Notes: generated by a model not told the origin, from the sequence alone. A DNA stretch of 64,000 bases from Anaerolineales bacterium (GCA_034430615.1 DAOUEJ010000017.1:11079-75078); one strand, 5' to 3'. Numbered from the stretch's first letter, positions 1-64,000 are shown. A program made the numbers and translations.

Positions 1-497
1 TCCCGGGCGCAATCAGTGTGCAAACCATCTGCCTGATGGAGAGCATGGCGCGTACTTGAGGCCATGAGTGGAGACGAATTCGCGTGAAGTGTAAAATCAT
101 TCCCCCACACCGACACCACCAGTGGTTGGGTTGGCCTGGCAGCTGCTGCGAGCATGCCCTCGAATGGGATACGCAGCGCATGCACGATCTCAGGCTCAAT
201 CGATTTTAGGTACGCCCGCAGACGACGGGCAGCAGGCTGGATGGTCAGTGGACCTACCCAATGGCGCAGCGTCGCGCGCAGCGGGATGCCGGAAGCCCCA
301 CCGGGTGCGCTTCCGCCGCGTGGGTCACGTGTGAACTGGCTCAACGCCACCGGGATATGGGCGTACGAAGTCAGCCCTTCTGGAGGGTCACAACTGAAGG
401 TCGAGATCAAGTGGACCTCATGCCCACGATCGATGAACAACGCCATCCAGCTGCGTGCAGTCGGGCTGCGACCATCCGCGACAAAGGCTAATTTCAT
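1..497 (-). CDS. Glycosyltransferase family 4 (N-terminal part; runs off the window edge)
   Basis: Not in the ORF track. Manual translation from ATG at 497 gives MKLAFVADGRSPTARSW...GHEVHLIS...IVHALRIPFEG...LVVSVWGND, a GT4 N-terminal pattern, open to base 1. It starts 2 bp after the upstream GT4 stop. Confidence 0.8.
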   Translation of the reverse strand, partial: MKLAFVADGRSPTARSWMALFIDRGHEVHLISTFSCDPPEGLTSYAHIPVALSQFTRDPRGGSAPGGASGIPLRATLRHWVGPLTIQPAARRLRAYLKSIEPEIVHALRIPFEGMLAAAARPTQPLVVSVWGNDFTLHANSSPLMASSTRHALHQADGLHTDCAR

Positions 498-499
498 AC

Positions 500-1603
500 T
501 CAACGTTCCCGCACCCGGTTCATCGCCTGGACAAAGACCTCCGTCATCCGTTCGATATTGAATCGATCTAGGACGAGGGCATGCGAACGTTTGCCCATTT
601 GCTTGAGTCGGGCCGGGTCGCTCAGGGCCGACTCGATTGCCATGCGTAAGGCAACCGGATCATCGACCGGTATAAGCCAGCCGTTGTCGGCGGAGATCAG
701 ATCACGTTCGGTGCCGTCCCCTTCCGCAACAATGACGGGCAACCCGGCAGCCATGGCCTCCTGCACTGCAAGCCCACCTGTGCCCGGGAGGACGAATAAG
801 TCAGCCCAGGCAAAACTGTCCTGCAGCGCCTGGTCATACAAGGAGCCGGTAAACTCAGACGTGGGGCAAATATCCCCGGCCAGTTGCTCGAGCTTTGCTC
901 GGTCCAATCCGTCCCCGACGACCCTCACCGCCACGGGTTGGGTGAGCTGCGCACATGCTTCAAGCAGCACATCGACGCGTTTGCGCGCCTGAAGACGACC
1001 GACAAACAGAATCCTGGCTGGCCGCTCGACGAGGGGTTCCCGGTCGGGCAGAGCTGTGGGTGGCCCCGACACGGCGTTTCCAGCCACGAAAATAAGCTCC
1101 GGATTGACACCCAGGATACGGAATTCCTCGGCGCCCTGTTCGCTGTAGGCGATCAAGGCATCGAAACGTGCGAGGAACCTGCGGCGGACGATCCGCCGCA
1201 GCCCGGGCGTTGGGCCCTGCTGTCCGGCCGCACCGAGGCCCCATCCGATCACCGCTCTCCCTTTTTGGCGCATCCAGGTGATCCCCGCCCGGCTTGAAAG
1301 GTAGCGCGGGTTCGCTTCCATGATGAGCACTTCCGGTGACCAGCGCTCCAACCAGCGCAGCAGCCCGGTTTGGTAGCACAAGTACGCGGGCCCGGAGAAG
1401 AGATGCAGATTGCGAGCCCGCACCAGGTCAACCCCGTCAAGATCCGGCGTGGAGGGGATCGACTCGCGAGGGCGTGCCTCGCCAGCAAAGACGCTCAATC
1501 CCCCTGAGCAGGCGTGACCCAGCATTTTAAAGAAGGGCGCGCGGTATGTCGGAATGACGCGCTGCTGCAGTCCCGCTCGCCCCGTGAACTGCTCGTTCGG
1601 CAT
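500..1603 (-). CDS. Glycosyltransferase family 4 (GT-B)
   Basis: ILFVGRLQARKRVD and LFVLPGTGGLAVQEAMAAGLPVI motifs; 367 aa; in operon. Confidence 0.9.
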   Translation of the reverse strand: MPNEQFTGRAGLQQRVIPTYRAPFFKMLGHACSGGLSVFAGEARPRESIPSTPDLDGVDLVRARNLHLFSGPAYLCYQTGLLRWLERWSPEVLIMEANPRYLSSRAGITWMRQKGRAVIGWGLGAAGQQGPTPGLRRIVRRRFLARFDALIAYSEQGAEEFRILGVNPELIFVAGNAVSGPPTALPDREPLVERPARILFVGRLQARKRVDVLLEACAQLTQPVAVRVVGDGLDRAKLEQLAGDICPTSEFTGSLYDQALQDSFAWADLFVLPGTGGLAVQEAMAAGLPVIVAEGDGTERDLISADNGWLIPVDDPVALRMAIESALSDPARLKQMGKRSHALVLDRFNIERMTEVFVQAMNRVRER

Positions 1604-1606
1604 GCC

Positions 1607-2647
1607 TCAGCTCCACCCCAGTGCGCCCAGATATCCCGTGACCATCGTATCCAACCCTAAACCGTTTTCTGCCCGGCGGCGCGCTGCCCGCCTATAGGCA
1701 GGCTGTTCACGGAAAATCCGGATTGCCGCATCTGCCAGGTTCTCGGTGTCAGGGGAATCCAGGTTCCAGGAGTCCCCTCCATAAGGGACGACTTCGCCGG
1801 CGCCCTCTGTCACGAGCTCCCTAAGCGCACCCGTGTCGTAACCCAGGACGGGCAGCCCGCATGCGAGCGCCTCGATCACGGCGTTCGGGCAGGCCGGGTG
1901 CAGATCGGAAGCGAACAACATGTGTGCAGAACGATCGAGCTCCGGCACGTGCTCAGCCGGCACCCAGCCCCGCCAATCGATCGGGACAGCAGCTTGCGCC
2001 TCAAGCGACGCCTGCAGGCCGGACGCAGCCTTGCCGGCGATCGTTAATTCGACCGGCTCCCCGATACGCACCTGTACCCTGCCCGCAAGGTCAAGCGCAT
2101 GCTTAAGGCCGATCTCGTAGCCTCCACCCAGATGCCCTTCGACAACCAGCAGCCGCATGCGCTCGGGAGGCGTTCCTTCACCCGTTGGTGTATACCGATC
2201 GAGATCCACCCCGTTCAGCACAACCGAATTCGGAACCGGTGCTATGCCATGGACACGCTCCCACCATTCCCGGGCGAACTCGCTCTGATACACAATATGG
2301 CTCGCCAACCGGTTCCGGATCGAAACTAGCAGCAAATTCGCCAGTTCCGCCCGCAGGTAGTGCCGCACACCCGTGTTCCGTTTGCGCTGGATCCAGTTCA
2401 TCCCGTTCAAGCGCTGGATGATCGGGATGCCCCGCCTGCGTGCGCGGTTCAACCCGGCCAGCTGGCGCGTCCCACCAATGACCAGGATCGCATCGTAGGG
2501 TTCGTCATCAAGACTGTTGCTCACCTGATGCCCGCGTGCAGCCAGTCCGGCCTGCATCTTCGCCCGAAAGGAAACCATGCCGCCGACCCCGGTCATTATC
2601 GGCAGCAGGCACAGACGTCGCTTGTTTGTTGTGGAGGAGGAACTCAT
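1607..2647 (-). CDS. Glycosyltransferase family 4 (GT-B)
   Basis: NGVDLDRY and ACPNAVIEALACGLPVLGYDTGALRE (E-x7-E region) motifs. Confidence 0.9.
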   Translation of the reverse strand: MSSSSTTNKRRLCLLPIMTGVGGMVSFRAKMQAGLAARGHQVSNSLDDEPYDAILVIGGTRQLAGLNRARRRGIPIIQRLNGMNWIQRKRNTGVRHYLRAELANLLLVSIRNRLASHIVYQSEFAREWWERVHGIAPVPNSVVLNGVDLDRYTPTGEGTPPERMRLLVVEGHLGGGYEIGLKHALDLAGRVQVRIGEPVELTIAGKAASGLQASLEAQAAVPIDWRGWVPAEHVPELDRSAHMLFASDLHPACPNAVIEALACGLPVLGYDTGALRELVTEGAGEVVPYGGDSWNLDSPDTENLADAAIRIFREQPAYRRAARRRAENGLGLDTMVTGYLGALGWS

Positions 2648-2710
2648 AGGAACACCACGTTCACACGTGATAGGAGCCCGGAGATCCGGGTAGACAAATT
2701 CGAGATGTTT

Positions 2711-3163
2711 TCATGATCGCTGGCCGATCCGCCGGGCAGGAACCCCGGCCCAGATCTCGCTCTCACCCGTCGATTGGAGCAAGACAGCATTCGCGCCCAG
2801 CACTGTGCCTGCTGCCACAGTCAGGACCCCCTCATCACACAACACTTTCGAGCCAGGGGAGAGGATTACGTCATCCTCGATCACGACGCCCTCGAAGCTT
2901 GATTCTGTGCTCACCCGATAGATGTCCCCCCGGCCGATGGTCACGCCGGGGTAGATCTTCACCCGCGCGCCGATGCGTGTTTCCGGGTGGACCACGACGC
3001 CAAAACCGCCGTGCACAAGGCTGAAATCCTCGCCGATTTGGACCGAAGGCGGGATCTCAGCTCCGAGCATTTTCAGCACCAAGTACGCCAGACGCCCCAG
3101 GAGTGGGGTGTTCCTGGCGTAAACCAGGCGGCTGTACACGTCGCGCTTCACAGCACCTGCCAT
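2711..3163 (-). CDS. Hexapeptide-repeat (left-handed beta-helix) O-acetyltransferase, CysE/WcaF-like
   Basis: IPPSVQIG...HGGFGVVVHPETRIG...GVTIG...GANAV...WAGVPAR. Confidence 0.8.
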   Translation of the reverse strand: MAGAVKRDVYSRLVYARNTPLLGRLAYLVLKMLGAEIPPSVQIGEDFSLVHGGFGVVVHPETRIGARVKIYPGVTIGRGDIYRVSTESSFEGVVIEDDVILSPGSKVLCDEGVLTVAAGTVLGANAVLLQSTGESEIWAGVPARRIGQRS

Positions 3164-4290
3164 TAGACTTTCCCGGCGGCGAGCAGCGCGTCCACGATCT
3201 TACGGGCGGCCTGCCCATCCCCATAGGGATTCACGGCCTGCGCCATCGCCTGATAGGCAAGTGGGTCTTCCAGCAGAGCGGACGCTTCGGCGAGGATCTT
3301 CTTCCGATCGCTCCCCACCAACCGCGCCGTTCCGGCTTTGATCGCCTCCGGTCGTTCGGTGACTTCGCGCATGACAAGAACCGGCTTCCCCAACGCCGGC
3401 GCTTCCTCCTGCAGACCTCCCGAATCGGTCAGCACGAAGGAAGCCCGTTTGATGGCCTGCACCATGTCGCGATAATCGAGCGGTTCGGTCAGTGTGATAT
3501 TCGGAAGATCACCCAGAATCTCGTGGGCAGGTCCGTGGACGTTCGGATTGAGATGGACCGGATAAAGAATATGCACCTGGTCCTCATAGCGGGAGGCAAG
3601 GTCCCGGATGGCCTCCAGGATCTCCTTGAGCGGAGATCCGAAATTCTCCCGGCGGTGAGCCGTTACCAGGATCAGCGTTTTATCCACGGGAAGCTCACTG
3701 AGCGGCCCCTGGCCATCCGTATAGGGCTGGCCGGCCACTTCAAGCAAGGCATCGATGACCGGGTTGCCCGTGATTACGATATCCTTCGCCAGTACCCCCT
3801 CCGACAGCAAACGATCTCGAGCTTCTGCCGTGGGTGCGAAATGCAGGTCTGCGATCACGCTGGCAACTCGCCGGTTAATCTCCTCCGGGAAGGGCTGCCA
3901 TTTATCGCCCGTCCTGAGCCCCGCCTCGACGTGTCCCAGTTTTACCCGGTGGTAGTAGGCGAGCAAGCTGGCCGCCATGACGGTTGTCGTATCCCCCTGC
4001 ACCAGTACCCAATCCGGCCTCAGGTCATCCAGCACAGGGTCCAAGGCTTGCAGGATGCCTGCTGTCAACCCGGCCAAGTCCTGATCGGGTGTCATCAGGT
4101 TGAGATCAACATCGGGCACGATCTCAAACAATGAAAGGATCTGGTCAAGCATCTGGCGGTGCTGGGCAGTCACACAGACAAATGCCTTGACCCCGGGTGT
4201 CTCGGCCAGGCGTCGTACCACCGGGGCCATCTTGACCGCTTCCGGCCGCGTGCCGAAGATGCTCAGGACACGCATCGGTGTCTCAACCAT
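3163..4290 (-). CDS. wecB: UDP-N-acetylglucosamine 2-epimerase (non-hydrolysing)
   Basis: FGTRPEAVKMAP, VQGDT, HVEAGLRT, PFPEE, HRREN, TDSGGLQEEAP, RPE, NPYGDG motifs. Confidence 0.95.
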   Translation of the reverse strand: MVETPMRVLSIFGTRPEAVKMAPVVRRLAETPGVKAFVCVTAQHRQMLDQILSLFEIVPDVDLNLMTPDQDLAGLTAGILQALDPVLDDLRPDWVLVQGDTTTVMAASLLAYYHRVKLGHVEAGLRTGDKWQPFPEEINRRVASVIADLHFAPTAEARDRLLSEGVLAKDIVITGNPVIDALLEVAGQPYTDGQGPLSELPVDKTLILVTAHRRENFGSPLKEILEAIRDLASRYEDQVHILYPVHLNPNVHGPAHEILGDLPNITLTEPLDYRDMVQAIKRASFVLTDSGGLQEEAPALGKPVLVMREVTERPEAIKAGTARLVGSDRKKILAEASALLEDPLAYQAMAQAVNPYGDGQAARKIVDALLAAGKV

Positions 4291-5578
4291 CCGCCTGCCT
4301 CACACCGATCGTGAAAAGACGGAAACCCGCTCGTTCCCAGGCTGCTTTCTCGAAGATGCGGCGGGTATCGACAATGGTGCGGGCCTGGGTCATGCTCGCA
4401 ACTGCGACCGGTTCCAGCGCCCGAAATTGTTCATGATCCACCAGGAGCAGGATCGCCTCAGCCTCAACGAGCGCAGACTGGAGTGTCCCGGCGGCTTGTG
4501 CACCTTCGGCTGTGGCTTGAAGTGCGAAGGGTTCAAACGTCGCCACCCGCGCGCCTGCCTGGACCAGCAAGCGGACGACTTCCAACGCCGGACTTTCACG
4601 CAGGTCATCCACATTGGCTTTGTAGCTCAAACCCAGTGCCGCGATGCGCTTGCCGTCCAGTTTGCCCAACGCGCGCCGGATGAGCTCGAGCACCACAGCC
4701 GGTTGACCATCGTTGACGACACGCGCCTGACGAATCAAACCACTGACTTCAGGTGCGGCCTCGACCAGGAACCACGGATCGACGCTGATGCAGTGCCCGC
4801 CAACGCCCGGTCCCGGGTTCAAAATCTCGACTCGTGGATGCAGGTTGGCCAATTCAATCGCCCGCCATATATCGATACCGAAAGTATCACCGAGCCGCGA
4901 AAACTCGTTGGCGATGGCAATGTTCACATCGCGGTAGGTATTCTCCATGAGCTTCACCATCTCGGCGGTAGTCGAGTCGGTGAGCAGGATTTCGCCCCGC
5001 ACAAAGCTGGCGTAAAGATCACGGCCAGCCTCGGAGGAGGCCTGGTTTACACCACCGATGACGCGGGCGTTCTCGATCAACTCGTGCAGGATCTTGCCTG
5101 GCAGCACTCGCTCCGGTGAATACGCCAGGAAGAAATCCTCCCCGGCCGATAGCCCGCTTTGCTCGAGTATCGGCGCAAGCAGATCGAGGGTTGTGCGCGG
5201 TGGCGAAGTTGACTCAAGCACCACCAGATTGCCGCGCTGCAAGTGCGGAACGATCGACTCGGTGGCGGAGCGCACGTATTGCATATCGGCTCGTTTGTCA
5301 TCCGTGATCGGGGTAGGAACAGCAATGATGAACGCATCGGCCGGTCCGGGCGCTTCGCTGACCGTTAGGTTGCCTGATCGAAAGGCGGCCTGCACCAGGG
5401 CCCGTAAACCCGGCTCCTGGATGTGGATCTCACCATTTCGCAGGACATCCACAACCTGGCTGTTGACATCGACCCCGAGTACCCGCATGCCATGCGTCGC
5501 AAAAGTGCTTGCGGTTGGCAGGCCGATGTATCCCAGGCCGAGGATACAAAGAGTATTGAACGGCACATCTGCCTCCAA
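4283..5578 (-). CDS. wecC: UDP-N-acetyl-D-mannosamine dehydrogenase
   Basis: GLGYIGLPTA, AVPTP, SPERVLPG, KLMENTYRDVNIA, PGPGVGGHCI, YKANVDDLRESP; adjacent to wecB. Confidence 0.9.
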   Translation of the reverse strand: MEADVPFNTLCILGLGYIGLPTASTFATHGMRVLGVDVNSQVVDVLRNGEIHIQEPGLRALVQAAFRSGNLTVSEAPGPADAFIIAVPTPITDDKRADMQYVRSATESIVPHLQRGNLVVLESTSPPRTTLDLLAPILEQSGLSAGEDFFLAYSPERVLPGKILHELIENARVIGGVNQASSEAGRDLYASFVRGEILLTDSTTAEMVKLMENTYRDVNIAIANEFSRLGDTFGIDIWRAIELANLHPRVEILNPGPGVGGHCISVDPWFLVEAAPEVSGLIRQARVVNDGQPAVVLELIRRALGKLDGKRIAALGLSYKANVDDLRESPALEVVRLLVQAGARVATFEPFALQATAEGAQAAGTLQSALVEAEAILLLVDHEQFRALEPVAVASMTQARTIVDTRRIFEKAAWERAGFRLFTIGVRQADG

Positions 5579-5685
5579 AAATTGACGAGCTTATTATCCC
5601 ATATCCCTCAAATGCCCGGAAATCAGGGCAAGAGACCTGGTCTGGCTCAGACATGTGCCTGGTTTCCTGCGTTACAATCGTGTTC

Positions 5686-6117
5686 ATGCGTCCCACAGCA
5701 GCGCACAAGCTTTGGGTCTGGCTTGCCGGCTTGTTCCTCCTCTTTATCAGCATGATCATCCTCGCCGCTGACCTTGGATTGGCTGGAAGGATCTTCGCCT
5801 GGATCGTGTATGTGCCCGGGCAGGACGTCACCGCTCATTTCATCTTGATCGGTGGGCTGGCGATATTGGTTAACCTGGCCTTGGACCGCCGGGCTTTGAC
5901 CCTCTCCGGAAGATCGATTCAACTGGGTAGCGTGGTCATACTTCTGTTGGTCACGCTGGAGGAATTCAGCCAGATGTGGATCCGTACGCGCGGTTTTTCT
6001 CTTTTCGACCTTTCCGCCGATTGGCTCGGGGTTTGGCTTCTGGGTGGTTGGGGATCTGCTAGATTGAAGGCACGTTTCAACCCGGAAACCAGGAGGCTGC
6101 CCTCGCCTGATCCCTAG
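5686..6117 (+). CDS. VanZ-family membrane protein
   Basis: D-x-x-AHF, EEFSQ...RGFSLFDLSADWLG motifs. TACAAT (5673-5678) lies 7 nt before ATG 5686, suggesting a leaderless start; ORF track starts at 5653. Confidence 0.75.
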   Translation: MRPTAAHKLWVWLAGLFLLFISMIILAADLGLAGRIFAWIVYVPGQDVTAHFILIGGLAILVNLALDRRALTLSGRSIQLGSVVILLLVTLEEFSQMWIRTRGFSLFDLSADWLGVWLLGGWGSARLKARFNPETRRLPSPDP

Positions 6118-6237
6118 TTGGATCGGATCCCGCGGTCATCGGGCGAAGCTTGTATGCCAGGCAGCGATTCCTGCAGCCTTCACCCCTGAGAGGCTCTGCA
6201 ACGTGTACAATAGGCCGGTCAAGAAAGTGGAGGCCGT

Positions 6238-7161
6238 ATGGCGTGGCGCATTCTGCTGACTGACGGCCTCGCTCAAGAAGGCCGGGACATTCTTCAAGCT
6301 GAGGCTGAAGTGATCGAATCCAACCTGGCTGATGAACTCGGCGCAGTCGATGCCGTCATCATCCGCAGCCGGACTCGTCTTAACCGCAGCGATATCGCGC
6401 TGGGGATTCCGCGCCTGAAGGTGATTGGCCGGGCTGGCGTAGGCGTTGACAACATCGACCTCGAGGCCGCAAAGGACAACCGGGTAGTGGTGGTCAACGC
6501 GCCAGAAGCCACGACCATCGCCGTTGCCGAGCACACTCTCGCGCTGATGCTTGCCCTTGCCCGACATCTCCCGGCTGCCGATGCGAGTATGCACGCCGGT
6601 GCCTGGGAGAAGTCCGCATATACCGGGGACGAATTACACGGGAAGACTTTGGGCTTGATCGGCCTCGGCCGGATAGGTTCAGCGGTAGCCGATCTGGCCC
6701 GGGTCTTCGGGATGCAAATCCTGGCTTATGATCCCTTCCTCGATGCGGATGATGTCCGGTCCAGGGGCGCTGAGCCGGTTGAATTGGCAGAACTGTTGCA
6801 AACGGCCGATATCGTCAGTGTCCACGTTCCGCACATGGAGACTACACACCATTTGCTTGGCCCGCAGCGATTGCCGCTGATGAAACACGGCGCCTGGTTG
6901 ATCTCGACCTCGCGCGGCGGGGTCATCGATGAACAGGCTTTACTCGAAACGCTCGAGACAGGGCAGGTGGGCAGGGCCGCACTTGATGTCTTCGCCCAGG
7001 AGCCACCGCTCGGCTCAGCCCTGCTCAAGCAGGCAAACATGATACTCACACCCCATATCGGTGGCCAGACCCACGGGGCGCAATCTCGCGTGGCGGAGGA
7101 GATTGCGAACGAGGTGCTGGCAGCGCTGCGTGGTGACAACCTGCGCTGGCGCGTTATTTAG
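6238..7161 (+). CDS. D-isomer 2-hydroxyacid dehydrogenase, SerA-like (no ACT domain)
   Basis: RAGVGVDNID, GLGRIG, AYDP, AALDVF.QEP, TPHIGG; GGAGG SD. Confidence 0.82.
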   Translation: MAWRILLTDGLAQEGRDILQAEAEVIESNLADELGAVDAVIIRSRTRLNRSDIALGIPRLKVIGRAGVGVDNIDLEAAKDNRVVVVNAPEATTIAVAEHTLALMLALARHLPAADASMHAGAWEKSAYTGDELHGKTLGLIGLGRIGSAVADLARVFGMQILAYDPFLDADDVRSRGAEPVELAELLQTADIVSVHVPHMETTHHLLGPQRLPLMKHGAWLISTSRGGVIDEQALLETLETGQVGRAALDVFAQEPPLGSALLKQANMILTPHIGGQTHGAQSRVAEEIANEVLAALRGDNLRWRVI

Positions 7162-7183
7162 AGCTACTCAGATAGGAGATACG

Positions 7184-8689
7184 ATGGGCAAAAAAATCGA
7201 GGCTCTGCGTGAATTACTGGGTGTTGTCGCGGACCTAACCGCGGCGGCAGCCTTGCTTGGTTGGGATCAGCAGACATACATGCCGTCCGGCGCAGCCGGC
7301 GGGCGCGCAATGCAGTTAGCCACCCTGAGCACGTTGGCGCATGAGCATTTCGTATCCGACGAGATGGGGGCCGCGATAGAAGCAGCCAAGGCTGAAGCCA
7401 AGGACCTTGCACCCGATTCGGACGAGGCGCGCCTGGTGCGAAAGACCGAGCACGATTACTTGAAAGAGATCAAGGTCCCTTCATCCTGGGTGAGTGAATA
7501 CTCACGTGCGACCGCCATGGCCCACCAGGACTGGGAGCAAGCAAGAGCCGAGGCGGACTTCAAACGCTTCCAGCCTCACTTAGAAAAGATCGTCGAACTC
7601 CGGCGCCATTATGCGGATTTCTTCGCACCCTATGACCATCTCTACGATCCACTGCTTGATGATTTTGAACCCGGGATGAAGACCGCCGAGGTGAAAGCCG
7701 TCTTCGACGCCCTCCGGCCGCGTCAGGTCGAACTGGTCCAGGCGATCTTCGAACAAGGCCGGCCGGTGGACGATTCCTTCCTGCACCTGAACTACGATCT
7801 CGACAAGCAGTGGAATTTCGGGGTTGAGGTCATCACAGCGTTCGGCTACGATTTTAAACGTGGCCGGCAGGATAAGGCCGTCCACCCCTTCACGACCTCT
7901 TTCGGGCTCGACGATGTCCGCATCACCACCCGGCTGTATGAAGACTACTTCAGCACCGCGCTGACGGGGACCATGCACGAGGCCGGTCATGCCCTGTACG
8001 AGCAGGGAATAAAATCGACCCTCGGACGCACGCCGTTGGAGGCCGGGGCTTCACTGGGGATGCACGAATCGCAATCCCGGATGTGGGAGAACCTGATCGG
8101 ACGCAGCAAGCCGTTCTGGAAGGCCTACTTCCCCAAACTGCAGGGTGTCTTCCCGCAACAGCTTGGCAACGTCGCAATGGAAGATTTCTACCGGGCGATG
8201 AATAAAGTCGAACGGACATATATCCGTGTCGACGCTGATGAAGCGACCTATAACCTGCACATCATGCTGCGCTTTGAATTGGAGATAGCACTGATGGACG
8301 GATCCCTGGCAGTAAAGGATCTTCCCGAAGCGTGGAATACCAAGTTCGAAGATTTTCTGGGCATCATCCCGCCCGATGATGCAAAGGGTGTGCTTCAGGA
8401 TGTGCACTGGTCGGGTGGCATGATCGGCTATTTCCCCACCTACTCTCTCGGGAACTTGATGGCCGCTCAACTGTGGGAGAAGATCGGCCAGGACATACCC
8501 AACCTGGAAGAGCAGATCGAACGCGGGCAGTTCGGCGCACTTCTGGGATGGCTGCGCGAGAATATCCACCAACATGGCGCGAAATTTGAGCCGATCGAAC
8601 TTCTCACGCGCGTAACCGGTAAAGGCCTGGATGCAGATCCCTATATGCGCTATCTGACGGGCAAGTACTCGGAGATCTACGAGCTCTAA
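7184..8689 (+). CDS. Carboxypeptidase, peptidase family M32
   Basis: HPF, HEAGH (HExxH), HESQS, QDVHW, YFPTY motifs; AGGAGA SD before ATG 7184. Confidence 0.93.
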   Translation: MGKKIEALRELLGVVADLTAAAALLGWDQQTYMPSGAAGGRAMQLATLSTLAHEHFVSDEMGAAIEAAKAEAKDLAPDSDEARLVRKTEHDYLKEIKVPSSWVSEYSRATAMAHQDWEQARAEADFKRFQPHLEKIVELRRHYADFFAPYDHLYDPLLDDFEPGMKTAEVKAVFDALRPRQVELVQAIFEQGRPVDDSFLHLNYDLDKQWNFGVEVITAFGYDFKRGRQDKAVHPFTTSFGLDDVRITTRLYEDYFSTALTGTMHEAGHALYEQGIKSTLGRTPLEAGASLGMHESQSRMWENLIGRSKPFWKAYFPKLQGVFPQQLGNVAMEDFYRAMNKVERTYIRVDADEATYNLHIMLRFELEIALMDGSLAVKDLPEAWNTKFEDFLGIIPPDDAKGVLQDVHWSGGMIGYFPTYSLGNLMAAQLWEKIGQDIPNLEEQIERGQFGALLGWLRENIHQHGAKFEPIELLTRVTGKGLDADPYMRYLTGKYSEIYEL

Positions 8690-8705
8690 ACTCCTGAGGA
8701 AGTTG

Positions 8706-9086
8706 ATGGAGGCCGGATTGACACTCACCACATTTCATGACGCGTTGGCCAACTCCGTCCTGATGTTTACCTTGATCGCCGGGATCTGGGGCCTTGTCAG
8801 CCGGGTGCGGGGCAAGGCCATGACCGGAAACTACTGGGGCATCCTGGCTGTAGGCGAACTCCTGATCATCGGCCAGGGTGTGCTTGGTGCGATCCTGTGG
8901 ATCTCGGGTGCCCGTCCGGGACGGATGGGGATTCACATTCTATACGGGGTAGTGGCCGTCATCTCGCTTCCAGCCTACTACGCCATCACCAAGAGGCGGG
9001 ATGATAAGGACATCGTGCTGGTCTACGGACTGTTGAACCTCTTCCTGGCAGCGATCAGCCTGCGCTCAGCCGCAACCGGGGTATAG
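8706..9086 (+). CDS. Hypothetical 4-TM membrane protein
   Basis: Hydrophobic 126-aa ORF filling the gap between coupled genes; GAGG SD. Confidence 0.72.
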   Translation: MEAGLTLTTFHDALANSVLMFTLIAGIWGLVSRVRGKAMTGNYWGILAVGELLIIGQGVLGAILWISGARPGRMGIHILYGVVAVISLPAYYAITKRRDDKDIVLVYGLLNLFLAAISLRSAATGV

Positions 9087-9095
9087 ACCGAAACT

Positions 9096-9464
9096 ATGGC
9101 AATAATCCTCGTCGTGGACGACCAGACACCGACGCTTGACCTGATGGCGGCAACGATCCGCATGCTTGGGCATGATCCGCTCCTAGCGCAATCTGCACAG
9201 CGCGCATTGGATCTCATCGCCGAGTCGCCGCCTGATCTGGTGCTGTTGGATTTAATGATGCCTGGAATGAACGGTCTCGAAATGCTCACCCAACTGCGCT
9301 CGATGCCTACCGGCGGAACCTTGCCCGTGGTTGTGATCACCGCCGGTGGCGAATACGATATCAAGGATCGAGTCCTGGAGGCGGGAGGGACCGCATGCCT
9401 GCAGAAACCGATCCATGTCGAACAACTGGCAACCATGATCCAGAGCGTCCTGCATGATGAATGA
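9096..9464 (+). CDS. Single-domain response regulator (receiver)
   Basis: ILVVDD, PDLVLLDLMMPGMNG, VITA, QKP motifs. Confidence 0.9.
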   Translation: MAIILVVDDQTPTLDLMAATIRMLGHDPLLAQSAQRALDLIAESPPDLVLLDLMMPGMNGLEMLTQLRSMPTGGTLPVVVITAGGEYDIKDRVLEAGGTACLQKPIHVEQLATMIQSVLHDE

Positions 9465-10551
9465 GAAAGCGGTGCGTTCCTCGATCACCATCCTTGAGGG
9501 GGATCAAACCGGACAGGAGTTACTTGAGGAAGCGCTGCGCGTCCTCGACCCTGACGTGAGCAGGGTGCCTTTGACATTTGAACGCTTCGACCTGAGCCTG
9601 TCCAACCGCAGAGCCACGAGCAATCAAGTTATTCTCGATGCGGCCGAGTCGATGAAGGGCTGCGGGTTGGGCTTGAAGGCCGCGACCATCACGCCCACCG
9701 ATCCCGATGACGTTGGCAGCCCGAACGCGATCCTGCGCGAAGCGATCGATGGCCGGGTGATCCTGCGCACAGGCCGGCGCATCCCCAACATCCGCCCGGT
9801 AGGGGGTGTGCATGCTCCGATCTCGGTCGTACGCATGGCCGTCGGCGGGGCCTACGGCGCGCAGGAGTGGCGCGAGGTTGAGGAGAACGGTCAGGAGGTC
9901 GCCTTCCGCACCGAACGCATCTCGCGCCGCACCTGCCGTTCGGTGGCCGAGTTCGCCTTCCAGCATGCTGAGCGAACTGGGGCAAAAGTTTTCGGCGGGC
10001 CCAAGTTCACGGTCAGTCCACTTTATGAGGGGATGTTTAAGGAAGAGCTAGATCAGGCGGCCGCACGTCATCCCAACGTCCGCTACCAGCCACAGTTGAT
10101 CGATGCCACCTACGCCCTGCTGCTTCAGAATGCTGGGGAGGCGCTTGTGATCCCGGCCCTCAACCGCGATGGCGATTGCCTCTCGGACCTGGTCCTGCAG
10201 ATGTATGGTTCAATTGCTGGATCTGAATCGCTCGTACTCGCTTTCGACGAATCGGGCACAAAGGTCTGCGCCGTGATGGCGGAAGCCCCGCATGGGACTG
10301 CGCCAGCGCTCGAAGGCAAAAATATCGCCAACCCGATGGCCATGATCCTGGCTGGGGCAGCGCTTTTGAATTATGTGGGCAGTCTAGCCGCTGAGCATGC
10401 CTCGCGAGCGATTTACGAAGCGACCTTCGAAGCCGTGTACCAGGGCACAGCTACACCAGACATGCGCGGCCAGGCAAATACGCAGGAGTTCACCGACGAA
10501 GTGATCCGCCGCGTGACCGCCAAGCTTGAGGTTTGGTCCAGCCTGGCTTGA
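9454..10551 (+). CDS. Isocitrate/isopropylmalate dehydrogenase family (IDH/HICDH-like, probably NAD-dependent)
   Basis: LEGDQTGQE, SPNAILR, NRDGDCLSD, EAPHGTAPALEGKNIANP motifs. Confidence 0.87.
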   Translation: MMNEKAVRSSITILEGDQTGQELLEEALRVLDPDVSRVPLTFERFDLSLSNRRATSNQVILDAAESMKGCGLGLKAATITPTDPDDVGSPNAILREAIDGRVILRTGRRIPNIRPVGGVHAPISVVRMAVGGAYGAQEWREVEENGQEVAFRTERISRRTCRSVAEFAFQHAERTGAKVFGGPKFTVSPLYEGMFKEELDQAAARHPNVRYQPQLIDATYALLLQNAGEALVIPALNRDGDCLSDLVLQMYGSIAGSESLVLAFDESGTKVCAVMAEAPHGTAPALEGKNIANPMAMILAGAALLNYVGSLAAEHASRAIYEATFEAVYQGTATPDMRGQANTQEFTDEVIRRVTAKLEVWSSLA

Positions 10552-10599
10552 TCGGCGGTCCTGAGCAACGTACATGACCAGAAGCTAGTTTGAGAGCTT

Positions 10600-11526
10600 A
10601 TGATGCCCGCGAAGTGGTCCTTCTTCAAGATAAGTGCACTCTCCCTGGCGCTGTCATTGGGCGCATGCAACTCTGCTCTTTCCCAAGGGCCCATCGATGT
10701 TCCGGTTGTTTCGAGCGCTGAAATCTCGCCCCCCGCAGCCTCACAACTAGAAACACCGACTGCGTTCACTCCACCCCCGCTCAGCGCGTCCACGCCAGCG
10801 ATCGTGATCGAACCTCCGGCCGTCATCCCGACCCCGACATACCCGCCGGCCTCGGTTGGTGTCTCCCAAGAGGAACTGGCCATTTTCTCCCCTGGACCGG
10901 GTTCAATGGTGCTGTCCCCGATCAGCTTGCATGGCTACGGAGGCCCCAGTCTAAACAACATGGTCGAGCTGCGCTTGATCGGCGAAGATGGACGGATCAT
11001 CTCGCGCGGTAAAACGGTTCTTTACTCCTACCCTGGACGTCCGGGTCTGTTCTACGGCCAAATTCCCTTTACTTCGCCGGCGCTGGCTGAAGAAGCCTGG
11101 CTGCAGGTCCGGTCCTTCGGCGATCGTTATGGCCTGCTCAAACACCTGACAACCGTACCGATCACACTCCTCACAAGCGGAGAAGCCCGCATCACGACCA
11201 GCTTGCACGGACCCGAGAAGATCACGATTTTTACGCCTCCTGAAGGTTCGGCTGTTCAGGGTCCGAGAATATTCATCCAGGGAGCGGCCTGGACCGATGG
11301 CGGTGGCACGCTCTCGGTCGAGATTCTCGATTTGCGCGGTACGGTCATTGCTACAGCCGAAGTGGAGATCGATGCCCCCAAAGCAGGTGCACTGGGCACG
11401 TTTCAGCTTGATCTCGAACTTCCGCTTGACATTTCTCAGTGGGTCCGCATCGCTGTCTTTGAACATGGTGGTGAGATCCCCGGTGTAACCCATTACAGCA
11501 GTGTTCAGATCTGGCTTTGGCGTTGA
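10600..11526 (+). CDS. Lipoprotein with Pro/Thr-rich linker and two Gmad2-like Ig-fold domains
   Basis: Lipobox LGAC; two repeats of I.(S/T)P.(P/E)G.(V)..P(I)..(H/Q)G...(L/V).(L/I)...G..I. Confidence 0.68.
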   Translation: MMPAKWSFFKISALSLALSLGACNSALSQGPIDVPVVSSAEISPPAASQLETPTAFTPPPLSASTPAIVIEPPAVIPTPTYPPASVGVSQEELAIFSPGPGSMVLSPISLHGYGGPSLNNMVELRLIGEDGRIISRGKTVLYSYPGRPGLFYGQIPFTSPALAEEAWLQVRSFGDRYGLLKHLTTVPITLLTSGEARITTSLHGPEKITIFTPPEGSAVQGPRIFIQGAAWTDGGGTLSVEILDLRGTVIATAEVEIDAPKAGALGTFQLDLELPLDISQWVRIAVFEHGGEIPGVTHYSSVQIWLWR

Positions 11527-11588
11527 GTGCTTACCCTGATTTTGGCACCGATCCTGTAACCAGGATGACATAGCCGGGAAATGCCGGG

Positions 11589-11597
11589 TGATATAAT
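11589..11597 (+). promoter_or_regulatory. Extended -10 promoter element for the VanW gene
   Basis: TGaTATAAT 20 nt upstream of ATG 11618. Confidence 0.6.
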
Positions 11598-11617
11598 CCG
11601 CCTCCTTCGAGACCAAA

Positions 11618-13453
11618 ATGCAGAATCCTCAAGCACTCCAACGCCGAGATCCAAGCACGTTGATTCTGCGCGCCCTGGCGCTGGTCATCAGCACGGTAAG
11701 CATTCTGATCCTGGGAGCTGTGATTCTCATCCTCGGCATCCGGCTCGCGTATTCGGGGCGTGCGCTCCCGGGTGTATTTCTATCCGGTCTTCCGCTGGGC
11801 GGGAAAACCCAGGCCGAGATCGTTGAATTGCTGGCGCCCGTCTATCCCTACGCCGAGCAGGGCACGATCATCCTGACTGATGACGAGGCCAACTGGATGC
11901 TGACCCCGGCTGACCTCGGGGTAGCCATCGATATAGAAGCCATGGCCCAGCAAGCGCTGGGCGTAGGACGACAGGGCACATTCACGCAACGAATCGAAGA
12001 CCAAATCAATGCCTGGTACCGCGGCCTCTCGGTTGCCCCGATTGTCCGCCTCGATAAGATCGTGGGAGGACACACGCTGGGTGGGATCGCGGCCCAGGTT
12101 GACCGGGCGATGATCGAAGCCAGCATCTACATCGAGGGGACACAGGTGATCAGCACACCTGGCCAGGTCGGTCGAGAACTTGACATGGCAGCCACACTGC
12201 TTGCACTGGAAGAGCCCGTTCACGCAATGAACGACGCTCTGATCCCACTCGCCATCGTCGATGCCCCACCCGTCATACTCGACGCCACTCCGCTCGCAGC
12301 CGTAGCCCAGGAGCTGCTGCGCCAGCCGCTGCATATCACCGCTGACGGCGCTGAGGACATCGTCCTCCAGCCAGGAACCCTGGCCAGCATGCTCGATTTT
12401 GCGGTGAGCGGCGAGGGCGCGGCCGCAGCGTATACGATGCAGATCGACCCCGCTCAAACACGGGCCTTACTTGAGCCCCGCACGCCCGAATTGGAGCGTA
12501 GGCCTGAAAACGCCCGTTTTATCTTCAACGACGACACCCGGCAGCTGGATCTGCTCACACCTGCCATGATTGGTCGGACACTGGATATCGACGCCTCCAT
12601 CACTACCATCAACGAAGGCTTGAATGCCGGACAGCACAGCATCGGGCTTGCGTTTTCGTTTGAAACCCCACCAGTCGCCGATCAGGCTACTGCGGAAGAA
12701 CTCGGCATCTCTGAAGCGGTCAGTGTCGTGTCGACCTATTTCTCCGGATCCAGCCGCGAACGCATCCAGAACATCAGCACCGCTTCCTCCGCTTTCCATG
12801 GCTTGCTGATCCCACCCGGCGGGACGCTTTCTATGGCGGACATCCTCGGGGATATCAGCCTCGACAGCGGCTACGCCGAGGCGTTGATTATCTATGGCGA
12901 TAAAACGATCAAGGGAGTCGGGGGTGGCGTATGCCAGGTGAGCACGACCCTCTTCCGGGCCGTCTTCTTCGGTGGGTACGAGATCGTTGAGCGCCACCCG
13001 CACGCTTACCGCGTGGGCTACTACGAGCAGGGACCTGGCTCACCTGGACCGGGGCTGGATGCTACCGTTTTTGTTCCACTCGTCGATTTTAGATTCCGCA
13101 ACGATACGCCGTACTGGCTGCTCATGGAAACCTACATCTACGGCAACCAGCTGCTGTGGAAGTTTTACTCAACCTCGGACGGCCGTTCTGTAACCAGGAG
13201 CAGCCAGGTTTCGAACGAGATCGATGCCCCCAAACCACTTTACAAGGAAAACAGCGACCTACCCGAGGGGAAGATCAACCAGATCGACTACCAGGCAGAT
13301 GGCATGGATGTCGTTGTGTACCGTACTGTAAAGGTGGGCGGTGACATACTCCACGAGGATGTGATTAAAACCCACTACCTGCCCTGGCGGGCGATCTACG
13401 AATTCGGGCCTGGAACCGATCTTCCTAGCGGGGTAGAGGTTGAAGATAATTAA
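11618..13453 (+). CDS. VanW-family protein with N-terminal TM and putative peptidoglycan-binding domain
   Basis: VGGGVCQVSTTLFRA, ERHPHAYRVGYYE, GLDATV...DFRFRNDT; C-terminal G5-like G.DV.VYR.V. Confidence 0.88.
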   Translation: MQNPQALQRRDPSTLILRALALVISTVSILILGAVILILGIRLAYSGRALPGVFLSGLPLGGKTQAEIVELLAPVYPYAEQGTIILTDDEANWMLTPADLGVAIDIEAMAQQALGVGRQGTFTQRIEDQINAWYRGLSVAPIVRLDKIVGGHTLGGIAAQVDRAMIEASIYIEGTQVISTPGQVGRELDMAATLLALEEPVHAMNDALIPLAIVDAPPVILDATPLAAVAQELLRQPLHITADGAEDIVLQPGTLASMLDFAVSGEGAAAAYTMQIDPAQTRALLEPRTPELERRPENARFIFNDDTRQLDLLTPAMIGRTLDIDASITTINEGLNAGQHSIGLAFSFETPPVADQATAEELGISEAVSVVSTYFSGSSRERIQNISTASSAFHGLLIPPGGTLSMADILGDISLDSGYAEALIIYGDKTIKGVGGGVCQVSTTLFRAVFFGGYEIVERHPHAYRVGYYEQGPGSPGPGLDATVFVPLVDFRFRNDTPYWLLMETYIYGNQLLWKFYSTSDGRSVTRSSQVSNEIDAPKPLYKENSDLPEGKINQIDYQADGMDVVVYRTVKVGGDILHEDVIKTHYLPWRAIYEFGPGTDLPSGVEVEDN

Positions 13454-13476
13454 ACCCGCCCCTTCCAGCCATTAAT

Positions 13477-13505
13477 TTGACAATCCAGCGGCTCGCGTTT
13501 ATGTT
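13477..13505 (+). promoter_or_regulatory. Sigma70-type promoter for the Trm112-HEAT pair
   Basis: TTGACA-17 bp-TATGTT. Confidence 0.55.
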
Positions 13506-13540
13506 CTACCGTCTCGTGCATTCTTGTTCTCAACGAGGAG

Positions 13541-13774
13541 ATGGTCATGATTAGTGAAGATCTGCTCGAAATCTTGCGCTGTCCGAATTGTGTCCGCGAA
13601 AGAGAGGGAGCCCTGAAGCTCCACCGCGACACCTGGCTGATCTGCCAGGAGCCTGATTGCGGGCGCAAGTATCCGATCAAGGACGACATCCCGGTGATGC
13701 TGATCGAGGAGGGTGATCGCTGGGTGGACACTGCGGTCGAAGACCTGCCCGTGCCGCCTCCCGTGGATGGATGA
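13541..13774 (+). CDS. Trm112-family protein (zinc-ribbon type)
   Basis: LLEILRCPNC...LIC...CGRKYPIKDDIPVML. Confidence 0.82.
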   Translation: MVMISEDLLEILRCPNCVREREGALKLHRDTWLICQEPDCGRKYPIKDDIPVMLIEEGDRWVDTAVEDLPVPPPVDG

Positions 13775-14363
13775 AGCCAGTCTACCGGTAGAGGCGCTCC
13801 TCGGAGATCTAAACTCCGGTGACGATGTCCGTGCCGAGCAAGCCGTTCACCATATCGCTGGCCGCGGCCCGAGCGTCATCCCGCACCTCGTCCAACAACT
13901 CTCATCACCGAATCCCGATCGACGCTGGTGGGCTATGGCCGCCCTAGCGCTGATCGACCATACCGATGCCCGCATCTCAATCGCCCAATCGCTGCGAGAC
14001 CCCGATGTAAGCGTGCGCCAATGCGCCGCGCTTGGCCTGCGCCAGCAACCGACTCAAGACGCTATTCCCGCTCTACTCGAAGCCATGCATGACCCGGACC
14101 AACTGCTCGCCCGGCTCGCCGGTGATGCACTCATTGCTCTGGGAGCGTTGGCCGTCTCCCCTCTGACAGAAGTGCTGCGTGATATCAATCCATCCGTGCG
14201 AATTGAAGCTGCCCGGGCGCTGGCTCATATCAACGATTCGGCCGTCATCGCTCCGCTCTTCGCAGCGCTAGAAGACCGTTCAGCGTTAGTCATCTATTGG
14301 GCGGAACTCGGATTGCAGCGGATGGGTGTGGGGATGGTTTACTACAACCCGGGGCCAGCTTAG
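13767..14363 (+). CDS. HEAT-repeat (PBS-lyase-like) protein
   Basis: Repeated L.D.D..VR..AA.AL units; ATG overlaps the Trm112 stop region. Confidence 0.8.
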   Translation: MDEASLPVEALLGDLNSGDDVRAEQAVHHIAGRGPSVIPHLVQQLSSPNPDRRWWAMAALALIDHTDARISIAQSLRDPDVSVRQCAALGLRQQPTQDAIPALLEAMHDPDQLLARLAGDALIALGALAVSPLTEVLRDINPSVRIEAARALAHINDSAVIAPLFAALEDRSALVIYWAELGLQRMGVGMVYYNPGPA

Positions 14364-14848
14364 CTTAGAAACAGCCAGACGACCCAAGTTGCGATCATTG
14401 CCACGCCAAGCGCGAATTTCACCAGGACCGAAGCCCCGTAGCCAAGCCCCATGCCAAACGTAGCCCGCAGAGCGGCCTCGACATCCTGCTGGCGCACATA
14501 CTCCATAATGAACGTCCCGGCCAGCATCCCAACGACCAGGCCCAGCGGGCCGCCCACCAGAAGCCCGGCCAGGCCCAGAACGAGCCCAGCAAAGATGCTG
14601 AGCAGCGAGGCCCCCCCTTTACGTGCACCAGCTCCGCTCATCCAGACCTCCGAGAAGATCCCGATCACACCCAACACCGAGATAATCCCGAAGAGCCAGC
14701 CCCCGCTCGCTCCCCAGCCCACCAGCAGCGCATAACCCAGGGCCGCGATCCAAATCAGGGGCAGGTCGGGCAAGACTGGAAGTATCGTACCCAGCAGGCC
14801 GACCAACATCAGCAAGCCAGTCAGGATCGAGTAGAGCACTTCCATCAC
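14360..14848 (-). CDS. DUF456-family membrane protein
   Basis: [14 protein letters not shown]...GARKGGAS...G.LVGGPLG..G...G.F..EY pattern. Confidence 0.78.
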
Positions 14849-16134
14849 GCTGTTTCCCGGGCTTCGATCCGCTCCACCCTGCCCATGTAGGGCCGCAGTA
14901 CCTCTGGGATGATGATGCTCCCGTCGGCCTGCTGGTAGTTTTCCATCACCCCGATCACGGTGCGCGGAAGCGCCAGGCCAGATCCGTTCAGCGTATGGAC
15001 AAACTGCGGGCGGGCATCAGCCTCCGACCGGTAGCGGATATTGGCCCGGCGGGCCTGGAAAGTCTCACAGTTGCTGCACGAGCTCACTTCGAGCCACTCG
15101 CCGCTCCCCGGCGCCCAGAGCTCGATATCAAACTTCTTGGAGGCCGTGAAGCCAAGGTCACCGGTGACCATCTCGATCACGCGGTGTGGAATGCCGAGCC
15201 CGCGGCAGACCTCCTCGGCGTTCGTCACCAGGTCTTGAAGCTCATCGTAGGAACGCTCGGGCGTGGTGAAGTGGTACATCTCGACCTTGTCGAATTGATG
15301 GCCGCGCTTGATCCCGCGCACATCGCGTCCGGCGGAAAATTTCTCGCGCCGGAAGCAGGGTGAATACGCTACATACTTGCGGGGAAGATCCTCCTCCTCC
15401 AGGATCTCATCCCGGTGCAGGTTGGTGAGCGGGATCTCGGCTGTGCCGATCAGCCACAGATCCTCTTCCGCATCGTGGTAAATGTTGTCGCGGAATTTCG
15501 GCAGCTGCCCAGCCCCCCACATGCATTCCTCCCGTACCACCGCTGGTGGGTAGACCTCCGTGTAGCCACGTGAAGTGTGCAGATCCAGCATCCATTGGAT
15601 CAGTGCCCTCTGAAGATGCGCGCCGAGGCCGAACATGACGTAGAAGCGGCTGCCGGAGAGCTTCACGCCCCGCTCAAAGTCAATCAGTCCTAATTGAGAA
15701 CCAAGCTCCCAGTGAGGAACCGGGGCAAATCCGAATTCGGCCGCCGTCTTCGGCTCGCCTTCCTGGCGCAGGATCCGGTTCTCGCTTTCATCGGCTCCGA
15801 CCGGGACGCTCGCATGAGGCAGGTTCGGAACCAGATACATCGCCTGCTCGAGATCATGGTCTACCTGGCGCAGATCCTGCTCGAAATCCTTGATGCGCTG
15901 GTTGACCCCACCCATTTCCTCGATCAGTGGCGCACGCTCGGCCTGCTCTTTGATGGAACCGATCTTCTTCGAGGTCACGTTGCGCTCATGGCGCAGATCC
16001 TCCAGCTCCTGCAGGATCTGGCGCCGGCGTTCATCCAGCTGCAGGATCTCATCGATCGGGGCTTCGGCCTGGAGCGTGGCGATGGCGGCCTTCACCTGCT
16101 CCGGGTTTTCACGAATGGTCTTAATATCTAACAT
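14845..16134 (-). CDS. serS: Serine--tRNA ligase
   Basis: [22 protein letters not shown]...[32 protein letters not shown]. Confidence 0.97.
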
Positions 16135-16164
16135 GCTTCTCCTCCTGGCACCCTGCGTAGGATC

Positions 16165-16410
16165 AACAAAGCCTCCCCATCCGCAGGACGAGGAGGCATA
16201 CTCGTGGTGCCACCTGCATTTGCCGTCAAAACGGCCTCTGGAGCTATAACGGGCTTACCCGGCAACCCCTTACGGTAGGTTTCTACCCCTTCGGGAGCGA
16301 CTGGCTGAGCTCAGCCGGCGAAGTGGATTCACCCCGGTTCGCATGCCGCCTTCACAGCCTGCGGCGGCTCTCTGGATGCTCAGCCAGGGATACTGGTCTT
16401 CGCGCGAGTC
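16165..16410 (-). ncRNA. T-box riboswitch (Ser, specifier UCC) leader of serS
   Basis: Minus strand: stem I closed by GCGAAG/CTTCGC (16403-16318) with AGTA, AGAGAG bulge and GCTGTGAA loop; specifier GAA-TCC-A (16327-16325); T-box AATGCAGGTGGCACCACG (16220-16203); terminator GCCTCC...GGAGGC-TTTGTT. Confidence 0.93.
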
Positions 16411-16446
16411 GTTTAATCTTGATCACTAACCTGATGCTTGCTGCGC

Positions 16447-16474
16447 ATTATAGCTTTCAGGTGGGGTGAGTCAA
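16447..16474 (-). promoter_or_regulatory. Sigma70-type promoter of the T-box/serS transcript
   Basis: TTGACT-16 bp-TATAAT on the minus strand, just upstream of T-box stem I. Confidence 0.75.
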
Positions 16475-16520
16475 GCTGTTGTAGTCGATAAGGATCGCAA
16501 GCAGAAATACCAACCAGGGT

Positions 16521-16549
16521 TTGACAATCGGTGAGGCTGCGCTTATCCT
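16521..16549 (+). promoter_or_regulatory. Sigma70-type promoter of the SPT-like operon
   Basis: TTGACA-17 bp-TATCCT. Confidence 0.65.
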
Positions 16550-16679
16550 CCATTGGCTTATGGGTGGGGGGCAGAAGTTGCCCGGATGCCCATCGCTGCT
16601 TTAGCACACACCGACCCATGTTCACGGCCGGTGTGGACCAGGCTGCAGGCAGAAGACCGAAACGAAAGGGAGTATGTGG

Positions 16680-17861
16680 ATGGACATCTTCGAGAAGTGC
16701 GATTCTTTCGTCATCGCCCGTATCGCGAAAGCATCTGGTCTTTATCCCTACTTTTTAACGATCGAAGACAGCGAGGGCACCGAGGCCGTGATCGATGGGC
16801 ACCGGGTCCTCATGCTCGGGTCCAACAACTACCTTGGCCTGACGACCGACCCGCGCGTGCGGGCGGCGGCGATCAAAGCAACCGAAACCTACGGCACGAG
16901 CTGTACGGGCTCGCGCCTTCAGAACGGGACACTGGCCCTGCACCTGGAGCTGGAAGAACGGCTAGCAAAATTCGTCGGCAAGGAAGCCGCACTGGTCTTC
17001 AGCACCGGCTTCCAGGTCAACCTGGGCGTGATTTCCTGCTTGATCACGCGTAACGACGTCGTCGTTACCGATAAAGAAGACCATGCCAGTATCATTGACG
17101 GCGCCATGCTTGCTATGGGCGACCTGCGCCGCTTTGGCCACAACGACATGAAGCACCTCGACCGGGTGTTGGAAGGACTGGACGCCGACAGCGGTGCATT
17201 GGTCGTCGTCGACGGACTGTACAGCACTGGCGGTGATCTGGCGCCGCTACCGGAAATGATCGAGGTCTGCCGCCGGCACCAGGCGCGTCTGATGGTCGAT
17301 GACGCGCACGGCCTGGGCGTGATGGCGCACGGGCGCGGCACCGCCGAGCACTTCGGCGTAACAAAAGACGTTGATCTGATCATGGGCACCTTCAGCAAGT
17401 CCTTCGCCTCGCTGGGCGGGTTCATCGCCGGCGACGAGAATATTGTGCACTACATCCAGCACAACGCCCGCTCGTTCATTTTCAGCGCGGCCATGCCGGC
17501 CTCGAACGTGGCGGCGGCGCTGGCCTCGCTCGAAATCATTGAGAACGAACCCGAGCGCGTCGATCGCTTGTGGCAGATTACCGAACGCATGCGCAGCGGT
17601 CTGAAAGAGATGGGTTTCAACACTGGCAGCAGCGTTTCACCCATCATCCCGGTCATCATCGGCGAGATGGAACCTGCCTTGAATGCCTGGAAAAAGCTCT
17701 TCGATGCTGGTGTTTACACCAACGCCTTCGTACCACCGGGCGTCCCGGAAGGCCGCTGCCTGCTGCGCACGAGCTACATGGCGACCCATACCGATGACCA
17801 GATCGACCGCGCCCTGAATATCTTCGGCGAGGTAGGACGGGAGCTGGGTCTGATTGACTGA
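16680..17861 (+). CDS. PLP-dependent alpha-oxoamine synthase, serine palmitoyltransferase-like
   Basis: LYPYF, MLGSNNYLGL, GTSCTGSRLQNGT, DHASI, VDDAHG, GTFSKS (PLP Lys). Family is certain; SPT specificity is inferred from these motifs. Confidence 0.85.
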   Translation: MDIFEKCDSFVIARIAKASGLYPYFLTIEDSEGTEAVIDGHRVLMLGSNNYLGLTTDPRVRAAAIKATETYGTSCTGSRLQNGTLALHLELEERLAKFVGKEAALVFSTGFQVNLGVISCLITRNDVVVTDKEDHASIIDGAMLAMGDLRRFGHNDMKHLDRVLEGLDADSGALVVVDGLYSTGGDLAPLPEMIEVCRRHQARLMVDDAHGLGVMAHGRGTAEHFGVTKDVDLIMGTFSKSFASLGGFIAGDENIVHYIQHNARSFIFSAAMPASNVAAALASLEIIENEPERVDRLWQITERMRSGLKEMGFNTGSSVSPIIPVIIGEMEPALNAWKKLFDAGVYTNAFVPPGVPEGRCLLRTSYMATHTDDQIDRALNIFGEVGRELGLID

Positions 17862-18834
17862 CCTCGCCCTGGTTACGGGCGCGACCGGTTTCGTCGGCTC
17901 TGCACTGTGCCGCAAGCTGCTGGCTGAAGGCTACAAGGTGCGCGCCCTGCACCGCAGCCGTTCCGCTCTACAAGCTTTAGACGGTCTCAAGGTCGAACGC
18001 TTCGAAGGTGACATCCTGCAGCCGGACACACTCGTGCCGGCGCTGCAAGGCGTGCGCTGGCTTTTCCACGCCGCCGCCCGATCGGATTACTGGCGCGACG
18101 CTTCCGGGGTTCTGCAATCTGCGGTCGAGGGCACACGCAATGTCCTGCTCGCGGCGCTGCATGCCGGCGTGGAGCGCGTGGTCCTGACAAGTTCATCTTC
18201 CGCCATGGGCATCCCACAGGGCGATGAGCTGCTCGACGAAACCAGCACTTTCAACCTGCCGCCGGAACGGTTTCCTTACGGTTATGCCAAACGCCAATCG
18301 GAGCTGGTCGCTCTCGAGCTCACCGAGCAGGGTTTAGCTGTAGTCATCGTCAACCCGAGCATCGTGCTTGGCGCAGGGGACATCAACCAGATCAGCGGCT
18401 CGCTGGTAGTACAGTCGGCGCGTGGGCATGCGTTCCTGTGGGTTGACGGTGGCACAAATCTGATCCATGTCGATGACGTCGCCTGCGGCCATCTTGCCGC
18501 ACTGCGGCGGGGCCGGAGCGGCGAGCGCTACATCCTTGGCCACGAAAACCTCACCCACCGGCAGGTTTTTAAAAGGCTGGCTGAGATCACCGGCCAGCGG
18601 AAACCCTGGTTTCACCTACCCGGAGCCCTCATCAACCCGGCCGCAATTGGCGTGGACCTGGTGCGGAAGGTGCTCCCGCTGCCACTGGACGGAAACCAAC
18701 TCCGCATGAGCGCCAACTACCTGTGGTACGACACGGGCAAGGCAACGGACGAACTGGGTTTTTCCGCCAGGATTGGTTATGAAACCGCCGCCCGCCAGGC
18801 ATACGATTGGTACCGCCAGCAGGGGATCCTGTGA
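17854..18834 (+). CDS. Extended SDR, NAD-dependent epimerase/dehydratase (HpnA/DFR-like reductase)
   Basis: TGATGFVG, FHAAA, TSSS, YGYAK (YxxxK), NPSIVLG; overlaps the upstream gene by 8 bp. Confidence 0.88.
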   Translation: MTDLALVTGATGFVGSALCRKLLAEGYKVRALHRSRSALQALDGLKVERFEGDILQPDTLVPALQGVRWLFHAAARSDYWRDASGVLQSAVEGTRNVLLAALHAGVERVVLTSSSSAMGIPQGDELLDETSTFNLPPERFPYGYAKRQSELVALELTEQGLAVVIVNPSIVLGAGDINQISGSLVVQSARGHAFLWVDGGTNLIHVDDVACGHLAALRRGRSGERYILGHENLTHRQVFKRLAEITGQRKPWFHLPGALINPAAIGVDLVRKVLPLPLDGNQLRMSANYLWYDTGKATDELGFSARIGYETAARQAYDWYRQQGIL

Positions 18835-18846
18835 CAGGGTCCAGGT

Positions 18847-19764
18847 ATGGCACATTCCCACATGCAAAACATACAGGCAGCTGATAGCATGCCGCACACC
18901 CTCCAGGTTCCCTTCACCATTCGCAATGACGAGTGTGACGCCTACGGTCACCTGAACAACGCCGTCTACCTGCGCTACATGCAGGAGGCCGCTTTTCGCG
19001 CTTCGAGCGATGCCGGGCTGGGACGCGACCAATATGCGGCCATGGGCCGTTACTGGCTGATCCGGGAGACCGAGATCGAGTACCTGCAGGTGCTGCCGGC
19101 CGAGGAGACGATCACCGTCAAGACCTGGAATGAGGGCATGCGGCGCACAACCGCCCGCCGCCGCTACGTTTTCAGCCGGCCAAACCATGATGAACCCGCG
19201 GCGAGCGCCTGGACTGATTGGGTCTACCTCAAACGCGAAACAGGGCAGCCGGCCAGGATCCCTCCCGAGATTCATGACGCATTCTTTCCCGAAACCGGCC
19301 GCGCGCCTGGCTTCACGCGCACACCTTTCCCGCAGGTTCCACCGGCGCCGCCGGGCATATTCCGGCTGGAGCGGCGTGTAGAATGGCGCGATATCGACCC
19401 CATGCAGCATCTCAACAACGCCGCCTACCTCTCGTACGTGGAAGACTGCGCAGTGCAGTTGGCAAACCATTTCGGCTGGTCCTTTGAACAGTGGGGAAAG
19501 CACGGCCTGGCTTTCGTCGCCCGCCAGCACCGCATCCAATACCTGCAGCCTGTGCTACTCGAAGACGAGCTCGAGATCAGCACCTGGCTCTTCAACGTAC
19601 GGCGCACCTCTGCCACCCGCTACTACGCGCTGCGCCGGGCTGCCGATGGCGAATTGATGGCCCAGGTGGTAACACTCTGGGCTCTGATCGATCTGGAGAG
19701 TGGCCGGCCAACTCGCTTCCCGGCCTCCTTCCATGAGGTTATCGGCCCGAACATCGCGGAATAA
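18847..19764 (+). CDS. Tandem hot-dog acyl-ACP/acyl-CoA thioesterase
   Basis: Two 4HBT-like halves, each with D..(G/Q)HLNNA.YL.Y..EA/DC. Confidence 0.85.
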   Translation: MAHSHMQNIQAADSMPHTLQVPFTIRNDECDAYGHLNNAVYLRYMQEAAFRASSDAGLGRDQYAAMGRYWLIRETEIEYLQVLPAEETITVKTWNEGMRRTTARRRYVFSRPNHDEPAASAWTDWVYLKRETGQPARIPPEIHDAFFPETGRAPGFTRTPFPQVPPAPPGIFRLERRVEWRDIDPMQHLNNAAYLSYVEDCAVQLANHFGWSFEQWGKHGLAFVARQHRIQYLQPVLLEDELEISTWLFNVRRTSATRYYALRRAADGELMAQVVTLWALIDLESGRPTRFPASFHEVIGPNIAE

Positions 19765-19769
19765 TGCCT

Positions 19770-19795
19770 GTAGGGAGGCGGCGCCGTGTCCCTAT
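19770..19795. repeat. REP-like palindrome copy a (degenerate)
   Basis: GTAGGGA-GGCGGCGCCGTG-TCCCTAT. Confidence 0.55.
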
Positions 19796-20417
19796 GCGAA
19801 ACGTACCGATAATTCACTTTCTACCCCTGATTGCGCTTGCATTGGGGTTATCAGTTTGCATGGGGGGTTGTTGGCCATCATCGACGGTTGTCAATCATCC
19901 GAGCAACGTGGATCTTGCCACGGTTGCGGCGCGCTATCTGGACGACCATATCTTCGCTCCCACCTTCGGTGGGCACGTTTTCTGCGAAACCGAGATTCTG
20001 CACTTAGAGCGGCAAGGATCGGCGATCAAGGCCTACGTGTGGGCCCTATGCATCGAATATTACAAGGAAGGCCAAACCATGCAGATGGGAACTGCCGTCA
20101 GCGAACCCCTGGTGGTCTACATGATCGAGCATGAGGACAGCACCCTGGCGTCAGGCTTTGCCGAATCCCGCGACGGAGCACTCTTCGCTGAAGATATCCA
20201 GCAGATGTTCCCGGACGAAGCTGTCGAGCGCATGTGCCTGGGTGACATCCCCTGCAGGAATGCGCGCGTTCACCGGCTGGAGGGAGGGATCGCAGAACAG
20301 GTCAGGCGGGCTTATAACCTGCCGATCGCGACTGCACCCTGGAACGAAGGTTTTCGATATTCCCCTTGGCAGCTCATCCTTGCCGTACAAATACATGGCC
20401 CGATGGGTATGGATTAA
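19794..20417 (+). CDS. Hypothetical lipoprotein/exported protein
   Basis: Hydrophobic signal ending MGG-C; globular 207-aa ORF; no family recognised. Confidence 0.65.
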   Translation: MRNVPIIHFLPLIALALGLSVCMGGCWPSSTVVNHPSNVDLATVAARYLDDHIFAPTFGGHVFCETEILHLERQGSAIKAYVWALCIEYYKEGQTMQMGTAVSEPLVVYMIEHEDSTLASGFAESRDGALFAEDIQQMFPDEAVERMCLGDIPCRNARVHRLEGGIAEQVRRAYNLPIATAPWNEGFRYSPWQLILAVQIHGPMGMD

Positions 20418-20421
20418 CGTT

Positions 20422-20449
20422 GTAGGGGCATATCGCGATGTGCCCCTAC
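20422..20449. repeat. REP-like palindrome copy b
   Basis: GTAGGGGCATATCG-CGATGTGCCCCTAC, 28-bp palindrome with one mismatch. Confidence 0.75.
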
Positions 20450-20482
20450 ATTAACCATGGTGAAATAGGCTTCTAACTTGCT

Positions 20483-20511
20483 GTAGCAGGACGGCGGTGC
20501 CGCGCACCTAG
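20483..20511. repeat. REP-like palindrome copy c (degenerate)
   Basis: GTAGCAGGACGGC-GGT-GCCGCGCACCTAG aligns to the same template. Confidence 0.45.
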
Positions 20512-20538
20512 GCGAACAGATAACTGATAATTAAGCAT

Positions 20539-20566
20539 GCAAGGGCGCATGGCCGTGCGCCCTTAC
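20539..20566. repeat. REP-like palindrome copy d
   Basis: GCAAGGGCGCATGG-CCGTGCGCCCTTAC, near-perfect 28-bp palindrome. Confidence 0.7.
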
Positions 20567-20592
20567 GGAGTTGCAAGACTAGGTGGTATGTT

Positions 20593-23500
20593 TTACAGGT
20601 CCAGGTTCGCCATCTGCTCGTAGAATTTCCAGCGAGCGATCACATCCCCGCGCAGCGACTCGAGCAGCATCTCTGCCCGGGCCGGGTCAGCTGCCCGCAG
20701 TGAGCGGAAGCGGTTTTGCTTGTAGGCGAACTCCTCGATGTCCTCCGATGGGGGGCGCGAATCCAGCTGGAGCGGGTTCCTGCCCTCTTCTGTCAGGCGT
20801 GGATCAAAGCGGAAAAGCGGCCAGAAACCACTTTGTTCTGCATCCTTGTGCAGATCGGTTGCGGTCGTCATATCGATACCATGGGCGATGCAATGAGCGT
20901 AGGCGATGATCAGCGACGGTCCATCGTATGCCTCCGCTTCCTGGAAGGCCTTCACCATCTGGGTCATGTTCGCGCCGTAGGCGATTTGGGCAACGTAGAT
21001 ATTCCCATACGACATGGCGATCGCGCCCAGATCTTTCTTAGGCATGTTCTTCCCGGCCGCGGCAAATTTCGCCACCGCACCACGCGGGGTCGCTTTCGAA
21101 GCCTGCCCCCCGGTGTTCGAGTAAACGCCCGTATCCAGCACGAGCACATTGACGTTCCGCCCGGAAGCGAGCACGTGGTCAAGCCCGCCGAAGCCAATGT
21201 CATACGCCCAACCGTCGCCACCCACGATCCAAACCGTTTTCGGCACCAGGAAGTCAACCAGGCTCAGCATCCGCTTGGCAGCTGGGTCCTTACTCTTCTC
21301 GAGTTCGGTTTTCAACCCCTCAACCCGGGCACGTTGCTCTTCAATCGCCTGCGGGTTGTTCAGGTCAGCGGCCAGTATTTCATCTGCCAGTTTCTTGGCG
21401 CCGTTCAGCTTCATCTCTGCCAGACGCTCACGGGCGTTGATCGTCAGCTTGTCAATCGTCAGGCGCATGCCCATGCCGAACTCGGCGTTGTCTTCAAACA
21501 GCGAGTTGGACCAGGTCGGGCCGCGGCCGTCAGCGCGGGTTGCGTAGGGCGTCGTCGGCAGGTTGCCGCCGTAGATGGAAGAACAACCGGTAGCGTTGGC
21601 GATCAGCAGCCGGTCCCCGTAAAGCTGGGTCAGCAGCTTTACATATGGCGTCTCACCACATCCGGCGCAGGCTCCCGAGAATTCAAAGAGCGGTCGCATG
21701 AACTGGGAGCCCTTGGTCGTGTAGCGATTAAAGAGCGCCGGATCGGGATCCGGGATGGCTAGGAAGTAGTCCCACTTCAGCACTTCCTGGTCGCGGATCG
21801 GGGTCTGGGGCTCCATGTTGATCGCTTTTCGATCGGTCTTCTTCCCCTGCTCGTCCTTGGCGTAGGCCGGGCACACATGAACGCAGGTTCCGCAGCCGGT
21901 GCAGTCCTCCGGCGCGACCTGCAGTGTGTAAAGCAGGTCCTCCATCCCGCGCCCCTTGGCGGCAACAGCCTGCCAGCCCTGCGGTGCTTTCCCGTTGTCG
22001 TATCCCATGGGGTAGAGCTTGGGGCGGATGGTGGCATGCGGGCACACCAGGGCGCATTGATTGCACTGGATGCAGACCTCCGGATCCCAGACCGGGATCT
22101 CGAGGGCGATATTGCGCTTCTCGTAGCGGGTCGTGCCGACCGGATACGTGCCGTCATTAGGCAGCAACGAAACGGGGATCGAACTGCCCCGCCCGGCGAT
22201 CATCTCGCCCGTGACGTTGCGGACAAACTCTGGCGCATCTGCCGGGACGGCGGGACGGATATGATGTTTGGATGTAGCCTTGGCCGACAGCTCAATCAGG
22301 TGAATGCGTTCCGAAGCCAGGTTGGCAGCCTTGATGTTCATGTCGACGATGGCCTGGCCCTTGTCGCCGTACGTATCTTCGACAGCCAGGGTCATCATCT
22401 TCAGCGCCTCTTCGTCCGGCAGCACGCCGGATATGCTGAAGAACGCCGACTGCATGATGATGTTGATGCGCCCACCCAGTCCGAGCGAGCGTGCCAGCGA
22501 GTACGCATCGAGAACGTAGAACTTGGCCTTCTTGTCGATCAGCGCCTGCTGAACCTCAAACGGCAGCTGGTCCCAGACCTCCTCTGGAGGATAAGGGCTG
22601 TTGAGGAGGAAGGTCCCATTCTGCTTAAGGTGGCTGAGGATTTCGTAGCGCTCGAGGAAGGGGAACGCATGGCAGGCAAGGAATTCAGCCCGTTTGATGA
22701 GATAGGTCGAGCGGATCGGGTTTGGGCTGAAGCGCAGGTGAGAGATTGTCCTCTGGCCGGACTTCTTCGAGTCGTATTGGAAGTAGCCCTGTGCAAAATA
22801 GTCGGTCGCCTTACCGACGATCTTGATCGAGTTCTTGTTCGCCCCGACGGTACCATCACCGCCAAGGCCGAAGAACATCGCCCTGTGCACACCCTCCGGT
22901 TGGGATTCGTAGTCATCATCCCAGGGCAAACTGCTGCCGGAAAGATCATCGTTGATCCCAACGGTGAAGTGATTACGCGGCTGTGCTGCGGTCAGGTTGT
23001 CGAAGACAGATTTCACCATGCCCGGGTTGAATTCGCTCGAACCCAAGCCATAGCGGCCCCCCACAACAACCGGCATATCAGCCGGCGCGATCTGGCCTGC
23101 CGCCACCGCCTCCGCAATCCCATTCTGAATATCCAGGTAAAGGGGTTCGCCCGAAGCGCCCGGTTCCTTCGTGCGGTCAAGGACGGCGATCCTGCGAGCG
23201 GTCTTGGGCAGCGCCGCCAGGAGCGCAGCGCCATCAAATGGACGGTAGAGGCGGACCTTGATCACGCCAACCTTTTCGCCCTGGCGATTGAGATGCTCTA
23301 CGACCTCGTGTACAGTATCGGCGCCGGATCCCATGATGACGATCACCCGCTCGGCATCCTGCGCACCGATAAAATCGAAGAGGTGGTATTCGCGTCCGAC
23401 GAGTTTGGCAAAGCGATCCATGGCACCCTGCACGATAGACGCAGCTTTTTCGTAGTATGGATTTACTGTCTCGCGCGCTGCGAAGAAAACATCCGGGTTC

Positions 23501-24174
23501 TGGGCTGTTCCCCGGATCGAGGGCCGATCCGGCGAGAGGCCGCGCATGCGGTGGGCGATGATCCATTCATCGTCGATCATGGCCCGCATATCCTCGTCCG
23601 CCAACTTTTCGATTTTCTGAATTTCATGCGAGGTACGGAAACCGTCAAAGAAGTGCAGGAAGGGCACGCGGGCTTCGAGGCTCGCGGCCTGGGCGATCAA
23701 TGCCATGTCCATGACTTCCTGCGGGTTATTGGAGGAGAGCATCCCCCAGCCGGTGGTGCGCGCCGCCATCACGTCCGAATGATCACCGAAGATAGAGAGG
23801 GCCTGTGCGGCAATGGACCGCGCCGCGATGTGAAATACAGTAGGGGTGAGTTCGCCGGCGATCTTGAACATGTTGGGGATCATGAGCAGCAATCCCTGGG
23901 AAGCGGTGAAGGTCGTAGTTAACGCACCCGAGGTTAATGCACCATGTACCGCGCCAGCGGCGCCACCCTCGGCCTGCATTTCGGTTACGTTCGGCACGGT
24001 CCCCCAGATATTGGTCTCGCCATTTGCTGCACGCTCATCAGCAATCTCACCCATCCCGGAGGAGGGCGTGATTGGGTAAATCGCGATCACTTCGTTCGTT
24101 GCATATGCTGCATAGGCCGCAGAGCTGTTACCATCAAAGGGAACGAGCTCGCGGCTGGCTTTCTTCTTCGCCAT
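20593..24174 (-). CDS. nifJ: Pyruvate:ferredoxin (flavodoxin) oxidoreductase
   Basis: YPITPS, EGGAAGA, two 4Fe-4S motifs (CIQCNQCALVCP, CTGCGTCVHVCP), GACAGCGE, GGDGWAYDIG; 1193 aa. Confidence 0.96.
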   Translation of the reverse strand: MAKKKASRELVPFDGNSSAAYAAYATNEVIAIYPITPSSGMGEIADERAANGETNIWGTVPNVTEMQAEGGAAGAVHGALTSGALTTTFTASQGLLLMIPNMFKIAGELTPTVFHIAARSIAAQALSIFGDHSDVMAARTTGWGMLSSNNPQEVMDMALIAQAASLEARVPFLHFFDGFRTSHEIQKIEKLADEDMRAMIDDEWIIAHRMRGLSPDRPSIRGTAQNPDVFFAARETVNPYYEKAASIVQGAMDRFAKLVGREYHLFDFIGAQDAERVIVIMGSGADTVHEVVEHLNRQGEKVGVIKVRLYRPFDGAALLAALPKTARRIAVLDRTKEPGASGEPLYLDIQNGIAEAVAAGQIAPADMPVVVGGRYGLGSSEFNPGMVKSVFDNLTAAQPRNHFTVGINDDLSGSSLPWDDDYESQPEGVHRAMFFGLGGDGTVGANKNSIKIVGKATDYFAQGYFQYDSKKSGQRTISHLRFSPNPIRSTYLIKRAEFLACHAFPFLERYEILSHLKQNGTFLLNSPYPPEEVWDQLPFEVQQALIDKKAKFYVLDAYSLARSLGLGGRINIIMQSAFFSISGVLPDEEALKMMTLAVEDTYGDKGQAIVDMNIKAANLASERIHLIELSAKATSKHHIRPAVPADAPEFVRNVTGEMIAGRGSSIPVSLLPNDGTYPVGTTRYEKRNIALEIPVWDPEVCIQCNQCALVCPHATIRPKLYPMGYDNGKAPQGWQAVAAKGRGMEDLLYTLQVAPEDCTGCGTCVHVCPAYAKDEQGKKTDRKAINMEPQTPIRDQEVLKWDYFLAIPDPDPALFNRYTTKGSQFMRPLFEFSGACAGCGETPYVKLLTQLYGDRLLIANATGCSSIYGGNLPTTPYATRADGRGPTWSNSLFEDNAEFGMGMRLTIDKLTINARERLAEMKLNGAKKLADEILAADLNNPQAIEEQRARVEGLKTELEKSKDPAAKRMLSLVDFLVPKTVWIVGGDGWAYDIGFGGLDHVLASGRNVNVLVLDTGVYSNTGGQASKATPRGAVAKFAAAGKNMPKKDLGAIAMSYGNIYVAQIAYGANMTQMVKAFQEAEAYDGPSLIIAYAHCIAHGIDMTTATDLHKDAEQSGFWPLFRFDPRLTEEGRNPLQLDSRPPSEDIEEFAYKQNRFRSLRAADPARAEMLLESLRGDVIARWKFYEQMANLDL

Positions 24175-24378
24175 GAAGAGCTCCTTTCAACCGGCGTATC
24201 TCTGTTGTCGGTGAAGTTAACGGGGGAATCCTTTGGGCAATCCCCATCAAGTCTAGACAGCTTTGGTTGGGGCCAATAGTGTAGGAGAACACCCTAAACT
24301 GGAGGATAACTGTCACTATTACAAGGGCCCCTTTTCCATGATCCTTAAATGGTCTATGAATTCGCTCCGGGAGGCAGC

Positions 24379-25365
24379 ATGGCAACTTTAAAAACAAGCT
24401 ACATGGGGGTCGAGATCAACTCGCCGCTGGTCGTCGCCGCCAGTTCGATTTCCAGTTTCCTCGACCGCATCAAGCTCGCCGAACAAGCCGGCGCGGGCCT
24501 GCTCGTCATCCGCTCGCTCTTTGAGGAGCAAATTCAACTGGACGCATTAAAGCTCGAAGAAGCGCTCTCGGTGGGCGCCGACAGTTTTGCCGAAGCCTTG
24601 TCCTATTTCCCATCGATCGAGCATGCCGGGGCCGACGAGCATTTGATGTGGATCGAAAAGACACGCGCCGATACCAAGCTCCCGCTCATCGCCAGCTTGA
24701 ACGCCGTGTCGCCCGGTTCCTGGACCCGCTTCGCGAAACAGCTCGAATCAACCGGCGTGGACGGGCTCGAGCTGAACGTTTACGCCGTTGCCGCAGATCC
24801 CAAGGTAGCAGGTGCGCAGATCGAATCGACCCTGTACGAGATCGTCGAGTCGGTCGTCGGCGAGGTGGAGATCCCAGTCTCGGTGAAGTTGAGCCCATTT
24901 TATACCTCGGTCGCAAATGTAGCTGCCGAGTTGGACAAACGTGGCGTCAAGGGACTCGTGCTCTTCAACCGTTTCCTGCAGCCCGATATTGATCCACAGA
25001 GCGAGAAGCTGTCGCTTGAGATGGTCTACAGTTCGGCGGCAGAGCTCAAACTCCCGCTGCGCTGGGTGGCATTGCTATACGGGCGGAATGGCGCGGATCT
25101 GGCGCTGAATACCGGGGTTCATTCTGGCAAAGATGCGGCCAAGGCGCTCCTGGCCGGGGCGCAGATCGTCCAGGTCGCGTCGGCGTTGCTCGAAAATGGA
25201 ATTCCCTACCTCTCCACGATGCTGCGTGAATTGGAGGGCTGGATGGATGAACACGGCTATGAGGCGGTTTCGGATTTCCGAGGAAAGATGAGCCAGAAGA
25301 AGATCGCCGATCCGATCGCTTTCGAACGGGCACAATATGTCAAGCTCCTCATGAGCCAGAAATAA
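24379..25365 (+). CDS. Dihydroorotate dehydrogenase-like FMN protein (DHOD_like type)
   Basis: SPLVVAAS, SLFEEQI, IASLN, ELN, VKLSPF, FNRF.QPDID, TGVH; lacks the catalytic SCPN loop. Confidence 0.85.
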   Translation: MATLKTSYMGVEINSPLVVAASSISSFLDRIKLAEQAGAGLLVIRSLFEEQIQLDALKLEEALSVGADSFAEALSYFPSIEHAGADEHLMWIEKTRADTKLPLIASLNAVSPGSWTRFAKQLESTGVDGLELNVYAVAADPKVAGAQIESTLYEIVESVVGEVEIPVSVKLSPFYTSVANVAAELDKRGVKGLVLFNRFLQPDIDPQSEKLSLEMVYSSAAELKLPLRWVALLYGRNGADLALNTGVHSGKDAAKALLAGAQIVQVASALLENGIPYLSTMLRELEGWMDEHGYEAVSDFRGKMSQKKIADPIAFERAQYVKLLMSQK

Positions 25366-25389
25366 GAGAGAAACTTCGCCAGAAATATT

Positions 25390-25420
25390 AAGGGGTGGTT
25401 CACATGAACCACCCCTTTCG
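25390..25420. terminator. Intrinsic terminator hairpin between convergent genes
   Basis: AAGGGGTGGTTC-acat-GAACCACCCCTT, 12-bp stem. Confidence 0.75.
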
Positions 25421-25450
25421 TATTCTCATTGCGAAATAAATGACCGGGAT

Positions 25451-26452
25451 CTAGAGCACGATCGGGAAGATCAGGTTCATGATCAACCCCAGCACAAACA
25501 GCCCGCCGGCAAGTTTGTTGTGGTAGAAGGCAGCCGAGACAAACCATAAGGGCCAGACCGGGTAATCGGGGGGTGGGGTATCCGGGCGGGGTTCGTTGTA
25601 GATCTTGAGCACCTGGCGTAAGCGTGGCAGGGCGAGCACCACCAGCAGCACCCAGACACCAAGCGTTCCGGTCAGCACAAGTGCCAACACGATCAGGTAA
25701 TACCCGACCATCAAGGCTTGGTTGAGCCAAAGCGAAGCGCGCGCTCCGAACATGACCGGCAAGGTTCGAATGCCCTTCTGCGTGTCGACCTCGATCTTGT
25801 CGATGTGCTTGCCAATCAAGACGGTCGTGACGACCAGGGCATATGGGATGCAGGCCAGCCACACACCCACTGGCGGCAGCTCGCCGGCTGTCACAAAGTA
25901 CGTTCCACCGATCATCAAAGGCCCCCAAACGATGAAGACGGCCGGTTCCCCGAGCCCGTGATGCTTGAGCTTGATCGGTGGGGCGACATAGAACACGCTG
26001 ATGAAGAGACCCGCCAGTGCGAACGCGAGCGACAGCCAGCCAACCGTCACGATGAAGTAGGCCAGGATCAGGGCGTCAACCACGTTCACCACCAAGATGG
26101 CAGATAGCAGCTGGCGCCGGGTCAGTAATCCTGACAGTACGGGGTGGGGTGCATACAGCGCCCGCGTGTACTCGTCATCATCCACGCCGCCTTCCAAGTC
26201 GAAGTAATCATTGATCATGTTGTTGGCAGCGTGCGCCAGGACCAACCCGAGCACCGCCAGCACGGCGTGCAAGTAGTTGGGGTTGGCAGCCAGAGCGGCG
26301 GCCAGCAACGCGCCGATCAGACCCGAGGTGGCCGTCATCGAGAACACCGCTGCCCGGGTGATGATCAACCACTTGCTGACGGTGTCCATCTCCTTCTCGG
26401 GAGATAGGTTGGCGGTATCGATCACTTCTTTCCAATTTGAGAGCAATGACAT
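25451..26452 (-). CDS. UbiA-superfamily prenyltransferase, MenA-like
   Basis: ANNMINDYFD, YVAPP..LK..GLGE, D...D..KG.RTL; multiple TMs. Confidence 0.82.
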   Translation of the reverse strand: MSLLSNWKEVIDTANLSPEKEMDTVSKWLIITRAAVFSMTATSGLIGALLAAALAANPNYLHAVLAVLGLVLAHAANNMINDYFDLEGGVDDDEYTRALYAPHPVLSGLLTRRQLLSAILVVNVVDALILAYFIVTVGWLSLAFALAGLFISVFYVAPPIKLKHHGLGEPAVFIVWGPLMIGGTYFVTAGELPPVGVWLACIPYALVVTTVLIGKHIDKIEVDTQKGIRTLPVMFGARASLWLNQALMVGYYLIVLALVLTGTLGVWVLLVVLALPRLRQVLKIYNEPRPDTPPPDYPVWPLWFVSAAFYHNKLAGGLFVLGLIMNLIFPIVL

Positions 26453-26644
26453 GCTATTTCCTCCAAGGCAATGGTCGCGAGGAAGTCTACCCGTAAGCTT
26501 AGAAGATGTACAGGAACCACGAGGCTGTCGTCTCTGAGGGAGCGTGCAGTGGATGGCCAGCTCTCAGCCTGGTTCGAGGAACGGGGTAGCCCTGCCGATG
26601 GAAGGCCGCATAGAGCATTAGAACCGATCTTGAATGTCGAATGG

Positions 26645-27388
26645 TTATTCCCAGCGGAAAAATCGCGCTGCCAACACTCCGCCCACGAGCGTAATCCCCG
26701 CCAGCACACCGACTTCCAGCCAGTGCTCACTCAGCGGGTCACCGAACCACAACCCGCGCATCAAGCGCACGACGTACGTCAGCGGCAGGAAATTTGAGAT
26801 GCGGCGGATTGAATCAGGGAGGATCTCGATCGGCATCCCAGCCCCCGAGAGGAACATCATCGGGTAGAAGATGACCATGCTCACTACCTGTGCCATCCGA
26901 GCACCGTTGGCTACGCTGGCGATCATGTAGCCGAGTGCGCTCATCGCCAGGGTACTCAGAACGATCGCCAGGAGCACCGCCCAGATCTGGCCGGCGAACT
27001 GAATCTGGAAAAGCACCCACGCCACCCCGCTCACAAGGAGCATGCCAATCACTGTCATCAACAGGTTGGTGCATTGATCGGCCAGGATGTATGTCCAGGG
27101 TTTTAACGGCGTTACACGGAAGCGCCGCAGGATGCCCTGCTCACGATATCCGGCTATCGTGATCGGGACCGACATCAGTCCGATCGTCCCGACAATCAGG
27201 CCGCTGTAGGCGGGCAGCGATACATCCATGCTTCCCCGGCCGCCGAACATCTCTGCCGGTTCGTTGCCAAAGATCGCTCCAAACAAGAGCACCAGCATCG
27301 TTGGAAACGCCAGCGTGAAGAATGCCGCAACCGGTTCTCGTATATAGAGTTTAAACGTCACCCAGGTTAATTGTCTCAGGCCTCGCAT
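26645..27388 (-). CDS. ABC-2 type transporter permease
   Basis: REPVAAFFTLAFP, YREQGILRRFRVTP, PMMFLSG..MP...LP...R.IS.FLPLTY. Confidence 0.9.
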   Translation of the reverse strand: MRGLRQLTWVTFKLYIREPVAAFFTLAFPTMLVLLFGAIFGNEPAEMFGGRGSMDVSLPAYSGLIVGTIGLMSVPITIAGYREQGILRRFRVTPLKPWTYILADQCTNLLMTVIGMLLVSGVAWVLFQIQFAGQIWAVLLAIVLSTLAMSALGYMIASVANGARMAQVVSMVIFYPMMFLSGAGMPIEILPDSIRRISNFLPLTYVVRLMRGLWFGDPLSEHWLEVGVLAGITLVGGVLAARFFRWE

Positions 27389-27390
27389 GT

Positions 27391-28305
27391 TTACTCCCTC
27401 AACTTTCGCCCTGTCAGATGGAGAAAGACATCTTCAAGGGAAGGCTGTTCTGTTCGTAGATCTCGAAAGTCCAAACGCTGATCTTCGAGCTCGGCAACAA
27501 CGCTGCTAATGAAGCGCTCCCCTTTGCCCTGCACCATGACCCGTTCGCCGTTCAACTCGAAGCGGGTCACCCCGGGAAGCTGGTCCAACTGAATATGGGA
27601 GGGATCCGCTCGGGTGTGGAAGATGATGCGCTTCTCTTCATCCAAGGAGTGGATAAGAGCCTCGGGCGAATCGAGCGCGATCAAGGTTCCATGATCGAGG
27701 ATTGCCACCCGGTCACATAGCCGTTCCGCCTCTTCCATGAAATGCGTCGTCAGGAAAACCGTGCAACCCCCCTGGCGCACTTCGCGTACCAAGTCCCACA
27801 TCGCCCGGCGGGCCTGGGGATCGAGCCCCGTGGTCAGTTCATCGAGAAAAACTAACTGCGGCCGGTTGATGAGGGCCAGCGCGATGTATAGCCGCTGCTT
27901 CTGCCCGCCGGATAATTTACCGATCGGAGAATTGCGTTTCTCGCTCAATCCCATCCGCTCGAGCAGTTCATCTCCCGGGACGGGGTCGGGGTAGAGCGCT
28001 CCGAACAGGGCCAGCGCTTCACTCACCCGCAACCTCGGTGGAAGATTCGACTCCTGCAGTTGGACCCCGATCCTCTCCACCATCTTGGGTTGCTCGCGCC
28101 AGGGATCGAACCCGAGCACGGAGAGACGACCGCCATCCGCATGGCGCAGTCCCTCCAGGCATTCAATGCTGGTCGTCTTGCCGGCCCCATTCGGCCCGAC
28201 CATGCCAAAAATCTCCCCCGCGTACACATCGAAGGACAGGTCAACCACCGCCTGAACTTCGCCGTAGCGCTTGCTCATCTGTTCCACTTGCACAATTGCT
28301 TCCAT
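27391..28305 (-). CDS. ABC exporter ATP-binding protein
   Basis: GPNGAGKTT, LSGGQ, FLDELTTGLD, TTH; start ATG 28305. Confidence 0.93.
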   Translation of the reverse strand: MEAIVQVEQMSKRYGEVQAVVDLSFDVYAGEIFGMVGPNGAGKTTSIECLEGLRHADGGRLSVLGFDPWREQPKMVERIGVQLQESNLPPRLRVSEALALFGALYPDPVPGDELLERMGLSEKRNSPIGKLSGGQKQRLYIALALINRPQLVFLDELTTGLDPQARRAMWDLVREVRQGGCTVFLTTHFMEEAERLCDRVAILDHGTLIALDSPEALIHSLDEEKRIIFHTRADPSHIQLDQLPGVTRFELNGERVMVQGKGERFISSVVAELEDQRLDFRDLRTEQPSLEDVFLHLTGRKLRE

Positions 28306-28340
28306 TGAATTACTCCCACACACTCCGTCTCGCGCCAGCA

Positions 28341-28637
28341 CTACCCTGCGCTATTCAGGAGATCGGTCAACGCCTGAACATGCTCTCCAAACGCTCGCCG
28401 CCCCCGACCGGTCAATCCCAGGTAGGTCTTTGGCTTCCGATCGATGAAAGTTTTCTCCGCAGTCACGTAGCCCGCCTCTTCCAGTTTGCGCAGGTGGGCA
28501 CCGAGGTTCCCGTCGGTCAGCTCAAGCGTGTCGCGCAGATAGGTGAATTCAATAGCCTCGTTGTCCCCCAGGGAGGCAAGTGAGGCCATAATGCGCAGCC
28601 GGACTGGTTGGTGGATGACCGCGTCAAAGTCCGCCAT
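28341..28637 (-). CDS. Winged-helix transcriptional regulator (HTH_34/ArsR-like)
   Basis: IHQPVRLRIM..L...F..L...L.LTDGNL..HL.KLEEAGYV...K.F....PKTY..LT..G..AF..H. Confidence 0.88.
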   Translation of the reverse strand: MADFDAVIHQPVRLRIMASLASLGDNEAIEFTYLRDTLELTDGNLGAHLRKLEEAGYVTAEKTFIDRKPKTYLGLTGRGRRAFGEHVQALTDLLNSAG

Positions 28638-28640
28638 GGG

Positions 28641-29192
28641 TTACTTCCACGCTCGGAGCACATACAGACCGGCGGCAATCAGGCCGCCGCCGCCGGTGAA
28701 AGCCAGCCAGTATCCCAGGTAATCTGGAAGGAGCCGCCAACCCAGCACTGCCAGAACGCTGATTGCCACCCCCATAATCGCCAGCGGTGTACTGGTCCAC
28801 AAACCCAGCATGCTGTATCCCATCGAGATTATAAGTGTCACAAAGAGCAGATATTGGATGCCCTGCAGGGGCCACACGACCCAGGCCAGTAGAGCGCCGT
28901 ATCCAATCAAGAGCACCCAAAAAACGCCCATACGCCAACCATAAGGCGATCGAACGTGTCGAGTGTAGCGCAGGATGGCAAAGGTGCTTCCCAGCACACC
29001 GAAAGCGTCAAGCCCAAGCCACAAATAACCGGAACCCGTATCCAGCACTGCGCTTCCCAGGAAACCAAAGAGCCAGACAATGCCCCAGATCACAAATAAG
29101 TAACCGGTTCCTCCGCGTGCGAGCGCCACGCGTGTGGCTTGCCGGGTTTGCTTGATCATTTCGAGCGACTCATAAGCTTCAGATGGTTCCAT
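28641..29192 (-). CDS. Hypothetical 6-TM membrane protein, first gene of the wHTH/ABC operon
   Basis: Hydrophobic 183 aa; 3 bp from the regulator; directly downstream of the promoter/operator. Confidence 0.75.
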   Translation of the reverse strand: MEPSEAYESLEMIKQTRQATRVALARGGTGYLFVIWGIVWLFGFLGSAVLDTGSGYLWLGLDAFGVLGSTFAILRYTRHVRSPYGWRMGVFWVLLIGYGALLAWVVWPLQGIQYLLFVTLIISMGYSMLGLWTSTPLAIMGVAISVLAVLGWRLLPDYLGYWLAFTGGGGLIAAGLYVLRAWK

Positions 29193-29203
29193 GGTCTCTT
29201 CTC

Positions 29204-29255
29204 CAGAGTACTCTGTATTTTAGAGTACTCTACAACAGTTATTATCATATGTCAA
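29204..29255 (-). promoter_or_regulatory. Promoter with overlapping double-palindrome operator
   Basis: TTGACA (29255-29250)-17 bp-TAGAGT (29232-29227); palindromes CAGAGTACTCTG (29204-29215) and TAGAGTACTCTA (29221-29232). Confidence 0.75.
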
Positions 29256-29334
29256 CCCCCGTACCAAGCCTCGCCAGAAGCTGGAGTACAATCGCCCATA
29301 GCAGCCCATGCTCGCAGACTTCAAGGAGGGTAGG

Positions 29335-30564
29335 ATGCCCGAAGCTGTCATCGTTTCTGCGGTGCGTACCGCGATCGGAGCCCACGGCGGTGTACTTTCC
29401 GCTGTGCGACCAGACGACCTGGCGGCGCTGGTGATCCGGGAGGCGCTCGAACGAGCCTCTGTGCCAGGGGAGGCGGTCGAGGAGGTCTACCTGGGATGCG
29501 CCAACCAGGCAGGTGAGGACAACCGCAACATCGCCCGTATGGCAACCCTCCTGGCGGGCCTGCCGGTCGAGGTTGCTGCCGTGACCTTCAACCGTCTGTG
29601 CTCCTCTGGCCTGCAGGCGATCAACGCGGCCGCACGCGCCATCCGCGTCGGCGAAGGAGACGTTTTCGTCGCCGGCGGCGTGGAGAGCATGTCGCGTGCA
29701 CCGTTCGCAGTCCCCAAACCCGATCAGGCTTACCCCTGGGGCAACGTAACCATGTGGGATACCACGCTCGGCTGGCGTTTCCCCAATCCGGCCCTGAAGG
29801 AAAGTTACGGCAACGACGCGATGGGCGAAACGGCCGAGAACATTCACGACCTGTACCCGGGGATCACACGCGAAAAGCAGGATGCATTCGCGTACGAGAG
29901 CCACCGGCGAGCCGTGGCCGCGATCCAAAGCGGGCTTTTCAAGGACGAGATCGTGCCAGTGACCATCCCCCAGCGTAAAGGTGATCCGATCGTAGTCGAC
30001 ACGGACGAGCGCCCACGGAGCGACACAACTCTGGAAGCGCTTGCTCGCCTAAGACCCGCCTTCCGGGGTGAAGGAACCGTGACGGCCGGGAACGCCTCTG
30101 GCATCAACGACGGGGCTGCGGCGCTGGTTTTGATGTCCGACCTGCGCGCGGCCGAACTCGGTATAAAACCGATGGCGCGGATCATAAGCAGCGCCGCCGC
30201 CGGGGTTGAACCACGCCTGATGGGCCTGGGCCCGGTTTCTGCAACGCAGAAGGCGCTCAAGCGTGCCGGCCTATCGGCCTCCGACCTCGGATTGATCGAG
30301 TTAAATGAAGCCTTCGCCGTCCAGGCCTTGGCTGTGATGGCCGAGCTGGGTTTGCCGCACGAGCTAACGAATGTCAACGGCGGCGCCGTCGCATTGGGCC
30401 ACCCTCTGGGAGCCTCGGGTGCCCGCATCATGGTCACGCTGCTGCATGAGATGGGGCGGCGTGCACCCGATGCCAGGCATCCTTACTACGGACTGGCAAC
30501 GCTGTGCGTTGGCGTCGGCCAAGGTGAGGCGACGGTCATCGAATGGGTTGGCGATCGTTCCTGA
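29335..30564 (+). CDS. Thiolase (acetyl-CoA C-acyltransferase), PaaJ/PcaF-like
   Basis: [35 protein letters not shown]. Confidence 0.92.
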
Positions 30565-30648
30565 ACTGCCTGGAGTACTTAAGTCTACGGATCAAGCGCG
30601 TGATATAGTGACGCCAGGGAACCTGGACATGGTGCACTGGATAATCGC

Positions 30649-33600
30649 ATGACCGAGCTTGAAGCACATGAGACGATCTGGGTCTCAGCTCTGAGGGCTG
30701 CCGCTGGGGTGGCGCAGAAGGCAAGCTCGGGCGAGGAAGATGTCCTGCATGCGGTTTCTGATGAATTCAATCGAATTGACTTACGCGGCACGGTTGCGCT
30801 CCTGGATACCGACGGGCAGCTCGTCATCCACTCCCCTGCGCTCTCAGCCTCGATCGTCAAAACCCTAGAACAGATCAGCGGGAGATCGATTTCTGGTTAC
30901 CGCTTCGATCCAAATTCGGTCGATCTCTACCGCGATGTCATGCAAGGAAAGCAAACCCTGCACACCGCGAACCGTTCCAGCGTGGTCCAGCAGATGGTAC
31001 CCAGGGTTCTGGGTCCACTTCTCGGCCAGATCATGAAGATCCTCGGGGACCAACCGGTCATCCTTGCCCCACTGCTGCTTGAGGAGGAAGTGATCGGAAC
31101 CCTGAACGTCGTGGCCGGTTGGCTTACCCCGGCCGATATCCCCATGGTCACAGCGCTAGCCGACCACATCGCCATCGCTCTCGGCCAGGTCCGGGCCAGG
31201 ACTAAACTCGAACGCACACTCGAACTGCAGCGGCTGCGCAACCTTGTCGTTGAGGCGGTTGCCAGCGAACTGACCATTGACGATGTTTTTATGCGGGTGT
31301 TGCAGGTGGCAATGGAGACTCTGGCTGCCGATGCGGCCGCGATCGGCCTGATTAACGCCTCCGGCGGTGCTTCTTCCTATCCATGCATTATCGGTCTGCC
31401 AGAACCGGCCTCGCCAAGTGACGCCGAATCAGATGATCTCATCCAGTTGCTTAGGCGAGACCCAAAACCGATCTTGCGGAAGGAATACAGTGAACTGCTC
31501 GGAGCAAAGCAGGCATGGATAGACACCGGAGTGCACGGAATCCTGGCTGTCCCGTTCACATTCGGCGAACAGGTTATCGGTGGCCTCGGGCTGTTCCGCC
31601 TTTCGTCGCACAATTCCTTTCAACCCGAACAAATCGAGCAAGCACAGGCGATCGCCTCCATGGCTGCGATCGCGGTCCGCAACGCCAGCCTGTTCAACGA
31701 AGCGCAGCAGCGGACTGAAGAGGCTCATACCCTGATCCAGACCGCACGCTCGATTTCCTCCTCGCTCGACACCGACACCGTGCTGCACGAGATCGCCCGT
31801 CAAGCGAACAACCTACTCAACGGGGATGGCAGCCGGATACACCTGATTGACAACGAGGCCGGGGTGCTGCGCTGTGCCGTCGCTTTAGAACCGAACGCCC
31901 AGGCAATCCTCAGTTTTGACCTGCCCCTTGGGCAAGGTTTGACGGGGCATGTCGTCGATAGCGGCGAGCCGCTAATTATCAACGACTCGGTGCAGGATGA
32001 GCGCAGCGTTCAAGTCCCGGGTACTCCGCAGAATGAGGAAGAGTGCCTGGCAATCGTTCCGCTCTCCATCCGCCAGCGTACCCTGGGCGCCATGACGGTG
32101 CGTCGTCTCGGGCTCGATCAGCCATTCACGAGCGCTGAGCTTGACTTATTGCGCGCCTTCGCCGCGCAGGCAGCGGTCTCGATCGAGAATGCCCATCTCT
32201 ACGGTCAAATCGAAGCACAAGCGCAACGTCTTGAGCGTCAGGTCGAGGTGCGCACGGCCGAGCTGGCTCTCTCCGAAGCCCGTTACCGTTCTCTGTTAGA
32301 GACTGCCCAATCTGGCATCTTCCATATCGGCACAGATGGCCGGTTCTTGTACGTCAACGGCACGCTTGCCCGCATGGCTGAGGTTGAACCCGAGGCGATG
32401 ATTGGTATCCACTTTCAAGACACACCTTTCCTGTCCGCAAGTAATATGCGCAACCTTGTGGCTCGTTTCGAAGCGCGTGTCCAGGGTGATGCTCCACCGA
32501 GTGAAGTCTTCGAAACAATCTTTATTTCAACGTCCGGCCGGGAAATTCCTGCGCTCGTGGGTGTGAGCCTCATCGTTGATGAACAGGGCCAACCGCAGGG
32601 TGTGACTGGGGTCATAACTGATATCTCGGATCGGATTACGCTCGAGGAAGAGCTTGAAGCTGAGCGTGATCGGCTCGACGCCATGCTCACGCACATCGGT
32701 GATGCCGTCATGGTTACCGATGATCAGGGGTTGATCCAATTCGTCAACCCTGCCTGGGAGCACTTGAACGGCTACCATGCAGGTGAGGTTTTGGGTAAAT
32801 CTCCGAGCTTTCTGCGCACGGGCGAGCAGGATGACACATTCTACGAAAACATGATGACTACGATCTCGGCCGGTGACATCTTCAAATCCGAACTGGTTAA
32901 TCTGCGTAAGGATGGGACAACCTACGAAGCAGCCATGACGGTTACACCCGTTGTCGGCTCGGAGGGATCAATCGTTAGCTTTGTAACCGTATACCACGAC
33001 ATCAGCGCTCTTAAGGAACTCGATCGATTAAAGTCCCAGTTCGTATCGGATGTATCCCACGAGCTGCGCACCCCGCTCACCAACATCCGCCTCTATCTTG
33101 ACCTACTTAAGCGGGTCCAGGATAAGCAAAAGGTTGCCAGCTATCTAGCAACCCTGTCGCGGGAGAGCGATCGCCTGGCCAACCTGATCGAGGATCTGCT
33201 CTCACTCTCCCGGCTGGACGTAGATGCCGCACCACTTTCCGCACGTCCGGTCGATATCAACGACTTGTTGGACTCACTGGCCAAGGACCGGGCGTCACTT
33301 GCTTCAGAACGACAGCTCAAGCTTGAACTTGAAATTGATCCCGACTTGCCGATGATCGCGGGTGATGAGCGGCTGCTCGGGCAGGTCTTCACCAATCTGC
33401 TGACGAACGCCATGAACTACACTCCCACCGGGGGTCATATTTTCTTACGGTCACGCGTGCACCATGAAGGTCAGCGGGGATGGGTCATCGCCGAGGTTGA
33501 GGATTCTGGTCTCGGGATCCCTAAGGAAGAACAAACCGAGATCTTCAAACGCTTCTTCCGCGGCTCGGCCAGCCGCGAAACCGGTGCTCCGGGTACGGGT

Positions 33601-33750
33601 TTAGGCCTGGCAATCTGCAGCAACATCGCCGAACGCCATGGTGGGCATATACACCTTTATAGCGAGGGCATCCCGGGGCATGGTTCTTGCTTTGCGGTAT
33701 GGCTGCCGGTTGAGGGACCCCTCCCGTCGCCCGAGCCAGGCTTAGTTTAA
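30649..33750 (+). CDS. Cytoplasmic GAF/GAF/GAF-PAS-PAS sensor histidine kinase
   Basis: HELRTPL, NLLTNA, DSGLGI, GTGLGL; PAS signatures (YVN, FVNPAWE..NGY, RKDG); no TM segments seen. Confidence 0.92.
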   Translation: MTELEAHETIWVSALRAAAGVAQKASSGEEDVLHAVSDEFNRIDLRGTVALLDTDGQLVIHSPALSASIVKTLEQISGRSISGYRFDPNSVDLYRDVMQGKQTLHTANRSSVVQQMVPRVLGPLLGQIMKILGDQPVILAPLLLEEEVIGTLNVVAGWLTPADIPMVTALADHIAIALGQVRARTKLERTLELQRLRNLVVEAVASELTIDDVFMRVLQVAMETLAADAAAIGLINASGGASSYPCIIGLPEPASPSDAESDDLIQLLRRDPKPILRKEYSELLGAKQAWIDTGVHGILAVPFTFGEQVIGGLGLFRLSSHNSFQPEQIEQAQAIASMAAIAVRNASLFNEAQQRTEEAHTLIQTARSISSSLDTDTVLHEIARQANNLLNGDGSRIHLIDNEAGVLRCAVALEPNAQAILSFDLPLGQGLTGHVVDSGEPLIINDSVQDERSVQVPGTPQNEEECLAIVPLSIRQRTLGAMTVRRLGLDQPFTSAELDLLRAFAAQAAVSIENAHLYGQIEAQAQRLERQVEVRTAELALSEARYRSLLETAQSGIFHIGTDGRFLYVNGTLARMAEVEPEAMIGIHFQDTPFLSASNMRNLVARFEARVQGDAPPSEVFETIFISTSGREIPALVGVSLIVDEQGQPQGVTGVITDISDRITLEEELEAERDRLDAMLTHIGDAVMVTDDQGLIQFVNPAWEHLNGYHAGEVLGKSPSFLRTGEQDDTFYENMMTTISAGDIFKSELVNLRKDGTTYEAAMTVTPVVGSEGSIVSFVTVYHDISALKELDRLKSQFVSDVSHELRTPLTNIRLYLDLLKRVQDKQKVASYLATLSRESDRLANLIEDLLSLSRLDVDAAPLSARPVDINDLLDSLAKDRASLASERQLKLELEIDPDLPMIAGDERLLGQVFTNLLTNAMNYTPTGGHIFLRSRVHHEGQRGWVIAEVEDSGLGIPKEEQTEIFKRFFRGSASRETGAPGTGLGLAICSNIAERHGGHIHLYSEGIPGHGSCFAVWLPVEGPLPSPEPGLV

Positions 33751-34748
33751 GCCTTTCCCCATCTTACCTGTTCCACCCGAATCGTATCCAACCAGGCCTG
33801 GCGAGCGCCCCGGAATTCAACCCCGATTTCACGCCGTATCTTCTCCGAGCTGTAACGGAATGAGACGTAACTGGAGCGCACAACCTCCGGGGAGATAAAA
33901 GCCGGTTGCCCGATCATGCGCAGCATGGGTGCCATCAAGCCGCCTGTAATCAGCGCCAGGGGCTTGGGCAGCCACAGGAAAGCCCCCTTCCGGCCAAGGG
34001 TTGTGACCCAGGTATCGAGCATCTCACGGTTGGTCATGACCCCACCGGCGATGAAGTAATCCTCACCCGCCTGACCGCGCTCCGCCAGGCTCAACAGTGC
34101 TTGCGCCGTGTCCTCGACATGCACAAACGAAAAGGCGCCATCCGGCCCCCATACAAGGGGTGGGAGCAGCCGGCGCAGATACATGCGGAAGAGGTGGCCG
34201 TAAGGGGAGTGATCGCCTGGCCCGATGACCTGTGCCGGCCGGCCGACGATGATCTCCTGCCCACCCGCCCGTGCACGCTGAATGACCCCGTTAGCCTCAA
34301 TCAAGGTCTGCTCATACCAGCTTCCTGGGGGCGAGATTCGTGTGAAGGATTCATCAGCCAATATTCCCCGAGTGTCCCCCAGCGCAGTCGTGCTCGAAGT
34401 GATGACGATGCGCGCTTCACCGTAGATCCGGGCTGCGGCAAGCGCGTTCTCCAACCCGCCGACGTTCACCTGCCGCATGCGTTCATGTGCCCGGCGGGGG
34501 AGGCCGAGCTCATACCAGCCGGCGCAATGCAGGTAGACGTCAGGGCGAGTGAATTCGAAGGCGGCCTGCAGGGTTTCGATCTGAGTCAGATCGCCCACGA
34601 CAAGTTCAACGCCCTGCGAGCGCAAGTACCGGGCAGGTCCCGAATCTGGATCGCGGACCAGGACGAAGACATCCCATCCCCGGCCAAGTGCATCTGCGCT
34701 CAAGTGCTTCCCGATAAAACCGGTTCCACCCGCGATCAACGCGCGCAT
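33747..34748 (-). CDS. Extended SDR, NAD-dependent epimerase/dehydratase family (atypical active site)
   Basis: GGTGFIG, HCAG, TSST, RP..VIGPGD; YEQTL in place of YxxxK. Confidence 0.85.
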   Translation of the reverse strand: MRALIAGGTGFIGKHLSADALGRGWDVFVLVRDPDSGPARYLRSQGVELVVGDLTQIETLQAAFEFTRPDVYLHCAGWYELGLPRRAHERMRQVNVGGLENALAAARIYGEARIVITSSTTALGDTRGILADESFTRISPPGSWYEQTLIEANGVIQRARAGGQEIIVGRPAQVIGPGDHSPYGHLFRMYLRRLLPPLVWGPDGAFSFVHVEDTAQALLSLAERGQAGEDYFIAGGVMTNREMLDTWVTTLGRKGAFLWLPKPLALITGGLMAPMLRMIGQPAFISPEVVRSSYVSFRYSSEKIRREIGVEFRGARQAWLDTIRVEQVRWGKA

Positions 34749-34805
34749 CGCTCCACCTCACTTCCGATCCGGATCAAGCCGGGAAGAACAAACTCCAGCC
34801 TGGGC

Positions 34806-36899
34806 TCAAGTAAACTGAAAGGTTGAACCCGAACTCGTCTTGGTAACTTCAATACGAGCAGGAAAGGCTTCCTTTAGCTCTTCGATGTGCGTGATGACGA
34901 GGATCAAGTCAAAATCATCCTGGATGCTGTTGATGGCGGAGATTAAATGCTCCCGTCCGCGTGCGTCCTGTGTGCCGAAACCCTCATCGATGAACAGGCT
35001 TCGCAGCTGCGCCCCACTCCGGCGAGCCAGCATACGGGAGAGGGCGATGCGGATCGCGAAATCGATGCGGAAAGCCTCGCCGCCGGAATAGAGTTCGTAC
35101 GGCCGGCTTCCGAGTTCATCCGAGATGATGATATCTAATGCCTCGCGCAGGTCGCCGGTTTTGATCTCACGTTGGGTTTCAATCCGGACATGAAACCGGC
35201 CGTCGGTCATCCTCGCCAGCAGCTCGTTCGCCGAGCGTTCCAGTTCCGGCACGGCCGTCTCGATGATCATGGCTGGGACGCCGCGCTTAGAAAACGCCTC
35301 CCGCAGCTCCTCGAACAACCCCTGGTCGTATGCCCGGCGCTCGCGCTCTACCTGGCACGCCGCACGTTGCTGCTCAAAGGCTTCCAATGCTCCCAGCTTT
35401 TGCCGTGCCCCTCCCACACGTTCATCCGCCAGCCGTTTTTCACGCCTCATCCGTTCCAGATCGGCCTCGGTAATAGCTGCTGCCCGTATGCGTGCCTCGC
35501 TCCCCTTAATCTGTTCTTCCAATGAACCGCGCTGCGCTTCATCGGCCGCCAATTCCTTCTTCCAGCGTTGCTCGCGCTGGATGAGCGCTTTAAGTTGTTC
35601 CGCAGCCTGTTCGGCATATGTCTCAGCTGCCCTGAGCTCACCCAACCTTTTCTCCAGGCCAGCCCGTGCATTCAACTGGTTCTGCAAGTCCTTCCGTTCC
35701 TGCCGCAGCTCCTCCAGCCTGGCCTCCAGCGTGCTGATCTGCTCACGGTTCAGGCGGTACTGCTCTCGCCGCTGATCGATCTCCGCTTCAAGCGCGGTGA
35801 CAAGATCATGACGATGGTCATCGGACAGGCTCTGCCCACACGTTGGGCAAAGCGGCTCACCAGCATCTTGCAGGGTGGCCAGGCGCACCTTCAAGGGCTC
35901 TGTCTCCGGCCCGAGTGCCTGGTTGACGCCTTGCAAGTTGGATGATTCCGCCAGCGCTTGGGCCAGGTCCTCCTCGACAGCCCCAAAGCGTTCCTGGACT
36001 GGGTTGAGATCCTCGAGGGTTTGACGGGCTCCAGAAATTGCCGCCTGCACTGCGCTCAGATCGGAGCGGACGCTCAACGTCTCGCGTTCACCATCGAGTT
36101 CCACCATCTCACGTTCACGGGCGCTTATCCGCCGTGTGAGATCATCGATCTGCCGCTGAAACGAGACCATTTCCATCCGAGCCCCTTCAAGGTCAGCCCA
36201 GCGCCGCTCTGCCTTGGCCAACTGCAGCCCGATCACCTCTGCTTGTTCCGTTGCCGAGGAGAGTTCCTGCTCGTGCTCAGACCGCCGTGCGAGTTCACGT
36301 TCGATCTCCTGCAAGCGGCCATCAAGACGATGGAGGTCGGCTTGTGCCTCGGAAACCCCGGCCCGAGCGCGTTCCTCGTACTTATCCCAGACACCCAAAC
36401 CAAGAATGCTTGCCAGCACCTGCTTTCGCTGTGTAGGTGTCTTTGTCGTGAACGCGTCTGCCTGACCCTGGACCAGGAAGGCGGAATTAGTGAAGGTCTC
36501 GTAATCCAGCCGCAGCAGTTGATCAATTTGAGCCTGGGTAGCGCGCATCGCCGAATCGGACAATCCGCGCCAGGACTCGCTCTCCGGGGACCAAACCTGA
36601 AATTCCAGCAGGGATGTCCCGCGCTTACCCGATTTCCGTTGGCGGATCACGCGGTAGATGGATTCTCCCTGGGCGAAGGTCAGCGCGACCCGCATTTCTT
36701 TCTTGCCCTGGTGGATCAGGTCATCGGGACTGTTGCTGCGGGCGCGGCCCCACAACGCCCAGGTCATGGCATCCAGGAGCGAAGACTTTCCGGCGCCGTT
36801 TTCTCCCGCCAGGCAGGCGACATGCACACCCTCGAAGACAAGCGGTGGCGGATCCTGGTAGGCCAGAAAATTCAGGAGTTCAAGTTCACGCGGGATCAT
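34806..36899 (-). CDS. sbcC: SbcC/Rad50 SMC-family ATPase
   Basis: GENGAGKS, Q-loop QGQ, zinc hook CPTC, YSGGE, FIDEGFG, ITH. Confidence 0.93.
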   Translation of the reverse strand: MIPRELELLNFLAYQDPPPLVFEGVHVACLAGENGAGKSSLLDAMTWALWGRARSNSPDDLIHQGKKEMRVALTFAQGESIYRVIRQRKSGKRGTSLLEFQVWSPESESWRGLSDSAMRATQAQIDQLLRLDYETFTNSAFLVQGQADAFTTKTPTQRKQVLASILGLGVWDKYEERARAGVSEAQADLHRLDGRLQEIERELARRSEHEQELSSATEQAEVIGLQLAKAERRWADLEGARMEMVSFQRQIDDLTRRISAREREMVELDGERETLSVRSDLSAVQAAISGARQTLEDLNPVQERFGAVEEDLAQALAESSNLQGVNQALGPETEPLKVRLATLQDAGEPLCPTCGQSLSDDHRHDLVTALEAEIDQRREQYRLNREQISTLEARLEELRQERKDLQNQLNARAGLEKRLGELRAAETYAEQAAEQLKALIQREQRWKKELAADEAQRGSLEEQIKGSEARIRAAAITEADLERMRREKRLADERVGGARQKLGALEAFEQQRAACQVERERRAYDQGLFEELREAFSKRGVPAMIIETAVPELERSANELLARMTDGRFHVRIETQREIKTGDLREALDIIISDELGSRPYELYSGGEAFRIDFAIRIALSRMLARRSGAQLRSLFIDEGFGTQDARGREHLISAINSIQDDFDLILVITHIEELKEAFPARIEVTKTSSGSTFQFT

Positions 36900-36953
36900 A
36901 TTCGTTGACCCGGCAAAGGTGTTTTTTGGACCATCCAACGCGTTCCAACACGG

Positions 36954-38171
36954 CTAGCCATCCAATAGGCCAGCAGCTTTCTCGAGCAGCGCCTTACGGC
37001 GTTCCTGATCCACATCCCGGCTGATGAAATACCGCTTGAGAAGTTCGAGCGGGGTAAGTTCCTCAGGGGAGAGCTCACCCAAGCGGGAGCGCGCCTCGAT
37101 CTCGAGTTCGCGCGAGATAACATAGCTGGCGGTCGTTCCCAGCGCTGCCTCTATCTCGCGCTCATTAAGCGACGCACTTTGTGGTGGCGAGAGTTTGACC
37201 CGGATCCGAACAACCTGCCCATCTAGAACTCGTTCCGAAATCCTTTCCAGCACCGCTGAAGTCGGGTCGTCGTTGCCACGTACATCGATATCGATCGTTG
37301 TGAACGGGCGCGCATGCACCGGAATGAATTCCCAGCTTGTCGAATTCCGCCTGAGTTCAACCCAGCAGAAACCCTTAGTTTCCTTCTCTTCGCCGAAGTC
37401 GATTCGCTCTAAAGAGCCGCTGTAGACGACCGGCGGGTAACCCTCAGGGTTGAGCACCTGATGCCGGTGGATGTGGCCCAGCGCCACGTAATCCCACGCT
37501 TTGTCGGTCAGCATGGAGGTCAGGAGAGGTAAATCGCGACCCAGCATGACCGAGCGTTCCGAACCGAATTTCGCCCCATCCACCCCGAAGTGCCCAGCCA
37601 GAACCCTGGGGATATCCTGTTTGCGGGCCTGAACTGCCAGCTCCTCCAGTCGATTGGCCACTTCCGCCCGCAGCCCTTTGTTCAGTTCATCGATCGATCT
37701 GCCCTGATACTTCTTCCATGCCATGAGCCGGTTGCGCATCGGGTAAGGCATCCAGGCCAGGAACACGGGGCCTCGGTGCGTCTCCACCACGCGGGCTTCA
37801 TCCCGGTAGCCGACAATGACACCGGGAACATCGAGCGCGCGGAAGATATCCAGGCTGTTGGCCTTGGCGGCCATGCCCGGCATGTCATGATTGCCTACCA
37901 GGAGCAGGGTGGGAACTGCATCGGCCAGCCGCTTGATACGCTGGGCGAATTCTCGCTGCTGAGTTGGTTCCGGGTTGCGGTCCTTGAACGCGTCTCCAGC
38001 GAAGATCGCCAGATCGGCTTCATGTGCGAGGGCGTAATCGATCAGTTCATCCAGCCGGTCGAGGAAATCAGCCACCCGGCTGGATGTGCCTGTTGTCGGA
38101 TCCAGGCTGCCGTAATTCTCCATGCCAACGTGCAGGTCGGCAAAATGGAGCATGCGGATCGCGTCACTCAT
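36954..38171 (-). CDS. sbcD: SbcD/Mre11 nuclease
   Basis: ADLH.G, GD.F, GNHD, AGH, GHIH, YSGS.ERIDFGE. Confidence 0.93.
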   Translation of the reverse strand: MSDAIRMLHFADLHVGMENYGSLDPTTGTSSRVADFLDRLDELIDYALAHEADLAIFAGDAFKDRNPEPTQQREFAQRIKRLADAVPTLLLVGNHDMPGMAAKANSLDIFRALDVPGVIVGYRDEARVVETHRGPVFLAWMPYPMRNRLMAWKKYQGRSIDELNKGLRAEVANRLEELAVQARKQDIPRVLAGHFGVDGAKFGSERSVMLGRDLPLLTSMLTDKAWDYVALGHIHRHQVLNPEGYPPVVYSGSLERIDFGEEKETKGFCWVELRRNSTSWEFIPVHARPFTTIDIDVRGNDDPTSAVLERISERVLDGQVVRIRVKLSPPQSASLNEREIEAALGTTASYVISRELEIEARSRLGELSPEELTPLELLKRYFISRDVDQERRKALLEKAAGLLDG

Positions 38172-38189
38172 GGGGATGGGTTGACACCA

Positions 38190-38474
38190 CTACACAATGG
38201 CTCTCTGCCCAAGACGATCGGTTTTGAGTCGATCATACCCGAGCAGGCTGAGACATAGATATAGCTCACCGCGATGGTGGATCTCCTGCTCGAATACGTG
38301 CCCTAGGACCCAACCCTGCTCCACGTTGATGATATGACGTAGGTTGTCACCGACGCTGCGTTGATAGTGCTCGCTCGGTCTGAACCCCAGATCCTTATCC
38401 TTTAGCATCAATACCGCAAGCATCAGATCACGCCAGACCTTGTTCCAGTGATCAAAGAACTGAGCTGCATTCAT
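38190..38474 (-). pseudogene. DinB/YfiT-family gene with probable internal in-frame deletion
   Basis: N-terminal RSVGD.LRHI..VE.GW joined directly to C-terminal VL.HV.E.EIHHRGE; only 94 aa. Confidence 0.55.
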
Positions 38475-39058
38475 GACTGCTCCTTCCGGTGTACCCAATG
38501 CTCCAAACCGGATGGTATCTCGTACCCATCGAGGCGATCCAGGAGCGCCTCGGGCGAGGTCTCGTTCACCAGCAACTCGATATGCTCGTGATAGATAAAT
38601 CCCTCCGACTGTGCGTGTTCGATCATGGCCAGGAGCGGGTCGAAATACGCATTCACGTTCAGCACCCCGATCGGTTTCCTGTGGAGACCGATCTGAGACC
38701 AGGTCAAGATCTCAAACAACTCGTCGAAGGTCCCGAATCCACCCGGCAGCGCCACGAAGCCATCCGCTAGCTCCACCATGCGCGCCTTGCGCTCATGCAT
38801 ATTCCCAACGACCTGCAGTTCGGTCAGTCCCGTATGCCGTAGTTCAGGTGTCTCGAACATGACCGGGATAACCCCGATGACCCGCCCGTTGTTCTGCAAG
38901 ACCGCGTCGGCCAGCCTGCCCATCAGTCCAGTTGAACCACCCCCGTAAACCAGGGTTATTGAGCGGGCGGCGAGTGCTGCGCCCATCTCGGCCGCCGCCT
39001 CCAGGTAGGCTGCATCAACGCGGTCGCTCGATCCACAGTACACGCACAAGTTCTGCAA
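38471..39058 (-). CDS. LOG-family protein (nucleotide 5'-monophosphate phosphoribohydrolase)
   Basis: CVYCGSS, YGGG..GLMG, MHERK, PGGFGTFDE. Confidence 0.92.
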   Translation of the reverse strand: MQNLCVYCGSSDRVDAAYLEAAAEMGAALAARSITLVYGGGSTGLMGRLADAVLQNNGRVIGVIPVMFETPELRHTGLTELQVVGNMHERKARMVELADGFVALPGGFGTFDELFEILTWSQIGLHRKPIGVLNVNAYFDPLLAMIEHAQSEGFIYHEHIELLVNETSPEALLDRLDGYEIPSGLEHWVHRKEQS

Positions 39059-39066
39059 CGTCGCTC

Positions 39067-39525
39067 CTAGTCTGAACCTGAATACGATTGGCCGTGAAGT
39101 GCTGTCCTGATTTCGGATGCCTGAACATCCAGCCGGGTTCGCTCCATCATGATGGGTGCCTTTGAATGGAGGGGAAAGGCAGCCCCGTCACCGACAAAAC
39201 GCGGGATGACGTGCAGATGAACGTGGGGAACGACCTGACCGGCCGCCGGTCCATCGGCTAGATAGTATCCGATCGCCTGCGCCGGCAGTGTGCTCTGCCG
39301 CAAGGTTTCGCCCAGCCGGCGGCCGAGTGAGAACACCCGCGCGCCTAAAGCCTCATCCAGCTCTCCCAGGTACGCCGCGTGCAAATTCGGGATGACGAGT
39401 AGATGACCAGGGACGATCGGGAAGAGATCCATAAAGGCAGAAACGAACTCGTCTTGGTAGATTATGCTCGCTTCGGCTTCACCGGCGGCAATCCGGCAGA
39501 AGAGGCAGTTGCTCGTAGCACCCAT
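39067..39525 (-). CDS. HIT-family hydrolase
   Basis: CLFC, PGHLLVIP, GQVVPHVHLHVIPR. Confidence 0.92.
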   Translation of the reverse strand: MGATSNCLFCRIAAGEAEASIIYQDEFVSAFMDLFPIVPGHLLVIPNLHAAYLGELDEALGARVFSLGRRLGETLRQSTLPAQAIGYYLADGPAAGQVVPHVHLHVIPRFVGDGAAFPLHSKAPIMMERTRLDVQASEIRTALHGQSYSGSD

Positions 39526-39697
39526 TCAGATTCCAGTCCTCACACGCTCGTCAGGCTGAGATCGAGAGTTCATACCCCTGGCCTCCAGCATGGTGCGCAC
39601 ATTCTACCATGGGGGTATCCGCCCTTGCCCGGGGGCTTGACGTCGGAGGCCATGCCCGTCACAATGGCTGGCATCCTGGTCGCAGGAGTTGCGCGCA

Positions 39698-40423
39698 ATG
39701 TCCGACACATTTCCTGTCCTGATCCTTAATGCCCGCCCAGCAGCCGGAAAGAGCGAGATCATCCATGCCCTGAATCAGATCCCCACACTAGAGCGTAGCG
39801 CTCGTTTCCACATCGGAGAAATGCATATCTTCGATGATTTCCCGATGCTGTGGAGTTGGTTCGAGGAGGATCGGCTACTGGAGCAGGTCTTCCACCGCCC
39901 ACGCTTATATACCTCGATAGATAGATATTTCCTGTACGACGATCTCTGGCACTTGCTCATTTGCCGCCTGGCGCTCGAATACGAAAAGTGGCAGCGTGAT
40001 GCGGATGACTCACAAACTGCCATCATTGAATTTTCGCGCGGTGCGAACCATGGGGGTTACCGGGCGGCCTATTCGCACCTGGGGGAGACGATCCTCAGCC
40101 GTAGCTCTTGCTTCTTCGTGCAGGTTTCCTATGAGGAGTCTCTCCGTAAGAACCGCGCCCGTTATAACCCCGACCGGCCAGATAGCATCCTTGAACATGG
40201 GTTATCAAACGAGAAGATGGAGCGGTTGTATCGCCAGGATGATTGGGATCAATTTACCTCCGACGACCCCGACTACCTTCGGGTAGGCAACCTGCGAATT
40301 CCCTATGTCACCTTCCAGAATGAAGACGATGTCACCACCGCAGGCGGCGATGCCCTGCTCGAGCGCCTCGAAGCAGCCTTTGATCACCTGTGGGGACTCT
40401 ACCGGCCACAGGCAGCGGTATAA
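39698..40423 (+). CDS. Hypothetical protein with Walker-A-like N-terminus (kinase-like)
   Basis: VLILNARPAAGKS; GCAGGAG SD; no family recognised with confidence. Confidence 0.68.
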   Translation: MSDTFPVLILNARPAAGKSEIIHALNQIPTLERSARFHIGEMHIFDDFPMLWSWFEEDRLLEQVFHRPRLYTSIDRYFLYDDLWHLLICRLALEYEKWQRDADDSQTAIIEFSRGANHGGYRAAYSHLGETILSRSSCFFVQVSYEESLRKNRARYNPDRPDSILEHGLSNEKMERLYRQDDWDQFTSDDPDYLRVGNLRIPYVTFQNEDDVTTAGGDALLERLEAAFDHLWGLYRPQAAV

Positions 40424-40464
40424 TCCGCCCGCAAGAAAAAACCAACGGATTGACCGGAGAGTAC

Positions 40465-41670
40465 ATGAAACGCCTTCTCATCCTCTTGCTTATCGGGATC
40501 GTCTTCCTTCCGCCCGCACTGCCTGCTGCAGCCCTGGGGACAACCGTTCAAGCGGTCCTGTTTTACTCACCAACCTGTCCTCACTGCTACCAGGTGATCA
40601 CGGTCAACATGCCCCAGATTTCACAGCAGTTCAATACCAGCGTAATCTGGAGTTATTACGGAGAGAACTACGATCCAACCAGTGAAGAAACACCCCCGCT
40701 CTTCGCCATGCAGGGTGATGCGCTGCAGGTCCTGTACGTGGATACGGCGACGGAACCGGGTAATGAACTCTTCAGCGCCGCGATTGAACGCTTCTCCGTG
40801 CCCCAATCCGACTGGGTCGTGCCGTTCATGGTGATCGGGGAAAATTACTACACCGGTGCGGTGGACATCCCTGAGCAGCTCCCGTTGATCCTTGATGCTG
40901 CAAAGCAACAGGGTGGGATCGCATGGCCGGACATCCCCGGCTTGGACGTCTATCTCGCCCAGCTGCAGCTGTTTCCGGATCAAGTCACGTCAGGAGACGA
41001 GCCTGCACCCACGCAAGATGTAGCCTCACCGACCCCTTCACCATCAGAAGAGCCTCCTGCCCCTCCGGCAATCCTCGACCGGGATCCCGCAAATTTGTCG
41101 ATCGGTGAGCGCATCATGCTCGACCCGGCCGGTAACACGCTGTCCATCGTGGCCTTGATCGGGATGCTGCTGAGCCTGATCGCAGTCGGCCTGCGCTGGA
41201 ACGGCCGTTTTTCACCAGTGGGCTCTGAACCGCTCTCAAATTGGATCCCGGTCCTGACCCTCGTGGGCCTGGGGGCTGCTGGCTACCTGGCGTATATTGC
41301 CGCAACCGGGAGCGAGGCCACCTGCGGCCCGGTCGGGGATTGCAACACCGTTGCCCAAAGCGAGTACTCCACGCTGCTCTTTGGGATCTCAAATGGCGCA
41401 CTCGGCGTAGCAGGTTATGCCCTGATCTTGATCGGTTGGGTTGCGGCTCGCTTTGCGCCGGGGAAGCTCGCAAGCTTGGCCCGGATTGGGCTCTTCGCCG
41501 CTGCGCTGGGCGGCACCCTGTTCTCGGTCTACCTAACCTTTCTCGAGCCATTCGTGATCGGTGCCAGCTGTGCCTGGTGCCTGACCTCGGCTGTGCTGAT
41601 CACAGCCTTGATGCTCCTGAGTGTCGGCCCCGCCAGGTCTGCCTATCTCGAGCAGCGACAAGGGGACTGA
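40465..41670 (+). CDS. Thioredoxin-like (CPHC) domain fused to VKOR disulfide-bond formation domain
   Basis: Signal peptide; FYSPTCPHC; Pro-rich linker; VKOR loop CGPVGDC..V..S.Y and CAWC. Confidence 0.86.
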   Translation: MKRLLILLLIGIVFLPPALPAAALGTTVQAVLFYSPTCPHCYQVITVNMPQISQQFNTSVIWSYYGENYDPTSEETPPLFAMQGDALQVLYVDTATEPGNELFSAAIERFSVPQSDWVVPFMVIGENYYTGAVDIPEQLPLILDAAKQQGGIAWPDIPGLDVYLAQLQLFPDQVTSGDEPAPTQDVASPTPSPSEEPPAPPAILDRDPANLSIGERIMLDPAGNTLSIVALIGMLLSLIAVGLRWNGRFSPVGSEPLSNWIPVLTLVGLGAAGYLAYIAATGSEATCGPVGDCNTVAQSEYSTLLFGISNGALGVAGYALILIGWVAARFAPGKLASLARIGLFAAALGGTLFSVYLTFLEPFVIGASCAWCLTSAVLITALMLLSVGPARSAYLEQRQGD

Positions 41671-41830
41671 GCATCATTTCGGGCCTGATCCGCGCAGCGC
41701 CGGGCGGCTTAATTCCTCCCGGATAGATCCCTCTTGCCCGGCGCCGGTGTATTTCCGATGTGACAATTCGCTACCTCCCGGCATCGAATGACGTAGAATG
41801 GTATTCGTTCATATATCGATGGAGGAAAAG

Positions 41831-42064
41831 ATGGGTTTCGCAAAATTTATGTCCAGTGGTGCAGGCCGATTATTACGGATCGTTGCCGGCCTGGCTTTGA
41901 TCCTGGTCGGGCTCATGGTTGTCGCCGGGACCTGGGGAATCGTGATCGCCGTGATCGGTCTGGTACCCTTCCTGGCCGGGATCTTCGACGTCTGCGTGAT
42001 CGGCAAGCTCTTCATGGGCACGCCCTTCAAGGGCGCTGAAGTCCGCGCAAAGATCGAAGAATAA
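41831..42064 (+). CDS. DUF2892 (YgaP-like) small membrane protein
   Basis: R.LRIVAG..LI..G...G.VP..AG....C pattern; GGAGG SD. Confidence 0.78.
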   Translation: MGFAKFMSSGAGRLLRIVAGLALILVGLMVVAGTWGIVIAVIGLVPFLAGIFDVCVIGKLFMGTPFKGAEVRAKIEE

Positions 42065-42133
42065 AGCCCAATTCAAGTTGTTGGAGGCAGGGGGTGGTGG
42101 GATCATCTTCACCTCCTGCCTCCTATCTTCACG

Positions 42134-42760
42134 ATGATTGAACCCCTTTACACATTTCTGACGCTGGCCACGTACGGCGTGCTTCACAGCGTGCTAGCAA
42201 CGAACCAGGCGAAGCAACTTGCAGAAAGCAAGCTTGGCTCCAGTGGCCGACGCTTCTACCGCATCACTTACAACCTGCTGGGCGGGTTGACGTTTCTGCC
42301 CGTGCTAGCTGTTACGGCGGCCTATCCCGGTGCGGAGATCTACCGCATCCCATGGCCCTGGACCGTGCTTTCCAGCCTCGGACAGGTCCTTGCAGTAAGC
42401 CTGCTGCTGGCCGGCTTGCAGCAAACTGATCCGTGGCGTTTCCTTGGGCTGCGTCAGTTGGTTGAAAGCCCTGCATCGCCCGGCCCTTCGCTCACAATCA
42501 CCGGCCCTTATCGTTACGTGCGTCACCCGCTCTACAGCGCAGGTCTGCTCTTCATCTGGCTCACGCCGCTGATGACGACCAGCATCCTGGCGTTGAACAT
42601 CGGGATAACACTCTACCTATACATCGGGAGTATCTTCGAGGAACGCCGGCTCGAACGGGAGTTGGGTCCGGCCTATGCCGACTACCGCCGGCAGGTGCCG
42701 CGCTTGATGCCATGGCGAATATGGAGAAGGTCGGAGACACTGCCTCAGCATTCGGAATAG
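42134..42760 (+). CDS. Isoprenylcysteine carboxyl methyltransferase (ICMT/NnrU-like) family membrane protein
   Basis: GVLHS.LA, L.ITGPYRYVRHPLY, EERRL..E.G..Y..YR..VP. Confidence 0.8.
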   Translation: MIEPLYTFLTLATYGVLHSVLATNQAKQLAESKLGSSGRRFYRITYNLLGGLTFLPVLAVTAAYPGAEIYRIPWPWTVLSSLGQVLAVSLLLAGLQQTDPWRFLGLRQLVESPASPGPSLTITGPYRYVRHPLYSAGLLFIWLTPLMTTSILALNIGITLYLYIGSIFEERRLERELGPAYADYRRQVPRLMPWRIWRRSETLPQHSE

Positions 42761-42866
42761 GGAACTTGAGGCGATATGCTTTACTGGATTGGCCTATCGG
42801 TTATTGATTTTAGTTTGTTATCATTCCTCTGTGTGTAACCCAATCGACATTAGACCAGGAAAATCG

Positions 42867-43196
42867 ATGGAAAAACACTACATCTACTTCGAAGACCTCG
42901 CCGAACTGGCACCGGACGTGCCATCGGATTCGATCCTCAGCCGCACTTTCCATGAGGACGAGCATCTAAAAGCGATCCTCTTCTCCTTCGCCGCCGGGCA
43001 GGAGCTATCCGAGCATACGGCCTCCCAACCGGCGATCCTGCACTTCCTGCAAGGTGAGGCAGATCTCAAGCTGGGCCCCGAGGAGCAGAAGGCAGGACCC
43101 GGCACCTGGGTCCGGATGCCGGCCAGGCTGCCGCACAGTGTGCATGCGCGCACGCCAGTTACGATGCTGCTCCTGCTGTATAAATCGCAATCGTAA
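42867..43196 (+). CDS. Cupin-domain protein
   Basis: FSFAAGQELSEHT...G.W..MPA.LPHSV.A. Confidence 0.83.
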   Translation: MEKHYIYFEDLAELAPDVPSDSILSRTFHEDEHLKAILFSFAAGQELSEHTASQPAILHFLQGEADLKLGPEEQKAGPGTWVRMPARLPHSVHARTPVTMLLLLYKSQS

Positions 43197-43332
43197 TCAC
43201 AAGCACATCAGACCAACCTGATCTATGCTGCCTGCTCGGTTGAGCGATCACCCGCACGAATTTAGAGTGAGACAAATGTAAGCGCTAGGGCTGATCGTTG
43301 TTCACCCCCACCGGCATCAATCAAATTCCTCA

Positions 43333-43406
43333 CGCAGCCCCATCCCGCTCAAACGCGCGCGGATTAGACCCCGCGCTCCGCGTGAGCCAACCGCCGCCAG
43401 TACGAC
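43333..43406 (-). repeat. Orphan copy of the 3' end of the GT2 gene (direct repeat of 44799-44872)
   Basis: 74-bp ungapped alignment, 64/74 identical; 9 of 10 differences are synonymous in the GT2 frame. Confidence 0.9.
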
Positions 43407-43600
43407 GGTTATCGCAAACTGCCGCCTTCCTTTTATGGATGTTGCCAGTCAGCCTTACGTCTTTAGTAGCCGTGCTCACTAGTTCAATTTTCCTTTGCCT
43501 GGGGTGCACACCATCATTTTTCGCGCTATGCTGGGGCGTAACACGCAGCACTTTATGAAAGTACTTTCTTGAACGAGGTCTTTGAATGCGCCGCCAGTTC

Positions 43601-44740
43601 ATGTTTTCCTTGAAGAACCTACCTTAACGATGGTCTCCTTCGTGGAAGCGGGCTTCAGCTACTTTCTTAATTCTAAGGATTGGATTGAGCCTCTGGTTCC
43701 TGGTCATCGATGCACTTGGCCTTATGGAATCCGCGAGCGGGATCCCCGCCTTGGAAGGCCTCGAGTTAGCCACAGCTGGTTTTCGCCGGCTCTGGATCGA
43801 CGAATGGCTGCGCTGGGACAGCGTCCACTATCTGCGGATCGCCCAATTTGGGTACGCCGGGGATGAACGGTCGGGCTTCTTTCCTCTCTACCCCTTACTT
43901 GGCCGCGGTTTCGGCTGGCTCTTCGGCGGGGATGCGTGGCTCGGCCTGTTGGTCGTCAGCAATATGGCTGCTTTACTCTCGTTCTACCTTCTGGATCGTT
44001 GGATGGTCTCGCTAGGACGGGAACAGCAGGCGCCATGGGCTCTGGCAGGACTGGCGATGTTTCCCACAGCGTTTTTCCTGGTTGCGGGGTATCCGCACTC
44101 CCTCCTCCTAATGCTTGTCTTTCTCGGGATTTGGAACATGGCGCGCGTGCATTGGACGCTGACTCTCCTCAGTGGTCTGGCTGCTGGTTTGACACACTCA
44201 ACAGCCTTACCGCTCTCGTTCCTGTTTGCCTTTTGGCCAGGCCTGCGCCGATCCTACGGCCGCTACCTCAGCGCCCTTGGCTCACTGCTTGGAATCGCGG
44301 CGTTCCTGGCCTAGCGGGTGGGCGAAGGCTTCCCCCCTATGGTGAACTGCTCCGATCGATCTGGGGGCGGCAGTGGATCGCTCCCTGGTCTGCACTGCTG
44401 CAAGCCCAGGAGGGCTTGGGCTGGCCAGTCCTATTGTTCGATCGTGGCCGAACATTCTTATCGCTCTGGTTTCTATCTGCGCAATCGCCTGGGCTGCCAA
44501 GAACCTATCCCTACGGCACATACTTTACCAGGCAAGCCGGTCGTACTGCTTCTTGCAATCGGAACCCGGCATGAATTTTTAGCCAGGATTGGCCGCTACG
44601 CACTCTCGGGATATCCGCTATTCGCTGCGCTGCCCGGGTTATACGGGTCAGGCCGCAAACGACTGCTTGCTCTCGCACTATCGGGGACAATCCAACTCTA
44701 CCTGGCAGGGCTGTTTGTACTCTGGGCTTTCATAGGCTGA
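43601..44740 (+). pseudogene. GT-C mannosyltransferase (PIG-V-like) pseudogene
   Basis: RWDSVHY..IA..GY and FFPLYP motifs. In-frame TAA at 43625 and TAG at 44312. The C-terminal half reads only by switching frames near 44337, 44439 and 44540. Confidence 0.8.
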
Positions 44741-44767
44741 ACTCAACGGACCTATGCTGCACAAGCT

Positions 44768-45835
44768 CTATGCCACTGCCCACCAATCCACGCCCTCGCG
44801 CAGCCCCATCCCACTCAAACGCTCGCGGATCAGGCCTCGCGCCCCGCGCGAACCAACCGCTGCCAGGACGACTGGCCTGGCGTGCTGCGCCAGGAGCTGT
44901 GGGAGATCTTGCGGGGGATAGACCGGGCGGCCGCGCTTTTCGCGTCCGATCTTGGACGGATCGATATCGATGAAAGCGCGCAGCGGAGCGCCCTCGCGGT
45001 CGAGGTGTTTGGCGATGCGTCGCCCCATTTGACCCGCGCCCCAGATGATGAGCCCATCGCACTCACGCAGGGGCCCCAGTACCAGGTAGTGTGACTTTGC
45101 GCGCAGGAACTGCTCCACTGCGTAGTGCGAATCCGTGCGCGTGAGCCGGTCTGCGTGCTCTCGCCAGTAGAGCAGCACCTCCGGGACCTTGGCAAAACGC
45201 GCCCCGGCCAGGTAGAGCCGCAGCCAGAGATCGTAATCCTCCGGCCAGCCGCGCTCCTGATAACCGCCAAGGTCCTGCACCCAACGGCGTCGATATGTAA
45301 CCGATGGGTGAGCAAGCGGGCTCTCGATGAAGATTTCACGCACGATCGACTCGTGATCGACGAGCCGGTTCAGCCAACCAAGGTATGCCTGGAAGCCTCC
45401 GCCCACATCACCTTCGGGGAAGCCCTCCACCAGGCTCCCGACGACCGTCAGTTCGTGATTGGTATTCATCATCTCGACCTGGCGCTCGAGCCGTTCCGGA
45501 TGGGCGCGGTCATCAGCGTCCAGGCGCGCCACCAGAGCCCCCCGGCATGCCGACAAACCCGCGTTCAGCGCCGGAATAATTCCGGTATGCTCACGCCTAA
45601 TCACACGCACGCGTGGATCACGACCGGCCCAGCCCTGTAAACGTAGAAATGTCTCATCCCGCGAGCCATCATCCACTACCACGATCTCAAAGTCCGGGAA
45701 TGTACCCTCGAGCAGCGATTGGATCGCCACGTCCAGCGTGGCTGCTGCGTTGTAGCAGGGCATGAGCACCGAGACCTGTGGAGCGGGTGTGCTATCATCT
45801 GCTCGGTTGCGAAATTCGCTGGAGGGCTGACCCAT
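44768..45835 (-). CDS. Glycosyltransferase family 2 with C-terminal Rossmann-like domain
   Basis: VSVLMPCYN, VVDDGS, ARLDADD, EDYDLW; C-terminal IIWGAGQMG...FIDID. The ORF-track extension to 46414 is antisense to mscS. Confidence 0.86.
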   Translation of the reverse strand: MGQPSSEFRNRADDSTPAPQVSVLMPCYNAAATLDVAIQSLLEGTFPDFEIVVVDDGSRDETFLRLQGWAGRDPRVRVIRREHTGIIPALNAGLSACRGALVARLDADDRAHPERLERQVEMMNTNHELTVVGSLVEGFPEGDVGGGFQAYLGWLNRLVDHESIVREIFIESPLAHPSVTYRRRWVQDLGGYQERGWPEDYDLWLRLYLAGARFAKVPEVLLYWREHADRLTRTDSHYAVEQFLRAKSHYLVLGPLRECDGLIIWGAGQMGRRIAKHLDREGAPLRAFIDIDPSKIGREKRGRPVYPPQDLPQLLAQHARPVVLAAVGSRGARGLIRERLSGMGLREGVDWWAVA

Positions 45836-46667
45836 GGACTTCACCAACTTTTCATCCGAGGCCTTGCTCAAGTCGATTGTCGACTTCTTGCCCAATCTCG
45901 GCCTGGCGCTGTTGATCCTACTCATCGCTCGCCTGATCTCGCGCTGGGGGACGAAGCTCGTGCGCGGAGCCCTGGAGAAGCGCAAGCGCGACCCGGAGTT
46001 GATTGTACTCCTCGAGTTCCTCACCCGCTGGGGCATCCTGGGTGTCGGGATCGTCTGGGCAATCGAGCAGATCGTACCGGGGCGTTTCGGCACGCTGCTG
46101 GCTGGGTTAGGTGTGGTGGGTGTCTCCCTCGGTTTTGCACTCCAGGATGTGGCCAAGAACTTCCTGGCCGGCATCCTTCTGCTCCTCACCAGCCCCTTCA
46201 ATATCGGCGACACGATCCAGGTGAGTGGGTTTACCGGAAAGGTGCTGGCGATCAACTTCCGCTCAACCGAGCTGCGTGAGGTCGATGGCCGTTTCGTCAT
46301 CATCCCCAACGCCGATGTCTTTGTCAACCCGATCGTCAACTTCAGCCGGGCCCCACGCCGGCGTGTGAGCCTCCCGCTCGGCATCACGATCGATACCGAT
46401 CTCGATCTTGCCACGCGCGCCGCGTTTGAGGCTGTTTCCAGGGTTCCCGGCTTTATCGCTGATCCCGGCCCCCAGCTTCTTTTCGAAGCTTTTCAGGATT
46501 CAGTCATCCAGAGTACGCTCTTCTATTGGATCGATTCGAAAAACTTCGATTACACAGATGCGCAGACCGCCGGCGCCCGGGCTGTAAATGAGGCTTTCAA
46601 AGCCGCCGGGATTGGCATGCCCTACCCGACCGTGGAAGTCACCATGCTCGAGAACCCGACACACTGA
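45834..46667 (+). CDS. mscS: Small-conductance mechanosensitive channel family protein
   Basis: G..GV.LGFALQD...NF.AG, PF.IGD.I, IPN..VF...IVNFS; GGAGG SD. Confidence 0.9.
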   Translation: MDFTNFSSEALLKSIVDFLPNLGLALLILLIARLISRWGTKLVRGALEKRKRDPELIVLLEFLTRWGILGVGIVWAIEQIVPGRFGTLLAGLGVVGVSLGFALQDVAKNFLAGILLLLTSPFNIGDTIQVSGFTGKVLAINFRSTELREVDGRFVIIPNADVFVNPIVNFSRAPRRRVSLPLGITIDTDLDLATRAAFEAVSRVPGFIADPGPQLLFEAFQDSVIQSTLFYWIDSKNFDYTDAQTAGARAVNEAFKAAGIGMPYPTVEVTMLENPTH

Positions 46668-46699
46668 CCCATAGGAAAGATCAGAGCATTCCATCCGAA

Positions 46700-46728
46700 A
46701 TGAAAAGGGCGATCTCGAGATCGCCCTT
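46700..46728 (-). terminator. Intrinsic terminator between convergent mscS and the peptide ABC operon
   Basis: Perfect 24-bp palindrome AAGGGCGATCTCGAGATCGCCCTT (46705-46728); minus strand ends in TTTTCATTT. Confidence 0.75.
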
Positions 46729-46759
46729 GGTGTCGAATCACAATGACCAGACGTCATAT

Positions 46760-47749
46760 TTATTCCACCAGATGACAGGCCACCCAATGTCCTGGTTTCG
46801 CCTCCCGATACACCGGTTCATCGACAAAACAAACATCGGTAGCCACCGGGCAGCGTGTGTTAAAGTTGCAACCCACGGGCGGGTTGGCGGGGCTGGGGAT
46901 ATCTCCCTCGAGAATTATACGCGTGCGCCGGACTGCGACATCTGGATCCGGAATGGGCACTGCCGACATTAGTGCCTGCGTGTAGGGATGAAGCGGATTC
47001 AAATAAATCTCATCACGATCGGTTAATTCCACGATCTTGCCCAAATACATCACTGCCATGCGATCGCTGATATGTCGGACCATGCTAAGGTCATGCGCGA
47101 TGAATAAATAGGTCAATCCGAGCTTTTCCTGTAATTCTTCCAACAAGTTGACCACCTGCGCCTGGATGGAGACATCCAGAGAGGAGATCGGCTCGTCACA
47201 GATGACCAGATCGGGGTTCAGTGCCAGGGCACGGGCGATGCCAATGCGCTGCCGCTGCCCGCCGGAGAACTCATGCGGATAGCGGTTGACGAAGTAAGGG
47301 TTGAGACCTACCATTTGCAGAAGGTCTTGCACGCGATCGTGCTTCTCTTTTCCGCGAGCAATGTTATGCACTTCAAGGGGTGCAGCGATGATGGAACCCA
47401 CGGTCATGCGCGGGTTCAATGAGGCGTAAGGATCCTGAAAGATCATTTGCATCTGCCGACGCATTCGGCGCAAATCTCCACCGGTCACATCCGCTAAATT
47501 GACTCCACCGACGATAATCGCTCCGTCCGTCGGTTCATACAATCTAAGGATGGTCCGCCCTACTGTCGTCTTCCCGCAACCCGTTTCACCGACCAGCCCG
47601 AGCGTCTCGCCCTTGATGATGTCAAAACTGACGTCATTTACAGCTTTGATATCACCAACATGACGTTCAATGATAGTCCCCCGCATGATGGGGAAATATT
47701 TCTTCAGATTGCGGACTGAAACCAAGGAACCATTCCCGCCGCTCATCAT
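46760..47749 (-). CDS. Dipeptide/oligopeptide ABC ATP-binding protein (DppF/OppF-like)
   Basis: [35 protein letters not shown]..; ATGA overlap with the DppD-like gene. Confidence 0.93.
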
Positions 47750-48741
47750 GCGTTCCTTCCGGCGACGTATTCCCATCGCCAGCAAGCGACAATATGTCCT
47801 TCGTCATCCGTGGGCTCCAACGGCGGCATTTCCTCTAGGCATTGATCTGCTCGATAAGTGCATCGAGCATAAAATGGGCATCCCTGCGGCAAGGCGATCA
47901 AATCCGGTGGTAAGCCGGGGATTGAGACCAACTTTGTGCCCGGTGTCTCATCCAAGCGAGGCAGCGATCCAAGCAAACCAATTGTATAAGGGTGGCGAGT
48001 GCGTTTATAGATACTGTGCACATCGCCTCTCTCAATGATATAGCCTGCGTACATCACGTTGATCTTCCTGGCTAATTCCGCCACGACACCCAGGTCGTGG
48101 GTGATCCACATCACCGCCATCCCCAACTGCGCCTGCAATCGCCGTACTAAGTCCACAATCTGGGCTTGAATGGTGACATCTAGAGCAGTGGTGGGCTCAT
48201 CGGCAATGAGTAATTTTGGATCGCAGGAGAGCGCCATGGCGATCATCGCCCGCTGCCGCATACCACCGGAGAATTGATGAGGGTAATCGTTCAGTCGATT
48301 ATTTGCTGCTGGGATACCTACCATCTCCAGTAATTCCCCCGCCCGTCCTTTGGCTTCAGTCTCTGTCATTGCGAAGTGAATCTTCAACGCCTCGACAATC
48401 TGAGCACCCACGGTGAAGACAGGATTGAGTGATGTCATCGGATCCTGAAAGACCATCGCAATCTCTGCCCCCCGGACCAACCGCATGTCGCCGGAACTGA
48501 GCTTCAAGAGATCACGACCGTCATCAAAGATAACTTCACCCGCGTCGATTTTCCCCGGAGGACTAGGGATCAAGCGCATTATGGAAAGCGCATGAACGGT
48601 CTTTCCGCAACCGCTCTCGCCCACGACACCCAAAGTCTCGCCCGCCTCCATAGCGTACGATATCCCGTTCACGGCATGGACGATGCCTTCATCTGTGTAG
48701 AAACGGGTTGCTAGGTTTTTTACCTGTAATAATGCTTCCAT
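47746..48741 (-). CDS. Dipeptide/oligopeptide ABC ATP-binding protein (DppD/OppD-like)
   Basis: [35 protein letters not shown]. Confidence 0.93.
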
Positions 48742-48803
48742 CGGTTCCCTTATAAGAGAAATGAATTGGCAGAGTTACACAGGTTCCTGCTGCACTTATA
48801 AAG

Positions 48804-50045
48804 CTATACCTGAAGCTTTGGATCCAGGGCGTCGCGCAGGCCATCTCCCAGCAGATTGAAACCCAAAACACTCAGCATGATCGCTATACCCGGGAAGGTA
48901 ACCGCCCACCATGCGCCGCTTGCTAGATAGCGGTAGCTGGCGCCCAACATCGACCCCCATTCCGGTTCCGGAGGTATGGCCCCCAATCCCAAGAAACCGA
49001 GCGCCGCCGCCGATAAAATCGCGTTTGCCAAACCCATCGTCGTTTGAACGATGACCGGCGACAGCGTGTTGGGGAAGATATGGCGAAAGATAATGCGACC
49101 ATGCCCTTCCCCTGTCGCCTGTGCGGCCAAAATGTACTCCTTCTGGATCACCGATAACACCGTCGATCGCACCAATCGGGCGTAGATGGGAATACCAACA
49201 ACGCCGATGGCGATCATCCCCTTCTCCAAGCCCGGTCCAAGAAAAGCCACGATTGCAATGGCGAGCAGATAGGTCGGGAATGCCAGGAGAATATCCATCG
49301 CCCGCATGATGATCGTGGCAAGTGCCTGGCCGCCCAACGGCAGGCTCAAGATCCAGCCAATGAGTAATCCCAAAACACCGCATACGATGCCGATGTAGGG
49401 GTTTGCCCAGAACCCAAGGAGGCCGCCGACTAGAGCGCCTATTAGCGCAAAGAGCAGGATACGGAATCTTTGACCCTGAAGCAGATCATCCCAATAGGCC
49501 GAACTAATTCCCAGCCCCCCAAAGAAAATCATCTGTAAAGGCTGCCCCGCGATCCAAGCTGAGAGGCTTCCCAACGCGAGACCAATCCCGCCCATAAGGG
49601 CTATCCGTTCTGTTCGGAAAAGGGGCATGCTATCGTAAAACCCTGCCAGCAAACCAAGAATACCGCCAACGGATAAGGAGATCGCTACAGCAACCAGCCC
49701 GACTCTCAGGGAATTCCAGCCACCATGAATCACGCGGCGAAAGATATCCCTCCCCAGCTTATCTGTACCGAAGGGGTGAATGGAAGCAATCTCCTCCGTG
49801 GCAACCAGATTGGGAGGTTTAAGTTTGAGCGAATAGTCGATATCTGTCCTGGGGTCGTACTCCCAGAAGAAGTGTGCGAATACAGCCGATAAGATGAAAA
49901 TAGCTACGATTGCCATCCCAAGGCGTGCAGTGTTGTTGGATATCATGCGGCGCCATGCGTCCACCCACAACGAGCGGTGTTCACGTACAGCAAAGTCAAT
50001 CGAATTAAAATCTTCGGGGGTTGCGTTAGTCATGCAAGCCTTCAC
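48804..50045 (-). CDS. Dipeptide/oligopeptide ABC permease (DppC/OppC-like) with about 100-aa hydrophobic insertion
   Basis: HPFGTD.LGRD, EAA-type motif EYILAA.A.G, LGFLGLG..PP.PEWG; extra TM block after LLAGFY. Confidence 0.9.
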   Translation of the reverse strand: MKACMTNATPEDFNSIDFAVREHRSLWVDAWRRMISNNTARLGMAIVAIFILSAVFAHFFWEYDPRTDIDYSLKLKPPNLVATEEIASIHPFGTDKLGRDIFRRVIHGGWNSLRVGLVAVAISLSVGGILGLLAGFYDSMPLFRTERIALMGGIGLALGSLSAWIAGQPLQMIFFGGLGISSAYWDDLLQGQRFRILLFALIGALVGGLLGFWANPYIGIVCGVLGLLIGWILSLPLGGQALATIIMRAMDILLAFPTYLLAIAIVAFLGPGLEKGMIAIGVVGIPIYARLVRSTVLSVIQKEYILAAQATGEGHGRIIFRHIFPNTLSPVIVQTTMGLANAILSAAALGFLGLGAIPPEPEWGSMLGASYRYLASGAWWAVTFPGIAIMLSVLGFNLLGDGLRDALDPKLQV

Positions 50046-51094
50046 TCGTGTCGGATGCGCGGGTCTAGAAAACCGTATGAAATATCGACTAACAAATTAG
50101 CGAAGATAAAAACAAAGGCTATAAGCATCGTGCCGCCTTGCACGATGGGGTAATCACGAGCAAGAATGGAATCATAAACCCATTTTCCGATGCCCGGCCA
50201 AGAGAAGATGGTCTCTGTTAGAACCGCACCGGCCAATAGACTTCCGGTCTGGATACCGATGATCGTGATCACCGGGAGGAAGGCATTTTTAAGTGCATGC
50301 TTGAAGAGCACCACCCGCTCAAGAGCGCCTTTGGCATGGGCGGTGCGGATGTAATCTTCTTGAAGCACATCCAGCATGCTCGACCGCGTCATGCGCGCGA
50401 TGATTGCCATAGGAATAGTCGCTAAGGCAACAACCGGCATAAACAAGTGCCTTCCGGCATCTATCAGAGCTTCCATGTTGCCGGCGAGGAGGCTGTCGAT
50501 GATGTATAAATTCGTGATCGCCTTAATCTCGATAGCGTGGCTCGCCCGGCCTCCACTCGGAAGCCATTGCAGGAAGACCGCAAAGAGCATGATCTCCATC
50601 AAACCTAACCAAAAAATCGGCATGGAGACACCTATGAGGGACCCTATCATGCTCACGCTGTCGAGAACAGAATTGCGTCGAGCGGCGGAAGCGATGCCCA
50701 CGGGGACGCCAATAAGAACTGCGATAAACATCGAGAGCATGGCAAGCTCGATCGTCGCCGGAAACCTTAACGCGAGAGTCTCTGCAACCGGGATGCGGCG
50801 GTGGATGGAATTGCCAAGGTCTCCTTGAAGGAGCCGACCCAAATAAAGTACAAATTGACTATCGAAGAAACCTGCGAAATCGCCCTCTCGCAATGCGTCC
50901 ATGTCCAAGAATGCCGGTCGGTTTAACCCCAGTTGCTCGCGGATCCGCTCCACGTTCTCCTGTGCGGCATGTTCCCCCAACATCGCCACGGCGGGGTCGC
51001 CGGGGATGAGGCGTTGGAACATAAAAATTACAAAGACAACGCCCAGCAGAGTTGGGACTAAGGTAATAAGCCTGCGGATGATGTATCGAGTCAA
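50042..51094 (-). CDS. Dipeptide/oligopeptide ABC permease (DppB/OppB-like)
   Basis: IPGDPA, GDLG.S, RFPAT.EL, EDYIRTA.AKG, TETIFSWPGIG, RDYP.VQ. Confidence 0.93.
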   Translation of the reverse strand: MTRYIIRRLITLVPTLLGVVFVIFMFQRLIPGDPAVAMLGEHAAQENVERIREQLGLNRPAFLDMDALREGDFAGFFDSQFVLYLGRLLQGDLGNSIHRRIPVAETLALRFPATIELAMLSMFIAVLIGVPVGIASAARRNSVLDSVSMIGSLIGVSMPIFWLGLMEIMLFAVFLQWLPSGGRASHAIEIKAITNLYIIDSLLAGNMEALIDAGRHLFMPVVALATIPMAIIARMTRSSMLDVLQEDYIRTAHAKGALERVVLFKHALKNAFLPVITIIGIQTGSLLAGAVLTETIFSWPGIGKWVYDSILARDYPIVQGGTMLIAFVFIFANLLVDISYGFLDPRIRHE

Positions 51095-51117
51095 GCGCCC
51101 TCCCTTTGTAGGGCATT

Positions 51118-51144
51118 AGGGGGGCGGATGTTATCCGCCCCCCC
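51118..51144. other. Intercistronic hairpin after the substrate-binding protein gene (mRNA stabiliser or partial terminator)
   Basis: AGGGGGGCGGAT-gtt-ATCCGCCCCCCT, perfect 12-bp stem. Confidence 0.65.
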
Positions 51145-51199
51145 TGTTAGACCACTCGATAAAGCAGGGCTTTTATCGATTGGAGCGATAGTTCGGCTC

Positions 51200-52966
51200 C
51201 TACTCGATAACCGTCCATTCGAAGTAGTCGGCACCGACAGGCTGCGGTACATAGCCGCTAACCTTCGAGGAGAAGATCAGCGGGGTATTGTTGTGGGCGA
51301 TCCAGATGCGAGCGACATCATCATGGAGCAGCTGCTCGACCTGTTCATAGAGCGCCTGTCGTTCTGCCTGATTGGGATTTATTGCTGCCTTGTAGAGCAA
51401 GGTGGCGACTTCCTGGTTTGCGTACCAACCCTCGCGAGCATCGGGTTCCTTTACCTCATCAGCAGAGCTTAATCCGCCAAAGAAGTAGTTGAGGAAGTTG
51501 TCCGGGTCGCCGTTGTCGCCGCCCCAACCCAACATGTACAGTCCCATGAGGAGGCCATTGCGGCGCAGGCCAAGATAGGTCGACCAGTCACCAGCCAGCT
51601 CGAGGTTGGCCACGATGCCCGAATTCGCCAGGTCCGCAGCCATCGCCGTACCAATTTCCTCCGGGCTTGGATAGTAGAAGCGTGTAACGGGCATGTAATA
51701 CAACGTCAGCGGAATCTTCTGACCGGCAGTGTACACTACGTTCCCATCAGCATCTACAAGATCTTCTGCGACGGTCACCTCGGATAAACCATCCGGGAAA
51801 CCTGCGTCCGCCAAGTATTGCTTCGCCAGGTCAGGATCATACGCATAACCCACGATGTCTGTGTTCTTGCCCCAGATCAACGGCGGTAGGAATGTGTCCG
51901 CTGCTTCGCCATAGGCACCGTAGAAGTTCTCGACCAACCCTGGGCGGTTCATGGCGTGGTAGATCGCCAAGCGGACGTTCTTGTCCTGGAACTCTGTGAT
52001 CTTGTAGTTGAACGCCAGATAGGCCGTATTCAGGGCGGGTCGGGTTAGTACATACAGATCAGGATCGGCTTCTGCCGATGCCAGATCCTCTACAACCGCC
52101 TGCTCGAGGGCGTGGATATCTCCAGCCTTCAGAGCCAGGAAACGAGCCGAGTCGTCGGGGATCACACGGAAGATAATCTCATCGATGCTCGGTGCGCCGC
52201 CCCAGTAATCGGCATTGGCTACTACTGTGATGCTGTCGCCCTCGATCCATTCGACAAACTTGAAGGGTCCGGTACCGACGCAGCCCCCAGCAGGCGTACC
52301 GTAGTCTTCACCGGCTGCTTCGATCGCTGCCGGGCTGGAGATGGCGAACATGTCCATAGCCAGGTTAGCCAAGAACGGAGCCAGTGGGGCCGCCAATGCG
52401 AATTTTATGGTGTAGTCGTCAATCTTCTCAACAGCCGTGATCACACTGTCGCCATCGAAGCCAAACCACATGTACTCGTAGTACTCGAACACCTGGCTTT
52501 CGAAGTGATAGGGGTTGGCAGTGAACTTCCAGCGGTCAAAGTTGAAGATAACCGCATCGGCGTTGAAATCCGTGCCGTCATGGAACTTAACGCCCTCACG
52601 CAGCGCACAGGTCCATTCGGTGCTGTCCGCGTTCGCGGTGCACCCCGTCGCCAGCGCCGGGATCGGTGTCGTTGAGCCGGGCTCGTACTGGTATAGAGGC
52701 TCGAGGACCTGTCCCGTCACACGGAAGCTCTCGCCATCGGTAACGATGGACGGATCCAACTGAACCGAGTCTCCACCGCGACCGAAGATGAAAGTCTTCG
52801 GCTCAGCAGGCATAGCGGGTTCAGCAGGCGCAGCGGGCTCAGCAGGCGCAGCGGGCTCTGCTGGTTCTGCAGGTGGTGCTTCCGTTACCGCGCCACCGCA
52901 GGCTGTCAAGAGCATGCTCGCCATGACGAGCATACTTATAAGTAGAAACAAATTTCGGCGTTTCAC
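51200..52966 (-). CDS. Peptide ABC substrate-binding lipoprotein (DppA-like, family 5)
   Basis: Lipobox LTAC; LDP, LREGVKFHDGT.F.A..V.FN, GTGPFKF, GW.GDNGDPDNF. Confidence 0.93.
   Translation of the reverse strand: MKRRNLFLLISMLVMASMLLTACGGAVTEAPPAEPAEPAAPAEPAAPAEPAMPAEPKTFIFGRGGDSVQLDPSIVTDGESFRVTGQVLEPLYQYEPGSTTPIPALATGCTANADSTEWTCALREGVKFHDGTDFNADAVIFNFDRWKFTANPYHFESQVFEYYEYMWFGFDGDSVITAVEKIDDYTIKFALAAPLAPFLANLAMDMFAISSPAAIEAAGEDYGTPAGGCVGTGPFKFVEWIEGDSITVVANADYWGGAPSIDEIIFRVIPDDSARFLALKAGDIHALEQAVVEDLASAEADPDLYVLTRPALNTAYLAFNYKITEFQDKNVRLAIYHAMNRPGLVENFYGAYGEAADTFLPPLIWGKNTDIVGYAYDPDLAKQYLADAGFPDGLSEVTVAEDLVDADGNVVYTAGQKIPLTLYYMPVTRFYYPSPEEIGTAMAADLANSGIVANLELAGDWSTYLGLRRNGLLMGLYMLGWGGDNGDPDNFLNYFFGGLSSADEVKEPDAREGWYANQEVATLLYKAAINPNQAERQALYEQVEQLLHDDVARIWIAHNNTPLIFSSKVSGYVPQPVGADYFEWTVIE
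52797..52868 (-). repeat. Four imperfect 18-bp tandem repeats encoding the PAEPA(A/M) linker
   Basis: GCGGG(C/T)TCAGCAGGCGCA units within the DppA-like N-terminus. Confidence 0.8.
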
Positions 52967-53034
52967 GTTATTCTCCTCCTGTAAGTGTTTGGTTTATAGG
53001 TGTTCATTGCGAACTTCGGTTGGTCGTCCTCCAA
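52963..53034 (-). CDS. Candidate 23-aa leader ORF (MEDDQPKFAMNTYKPNTYRRRIT)
   Basis: AAGGAGGTGA SD (53047-53038), TTG start, TGA overlapping the GTG of the DppA-like gene. Confidence 0.4.
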   Translation of the reverse strand: MEDDQPKFAMNTYKPNTYRRRIT

Positions 53035-53148
53035 GCCTCACCTCCTTCCCAAGGATAGATTGACTGTGCTTCGCAGCCCGCACTCTACTTTGCGAATGCA
53101 GGTTGTGGCGCGCAGTAGCTGCACTAGAACGGTGCTTTATCGTACTGC

Positions 53149-53177
53149 ATTGTATATCTCATACCGGAGAGGGTCAA
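53149..53177 (-). promoter_or_regulatory. Sigma70-type promoter of the peptide ABC operon
   Basis: TTGACC-17 bp-TACAAT. Confidence 0.7.
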
Positions 53178-53248
53178 CAGCGGTTCAAAGCGCTTGCCTC
53201 CCCGGCCCGGAGACCTACAATCTAGGCCACATCCAACTGGAGGCAAAC

Positions 53249-54445
53249 ATGGAACGTTTCCCCTACCGCCGCACTTTCCTGCTCGGTTTTGGTTTCTTCG
53301 GTATCAGCATCATCTGGCCGCTCTTCAACAGCCTGATCCCCCCTATGCTGGAGGACCTTGGACTCTCCGCCCTTGTGGTTGGTTTCATCCTCACCTGGGA
53401 TAACATCATCAACATGTTCGTTCAACCCTGGGTCGGGAGCCTGTCGGACCGCACGCGCTCTCGCTTCGGTCGGCGCAAACCCTTCCTGATGCTGGGCGCA
53501 CCCATGGCGGCAGTCTTCTTCATCCTAGTGCCGTTCGTACGTGAGAACTTCATCCTGATCGGGCTGGCGATACTGGGGACCAACATCGGCATGGCCATCT
53601 TCCGCTCACCCACGATCGCCTACCTTGGCGATCTCTTCCAGCCGGGTGACCGGAGCAAGGCCAACGGCGTGATCAATTTAATGGGTGGCCTGGGGGGTGC
53701 GGTAGCGCTCTTCGGTGGGGGCGCGCTCTATAAGCTCGGTGTTCCACTCCCGTTCATCGTCGGGGCGGGAATCATGCTCCTGGCCATCCTGGTTGTGGTC
53801 CTGGTCGTGCGCGAGCCAGCCGAACTCGATCCCGGTATTGATCTGCCCGAGACGGGCCTGCTGAAGAGTATCCGCAGCGTGCTCAGCGGTTCGGACCGCA
53901 GCCCGGTCATGATCCTTGTGGCGATCTTCTTCTGGTTCGTGGGCTGGAATGCCATGGAAGCCTTCTTTACGATCTATGCTCGCAACGTGCTCGGCATCGA
54001 TGTCGGATCCGGCACCCAGATGCTGACGGCGTTCGCCGCAGCGTTGATCCTGTTTGCGATCCCGAGTGGACTGCTCGCTACGCGCATTGGACGTAAACCG
54101 ACGATCCTGACCGGGCTAGTCGGAATGTTCCTGGGACTGTTTGTAGGTTTCTTTATCCGGGACGCAACCGTGCTGCTCGTAACCCTGGCGTTGATGGGCG
54201 CCTTCTGGGCGCTCGTCAACATCAACTCACTTCCCATGGTCTACGATCTGGGGGATGACTCCAACATCGGTTCCTACACCGGACTATACTACTTCGCCTC
54301 TTCGGCGGCGGCGATCACAGGACCTATCCTAGCCGGGTGGCTGATCGACATCAGCGGCCATACCACGATCTGGATCTTCTCGGCGGTGTTCATGGGTCTG
54401 GCGATCTGGGCGACTTCGCGCGTGCACGCGCCGGAGCGCGTGTGA
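53249..54445 (+). CDS. MFS transporter (sugar/maltose-like, GPH/SLC45-type)
   Basis: QPWVG.LSDRTRSRFGRRKPF, RS..NG.INLMGG; about 12 TMs; GGAGG SD. Confidence 0.88.
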   Translation: MERFPYRRTFLLGFGFFGISIIWPLFNSLIPPMLEDLGLSALVVGFILTWDNIINMFVQPWVGSLSDRTRSRFGRRKPFLMLGAPMAAVFFILVPFVRENFILIGLAILGTNIGMAIFRSPTIAYLGDLFQPGDRSKANGVINLMGGLGGAVALFGGGALYKLGVPLPFIVGAGIMLLAILVVVLVVREPAELDPGIDLPETGLLKSIRSVLSGSDRSPVMILVAIFFWFVGWNAMEAFFTIYARNVLGIDVGSGTQMLTAFAAALILFAIPSGLLATRIGRKPTILTGLVGMFLGLFVGFFIRDATVLLVTLALMGAFWALVNINSLPMVYDLGDDSNIGSYTGLYYFASSAAAITGPILAGWLIDISGHTTIWIFSAVFMGLAIWATSRVHAPERV

Positions 54446-54504
54446 GCGTGAGTGGATGTAGTCAGGCCGGGTGAAGCTCTGAGGCATCCCCCGGCTAACC
54501 AGGA

Positions 54505-55761
54505 TCAAGAGGGGGTGATTTGCGTTCCATCGGACAGCACAGCATGCTTGGGGATGACGACGATGCCATCCCGAATTGACCACGATTCGGTGTCGAGATC
54601 AGGCCGGCCGTGATGGGGCTCGATGACCACGCCTTGCCCGATGCGGGCGTTCTTGTCGATGATTGCCCCTTGGATCCTTGAACCGCGGCCAATCCCCATC
54701 GGAGGTGCCCCGGGAGAGGCATCCCTTGATTCACCTTCGTAGTAATCGGCGCCCATCATGATGCTGTCGCGGAGCACGACATCCTCCCCGATGATGCTGC
54801 GGATACCGATGACCGCGTTCAGAATCTCGGCCCCTTCGATCACGCATCCATCGGCCAGCTTGACGCGGTCCAGGCGCACATCGTAGATCCTCGATCCGGG
54901 GAGAAATCTGGGGCGGGTGTAGATCGGGTTAATAGGATCGTGGAAGCTGAACGGCGGCGAGGCCTCGGTCAGAGCCAGATTTGCCCTGTAGAAGGTTCCG
55001 ATCGTGCCGATATCCTCCCAGTAACCATCGAAACTGTAACCACATACCCGATGTGATTCAATCGCCGCCGGGAGAACATCACCACCGAAGTCATCGTGTT
55101 CTGATTCGAGCAGTTGGCTCAAGACGTCCATCTTGAAGATGTATATCCCCATCGAGCCCAAATACGGCCGCTCATCGTCATCACGGCTCACGAAGGATCG
55201 CAGTACACCCGGGTCCTTTGGTTTCTCGGTGAAGGCCACGATGCGGCCTTCCCTGTCCTGCTTCAGGACACCGAAGCGGGAGGCCTCGTGCTCCGCAACA
55301 GGCTTGACGGCGACCGTCACATCGGCATTCGTCGCCTGGTGATGCGCGATCATCTCGCTGTAGTCCATACGATAAAGGTGGTCCCCGGCAAGGATGAGCA
55401 CATCAGTAGCTGCGGTCACCTCGATCTCGAAGAACTGCTTGCGGACCGCATCGGCCGTGCCCTGGAACCAATCATGGCTGGTCAGGGTTTGCTCAGCCGC
55501 CAGGATCTGTACCCAGCCAGCATGGAAGAAGTCGAAATGGTAGGTCTGGGTGATATGCCGGTGCAGTGAGACGGAGTTGAACTGGGTCAGGACCGCAATG
55601 CGTTGAATCTTTGAATTCAAGCAGTTGCTCAGGGGGATGTCCACCAGACGGTACTTGCCGCCGATCGGGACGGCCGGCTTGGCACGCAGCTTGGTTAGCG
55701 GCCAGAGTCGGGAACCCCGCCCACCCCCCAGGATCAATCCCAGCACATCACCGTTGGCCAT
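54505..55761 (-). CDS. glgC: Glucose-1-phosphate adenylyltransferase
   Basis: GGGRGSRL.PLT..RAKPAVP.GGKYRL.DIP.SNC, FQGTADA, GDHLY, F.EKP, YWEDIGT. Confidence 0.95.
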   Translation of the reverse strand: MANGDVLGLILGGGRGSRLWPLTKLRAKPAVPIGGKYRLVDIPLSNCLNSKIQRIAVLTQFNSVSLHRHITQTYHFDFFHAGWVQILAAEQTLTSHDWFQGTADAVRKQFFEIEVTAATDVLILAGDHLYRMDYSEMIAHHQATNADVTVAVKPVAEHEASRFGVLKQDREGRIVAFTEKPKDPGVLRSFVSRDDDERPYLGSMGIYIFKMDVLSQLLESEHDDFGGDVLPAAIESHRVCGYSFDGYWEDIGTIGTFYRANLALTEASPPFSFHDPINPIYTRPRFLPGSRIYDVRLDRVKLADGCVIEGAEILNAVIGIRSIIGEDVVLRDSIMMGADYYEGESRDASPGAPPMGIGRGSRIQGAIIDKNARIGQGVVIEPHHGRPDLDTESWSIRDGIVVIPKHAVLSDGTQITPS

Positions 55762-55830
55762 TTTTCGCTCTCCATCCGCGACAAACCGAGAGTCCGGGAC
55801 ATTCGCACACCGTATCCCGGGCCGCAAGGA

Positions 55831-56037
55831 TCAGGAACGTAATTCCCCCTCGATCTCCAGGTGCAAAGGCGTCTCAGGAGGCGTTGGCCCGTAATCTGAC
55901 AGATCCTCCAGGATTAACCTTATTTTGACGGGCTGACCCTGAGGGGTCCGGGCCAGGTGGGCCACCATGGCTTCATCGGCCTGAATGCCGAAGGTTTTAA
56001 GCAAGCGTCGAATTGTATCGCGCTCTGTTTCGGTCAT
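55831..56037 (-). CDS. Small hypothetical protein
   Basis: AAGGAGG SD 6 nt before ATG 56037; fills the gap in a same-strand run. Confidence 0.65.
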   Translation of the reverse strand: MTETERDTIRRLLKTFGIQADEAMVAHLARTPQGQPVKIRLILEDLSDYGPTPPETPLHLEIEGELRS

Positions 56038-56055
56038 CACCATCCTCCTTTGATC

Positions 56056-56844
56056 TCAGCCAGCCGGGCCTGCCAAGAAGCCCGCTCCTGCCCCGACCAG
56101 CGTCGCCACCAGGTTCACCATGTCGTTGCTGATCCAGGTTACACCGCGTGCCAGGACTGTCTCTGATCCACACAAATGCAGCGGGGCGAGTTCCGTTTCA
56201 GACTGGCAGTTCGGACAATAATAGACCCCCTGGCAGCATGCGCCAAGCAGGCTATCCGCCATCGCTCCAACAAAACCGGCAACCGAGCCAGCGAGAAGGA
56301 TCTGCGGTAGCCCAAACAACCAGGACCCGGCCAACGCGATCAACCCGGCTCCCGCAACCGAGCCCAGCATACCCACCCCGCTGACTGCGCCTGAAGTCCC
56401 TGCCGGGACACGCCTGCCGCTCGTGATCATGCGCGGTGGTCCAGTTGAGAGGGTGCCCAGCTCCGTTCCCCACGTGTCGGCGTTGGCCGCGGCGAGCGCC
56501 CCCACGAACGCAAAGGCCCATGCAGATTCACCCGTGAAGGAAAAGAACGCCAATGCCACCCCTGCAACCCCACCATTGGCGAGGACCTGTGCCAGATCAC
56601 GTGCACCACCTTTGGCATAATGCAGGCTGGCGCTTCGTTTTCGCTCCCGAAATGAGCGGGTCAGCAAGCTCGAACTCCCAAAGAAGATCAGGAGCACGAC
56701 CGCCCCCGGCATGCCTCCCCAATGGAAGATGAGCCCACCGAGTATAGCCGCCGCGATCGAGCCCGAGCGCGACAAGGCCTCGTAGCGGTAGGCCAGGACG
56801 CCAATGACCGATCCAACTACCAGTCCGATCAAGAGGTTGAGCAC
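56056..56844 (-). CDS. DUF92 (TMEM19-like) membrane protein
   Basis: R...QVLANGG, A.ANADTW.TE.G, VP.GTSG.VS..G, DS.LGA..Q, N..VN; GTG start inferred. Confidence 0.85.
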   Translation of the reverse strand: MLNLLIGLVVGSVIGVLAYRYEALSRSGSIAAAILGGLIFHWGGMPGAVVLLIFFGSSSLLTRSFRERKRSASLHYAKGGARDLAQVLANGGVAGVALAFFSFTGESAWAFAFVGALAAANADTWGTELGTLSTGPPRMITSGRRVPAGTSGAVSGVGMLGSVAGAGLIALAGSWLFGLPQILLAGSVAGFVGAMADSLLGACCQGVYYCPNCQSETELAPLHLCGSETVLARGVTWISNDMVNLVATLVGAGAGFLAGPAG

Positions 56845-56868
56845 GTTGTGGAATTCCCTTGAGGCAAC

Positions 56869-56920
56869 TGTGGATAACCCGGCATAGCCCTGTGGATAAC
56901 CCGCCGGCAACTGTGCAGAA
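56869..56920. promoter_or_regulatory. Cluster of DnaA-box-like 9-mers
   Basis: TGTGGATAA at 56869 and 56891 (perfect), TGTGCAGAA at 56912; TTACCCACA at 56986 nearby. Confidence 0.65.
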
Positions 56921-56926
56921 ACCTGT

Positions 56927-57829
56927 TCATGCAGCCAGAAGGTGCAGGGTAGCGCCCAAGAATAAGCCTGAAACAACGATCGATGTTACCCACAGGGCAT
57001 AAGCGAGAGGACGGTTCGCCTGCGACCGGTAAAGCCACAACCCGAAAAGCAGATTTACTGCCCAACAGAACCCGCTGATCAGCGGCATTAAGAGTAAGCG
57101 TCCGGGAGGCGCGTAGGTTTGAGGGAATCCTTCCGCATCAAACCCGAATGGCACCTCGAACGGCAGGTCGGGCACACGCACGGCCAGATACCCAAGCAGG
57201 ATCAAAGGCAGGATGATCCCGAGTGCGAGCAGGACAAGCCCGGATCTGTCCGAAAGTAGGCGTGTGAGGGCGAAGCGCGGCCTTTGTGACACGGCCTCAA
57301 TCGACTGCAGCGAACCGAGCAAGGATGCCTCCCGGTAGGCTTCCTGAAATCCCTGCGGATCGGCCGGGGAAATGACCAGCGCCCGACCCTGTGTTTCCAT
57401 CAACAACCGTGCTGAGCGGCCAGCAGCGATGTAGAAATCGATGATACCGTAGCGTGCGTTTGGGATCGAACTGGTCGCTGTTGCCGGCCAGCGGGGCCAG
57501 CCACCCGGCCTGATCGTCTCGTCACCCGCCGCGATGGTTTGCAAAGAAATGATGTCCTTGATCGGGATCTGCTCATAGGCCCAACCCCAACGCAGGTGGA
57601 ATCCGTCACGGTCGATGACGTAGCGGGCTGACAGCAGACCGATCAAGTTGTAAACCAGCATGAAGATCAACGGAACGCCGAGGAGTGGCAGCAGGACCCA
57701 CACGACAGTCCACATGGAAAGAGGAGCGCTGGAAACCTGGAGCACCGCGAAAACCACGGTTGGCAGCAGGACAAAGATGGTGATGATGTTGAGTATGAGA
57801 CCCGCTCTACGTGAGGGTCGGAATTCCAT
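56927..57829 (-). CDS. Membrane protein with bacterial PH-like domain and DUF1648-like C-terminal module
   Basis: Y.IDRDG..LRWG....IPI..I, VISP.DP..F; LP..VP..F...G.P..Y.P...LL.P. Confidence 0.68.
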   Translation of the reverse strand: MEFRPSRRAGLILNIITIFVLLPTVVFAVLQVSSAPLSMWTVVWVLLPLLGVPLIFMLVYNLIGLLSARYVIDRDGFHLRWGWAYEQIPIKDIISLQTIAAGDETIRPGGWPRWPATATSSIPNARYGIIDFYIAAGRSARLLMETQGRALVISPADPQGFQEAYREASLLGSLQSIEAVSQRPRFALTRLLSDRSGLVLLALGIILPLILLGYLAVRVPDLPFEVPFGFDAEGFPQTYAPPGRLLLMPLISGFCWAVNLLFGLWLYRSQANRPLAYALWVTSIVVSGLFLGATLHLLAA

Positions 57830-57906
57830 GGCAATCCGGTCCGGTGGGGACTACCGCTGGACGCGCGCGACAACGGCGGAGTGGTTTGGAAAGCTGGGAG
57901 CTTGCG

Positions 57907-58854
57907 CTACTTGACGCTGACAGCTGGTTCGATGGCATAAACGGGCTCGACCCAGTCCAGCCGGTGCTGAACCCGGCCCCGCACTACATTGTCAAACAGC
58001 ACACGCAGCTCGGCAGTCACCGGCCCCATCTCGCCGGTTCCAATCGGTCGATGATCAACCCAGGTGACGGCCGTCACCTGTGCTGCGGTACCTGTCATGA
58101 ACGCCTCTTCACACAGGAAGACCTCGGTTTTATCGATCGAGCGCTCGAGGACCTGCAGTCCGAGTTCCTGCTCGGCCATGGTCATAATCGCGCGGCGGGT
58201 GATCCCTTCCAGGATATTATCCGTGACCGGGGGCGTGACCAGGATGCCATCGCGCAGCATGAAGAAGTTCATGGCGCTTCCTTCGGAAACATGGCCGTCG
58301 TTGGTGAGCACCAGGGCTTCATCAAATCCAGCCCGCACGGCATCGGTCTTGATGAACGCGGAATTAACATAGGCTCCAGTGAGCTTGCCACGCGCCGGGA
58401 TGGCATTATCATCAATCCGCCGCCAGGATGAGAACGTCACATGCGCGCCTTCATCCTTCTCGATGTAGCGCGAGAACGGTATGGCGAAGATCGTCAGCTC
58501 ATCCTGCAGTCCATGCAGCTTGACCCCAATGACTTCGTCCGCTTTATAGATCAGCGGCCGGATGTAGATGTCCTCCCGATAGCCTTCTGCCCGAACAAGG
58601 TCGATCGTGATGCGGAGCAGATCACTCTCGTCGTAATCAACCTCGGCCGTCATCAACTTGGCCGAGTTCAATAGGCGCTTGAAATGATCATGGGGGCGAA
58701 AAATGAAAAGTTGATCCTGCGTGTTATTCCAGTAACCCCGCAATCCACCAAAGGCACCGGTGCCATAATTGAGGGCATGCGTCATGACGCCAACTTTTGC
58801 TTCGCTGTAGGGGACGATTTCGCCTTGGAAGTAAGCAAACTTGGGGAGCGTCAC
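57907..58854 (-). CDS. ilvE: Branched-chain amino acid aminotransferase
   Basis: HALNYGTGAFGG.R, YIRP, GKLTG.Y.N, EG...N.F, LEGITR, GTAA. Confidence 0.92.
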   Translation of the reverse strand: MTLPKFAYFQGEIVPYSEAKVGVMTHALNYGTGAFGGLRGYWNNTQDQLFIFRPHDHFKRLLNSAKLMTAEVDYDESDLLRITIDLVRAEGYREDIYIRPLIYKADEVIGVKLHGLQDELTIFAIPFSRYIEKDEGAHVTFSSWRRIDDNAIPARGKLTGAYVNSAFIKTDAVRAGFDEALVLTNDGHVSEGSAMNFFMLRDGILVTPPVTDNILEGITRRAIMTMAEQELGLQVLERSIDKTEVFLCEEAFMTGTAAQVTAVTWVDHRPIGTGEMGPVTAELRVLFDNVVRGRVQHRLDWVEPVYAIEPAVSVK

Positions 58855-58927
58855 TGCTGTCTACCTCCTGAATTTCCAGTCAACCTGGTTGTTCACGGTT
58901 TCATCCTGAGTTCATCCCGCCAATAAT

Positions 58928-58957
58928 ATTATAGATCGGGTGAGAATTGGGCTTCAA
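58928..58957 (-). promoter_or_regulatory. Sigma70-type promoter for ilvE
   Basis: TTGAAG-18 bp-TATAAT. Confidence 0.55.
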
Positions 58958-59029
58958 GGTGACCTCCGGACGATTGCCCGATGCTCGCGCAAATTTGCAC
59001 CAGGCATCCTCAGCGAGTCTACCATAGCA

Positions 59030-59067
59030 GAAAAAGCAAAACGCCCGGCAAAAGAACTGCCGGGCGT
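59030..59067 (-). terminator. Rho-independent terminator of dnaK
   Basis: ACGCCCGGCA-7 nt-TGCCGGGCGT followed by TTTGCTTTTT on the minus strand. Confidence 0.85.
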
Positions 59068-59096
59068 CGCAAATATATCCAGATCAACAGCCGGGG

Positions 59097-60980
59097 TTAG
59101 GCCTCACGGAACTCGCCTTCCACGACGTCGCCCTCTTCTTCTGGGCTGCCTTTGCTTTCAGGTTCCGCCTCTGGTGGCGTTTGTGCATAGAGTTGCTGGC
59201 TGAGCGCATAGCTGGCCTGCTGCACTTCATCCGTCAGGCGCTTGATTTCAGCAAGATCATCTGATTCCAGCGCCTTGCGTAGATCCGCTATCTTGCTTTC
59301 AATCTGCGATCGGTCAGAGGCGGGCACCTTGTCAGCCAGCTCGCGCAGGGTTTTCTCGGCCTGGTAAGCCAGGCTGTCGCCGGTATTGCGCGCCTCTGCC
59401 AGCTCCCGCCGGTGCTGATCGTCTGTGCTGTGGCTCTTGGCTTCCTGGACCATCCGCTCCACGTCGGACTTGTCGAGGTTGGTGGAGGCGGTAATCGTCA
59501 CCTTCTGCTCACGTCCAGTTGCCTGATCCCGTGCGGCCACATTCAGGATGCCATTAGCATCGATATCGAAAGTAACCGCAACCTGTGGAATGCCGCGCGG
59601 CGCGGGAGGAATGCCCTCCAGCCGGAAGCGCCCGAGGGTCATGTTGTCGGCAGCCATCGGCCGTTCACCCTGCAGGACATGAATATCAACCGCGGTCTGG
59701 CTGTCTTCCGCTGTAGAAAAGGTCTCACTCTTCTCGATCGGGATTGTCGTATTGCGCTCGATCAAGATCGTCATCACCCCGCCCAGAGTCTCAACTCCGA
59801 GCGAGAGGGGTGTGACATCGAGCAGAAGGACATCCTTGACCTCTCCCGCGAGCACACCACCCTGGATCGCCGCACCAACGGCCACTACCTCATCAGGATT
59901 GACGCCCTTGTGCGGTTCCTTGCCTGTCAACTCTCGCACCAGATCCTGGACCATCGGCATACGCGTTGCACCACCCACCAGGACGACCTCGTCCATTTGG
60001 GAGGCGCTCATCTTGCCATCCTTGAGGACGGCTTCAAATGGCTTGCGGACCCGTTCAAGCAAGTCCTCTGTAAGCTGCTCGAACTTAGAGCGCGTCAGCT
60101 TCATCTGTAAGTGCTTCGGGCCAGCCGCATCGGCTGTGATGAAGGGCAGGTTAATATCCGTTTCGGTCACAGTGGAGAGCTCGATCTTGGCCTTTTCCGC
60201 CGCTTCCCGCAGGCGCTGCACTGCCTGGCGGTCCGCTCGCAGATCGATACCCTGTTCCTTCTTGAATTCATCGGCGATCCAGCTCAGGATACGTTGATCC
60301 CAGTCATCACCACCAAGATGCGTGTCGCCGTTGGTCGCCTTGACCTCGACCACGCCCTCGCCAACCTCTAGCAGACTCACATCGAAGGTTCCGCCGCCCA
60401 GGTCGAAGACCAGGATCGTCTCATTCTCTTTCTTATCCAGCCCATAGGCCAGGGCTGCTGCGGTGGGCTCATTGATGATGCGCATAACTTCCAGCCCGGC
60501 GATTTTTCCGGCGTCCTTCGTGGCCTGGCGCTGCGAGTCATTGAAGTACGCCGGGACGGTGATGACAGCCTTGGTGATGGGACCCCCCAGGTATGATTCG
60601 GCATCGAGCTTGAGTTTGGCAAGCACCATGGCTGAGATTTCCTGCGGGGCATATTCCTTACCCGTCGCCGGCACCTTCACGCGCACATCACCGCTCGGGC
60701 CTTTTACCGTTTCATAGGAAACCATCTCGCGCTCGGTCTCAACCTCGTCAAAGTGGCGGCCAATGAAACGCTTAATGGAATAGATCGTATTCTCTGAGTT
60801 GACCACAGCCTGGCGCTTCGCAGTCTGGCCAACCATGCGTTCGCCGTTCTTGGAAAAGGCAACGACCGAAGGACATAGGCGGCCGCCTTCGGCTGTTGGG
60901 ATGACGGTTGCATCCCCGCCTTCCATCACGGCTACCACGCTGTTCGTCGTGCCCAGGTCAATACCAATAATCTTCGTCAT
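59097..60980 (-). CDS. dnaK: Chaperone DnaK (Hsp70)
   Basis: [51 protein letters not shown]. Confidence 0.97.
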
Positions 60981-61281
60981 GAATCGTCACCTCGTTTTCT
61001 CGATTAGGTTACGCTCTCTATCATAGCCGTTCCGCGCTAGAGGAGTGTTAACAACCTATCGGAGGAGTCTAATCGATTCCAGCAAGATGCCGTACACCTC
61101 CCCGGGTCAGCCAGAAGGAAGGTAAGAGCTTCTTCCCTGGTCTCGTCCAAAGCTACGAACCAGTCAGGCCCCCCGGGCTCCTGTGGCGAGGGTGATATGA
61201 TCAGCTTGATTTCTTGATTGCTGTCGTTTTCCCACAGCACATCCGACGAGAGTCTGCATATGGAAAGGTTGAGGTTGCGCA

Positions 61282-61797
61282 ATGACCATACTAAAGACAT
61301 TTCGACAACAAAAGGATGAATTCTTCCTCCATGACCACCATAGCCCCTTAACGCCTGAACAGAAGCGGGGCTTTCAAGGCCTGAAATACTTCGAGGAAAA
61401 CCCGGACTTGCGCATCGAGATTGAGATAGAGCGCTTTACGGAGGGTGAACAAGTCCAGATCCAGACCACTACCGGTGATCTCCAGACTTATGAACGCTAC
61501 GGACGCTTCGAATTCGAGGTTGGTGGAAACCGGGCAGCCCTGACCGTTTACCGCAACGAGCACGGCTTCTTTCTGCCCTTCGCCGATGCCTTGGCGGGTG
61601 ACGAGACCTATGGCGCCGGTCGCTATCTCGAGCCCGAGCCGGTCGGTGAGAACCGCTTGCTCGTTGACTTCAACCTGGCCTACAACCCCTACTGTGCCTA
61701 CAACCCCAATTGGTCATGCCCGATCACGCCGGCGGAGAACAGGCTCAAGGTTCCGATCCGCGCTGGGGAGAAGGTTTTCGACGACCACGAAGCCTGA
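61282..61797 (+). CDS. DUF1684-domain protein
   Basis: F.GL.YF, F.LPF.D...G.ETYGAGRYL, DFN.AYNPYCAYN..WSCP..P.EN.L.V.I.AGEK. Confidence 0.88.
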   Translation: MTILKTFRQQKDEFFLHDHHSPLTPEQKRGFQGLKYFEENPDLRIEIEIERFTEGEQVQIQTTTGDLQTYERYGRFEFEVGGNRAALTVYRNEHGFFLPFADALAGDETYGAGRYLEPEPVGENRLLVDFNLAYNPYCAYNPNWSCPITPAENRLKVPIRAGEKVFDDHEA

Positions 61798-61803
61798 GAG
61801 ATC

Positions 61804-62910
61804 TCAGGGGTGATGGGATGATCGATCTACGCGCTGCCGGTAGCGCAGGATCCCGATCAACGCCAGGAATTGCAGCGCCGCGGTAACGATGGTCGAGAAC
61901 TGCTCAAAGTAGAAGACGAGCAGGTTCACGCCGGCCAGCGAGAGCAGCAGTCCGATCAATCCGAGCGTGATCCCGACCCGCTCGCGCCCCACGAGCAGTG
62001 CCAGCGCAGCTAGAACCAAAAGCAATCCCACCGATCCTTCCAGCGTCACCCGCAGGGTGAACCAGAACATCCCGGCTGCGCTTGAGACCCGGCCGATTTC
62101 AAGCAGGCTGGCGATCATGCTCTCCAAACGTCCTGGATCTCCCAGTCCCAGCAGAAGATCGAGCAGATCGACAAGCGCGAAGCTCCCCATCGCCGCCAGC
62201 CCTCCGATCAAGCCTGCCTTGACACGCGGCAAGGTAAGCCAGCGCGCCTCGAAGCGCTGTAGAGATGCAAGTGCCCGCTCCCCAAATTCCACTCGCGCCG
62301 GTGCAATTTGCAGCTCGTCGGATCTCAGAAAATCCAACAAACTCCTTGCCAGGTTCGCATAGTTAGAGGATTCGGCCGTCTCGGAAATGCGCGCCAGGCG
62401 CGATTCAAGTTCAGCGCGCTCATCCGGCTCTAGGTCGTAATCAAGCACCTCGCTCAGGCCCGCCAATGCGAGGTACATTTCATCCCGAGCGCTGAAGACG
62501 GGCGGGCGACGAACCCTGAGATAAACAAGGACCGTGATCAGAAAAAGAGCGTAGATAATCGGAACTGCGATTGGGTGGAAGTAGTTGTTGCTCTGTGTGA
62601 TGAACTTGCCGACTTCATCGATGAACAACCCCACTCCGGTTCCTGCCAGGACGGAAGAGAGAATGAAGACCCAGCGGTTAGCCAACACCAGGAGCAGCAT
62701 TGCGGCCGAGAAGAGCAGCAGCCCACCCCAGAGCACATGTGCGATATGCAGTTCACCTGAGCCCAACTGCGGATAGCCGGTCAGCTCCAGGAAGAGCCGC
62801 GTCAGCCCGACCGAAGCAGCGAAGCTGAGCAGAGTCACCAGGACGAAGGTCTCGGCTCGATAGCGGCGGACAGGCTTGCGGACGCGTCCGATGATCGGGT
62901 TCAGTGCCAT
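61804..62910 (-). CDS. Hypothetical integral membrane protein
   Basis: HIAHVLWGG...G.G.GLFIDE.GKF; multiple TMs; 368 aa. Confidence 0.75.
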   Translation of the reverse strand: MALNPIIGRVRKPVRRYRAETFVLVTLLSFAASVGLTRLFLELTGYPQLGSGELHIAHVLWGGLLLFSAAMLLLVLANRWVFILSSVLAGTGVGLFIDEVGKFITQSNNYFHPIAVPIIYALFLITVLVYLRVRRPPVFSARDEMYLALAGLSEVLDYDLEPDERAELESRLARISETAESSNYANLARSLLDFLRSDELQIAPARVEFGERALASLQRFEARWLTLPRVKAGLIGGLAAMGSFALVDLLDLLLGLGDPGRLESMIASLLEIGRVSSAAGMFWFTLRVTLEGSVGLLLVLAALALLVGRERVGITLGLIGLLLSLAGVNLLVFYFEQFSTIVTAALQFLALIGILRYRQRVDRSSHHP

Positions 62911-62921
62911 CCTAACCCCCC

Positions 62922-64000
62922 TCAGCCAACCGCACGCTCAGGCTCGGGCACAAACAGCGCCAGGCCGATGGCCGCAATGAGCGCCATCACGGCGCCGAAG
63001 AAAAAGGGCGCCGCAGGGCCCCAGCCTTCCCATCTACCAATCCCCTGCCACAGCAGCCCGGCGATCAGGCTCGCAGGCAGCAAACTGACCCCGACCGCCA
63101 TATGCATTGCCCCGTAGGCTGAGCCTCTGATGGTGGCTGGGACCAGGTCAGCGATATAAGCCCGGACCGCACCCTCCGTCAGACCATAGTACATGCCGTA
63201 AACGGCCATTAAGGCCCAGGCCTGCCATGTGCGCTCGGCACGTGCAAAACCCAGGTACACCAGGGCGTACAGCCCCCAGCCGGCAAACAGCACTTTGCGC
63301 CTGCCGATCCGATCGGATAGCACACCGGCCGGGGTGGAAAGCAGGGCGTAGACGAGGTTGAAGAACATCATCATCCCCAGCACGCCCGTAACCGTAAGCC
63401 CTAGTGTCTGTGCCCGCAGGATTAAGAACGCGTCGGAGGAATTCCCTAGCGTGAAGAGCACCAGCACGACGATGAAGTTGCGCAGCCCGCGCTGCTGGCC
63501 CAAATGCCTCGAACCCCGCTCTTCCGCTGTCGTCCTGATGACTGACTTAGACCCGGGTTCTCCACGCCTTGCAGGCGCCTCGCGCACACCAAGGATCAGA
63601 ACGAAAACAGCCAGCACGCTCGGTATGATGCTGAGCAGGACCACCCGTTGAAAAGTGGTGCGTTCCAGGTTACCCCCCTGCTGGGAGAGGCGAACGATGA
63701 TCAGCGCTGCCAGCAAACCCAGGACCGCCCCGGCAGTGTCGCCGGCGCGATGCAGGCCGAACGCCCGGCCGCGGTTCCCGCTGTCAACGCTGTCGGCGAC
63801 CAACGCATCGCGGGGAGCCGTCCGCAGCCCCTTTCCCAACCGGTCGCTGAAACGCACCGCCAGCACGCCTGGCCAGCTTGTTGCCAGGTATAGAAATGGC
63901 TTGGCGAGCGTTGAGAGGGCATACCCTGCCACGACCAACGGCTTTCGTCGTGCGCTCCGGTCGGAGAGCCACCCCGATGCCAGCTTGAGCAGGCTGGCTA
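62922..64000 (-). CDS. MFS transporter (5' end outside the window)
   Basis: DR.GKG.R.APRDAL, FG.HRA.DT.GA, NSSDAFL.LRA, SDRIGRR. Confidence 0.88.
   Translation of the reverse strand, partial: ASLLKLASGWLSDRSARRKPLVVAGYALSTLAKPFLYLATSWPGVLAVRFSDRLGKGLRTAPRDALVADSVDSGNRGRAFGLHRAGDTAGAVLGLLAALIIVRLSQQGGNLERTTFQRVVLLSIIPSVLAVFVLILGVREAPARRGEPGSKSVIRTTAEERGSRHLGQQRGLRNFIVVLVLFTLGNSSDAFLILRAQTLGLTVTGVLGMMMFFNLVYALLSTPAGVLSDRIGRRKVLFAGWGLYALVYLGFARAERTWQAWALMAVYGMYYGLTEGAVRAYIADLVPATIRGSAYGAMHMAVGVSLLPASLIAGLLWQGIGRWEGWGPAAPFFFGAVMALIAAIGLALFVPEPERAVG

Follow-up and report, generated by a model that had tools for sequence, protein, structure and literature searches.

Among described bacterial sphingolipid systems, those closest to the locus analysed here are the serine palmitoyltransferases (SPTs) of Bacteroidota, in which the pathway genes are dispersed (PMC11334938), and the Spt-bCerS-CerR pathway of Caulobacter crescentus and of actinobacterial clusters, the latter (Rubrobacter radiotolerans, Streptomyces plasmids) having the order Spt-GNAT-SDR. 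On the reductase side, the published CerR is NDUFA9-like and, in Caulobacter, periplasmic (PMC11087976), and BT_0972 of Bacteroides thetaiotaomicron, which reduces 3-ketosphinganine in an NADPH-dependent reaction, is a classical SDR of ~31 kDa, related to Tsc10/FVT1 and carrying a Gly-X-X-X-Gly-X-Gly motif (PMC9278070). The window considered below is a 64-kb stretch of DNA from an uncultured Anaerolineales bacterium (Chloroflexota).

Chloroflexota, and Anaerolineae especially, are among the most abundant bacteria of anoxic sediments, sludge and the subsurface. Metalipidomics credits the phylum with a large, overlooked environmental sphingolipid pool, on the basis of Spt-like genes and correlation only. 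Spt-like genes were found in 218 Chloroflexota MAGs (Ding et al., 2024), and in the Black Sea those of Anaerolineae correlate with Cer, Gly-Cer and Lys-Cer (PMC11334938). With both the genes and their correlation with ceramides already published (PMC11334938; PMC12619533), the suggestion of an unreported lipid pathway, made in an earlier sequence-only reading of this DNA, is outdated. In the literature searched, we found no report of a sphingolipid in a cultured member of the Chloroflexota. The locus most likely represents a variant form of the sphingolipid pathway already known from bacteria, the unusual part of which is the type of reductase. Specifically, we consider it rather probable that this is an operon for biosynthesis of the sphingoid base, the sphingolipid backbone, with an HpnA/OleD-like reductase.

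The three genes of the locus lie on the plus strand (16680-17861, 17854-18834 and 18847-19764) and are closely spaced, as had been noted previously: the SPT-like gene and the SDR gene overlap by 8 nt at the junction CTGATTGACTGA, where the TTG start of the latter overlaps the stop of the former, and a gap of 12 nt separates the SDR gene from that of a thioesterase. The first reading frame is open from 16674 or 16680 to 17861 (395 or 393 aa, respectively); we place the start at 16680, which is the sole ATG kept among relatives and yields the 393-aa length of the database homologues. The sigma-70-type promoter proposed for the trio (16521-16549, plus strand; TTGACA at 16521-16526, a 17-nt spacer and TATCCT at 16544-16549) is present ~130 nt 5' of the SPT start, within a 540-nt divergent intergenic region shared with serS. 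Taken alone, such sites occur at chance level (two seen in the scan versus 1.7 expected in shuffled sequences). However, 13 related loci have an exact TTGACA-N16-18-TATCCT ahead of their SPT-like gene, at a distance of ~75-190 nt, with just one match among ~100 other fetched loci, and the motif is retained in L002 and L003 although an insertion of ~500 nt sits upstream. Thus, the promoter-like site is supported by conservation of the motif upstream of the SPT-like gene in the clade loci.

The first gene (16680-17861) encodes a PLP-dependent protein (Pfam Aminotran_1_2) which profiles, PDB matches, trees and residues support as an SPT-type alpha-oxoamine synthase rather than a BioF or Kbl. The motifs highlighted in the sequence-only reading are all present, namely, YPYF at residues 22-25, GxxCxGSRxxNGT (GTSCTGSRLQNGT) at 72-84 and GTFSKS, with the catalytic K240, at 236-241, along with the PLP-holding H135, D207 and H210. 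The GTFSKS-type motif has been described as SPT-characteristic (PMC10196870), and the Ser preceding the catalytic Lys, which corresponds to Ser243 of the crystallised Sphingobacterium multivorum enzyme (SmSPT), is replaced by Gly in both Escherichia coli BioF and Kbl. The top NCBIfam match is SerpalmtaseCFB (508 bits, against 380 for bioF and 348 for Kbl), and in the PDB search SmSPT, which is 52% identical to the window protein, scores 425 bits, compared to ~228 for Kbl and ~214 for BioF. ALAS, CqsA and cysteate acyltransferase, which we judged only by phmmer score, reach 129-262 bits. In neighbour-joining trees (100-200 bootstraps), the window protein falls inside an SPT-type clade (support 96-96.5%) together with SmSPT, SpSPT, SwSPT and the actinobacterial Spt proteins from Spt-GNAT-SDR clusters; outside it are BioF and Kbl of E. 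coli and a pair of BioFs encoded in Firmicute bio operons. The earlier preference for SPT over BioF and Kbl therefore holds up in the best profile and PDB scores, in the residues and in the phylogeny. Public annotations of the homologues read BioF or generic aminotransferase.

Some observations would fit a housekeeping pair, in which the synthase is the BioF of biotin synthesis, or a Kbl that acts with an SDR-type threonine dehydrogenase in threonine catabolism, and the likeness to SPT is phylogenetic only. JGI names homologues 8-amino-7-oxononanoate synthase, the bioF and Kbl scores are substantial, the gene is well conserved through the Anaerolineae (~60% identity), and SDR-type threonine dehydrogenases do exist, with an artificial L-threonine dehydrogenase in the PDB weakly matched (8e-9) by the variant SDR of L084. 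Nevertheless, both scores lie under the cut-offs of their own models and under those of SPT models (508 and 414 bits), the exclusion of BioF and Kbl from the SPT-type clade has 96% support, and the protein carries GTFSKS rather than the G-K motif. Furthermore, Pfam scans of ~50 ORFs detected no bio genes in the 64-kb window, in agreement with the earlier reading, and none were found in the related loci; no threonine dehydrogenase is among the PDB matches of the window SDR at E<=1e-8, and relatives carry a bCerS-like GNAT in the operon. A housekeeping function thus appears very improbable.

Given that the protein is SPT-like, the synthase might still use another amino acid or acyl donor (glycine, alanine or cysteate), yielding a non-canonical amino-ketone or amino-alcohol lipid, such as a 1-deoxy-type base, a sulfonolipid-like base or a signalling amino-ketone. 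The curated SPT equivalog cut-offs are not reached (NF047600, 508 versus 640 bits; NF047599, 414 versus 500; NF047603, 340 versus 670), and no residue pattern in the protein proves serine specificity. In addition, SPTs are known to use Ala and Gly, if inefficiently (PMC10196870), and 1-deoxy and sulfated ceramides have been reported from the same environments (PMC11334938). The neighbours of the SmSPT pocket also differ, with Ala79 replaced by Thr in all sequences compared and F83/L84 by L80/Q81 in the window subclade, but the S. wittichii SPT likewise has Thr at the Ala79 position. By contrast, all SmSPT residues considered (N52, Y54, G80, S81, H138, S185, D210, A212, H213, T241, S243 and K244), including those touching L-Ser directly or via water, are conserved in the window protein, the roles of these PLP and L-Ser contacts being taken from PMC10196870. 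Cysteate acyltransferases score 254-262 bits, against 425 for SmSPT, and a ceramide-type product would agree with the linkage of a bCerS-like GNAT seen in L111 and L041. On balance, a substrate other than serine with a long-chain acyl donor seems unlikely, and we retain the assignment of the first gene as an SPT-type synthase.

The comparison covered 15 distinct loci whose SPT shares 68% identity or more with that of the window. The SDR gene lies directly downstream of the SPT gene in all 15, and the junction CTGATTGACTGA is common to 14 of the 16 sequences. The clade carrying the pair belongs to the Anaerolineales and is monophyletic (support 95-96), whereas the Anaerolineae SPT-like genes at 55-66% identity mostly lack an adjoining SDR. 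Conservation of the pair, of its overlapping junction and of the promoter in a monophyletic clade supports functional coupling of the SDR to the SPT, as had been proposed from the window alone; conservation of the block as a whole is limited to this pair, the thioesterase being present in 8 of the 15 loci. One member, L111, encodes in a row an SPT, an SDR of the same type (57% identical) and a 381-aa bCerS-like GNAT, which ties the SPT-SDR pair to ceramide synthesis. Identities of this GNAT are 41% to its counterpart in the Rubrobacter Spt-GNAT-SDR cluster, 39% to that of Streptomyces and 32-33% to a GNAT from the ACP-Spt region of Roseomonas. No bCerS was found in the other SDR-clade loci; in the window, as stated in the sequence-only reading, tblastn detected no homologue of the GNATs of Rubrobacter, L041 or L111, and Pfam scans of ~50 ORFs across the 64 kb revealed no GNAT. 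Across the Anaerolineae, bCerS-like GNATs are common (689 homologues). Linked copies are those of L111, adjacent to the pair, and of L041, which precedes spt by ~1 kb; in L113-L116 there is no linkage. The species Aggregatilinea lenta and Thermoflexus hugenholtzii also possess bCerS-like genes, and MAGs of these two genera contain SPT-like genes.

The second gene (17854-18834) encodes a 326-aa extended SDR, assigned on the basis of Pfam, NCBIfam and PDB matches, motifs and adjacency to the SPT gene. Its Pfam matches are Epimerase (122 bits) and 3Beta_HSD, its NCBIfam matches HpnA (288 bits), SdmB (154) and OleD (118), and the best PDB match is 3wj7 (206 bits); the protein contains the extended-type glycine motif TGATGFVG (residues 8-15) and YGYAK (142-146). 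Among these relatives, OleD and SdmB, along with sterol 3-dehydrogenases, reduce lipid 3-keto groups. An identity as HpnA itself was rejected, the score lying below the cut-off of 368 bits (TIGR03466) and no squalene-hopene cyclase or hpn genes being found near the trio in the window, as was a KDSR of the Tsc10/FVT1/BT_0972 type, given the glycine motif and a partial adh_short match of merely 23 bits, below cut-off. The N-terminus, MTDLALVTGATGFVG, has no signal peptide and the Rossmann motif begins at residue 8, unlike what would be expected of a periplasmic protein such as Caulobacter CerR. The previously drawn analogy with Caulobacter CerR stands at the level of the Pfam family, as both the window SDR and the Rubrobacter SDR, our stand-in for CerR, match Epimerase, but does not seem to extend to the SDR subfamily: the Rubrobacter protein, from the Spt-GNAT-SDR cluster, matches NDUFA9 chains (E 4e-21 to 1e-12), which are absent from the PDB matches of the window SDR at E<=1e-8, and the two are 29% identical (E 1e-18, in a single comparison). 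By sequence, then, the window SDR is assigned to an HpnA/OleD/3beta-HSD-like branch and appears to be neither an NDUFA9-like CerR, from which it is set apart via the Rubrobacter proxy and the published description, nor a classical SDR of the BT_0972 type. We predict that it is an NAD(P)H-dependent 3-keto reductase active on 3-ketosphinganine or 3-oxo-ceramide, although its substrate could be other than a sphingoid 3-ketone. HRSRS, which follows the second beta-strand, and the lack of an acidic residue at that place hint at a preference for NADPH.

The product of the third gene (18847-19764), 305 aa long, is a predicted acyl thioesterase of tandem (double hot-dog) build, identified through Pfam, NCBIfam and motifs. 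Two 4HBT_2 domains and both Acyl-ACP_TE domains (N-terminal, 86.6 bits versus a cut-off of 23.7; C-terminal, 45.2 versus 21; PF01643/PF20791) are recognized, each half contains D-x-D-x-x-x-H-x-NN-x-x-Y, and the PDB matches 4gak and 2own are acyl-ACP thioesterases. The gene is facultative, following the SDR in 8 of the 15 loci (the window, L001-3, L094, L086, L088 and L112) and lacking there in seven (L004, L081, L083, L084, L087, L110 and L111); since, in addition, its relatives (45-54% identity) adjoin unrelated genes (histidine kinase, CBS, TPR, IS200, dioxygenase), a dedicated role in the pathway is unproven. Hence, the earlier idea that the protein supplies or edits the acyl chain is weakened and retained here as a tentative accessory role, and its proposed substitution for the N-acyltransferase need not be invoked, because bCerS-like GNATs, linked and unlinked, are widespread in Anaerolineae. 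There is close to an even chance, if slightly less, that the thioesterase and the gene following it are mere passengers, the thioesterase being a general-purpose enzyme with neither a dedicated long-chain-base role nor acyltransferase activity. Its patchy presence, the unrelated neighbourhoods and a score above the cut-off of the generic YbgC/FadM subfamily model (94.8 bits) are consistent with this view. However, where present, the gene always lies close behind the SDR on the same strand (gaps of 12-45 nt), the two have diverged in step (identities of 52-81% for the thioesterase versus 56-79% for the SDR), as expected under long co-inheritance in one transcript, and, for an SPT dependent on acyl-CoA, a step that supplies free fatty acid is biochemically reasonable.

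An ORF overlooked in the earlier reading, ORF4 (19764-20417, plus strand, 217 aa), shares 1 nt with the stop codon of the thioesterase gene (TAATG) and might be the fourth gene of the transcript. Its product has an N-terminus resembling a signal peptide with a lipobox (LSVC/GGC) and no Pfam or NCBIfam match; homologues (36-44% identical) in the same position were found only in L002, L003 and L094-L096.

In the proposed pathway, the SPT-type enzyme would, with high probability, join L-serine to the acyl chain of a long-chain acyl-CoA or acyl-ACP, giving 3-ketodihydrosphingosine and CO2. An NAD(P)H-dependent reduction of the 3-keto group by the cytoplasmic SDR, a step suggested by the conserved translational coupling and by the SPT-SDR-bCerS operon of a relative, would involve either the free base or its N-acylated form. 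The acylation that yields ceramide would fall to a bCerS-type GNAT encoded outside the window, elsewhere in the genome. The thioesterase, and possibly ORF4, might be lineage-specific additions, the former most plausibly freeing fatty acid from acyl-ACP for re-activation as SPT substrate, or trimming the acyl pool.

The conserved, coupled SPT-reductase pair, joined in one relative by a linked bCerS, provides a concrete gene set that could turn correlation into biochemistry, and the cultured A. lenta and T. hugenholtzii are obvious candidates for lipid analysis. Screens based on CerR or BT_0972 may miss this type of SDR and, therefore, surveys requiring CerR co-localisation may undercount complete pathways.

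Compared with known systems, the window SPT resembles that of S. multivorum (PDB 3A2B, 8GUH) in full-length identity, size, GTFSKS, PLP and L-Ser contacts and grouping in the tree, and is 49% identical to the Parabacteroides distasonis SPT. It departs from the Bacteroidota SPTs in scoring below the CFB-SPT cut-off, in the A79T and F83L/L84Q replacements, in its Chloroflexota host and in translational coupling to an SDR in place of dispersed genes. With the Caulobacter and actinobacterial pathways, the locus shares an SPT adjoining an Epimerase-family reductase, to which L111 adds the bCerS-type GNAT; it differs in the order Spt-SDR, with or without the thioesterase, in having no linked bCerS in the window and in a reductase that is HpnA/OleD-like and devoid of a signal peptide. 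The thioesterase resembles FatA/FatB-like acyl-ACP thioesterases and YbgC/FadM in its ~300-aa double hot-dog architecture and domain matches, but has the YbgC-type Asp/His-NN motif in both halves and lies downstream of an SPT-SDR pair. BT_0972 would share the proposed reaction with the window SDR, which, however, is of the extended type, having TGxxGxxG and an Epimerase/3Beta_HSD fold. The closest sequence relatives of the window SDR are HpnA, Gox2253 (PDB 3WJ7) and OleD, a 2-alkyl-3-oxoalkanoate reductase which reduces the 3-keto group of a long-chain lipid; unlike these, the SDR falls under every equivalog cut-off, has no hopanoid or olefin context and is coupled to an SPT. Tentatively, and with somewhat less than even confidence, we propose that it represents a third, independently recruited class of bacterial 3-ketosphinganine/3-oxo-ceramide reductases, which, within a clade of family rank among the monoderm Anaerolineales, is obligatorily and translationally coupled to SPT, and that in some lineages the thioesterase provides a dedicated acyl supply, making up a self-contained long-chain-base module. 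If so, bacteria would have invented the reductase of sphingolipid synthesis at least three times.

The window belongs to an Anaerolineales (Chloroflexota) genome. The product of the first gene of the trio (gene 1; 16680-17861, + strand, 393 aa) is, judging from its sequence, an SPT-type alpha-oxoamine synthase, a class assignment from which serine specificity is not readable. The best NCBIfam model is that of the CFB-type serine palmitoyltransferase (508 bits, cut-off of 640 not reached), followed by beta-proteobacterial SPT (414 bits), bioF (380 bits) and Kbl (348 bits). The ranking in PDB searches is similar, with Sphingobacterium multivorum SPT (SmSPT) at 425 bits and sphingomonad SPTs at 293-318 bits, followed by the Thermus BioF/Kbl-type enzyme (289 bits), cysteate acyltransferases (254-262 bits), Kbl (~228 bits), BioF (~214 bits), ALAS (at most 186 bits) and CqsA (129 bits). 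Sequence identity reaches 52% with SmSPT, 49% with Parabacteroides SPT and 48% with actinobacterial Spt; it is 40-41% with both sphingomonad SPTs and Firmicute BioFs, 35% with E. coli BioF and 33% with E. coli Kbl. Neighbour-joining trees place the protein within a clade (96-96.5% bootstrap support) which takes in all three crystallised SPTs, the Roseomonas ACP-linked Spt and the Rubrobacter and Streptomyces Spt from Spt-GNAT-SDR clusters, with E. coli BioF and Kbl and two Firmicute BioFs from real bio operons falling outside. Finally, all 12 residues that hold PLP and L-serine in SmSPT (N52, Y54, G80, S81, H138, S185, D210, A212, H213, T241, S243 and K244; PMC10196870) are retained in the window protein and in 86 of the 86 related MAG sequences. 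Profile and PDB scores, trees and residues all uphold the sequence-only reading of gene 1 as SPT-like rather than BioF or Kbl; the scores, tree and PDB matches also led us to reject a Kbl paired with an SDR-type threonine dehydrogenase.

Gene 1 is followed on the same strand by an extended SDR with a TTG start (gene 2; 17854-18834, 326 aa) and a tandem hot-dog thioesterase (gene 3; 18847-19764, 305 aa). Examination of the ORFs, junctions and motif position confirmed the proposed layout, including the 8-nt overlap at the gene 1/gene 2 junction (CTGATTGACTGA), the 12-nt gap between genes 2 and 3 and the promoter-like TTGACA-17-TATCCT (16521-16549), recognized in the sequence and by a scan. Promoter-like matches number 2 versus 1.7 expected, so that a single match is not above chance. 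In 13 related loci, the exact motif recurs upstream of the gene 1 orthologue, at a distance of ~75-190 nt, but ~100 other loci yield a single occurrence; it is therefore a conserved element. It lies within a 540-nt divergent intergenic region shared with the T-box leader (16181-16409, - strand; Rfam 79.8 bits against a gathering threshold of 93, E=1.2e-17, full model coverage) of the oppositely oriented seryl-tRNA synthetase gene, serS (14845-16134, - strand). For the ~125-nt 5' UTR of gene 1 (predicted start of transcription near 16556), an Rfam search for riboswitches or leaders gave no match of its own, returning only this T-box on the other strand. A terminator-like hairpin (16197-16171) fits the expression platform of the T-box, and the region is strongly conserved in L001, L002 and L003. 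In the latter two loci (L002 ~7100-7800, L003 ~4850-5650), both from Anaerolineales MAGs, ~500 nt of inserted sequence, including a small hydrophobic ORF, separates the T-box from the SPT promoter, the hexamers of which are kept.

In the initial synteny test of 80 reference-genome loci, an SDR neighbour was seen only in L001-L004, among which L001 (CAVPZJ01), from an uncultured Chloroflexota MAG, is the closest, with gene 1 95% identical. The apparent restriction of the trio to relatives at least 89% identical is a sampling artefact, because the set held one genome per species and retrieval was pattern-limited; SPT and SDR homologues from metagenome assemblies reveal a much wider clade. In every locus with an SPT at least 68% identical to that of the window, the SDR is directly downstream (15 loci: the window, L001, L002 (JARRJK01), L003, L004, L081 (GCA_040757415.1), L083, L084, L086-L088, L094 and L110-L112). 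The SPTs of SDR-bearing loci are monophyletic (95-96% support, NJ), the TTG-start overlap junction is kept in 14 of 16 sequences, and at least eight contigs are common to the independent SPT and SDR match lists (best 120 each). Among the recurrent SPT neighbours of Anaerolineae loci at 55-66% identity, we found no SDR, thioesterase or GNAT. In the long-read assembly of L001 (6389-11095), the matches to serS, the SDR and the thioesterase all break into two frames, most likely through assembly frameshifts rather than pseudogenization.

Two of the loci carry a variant SDR (L004:9175-10194 and L084:9175-10185) that is 26-27% identical to that of the window, 48% identical between the two and 31% identical to the CerR-like SDR of Rubrobacter. 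We first read this variant as an independent replacement. Given that it retains the identical TTG-overlap junction and the N-terminal MT(D/E)xALVTG, that reading is no longer preferred; the variant could equally well have arisen by extreme divergence, or by partial recombination that left the junction fixed.

Gene 3 encodes a YbgC/FadM-subfamily protein with Acyl-ACP_TE N and C and two 4HBT_2 domains, each half carrying a YbgC-type Asp/His-NN motif. Eight of the 15 loci have it after the SDR, at 52-81% identity and diverging in step with the SDR; the other seven lack it, and in one of these (L111) a GNAT takes its place. Its relatives at 45-54% identity occur as solitary genes in unrelated surroundings. 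Thus, gene 3 is a facultative member of the operon. It could plausibly supply free fatty acid towards the SPT substrate, a predicted but unproven role. We found nothing in support of the earlier suggestion that the thioesterase substitutes for an N-acyltransferase, a role that is not needed because the bCerS family of ceramide synthases exists. The gene 3 stop codon overlaps by one base (TAATG) with a fourth ORF (19764-20417, + strand), absent from the sequence-only account, which has a lipobox-like LSVC/GGC and is kept only in the closest relatives. In its place after the thioesterase, L086 (8002-8232) and L112 (6002-6232) have a 76-aa ORF matching Pfam Frankia_peptide.

In L111, from the Anaerolineae MAG GCA_011174845.1, the SPT (72% identical) and a window-type SDR (57%) are followed by a 381-aa GNAT (L111:5036-6181). 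The L111 GNAT shares 43% identity with a counterpart encoded ~1 kb upstream of the SPT-like gene in L041, a different Chloroflexota MAG. Its identity to the GNATs of the Rubrobacter and Streptomyces Spt-GNAT-SDR clusters is 41% and 39%, respectively, and that to a gene product from the Roseomonas ACP-Spt region is 32-33%. The family of these proteins is the bCerS of the literature (PMC11087976; PMC11334938). Since L111 carries SPT, SDR and a bCerS-family GNAT consecutively, the SPT-SDR pair is part of what is, by gene content, an operon for ceramide synthesis, in which the window-type SDR would serve as the reductase. No bCerS-like GNAT was found within the 64-kb window, which says little about the genome because Anaerolineae are rich in such GNATs (689 homologues at E<=1e-20, including those of two cultured species, Aggregatilinea lenta and Thermoflexus hugenholtzii) and the closest relatives of the L111 protein (63-65% identical) show no linkage to SPT, their genes being flanked by lgt on one side and nfeD/band-7 genes on the other. 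SPT-like genes are present in MAGs of the genera Aggregatilinea and Thermoflexus. In L041 (5888-10385), the bCerS-like GNAT, a 211-aa ORF and the SPT-like gene share a strand, and a convergent myo-inositol-1-phosphate synthase gene just downstream hints at inositol-containing sphingolipids.

In Anaerolineae loci with SPT-like genes of 55-66% identity, divergent mevalonate genes recur as neighbours, as do a polysaccharide deacetylase and a giant transporter of the RND/MMPL-like type. L009 (e.g. 1772-5976 and 9442-14346), L018, L044 and ~25-30 further loci have such surroundings: HMG-CoA reductase, HMG-CoA synthase-like, thiolase and DUF35/OB-fold genes, divergent to the SPT-like gene in most, an AcrB/MMPL-like RND protein of 1,400-1,650 aa and often the deacetylase. 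The presence of an MMPL-like lipid exporter beside SPT might bear on how sphingolipids are exported. Outside the phylum, plasmid CP109762.1 of Priestia megaterium (Bacillota; L092:3629-7215) encodes an SPT-like protein with 50% identity to that of the window, next to divergent membrane acyltransferase-family and methyltransferase genes; this cultured Firmicute may thus harbour an amino-lipid locus that has gone unrecognised. Elsewhere in the window are a cell-envelope sugar cluster (500-5578), with two GT1/GT4 glycosyltransferases, a hexapeptide transferase, a UDP-GlcNAc 2-epimerase and a UDP-glucose/GDP-mannose dehydrogenase family protein, and a weak PEMT-like (phospholipid methyltransferase) ORF (42134-42760).

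The gene 2 product displays the extended-SDR motifs TGATGFVG (residues 8-15) and YGYAK (142-146); no acidic residue follows strand 2, which suggests NADPH as the cofactor. No signal peptide was found in the protein. The nearest NCBIfam families are HpnA (288 bits, cut-off 368), SdmB (154 bits) and OleD (118 bits), the latter two being a sterol enzyme and the 3-oxo reductase of an olefin pathway, respectively; the best structure match is Gox2253/3WJ7. The window encodes another extended SDR of the HpnA-like type (TIGR03466, 133 bits) 14 kb downstream of the trio (33747-34748, - strand), in a region that also holds a thiolase gene (29308-30564) and a GAF/PAS histidine kinase gene; an Epimerase-family SDR (364 aa) occupies a comparable position in L083.

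Judged by its gene context, the window SDR would act like CerR or KDSR. The published CerR is NDUFA9-like and periplasmic (PMC11087976), and the Bacteroides 3-ketosphinganine reductase BT_0972 is a classical SDR of 31 kDa (PMC9278070). Actinobacterial and Roseomonas plasmid clusters served as proxies for Caulobacter CerR (CCNA_01222) and bCerS (CCNA_01212). Whereas the SDR of the Rubrobacter Spt-GNAT-SDR cluster strongly matches NDUFA9 chains, neither the window SDR (no NDUFA9 among its PDB matches at E<=1e-8) nor the L084 variant does so, and the window SDR is only 29% identical to the Rubrobacter protein. Given these differences and the classical-SDR nature of BT_0972, the window SDR probably lies outside both the CerR (as represented by the Rubrobacter proxy) and KDSR families.

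Spt-like proteins have been reported in 218 Chloroflexota MAGs, with Anaerolineae tied by correlation to Cer, Gly-Cer and Lys-Cer, and with bCerS and CerR often not co-localised (Ding et al., ISME J 2024; PMC11334938); a 2025 follow-up repeats the Chloroflexota finding for sediments (PMC12619533). Thus, a sphingolipid pathway in this phylum was already predicted, and the proposal that it is unreported does not stand. In the literature searched, we found no culture-based demonstration of sphingolipids in Chloroflexota. Overall, the interpretation as a sphingoid-base operon is partly supported: the SPT-type gene 1 and the coupled SDR hold, but the acyltransferase role of the thioesterase finds no support and the novelty of the pathway does not stand. 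What is new in comparison with the known systems is an SPT-SDR unit that is conserved and translationally coupled, with an optional thioesterase and a reductase of probably neither the CerR nor the BT_0972 type, as well as the SPT-SDR-bCerS arrangement in a relative.
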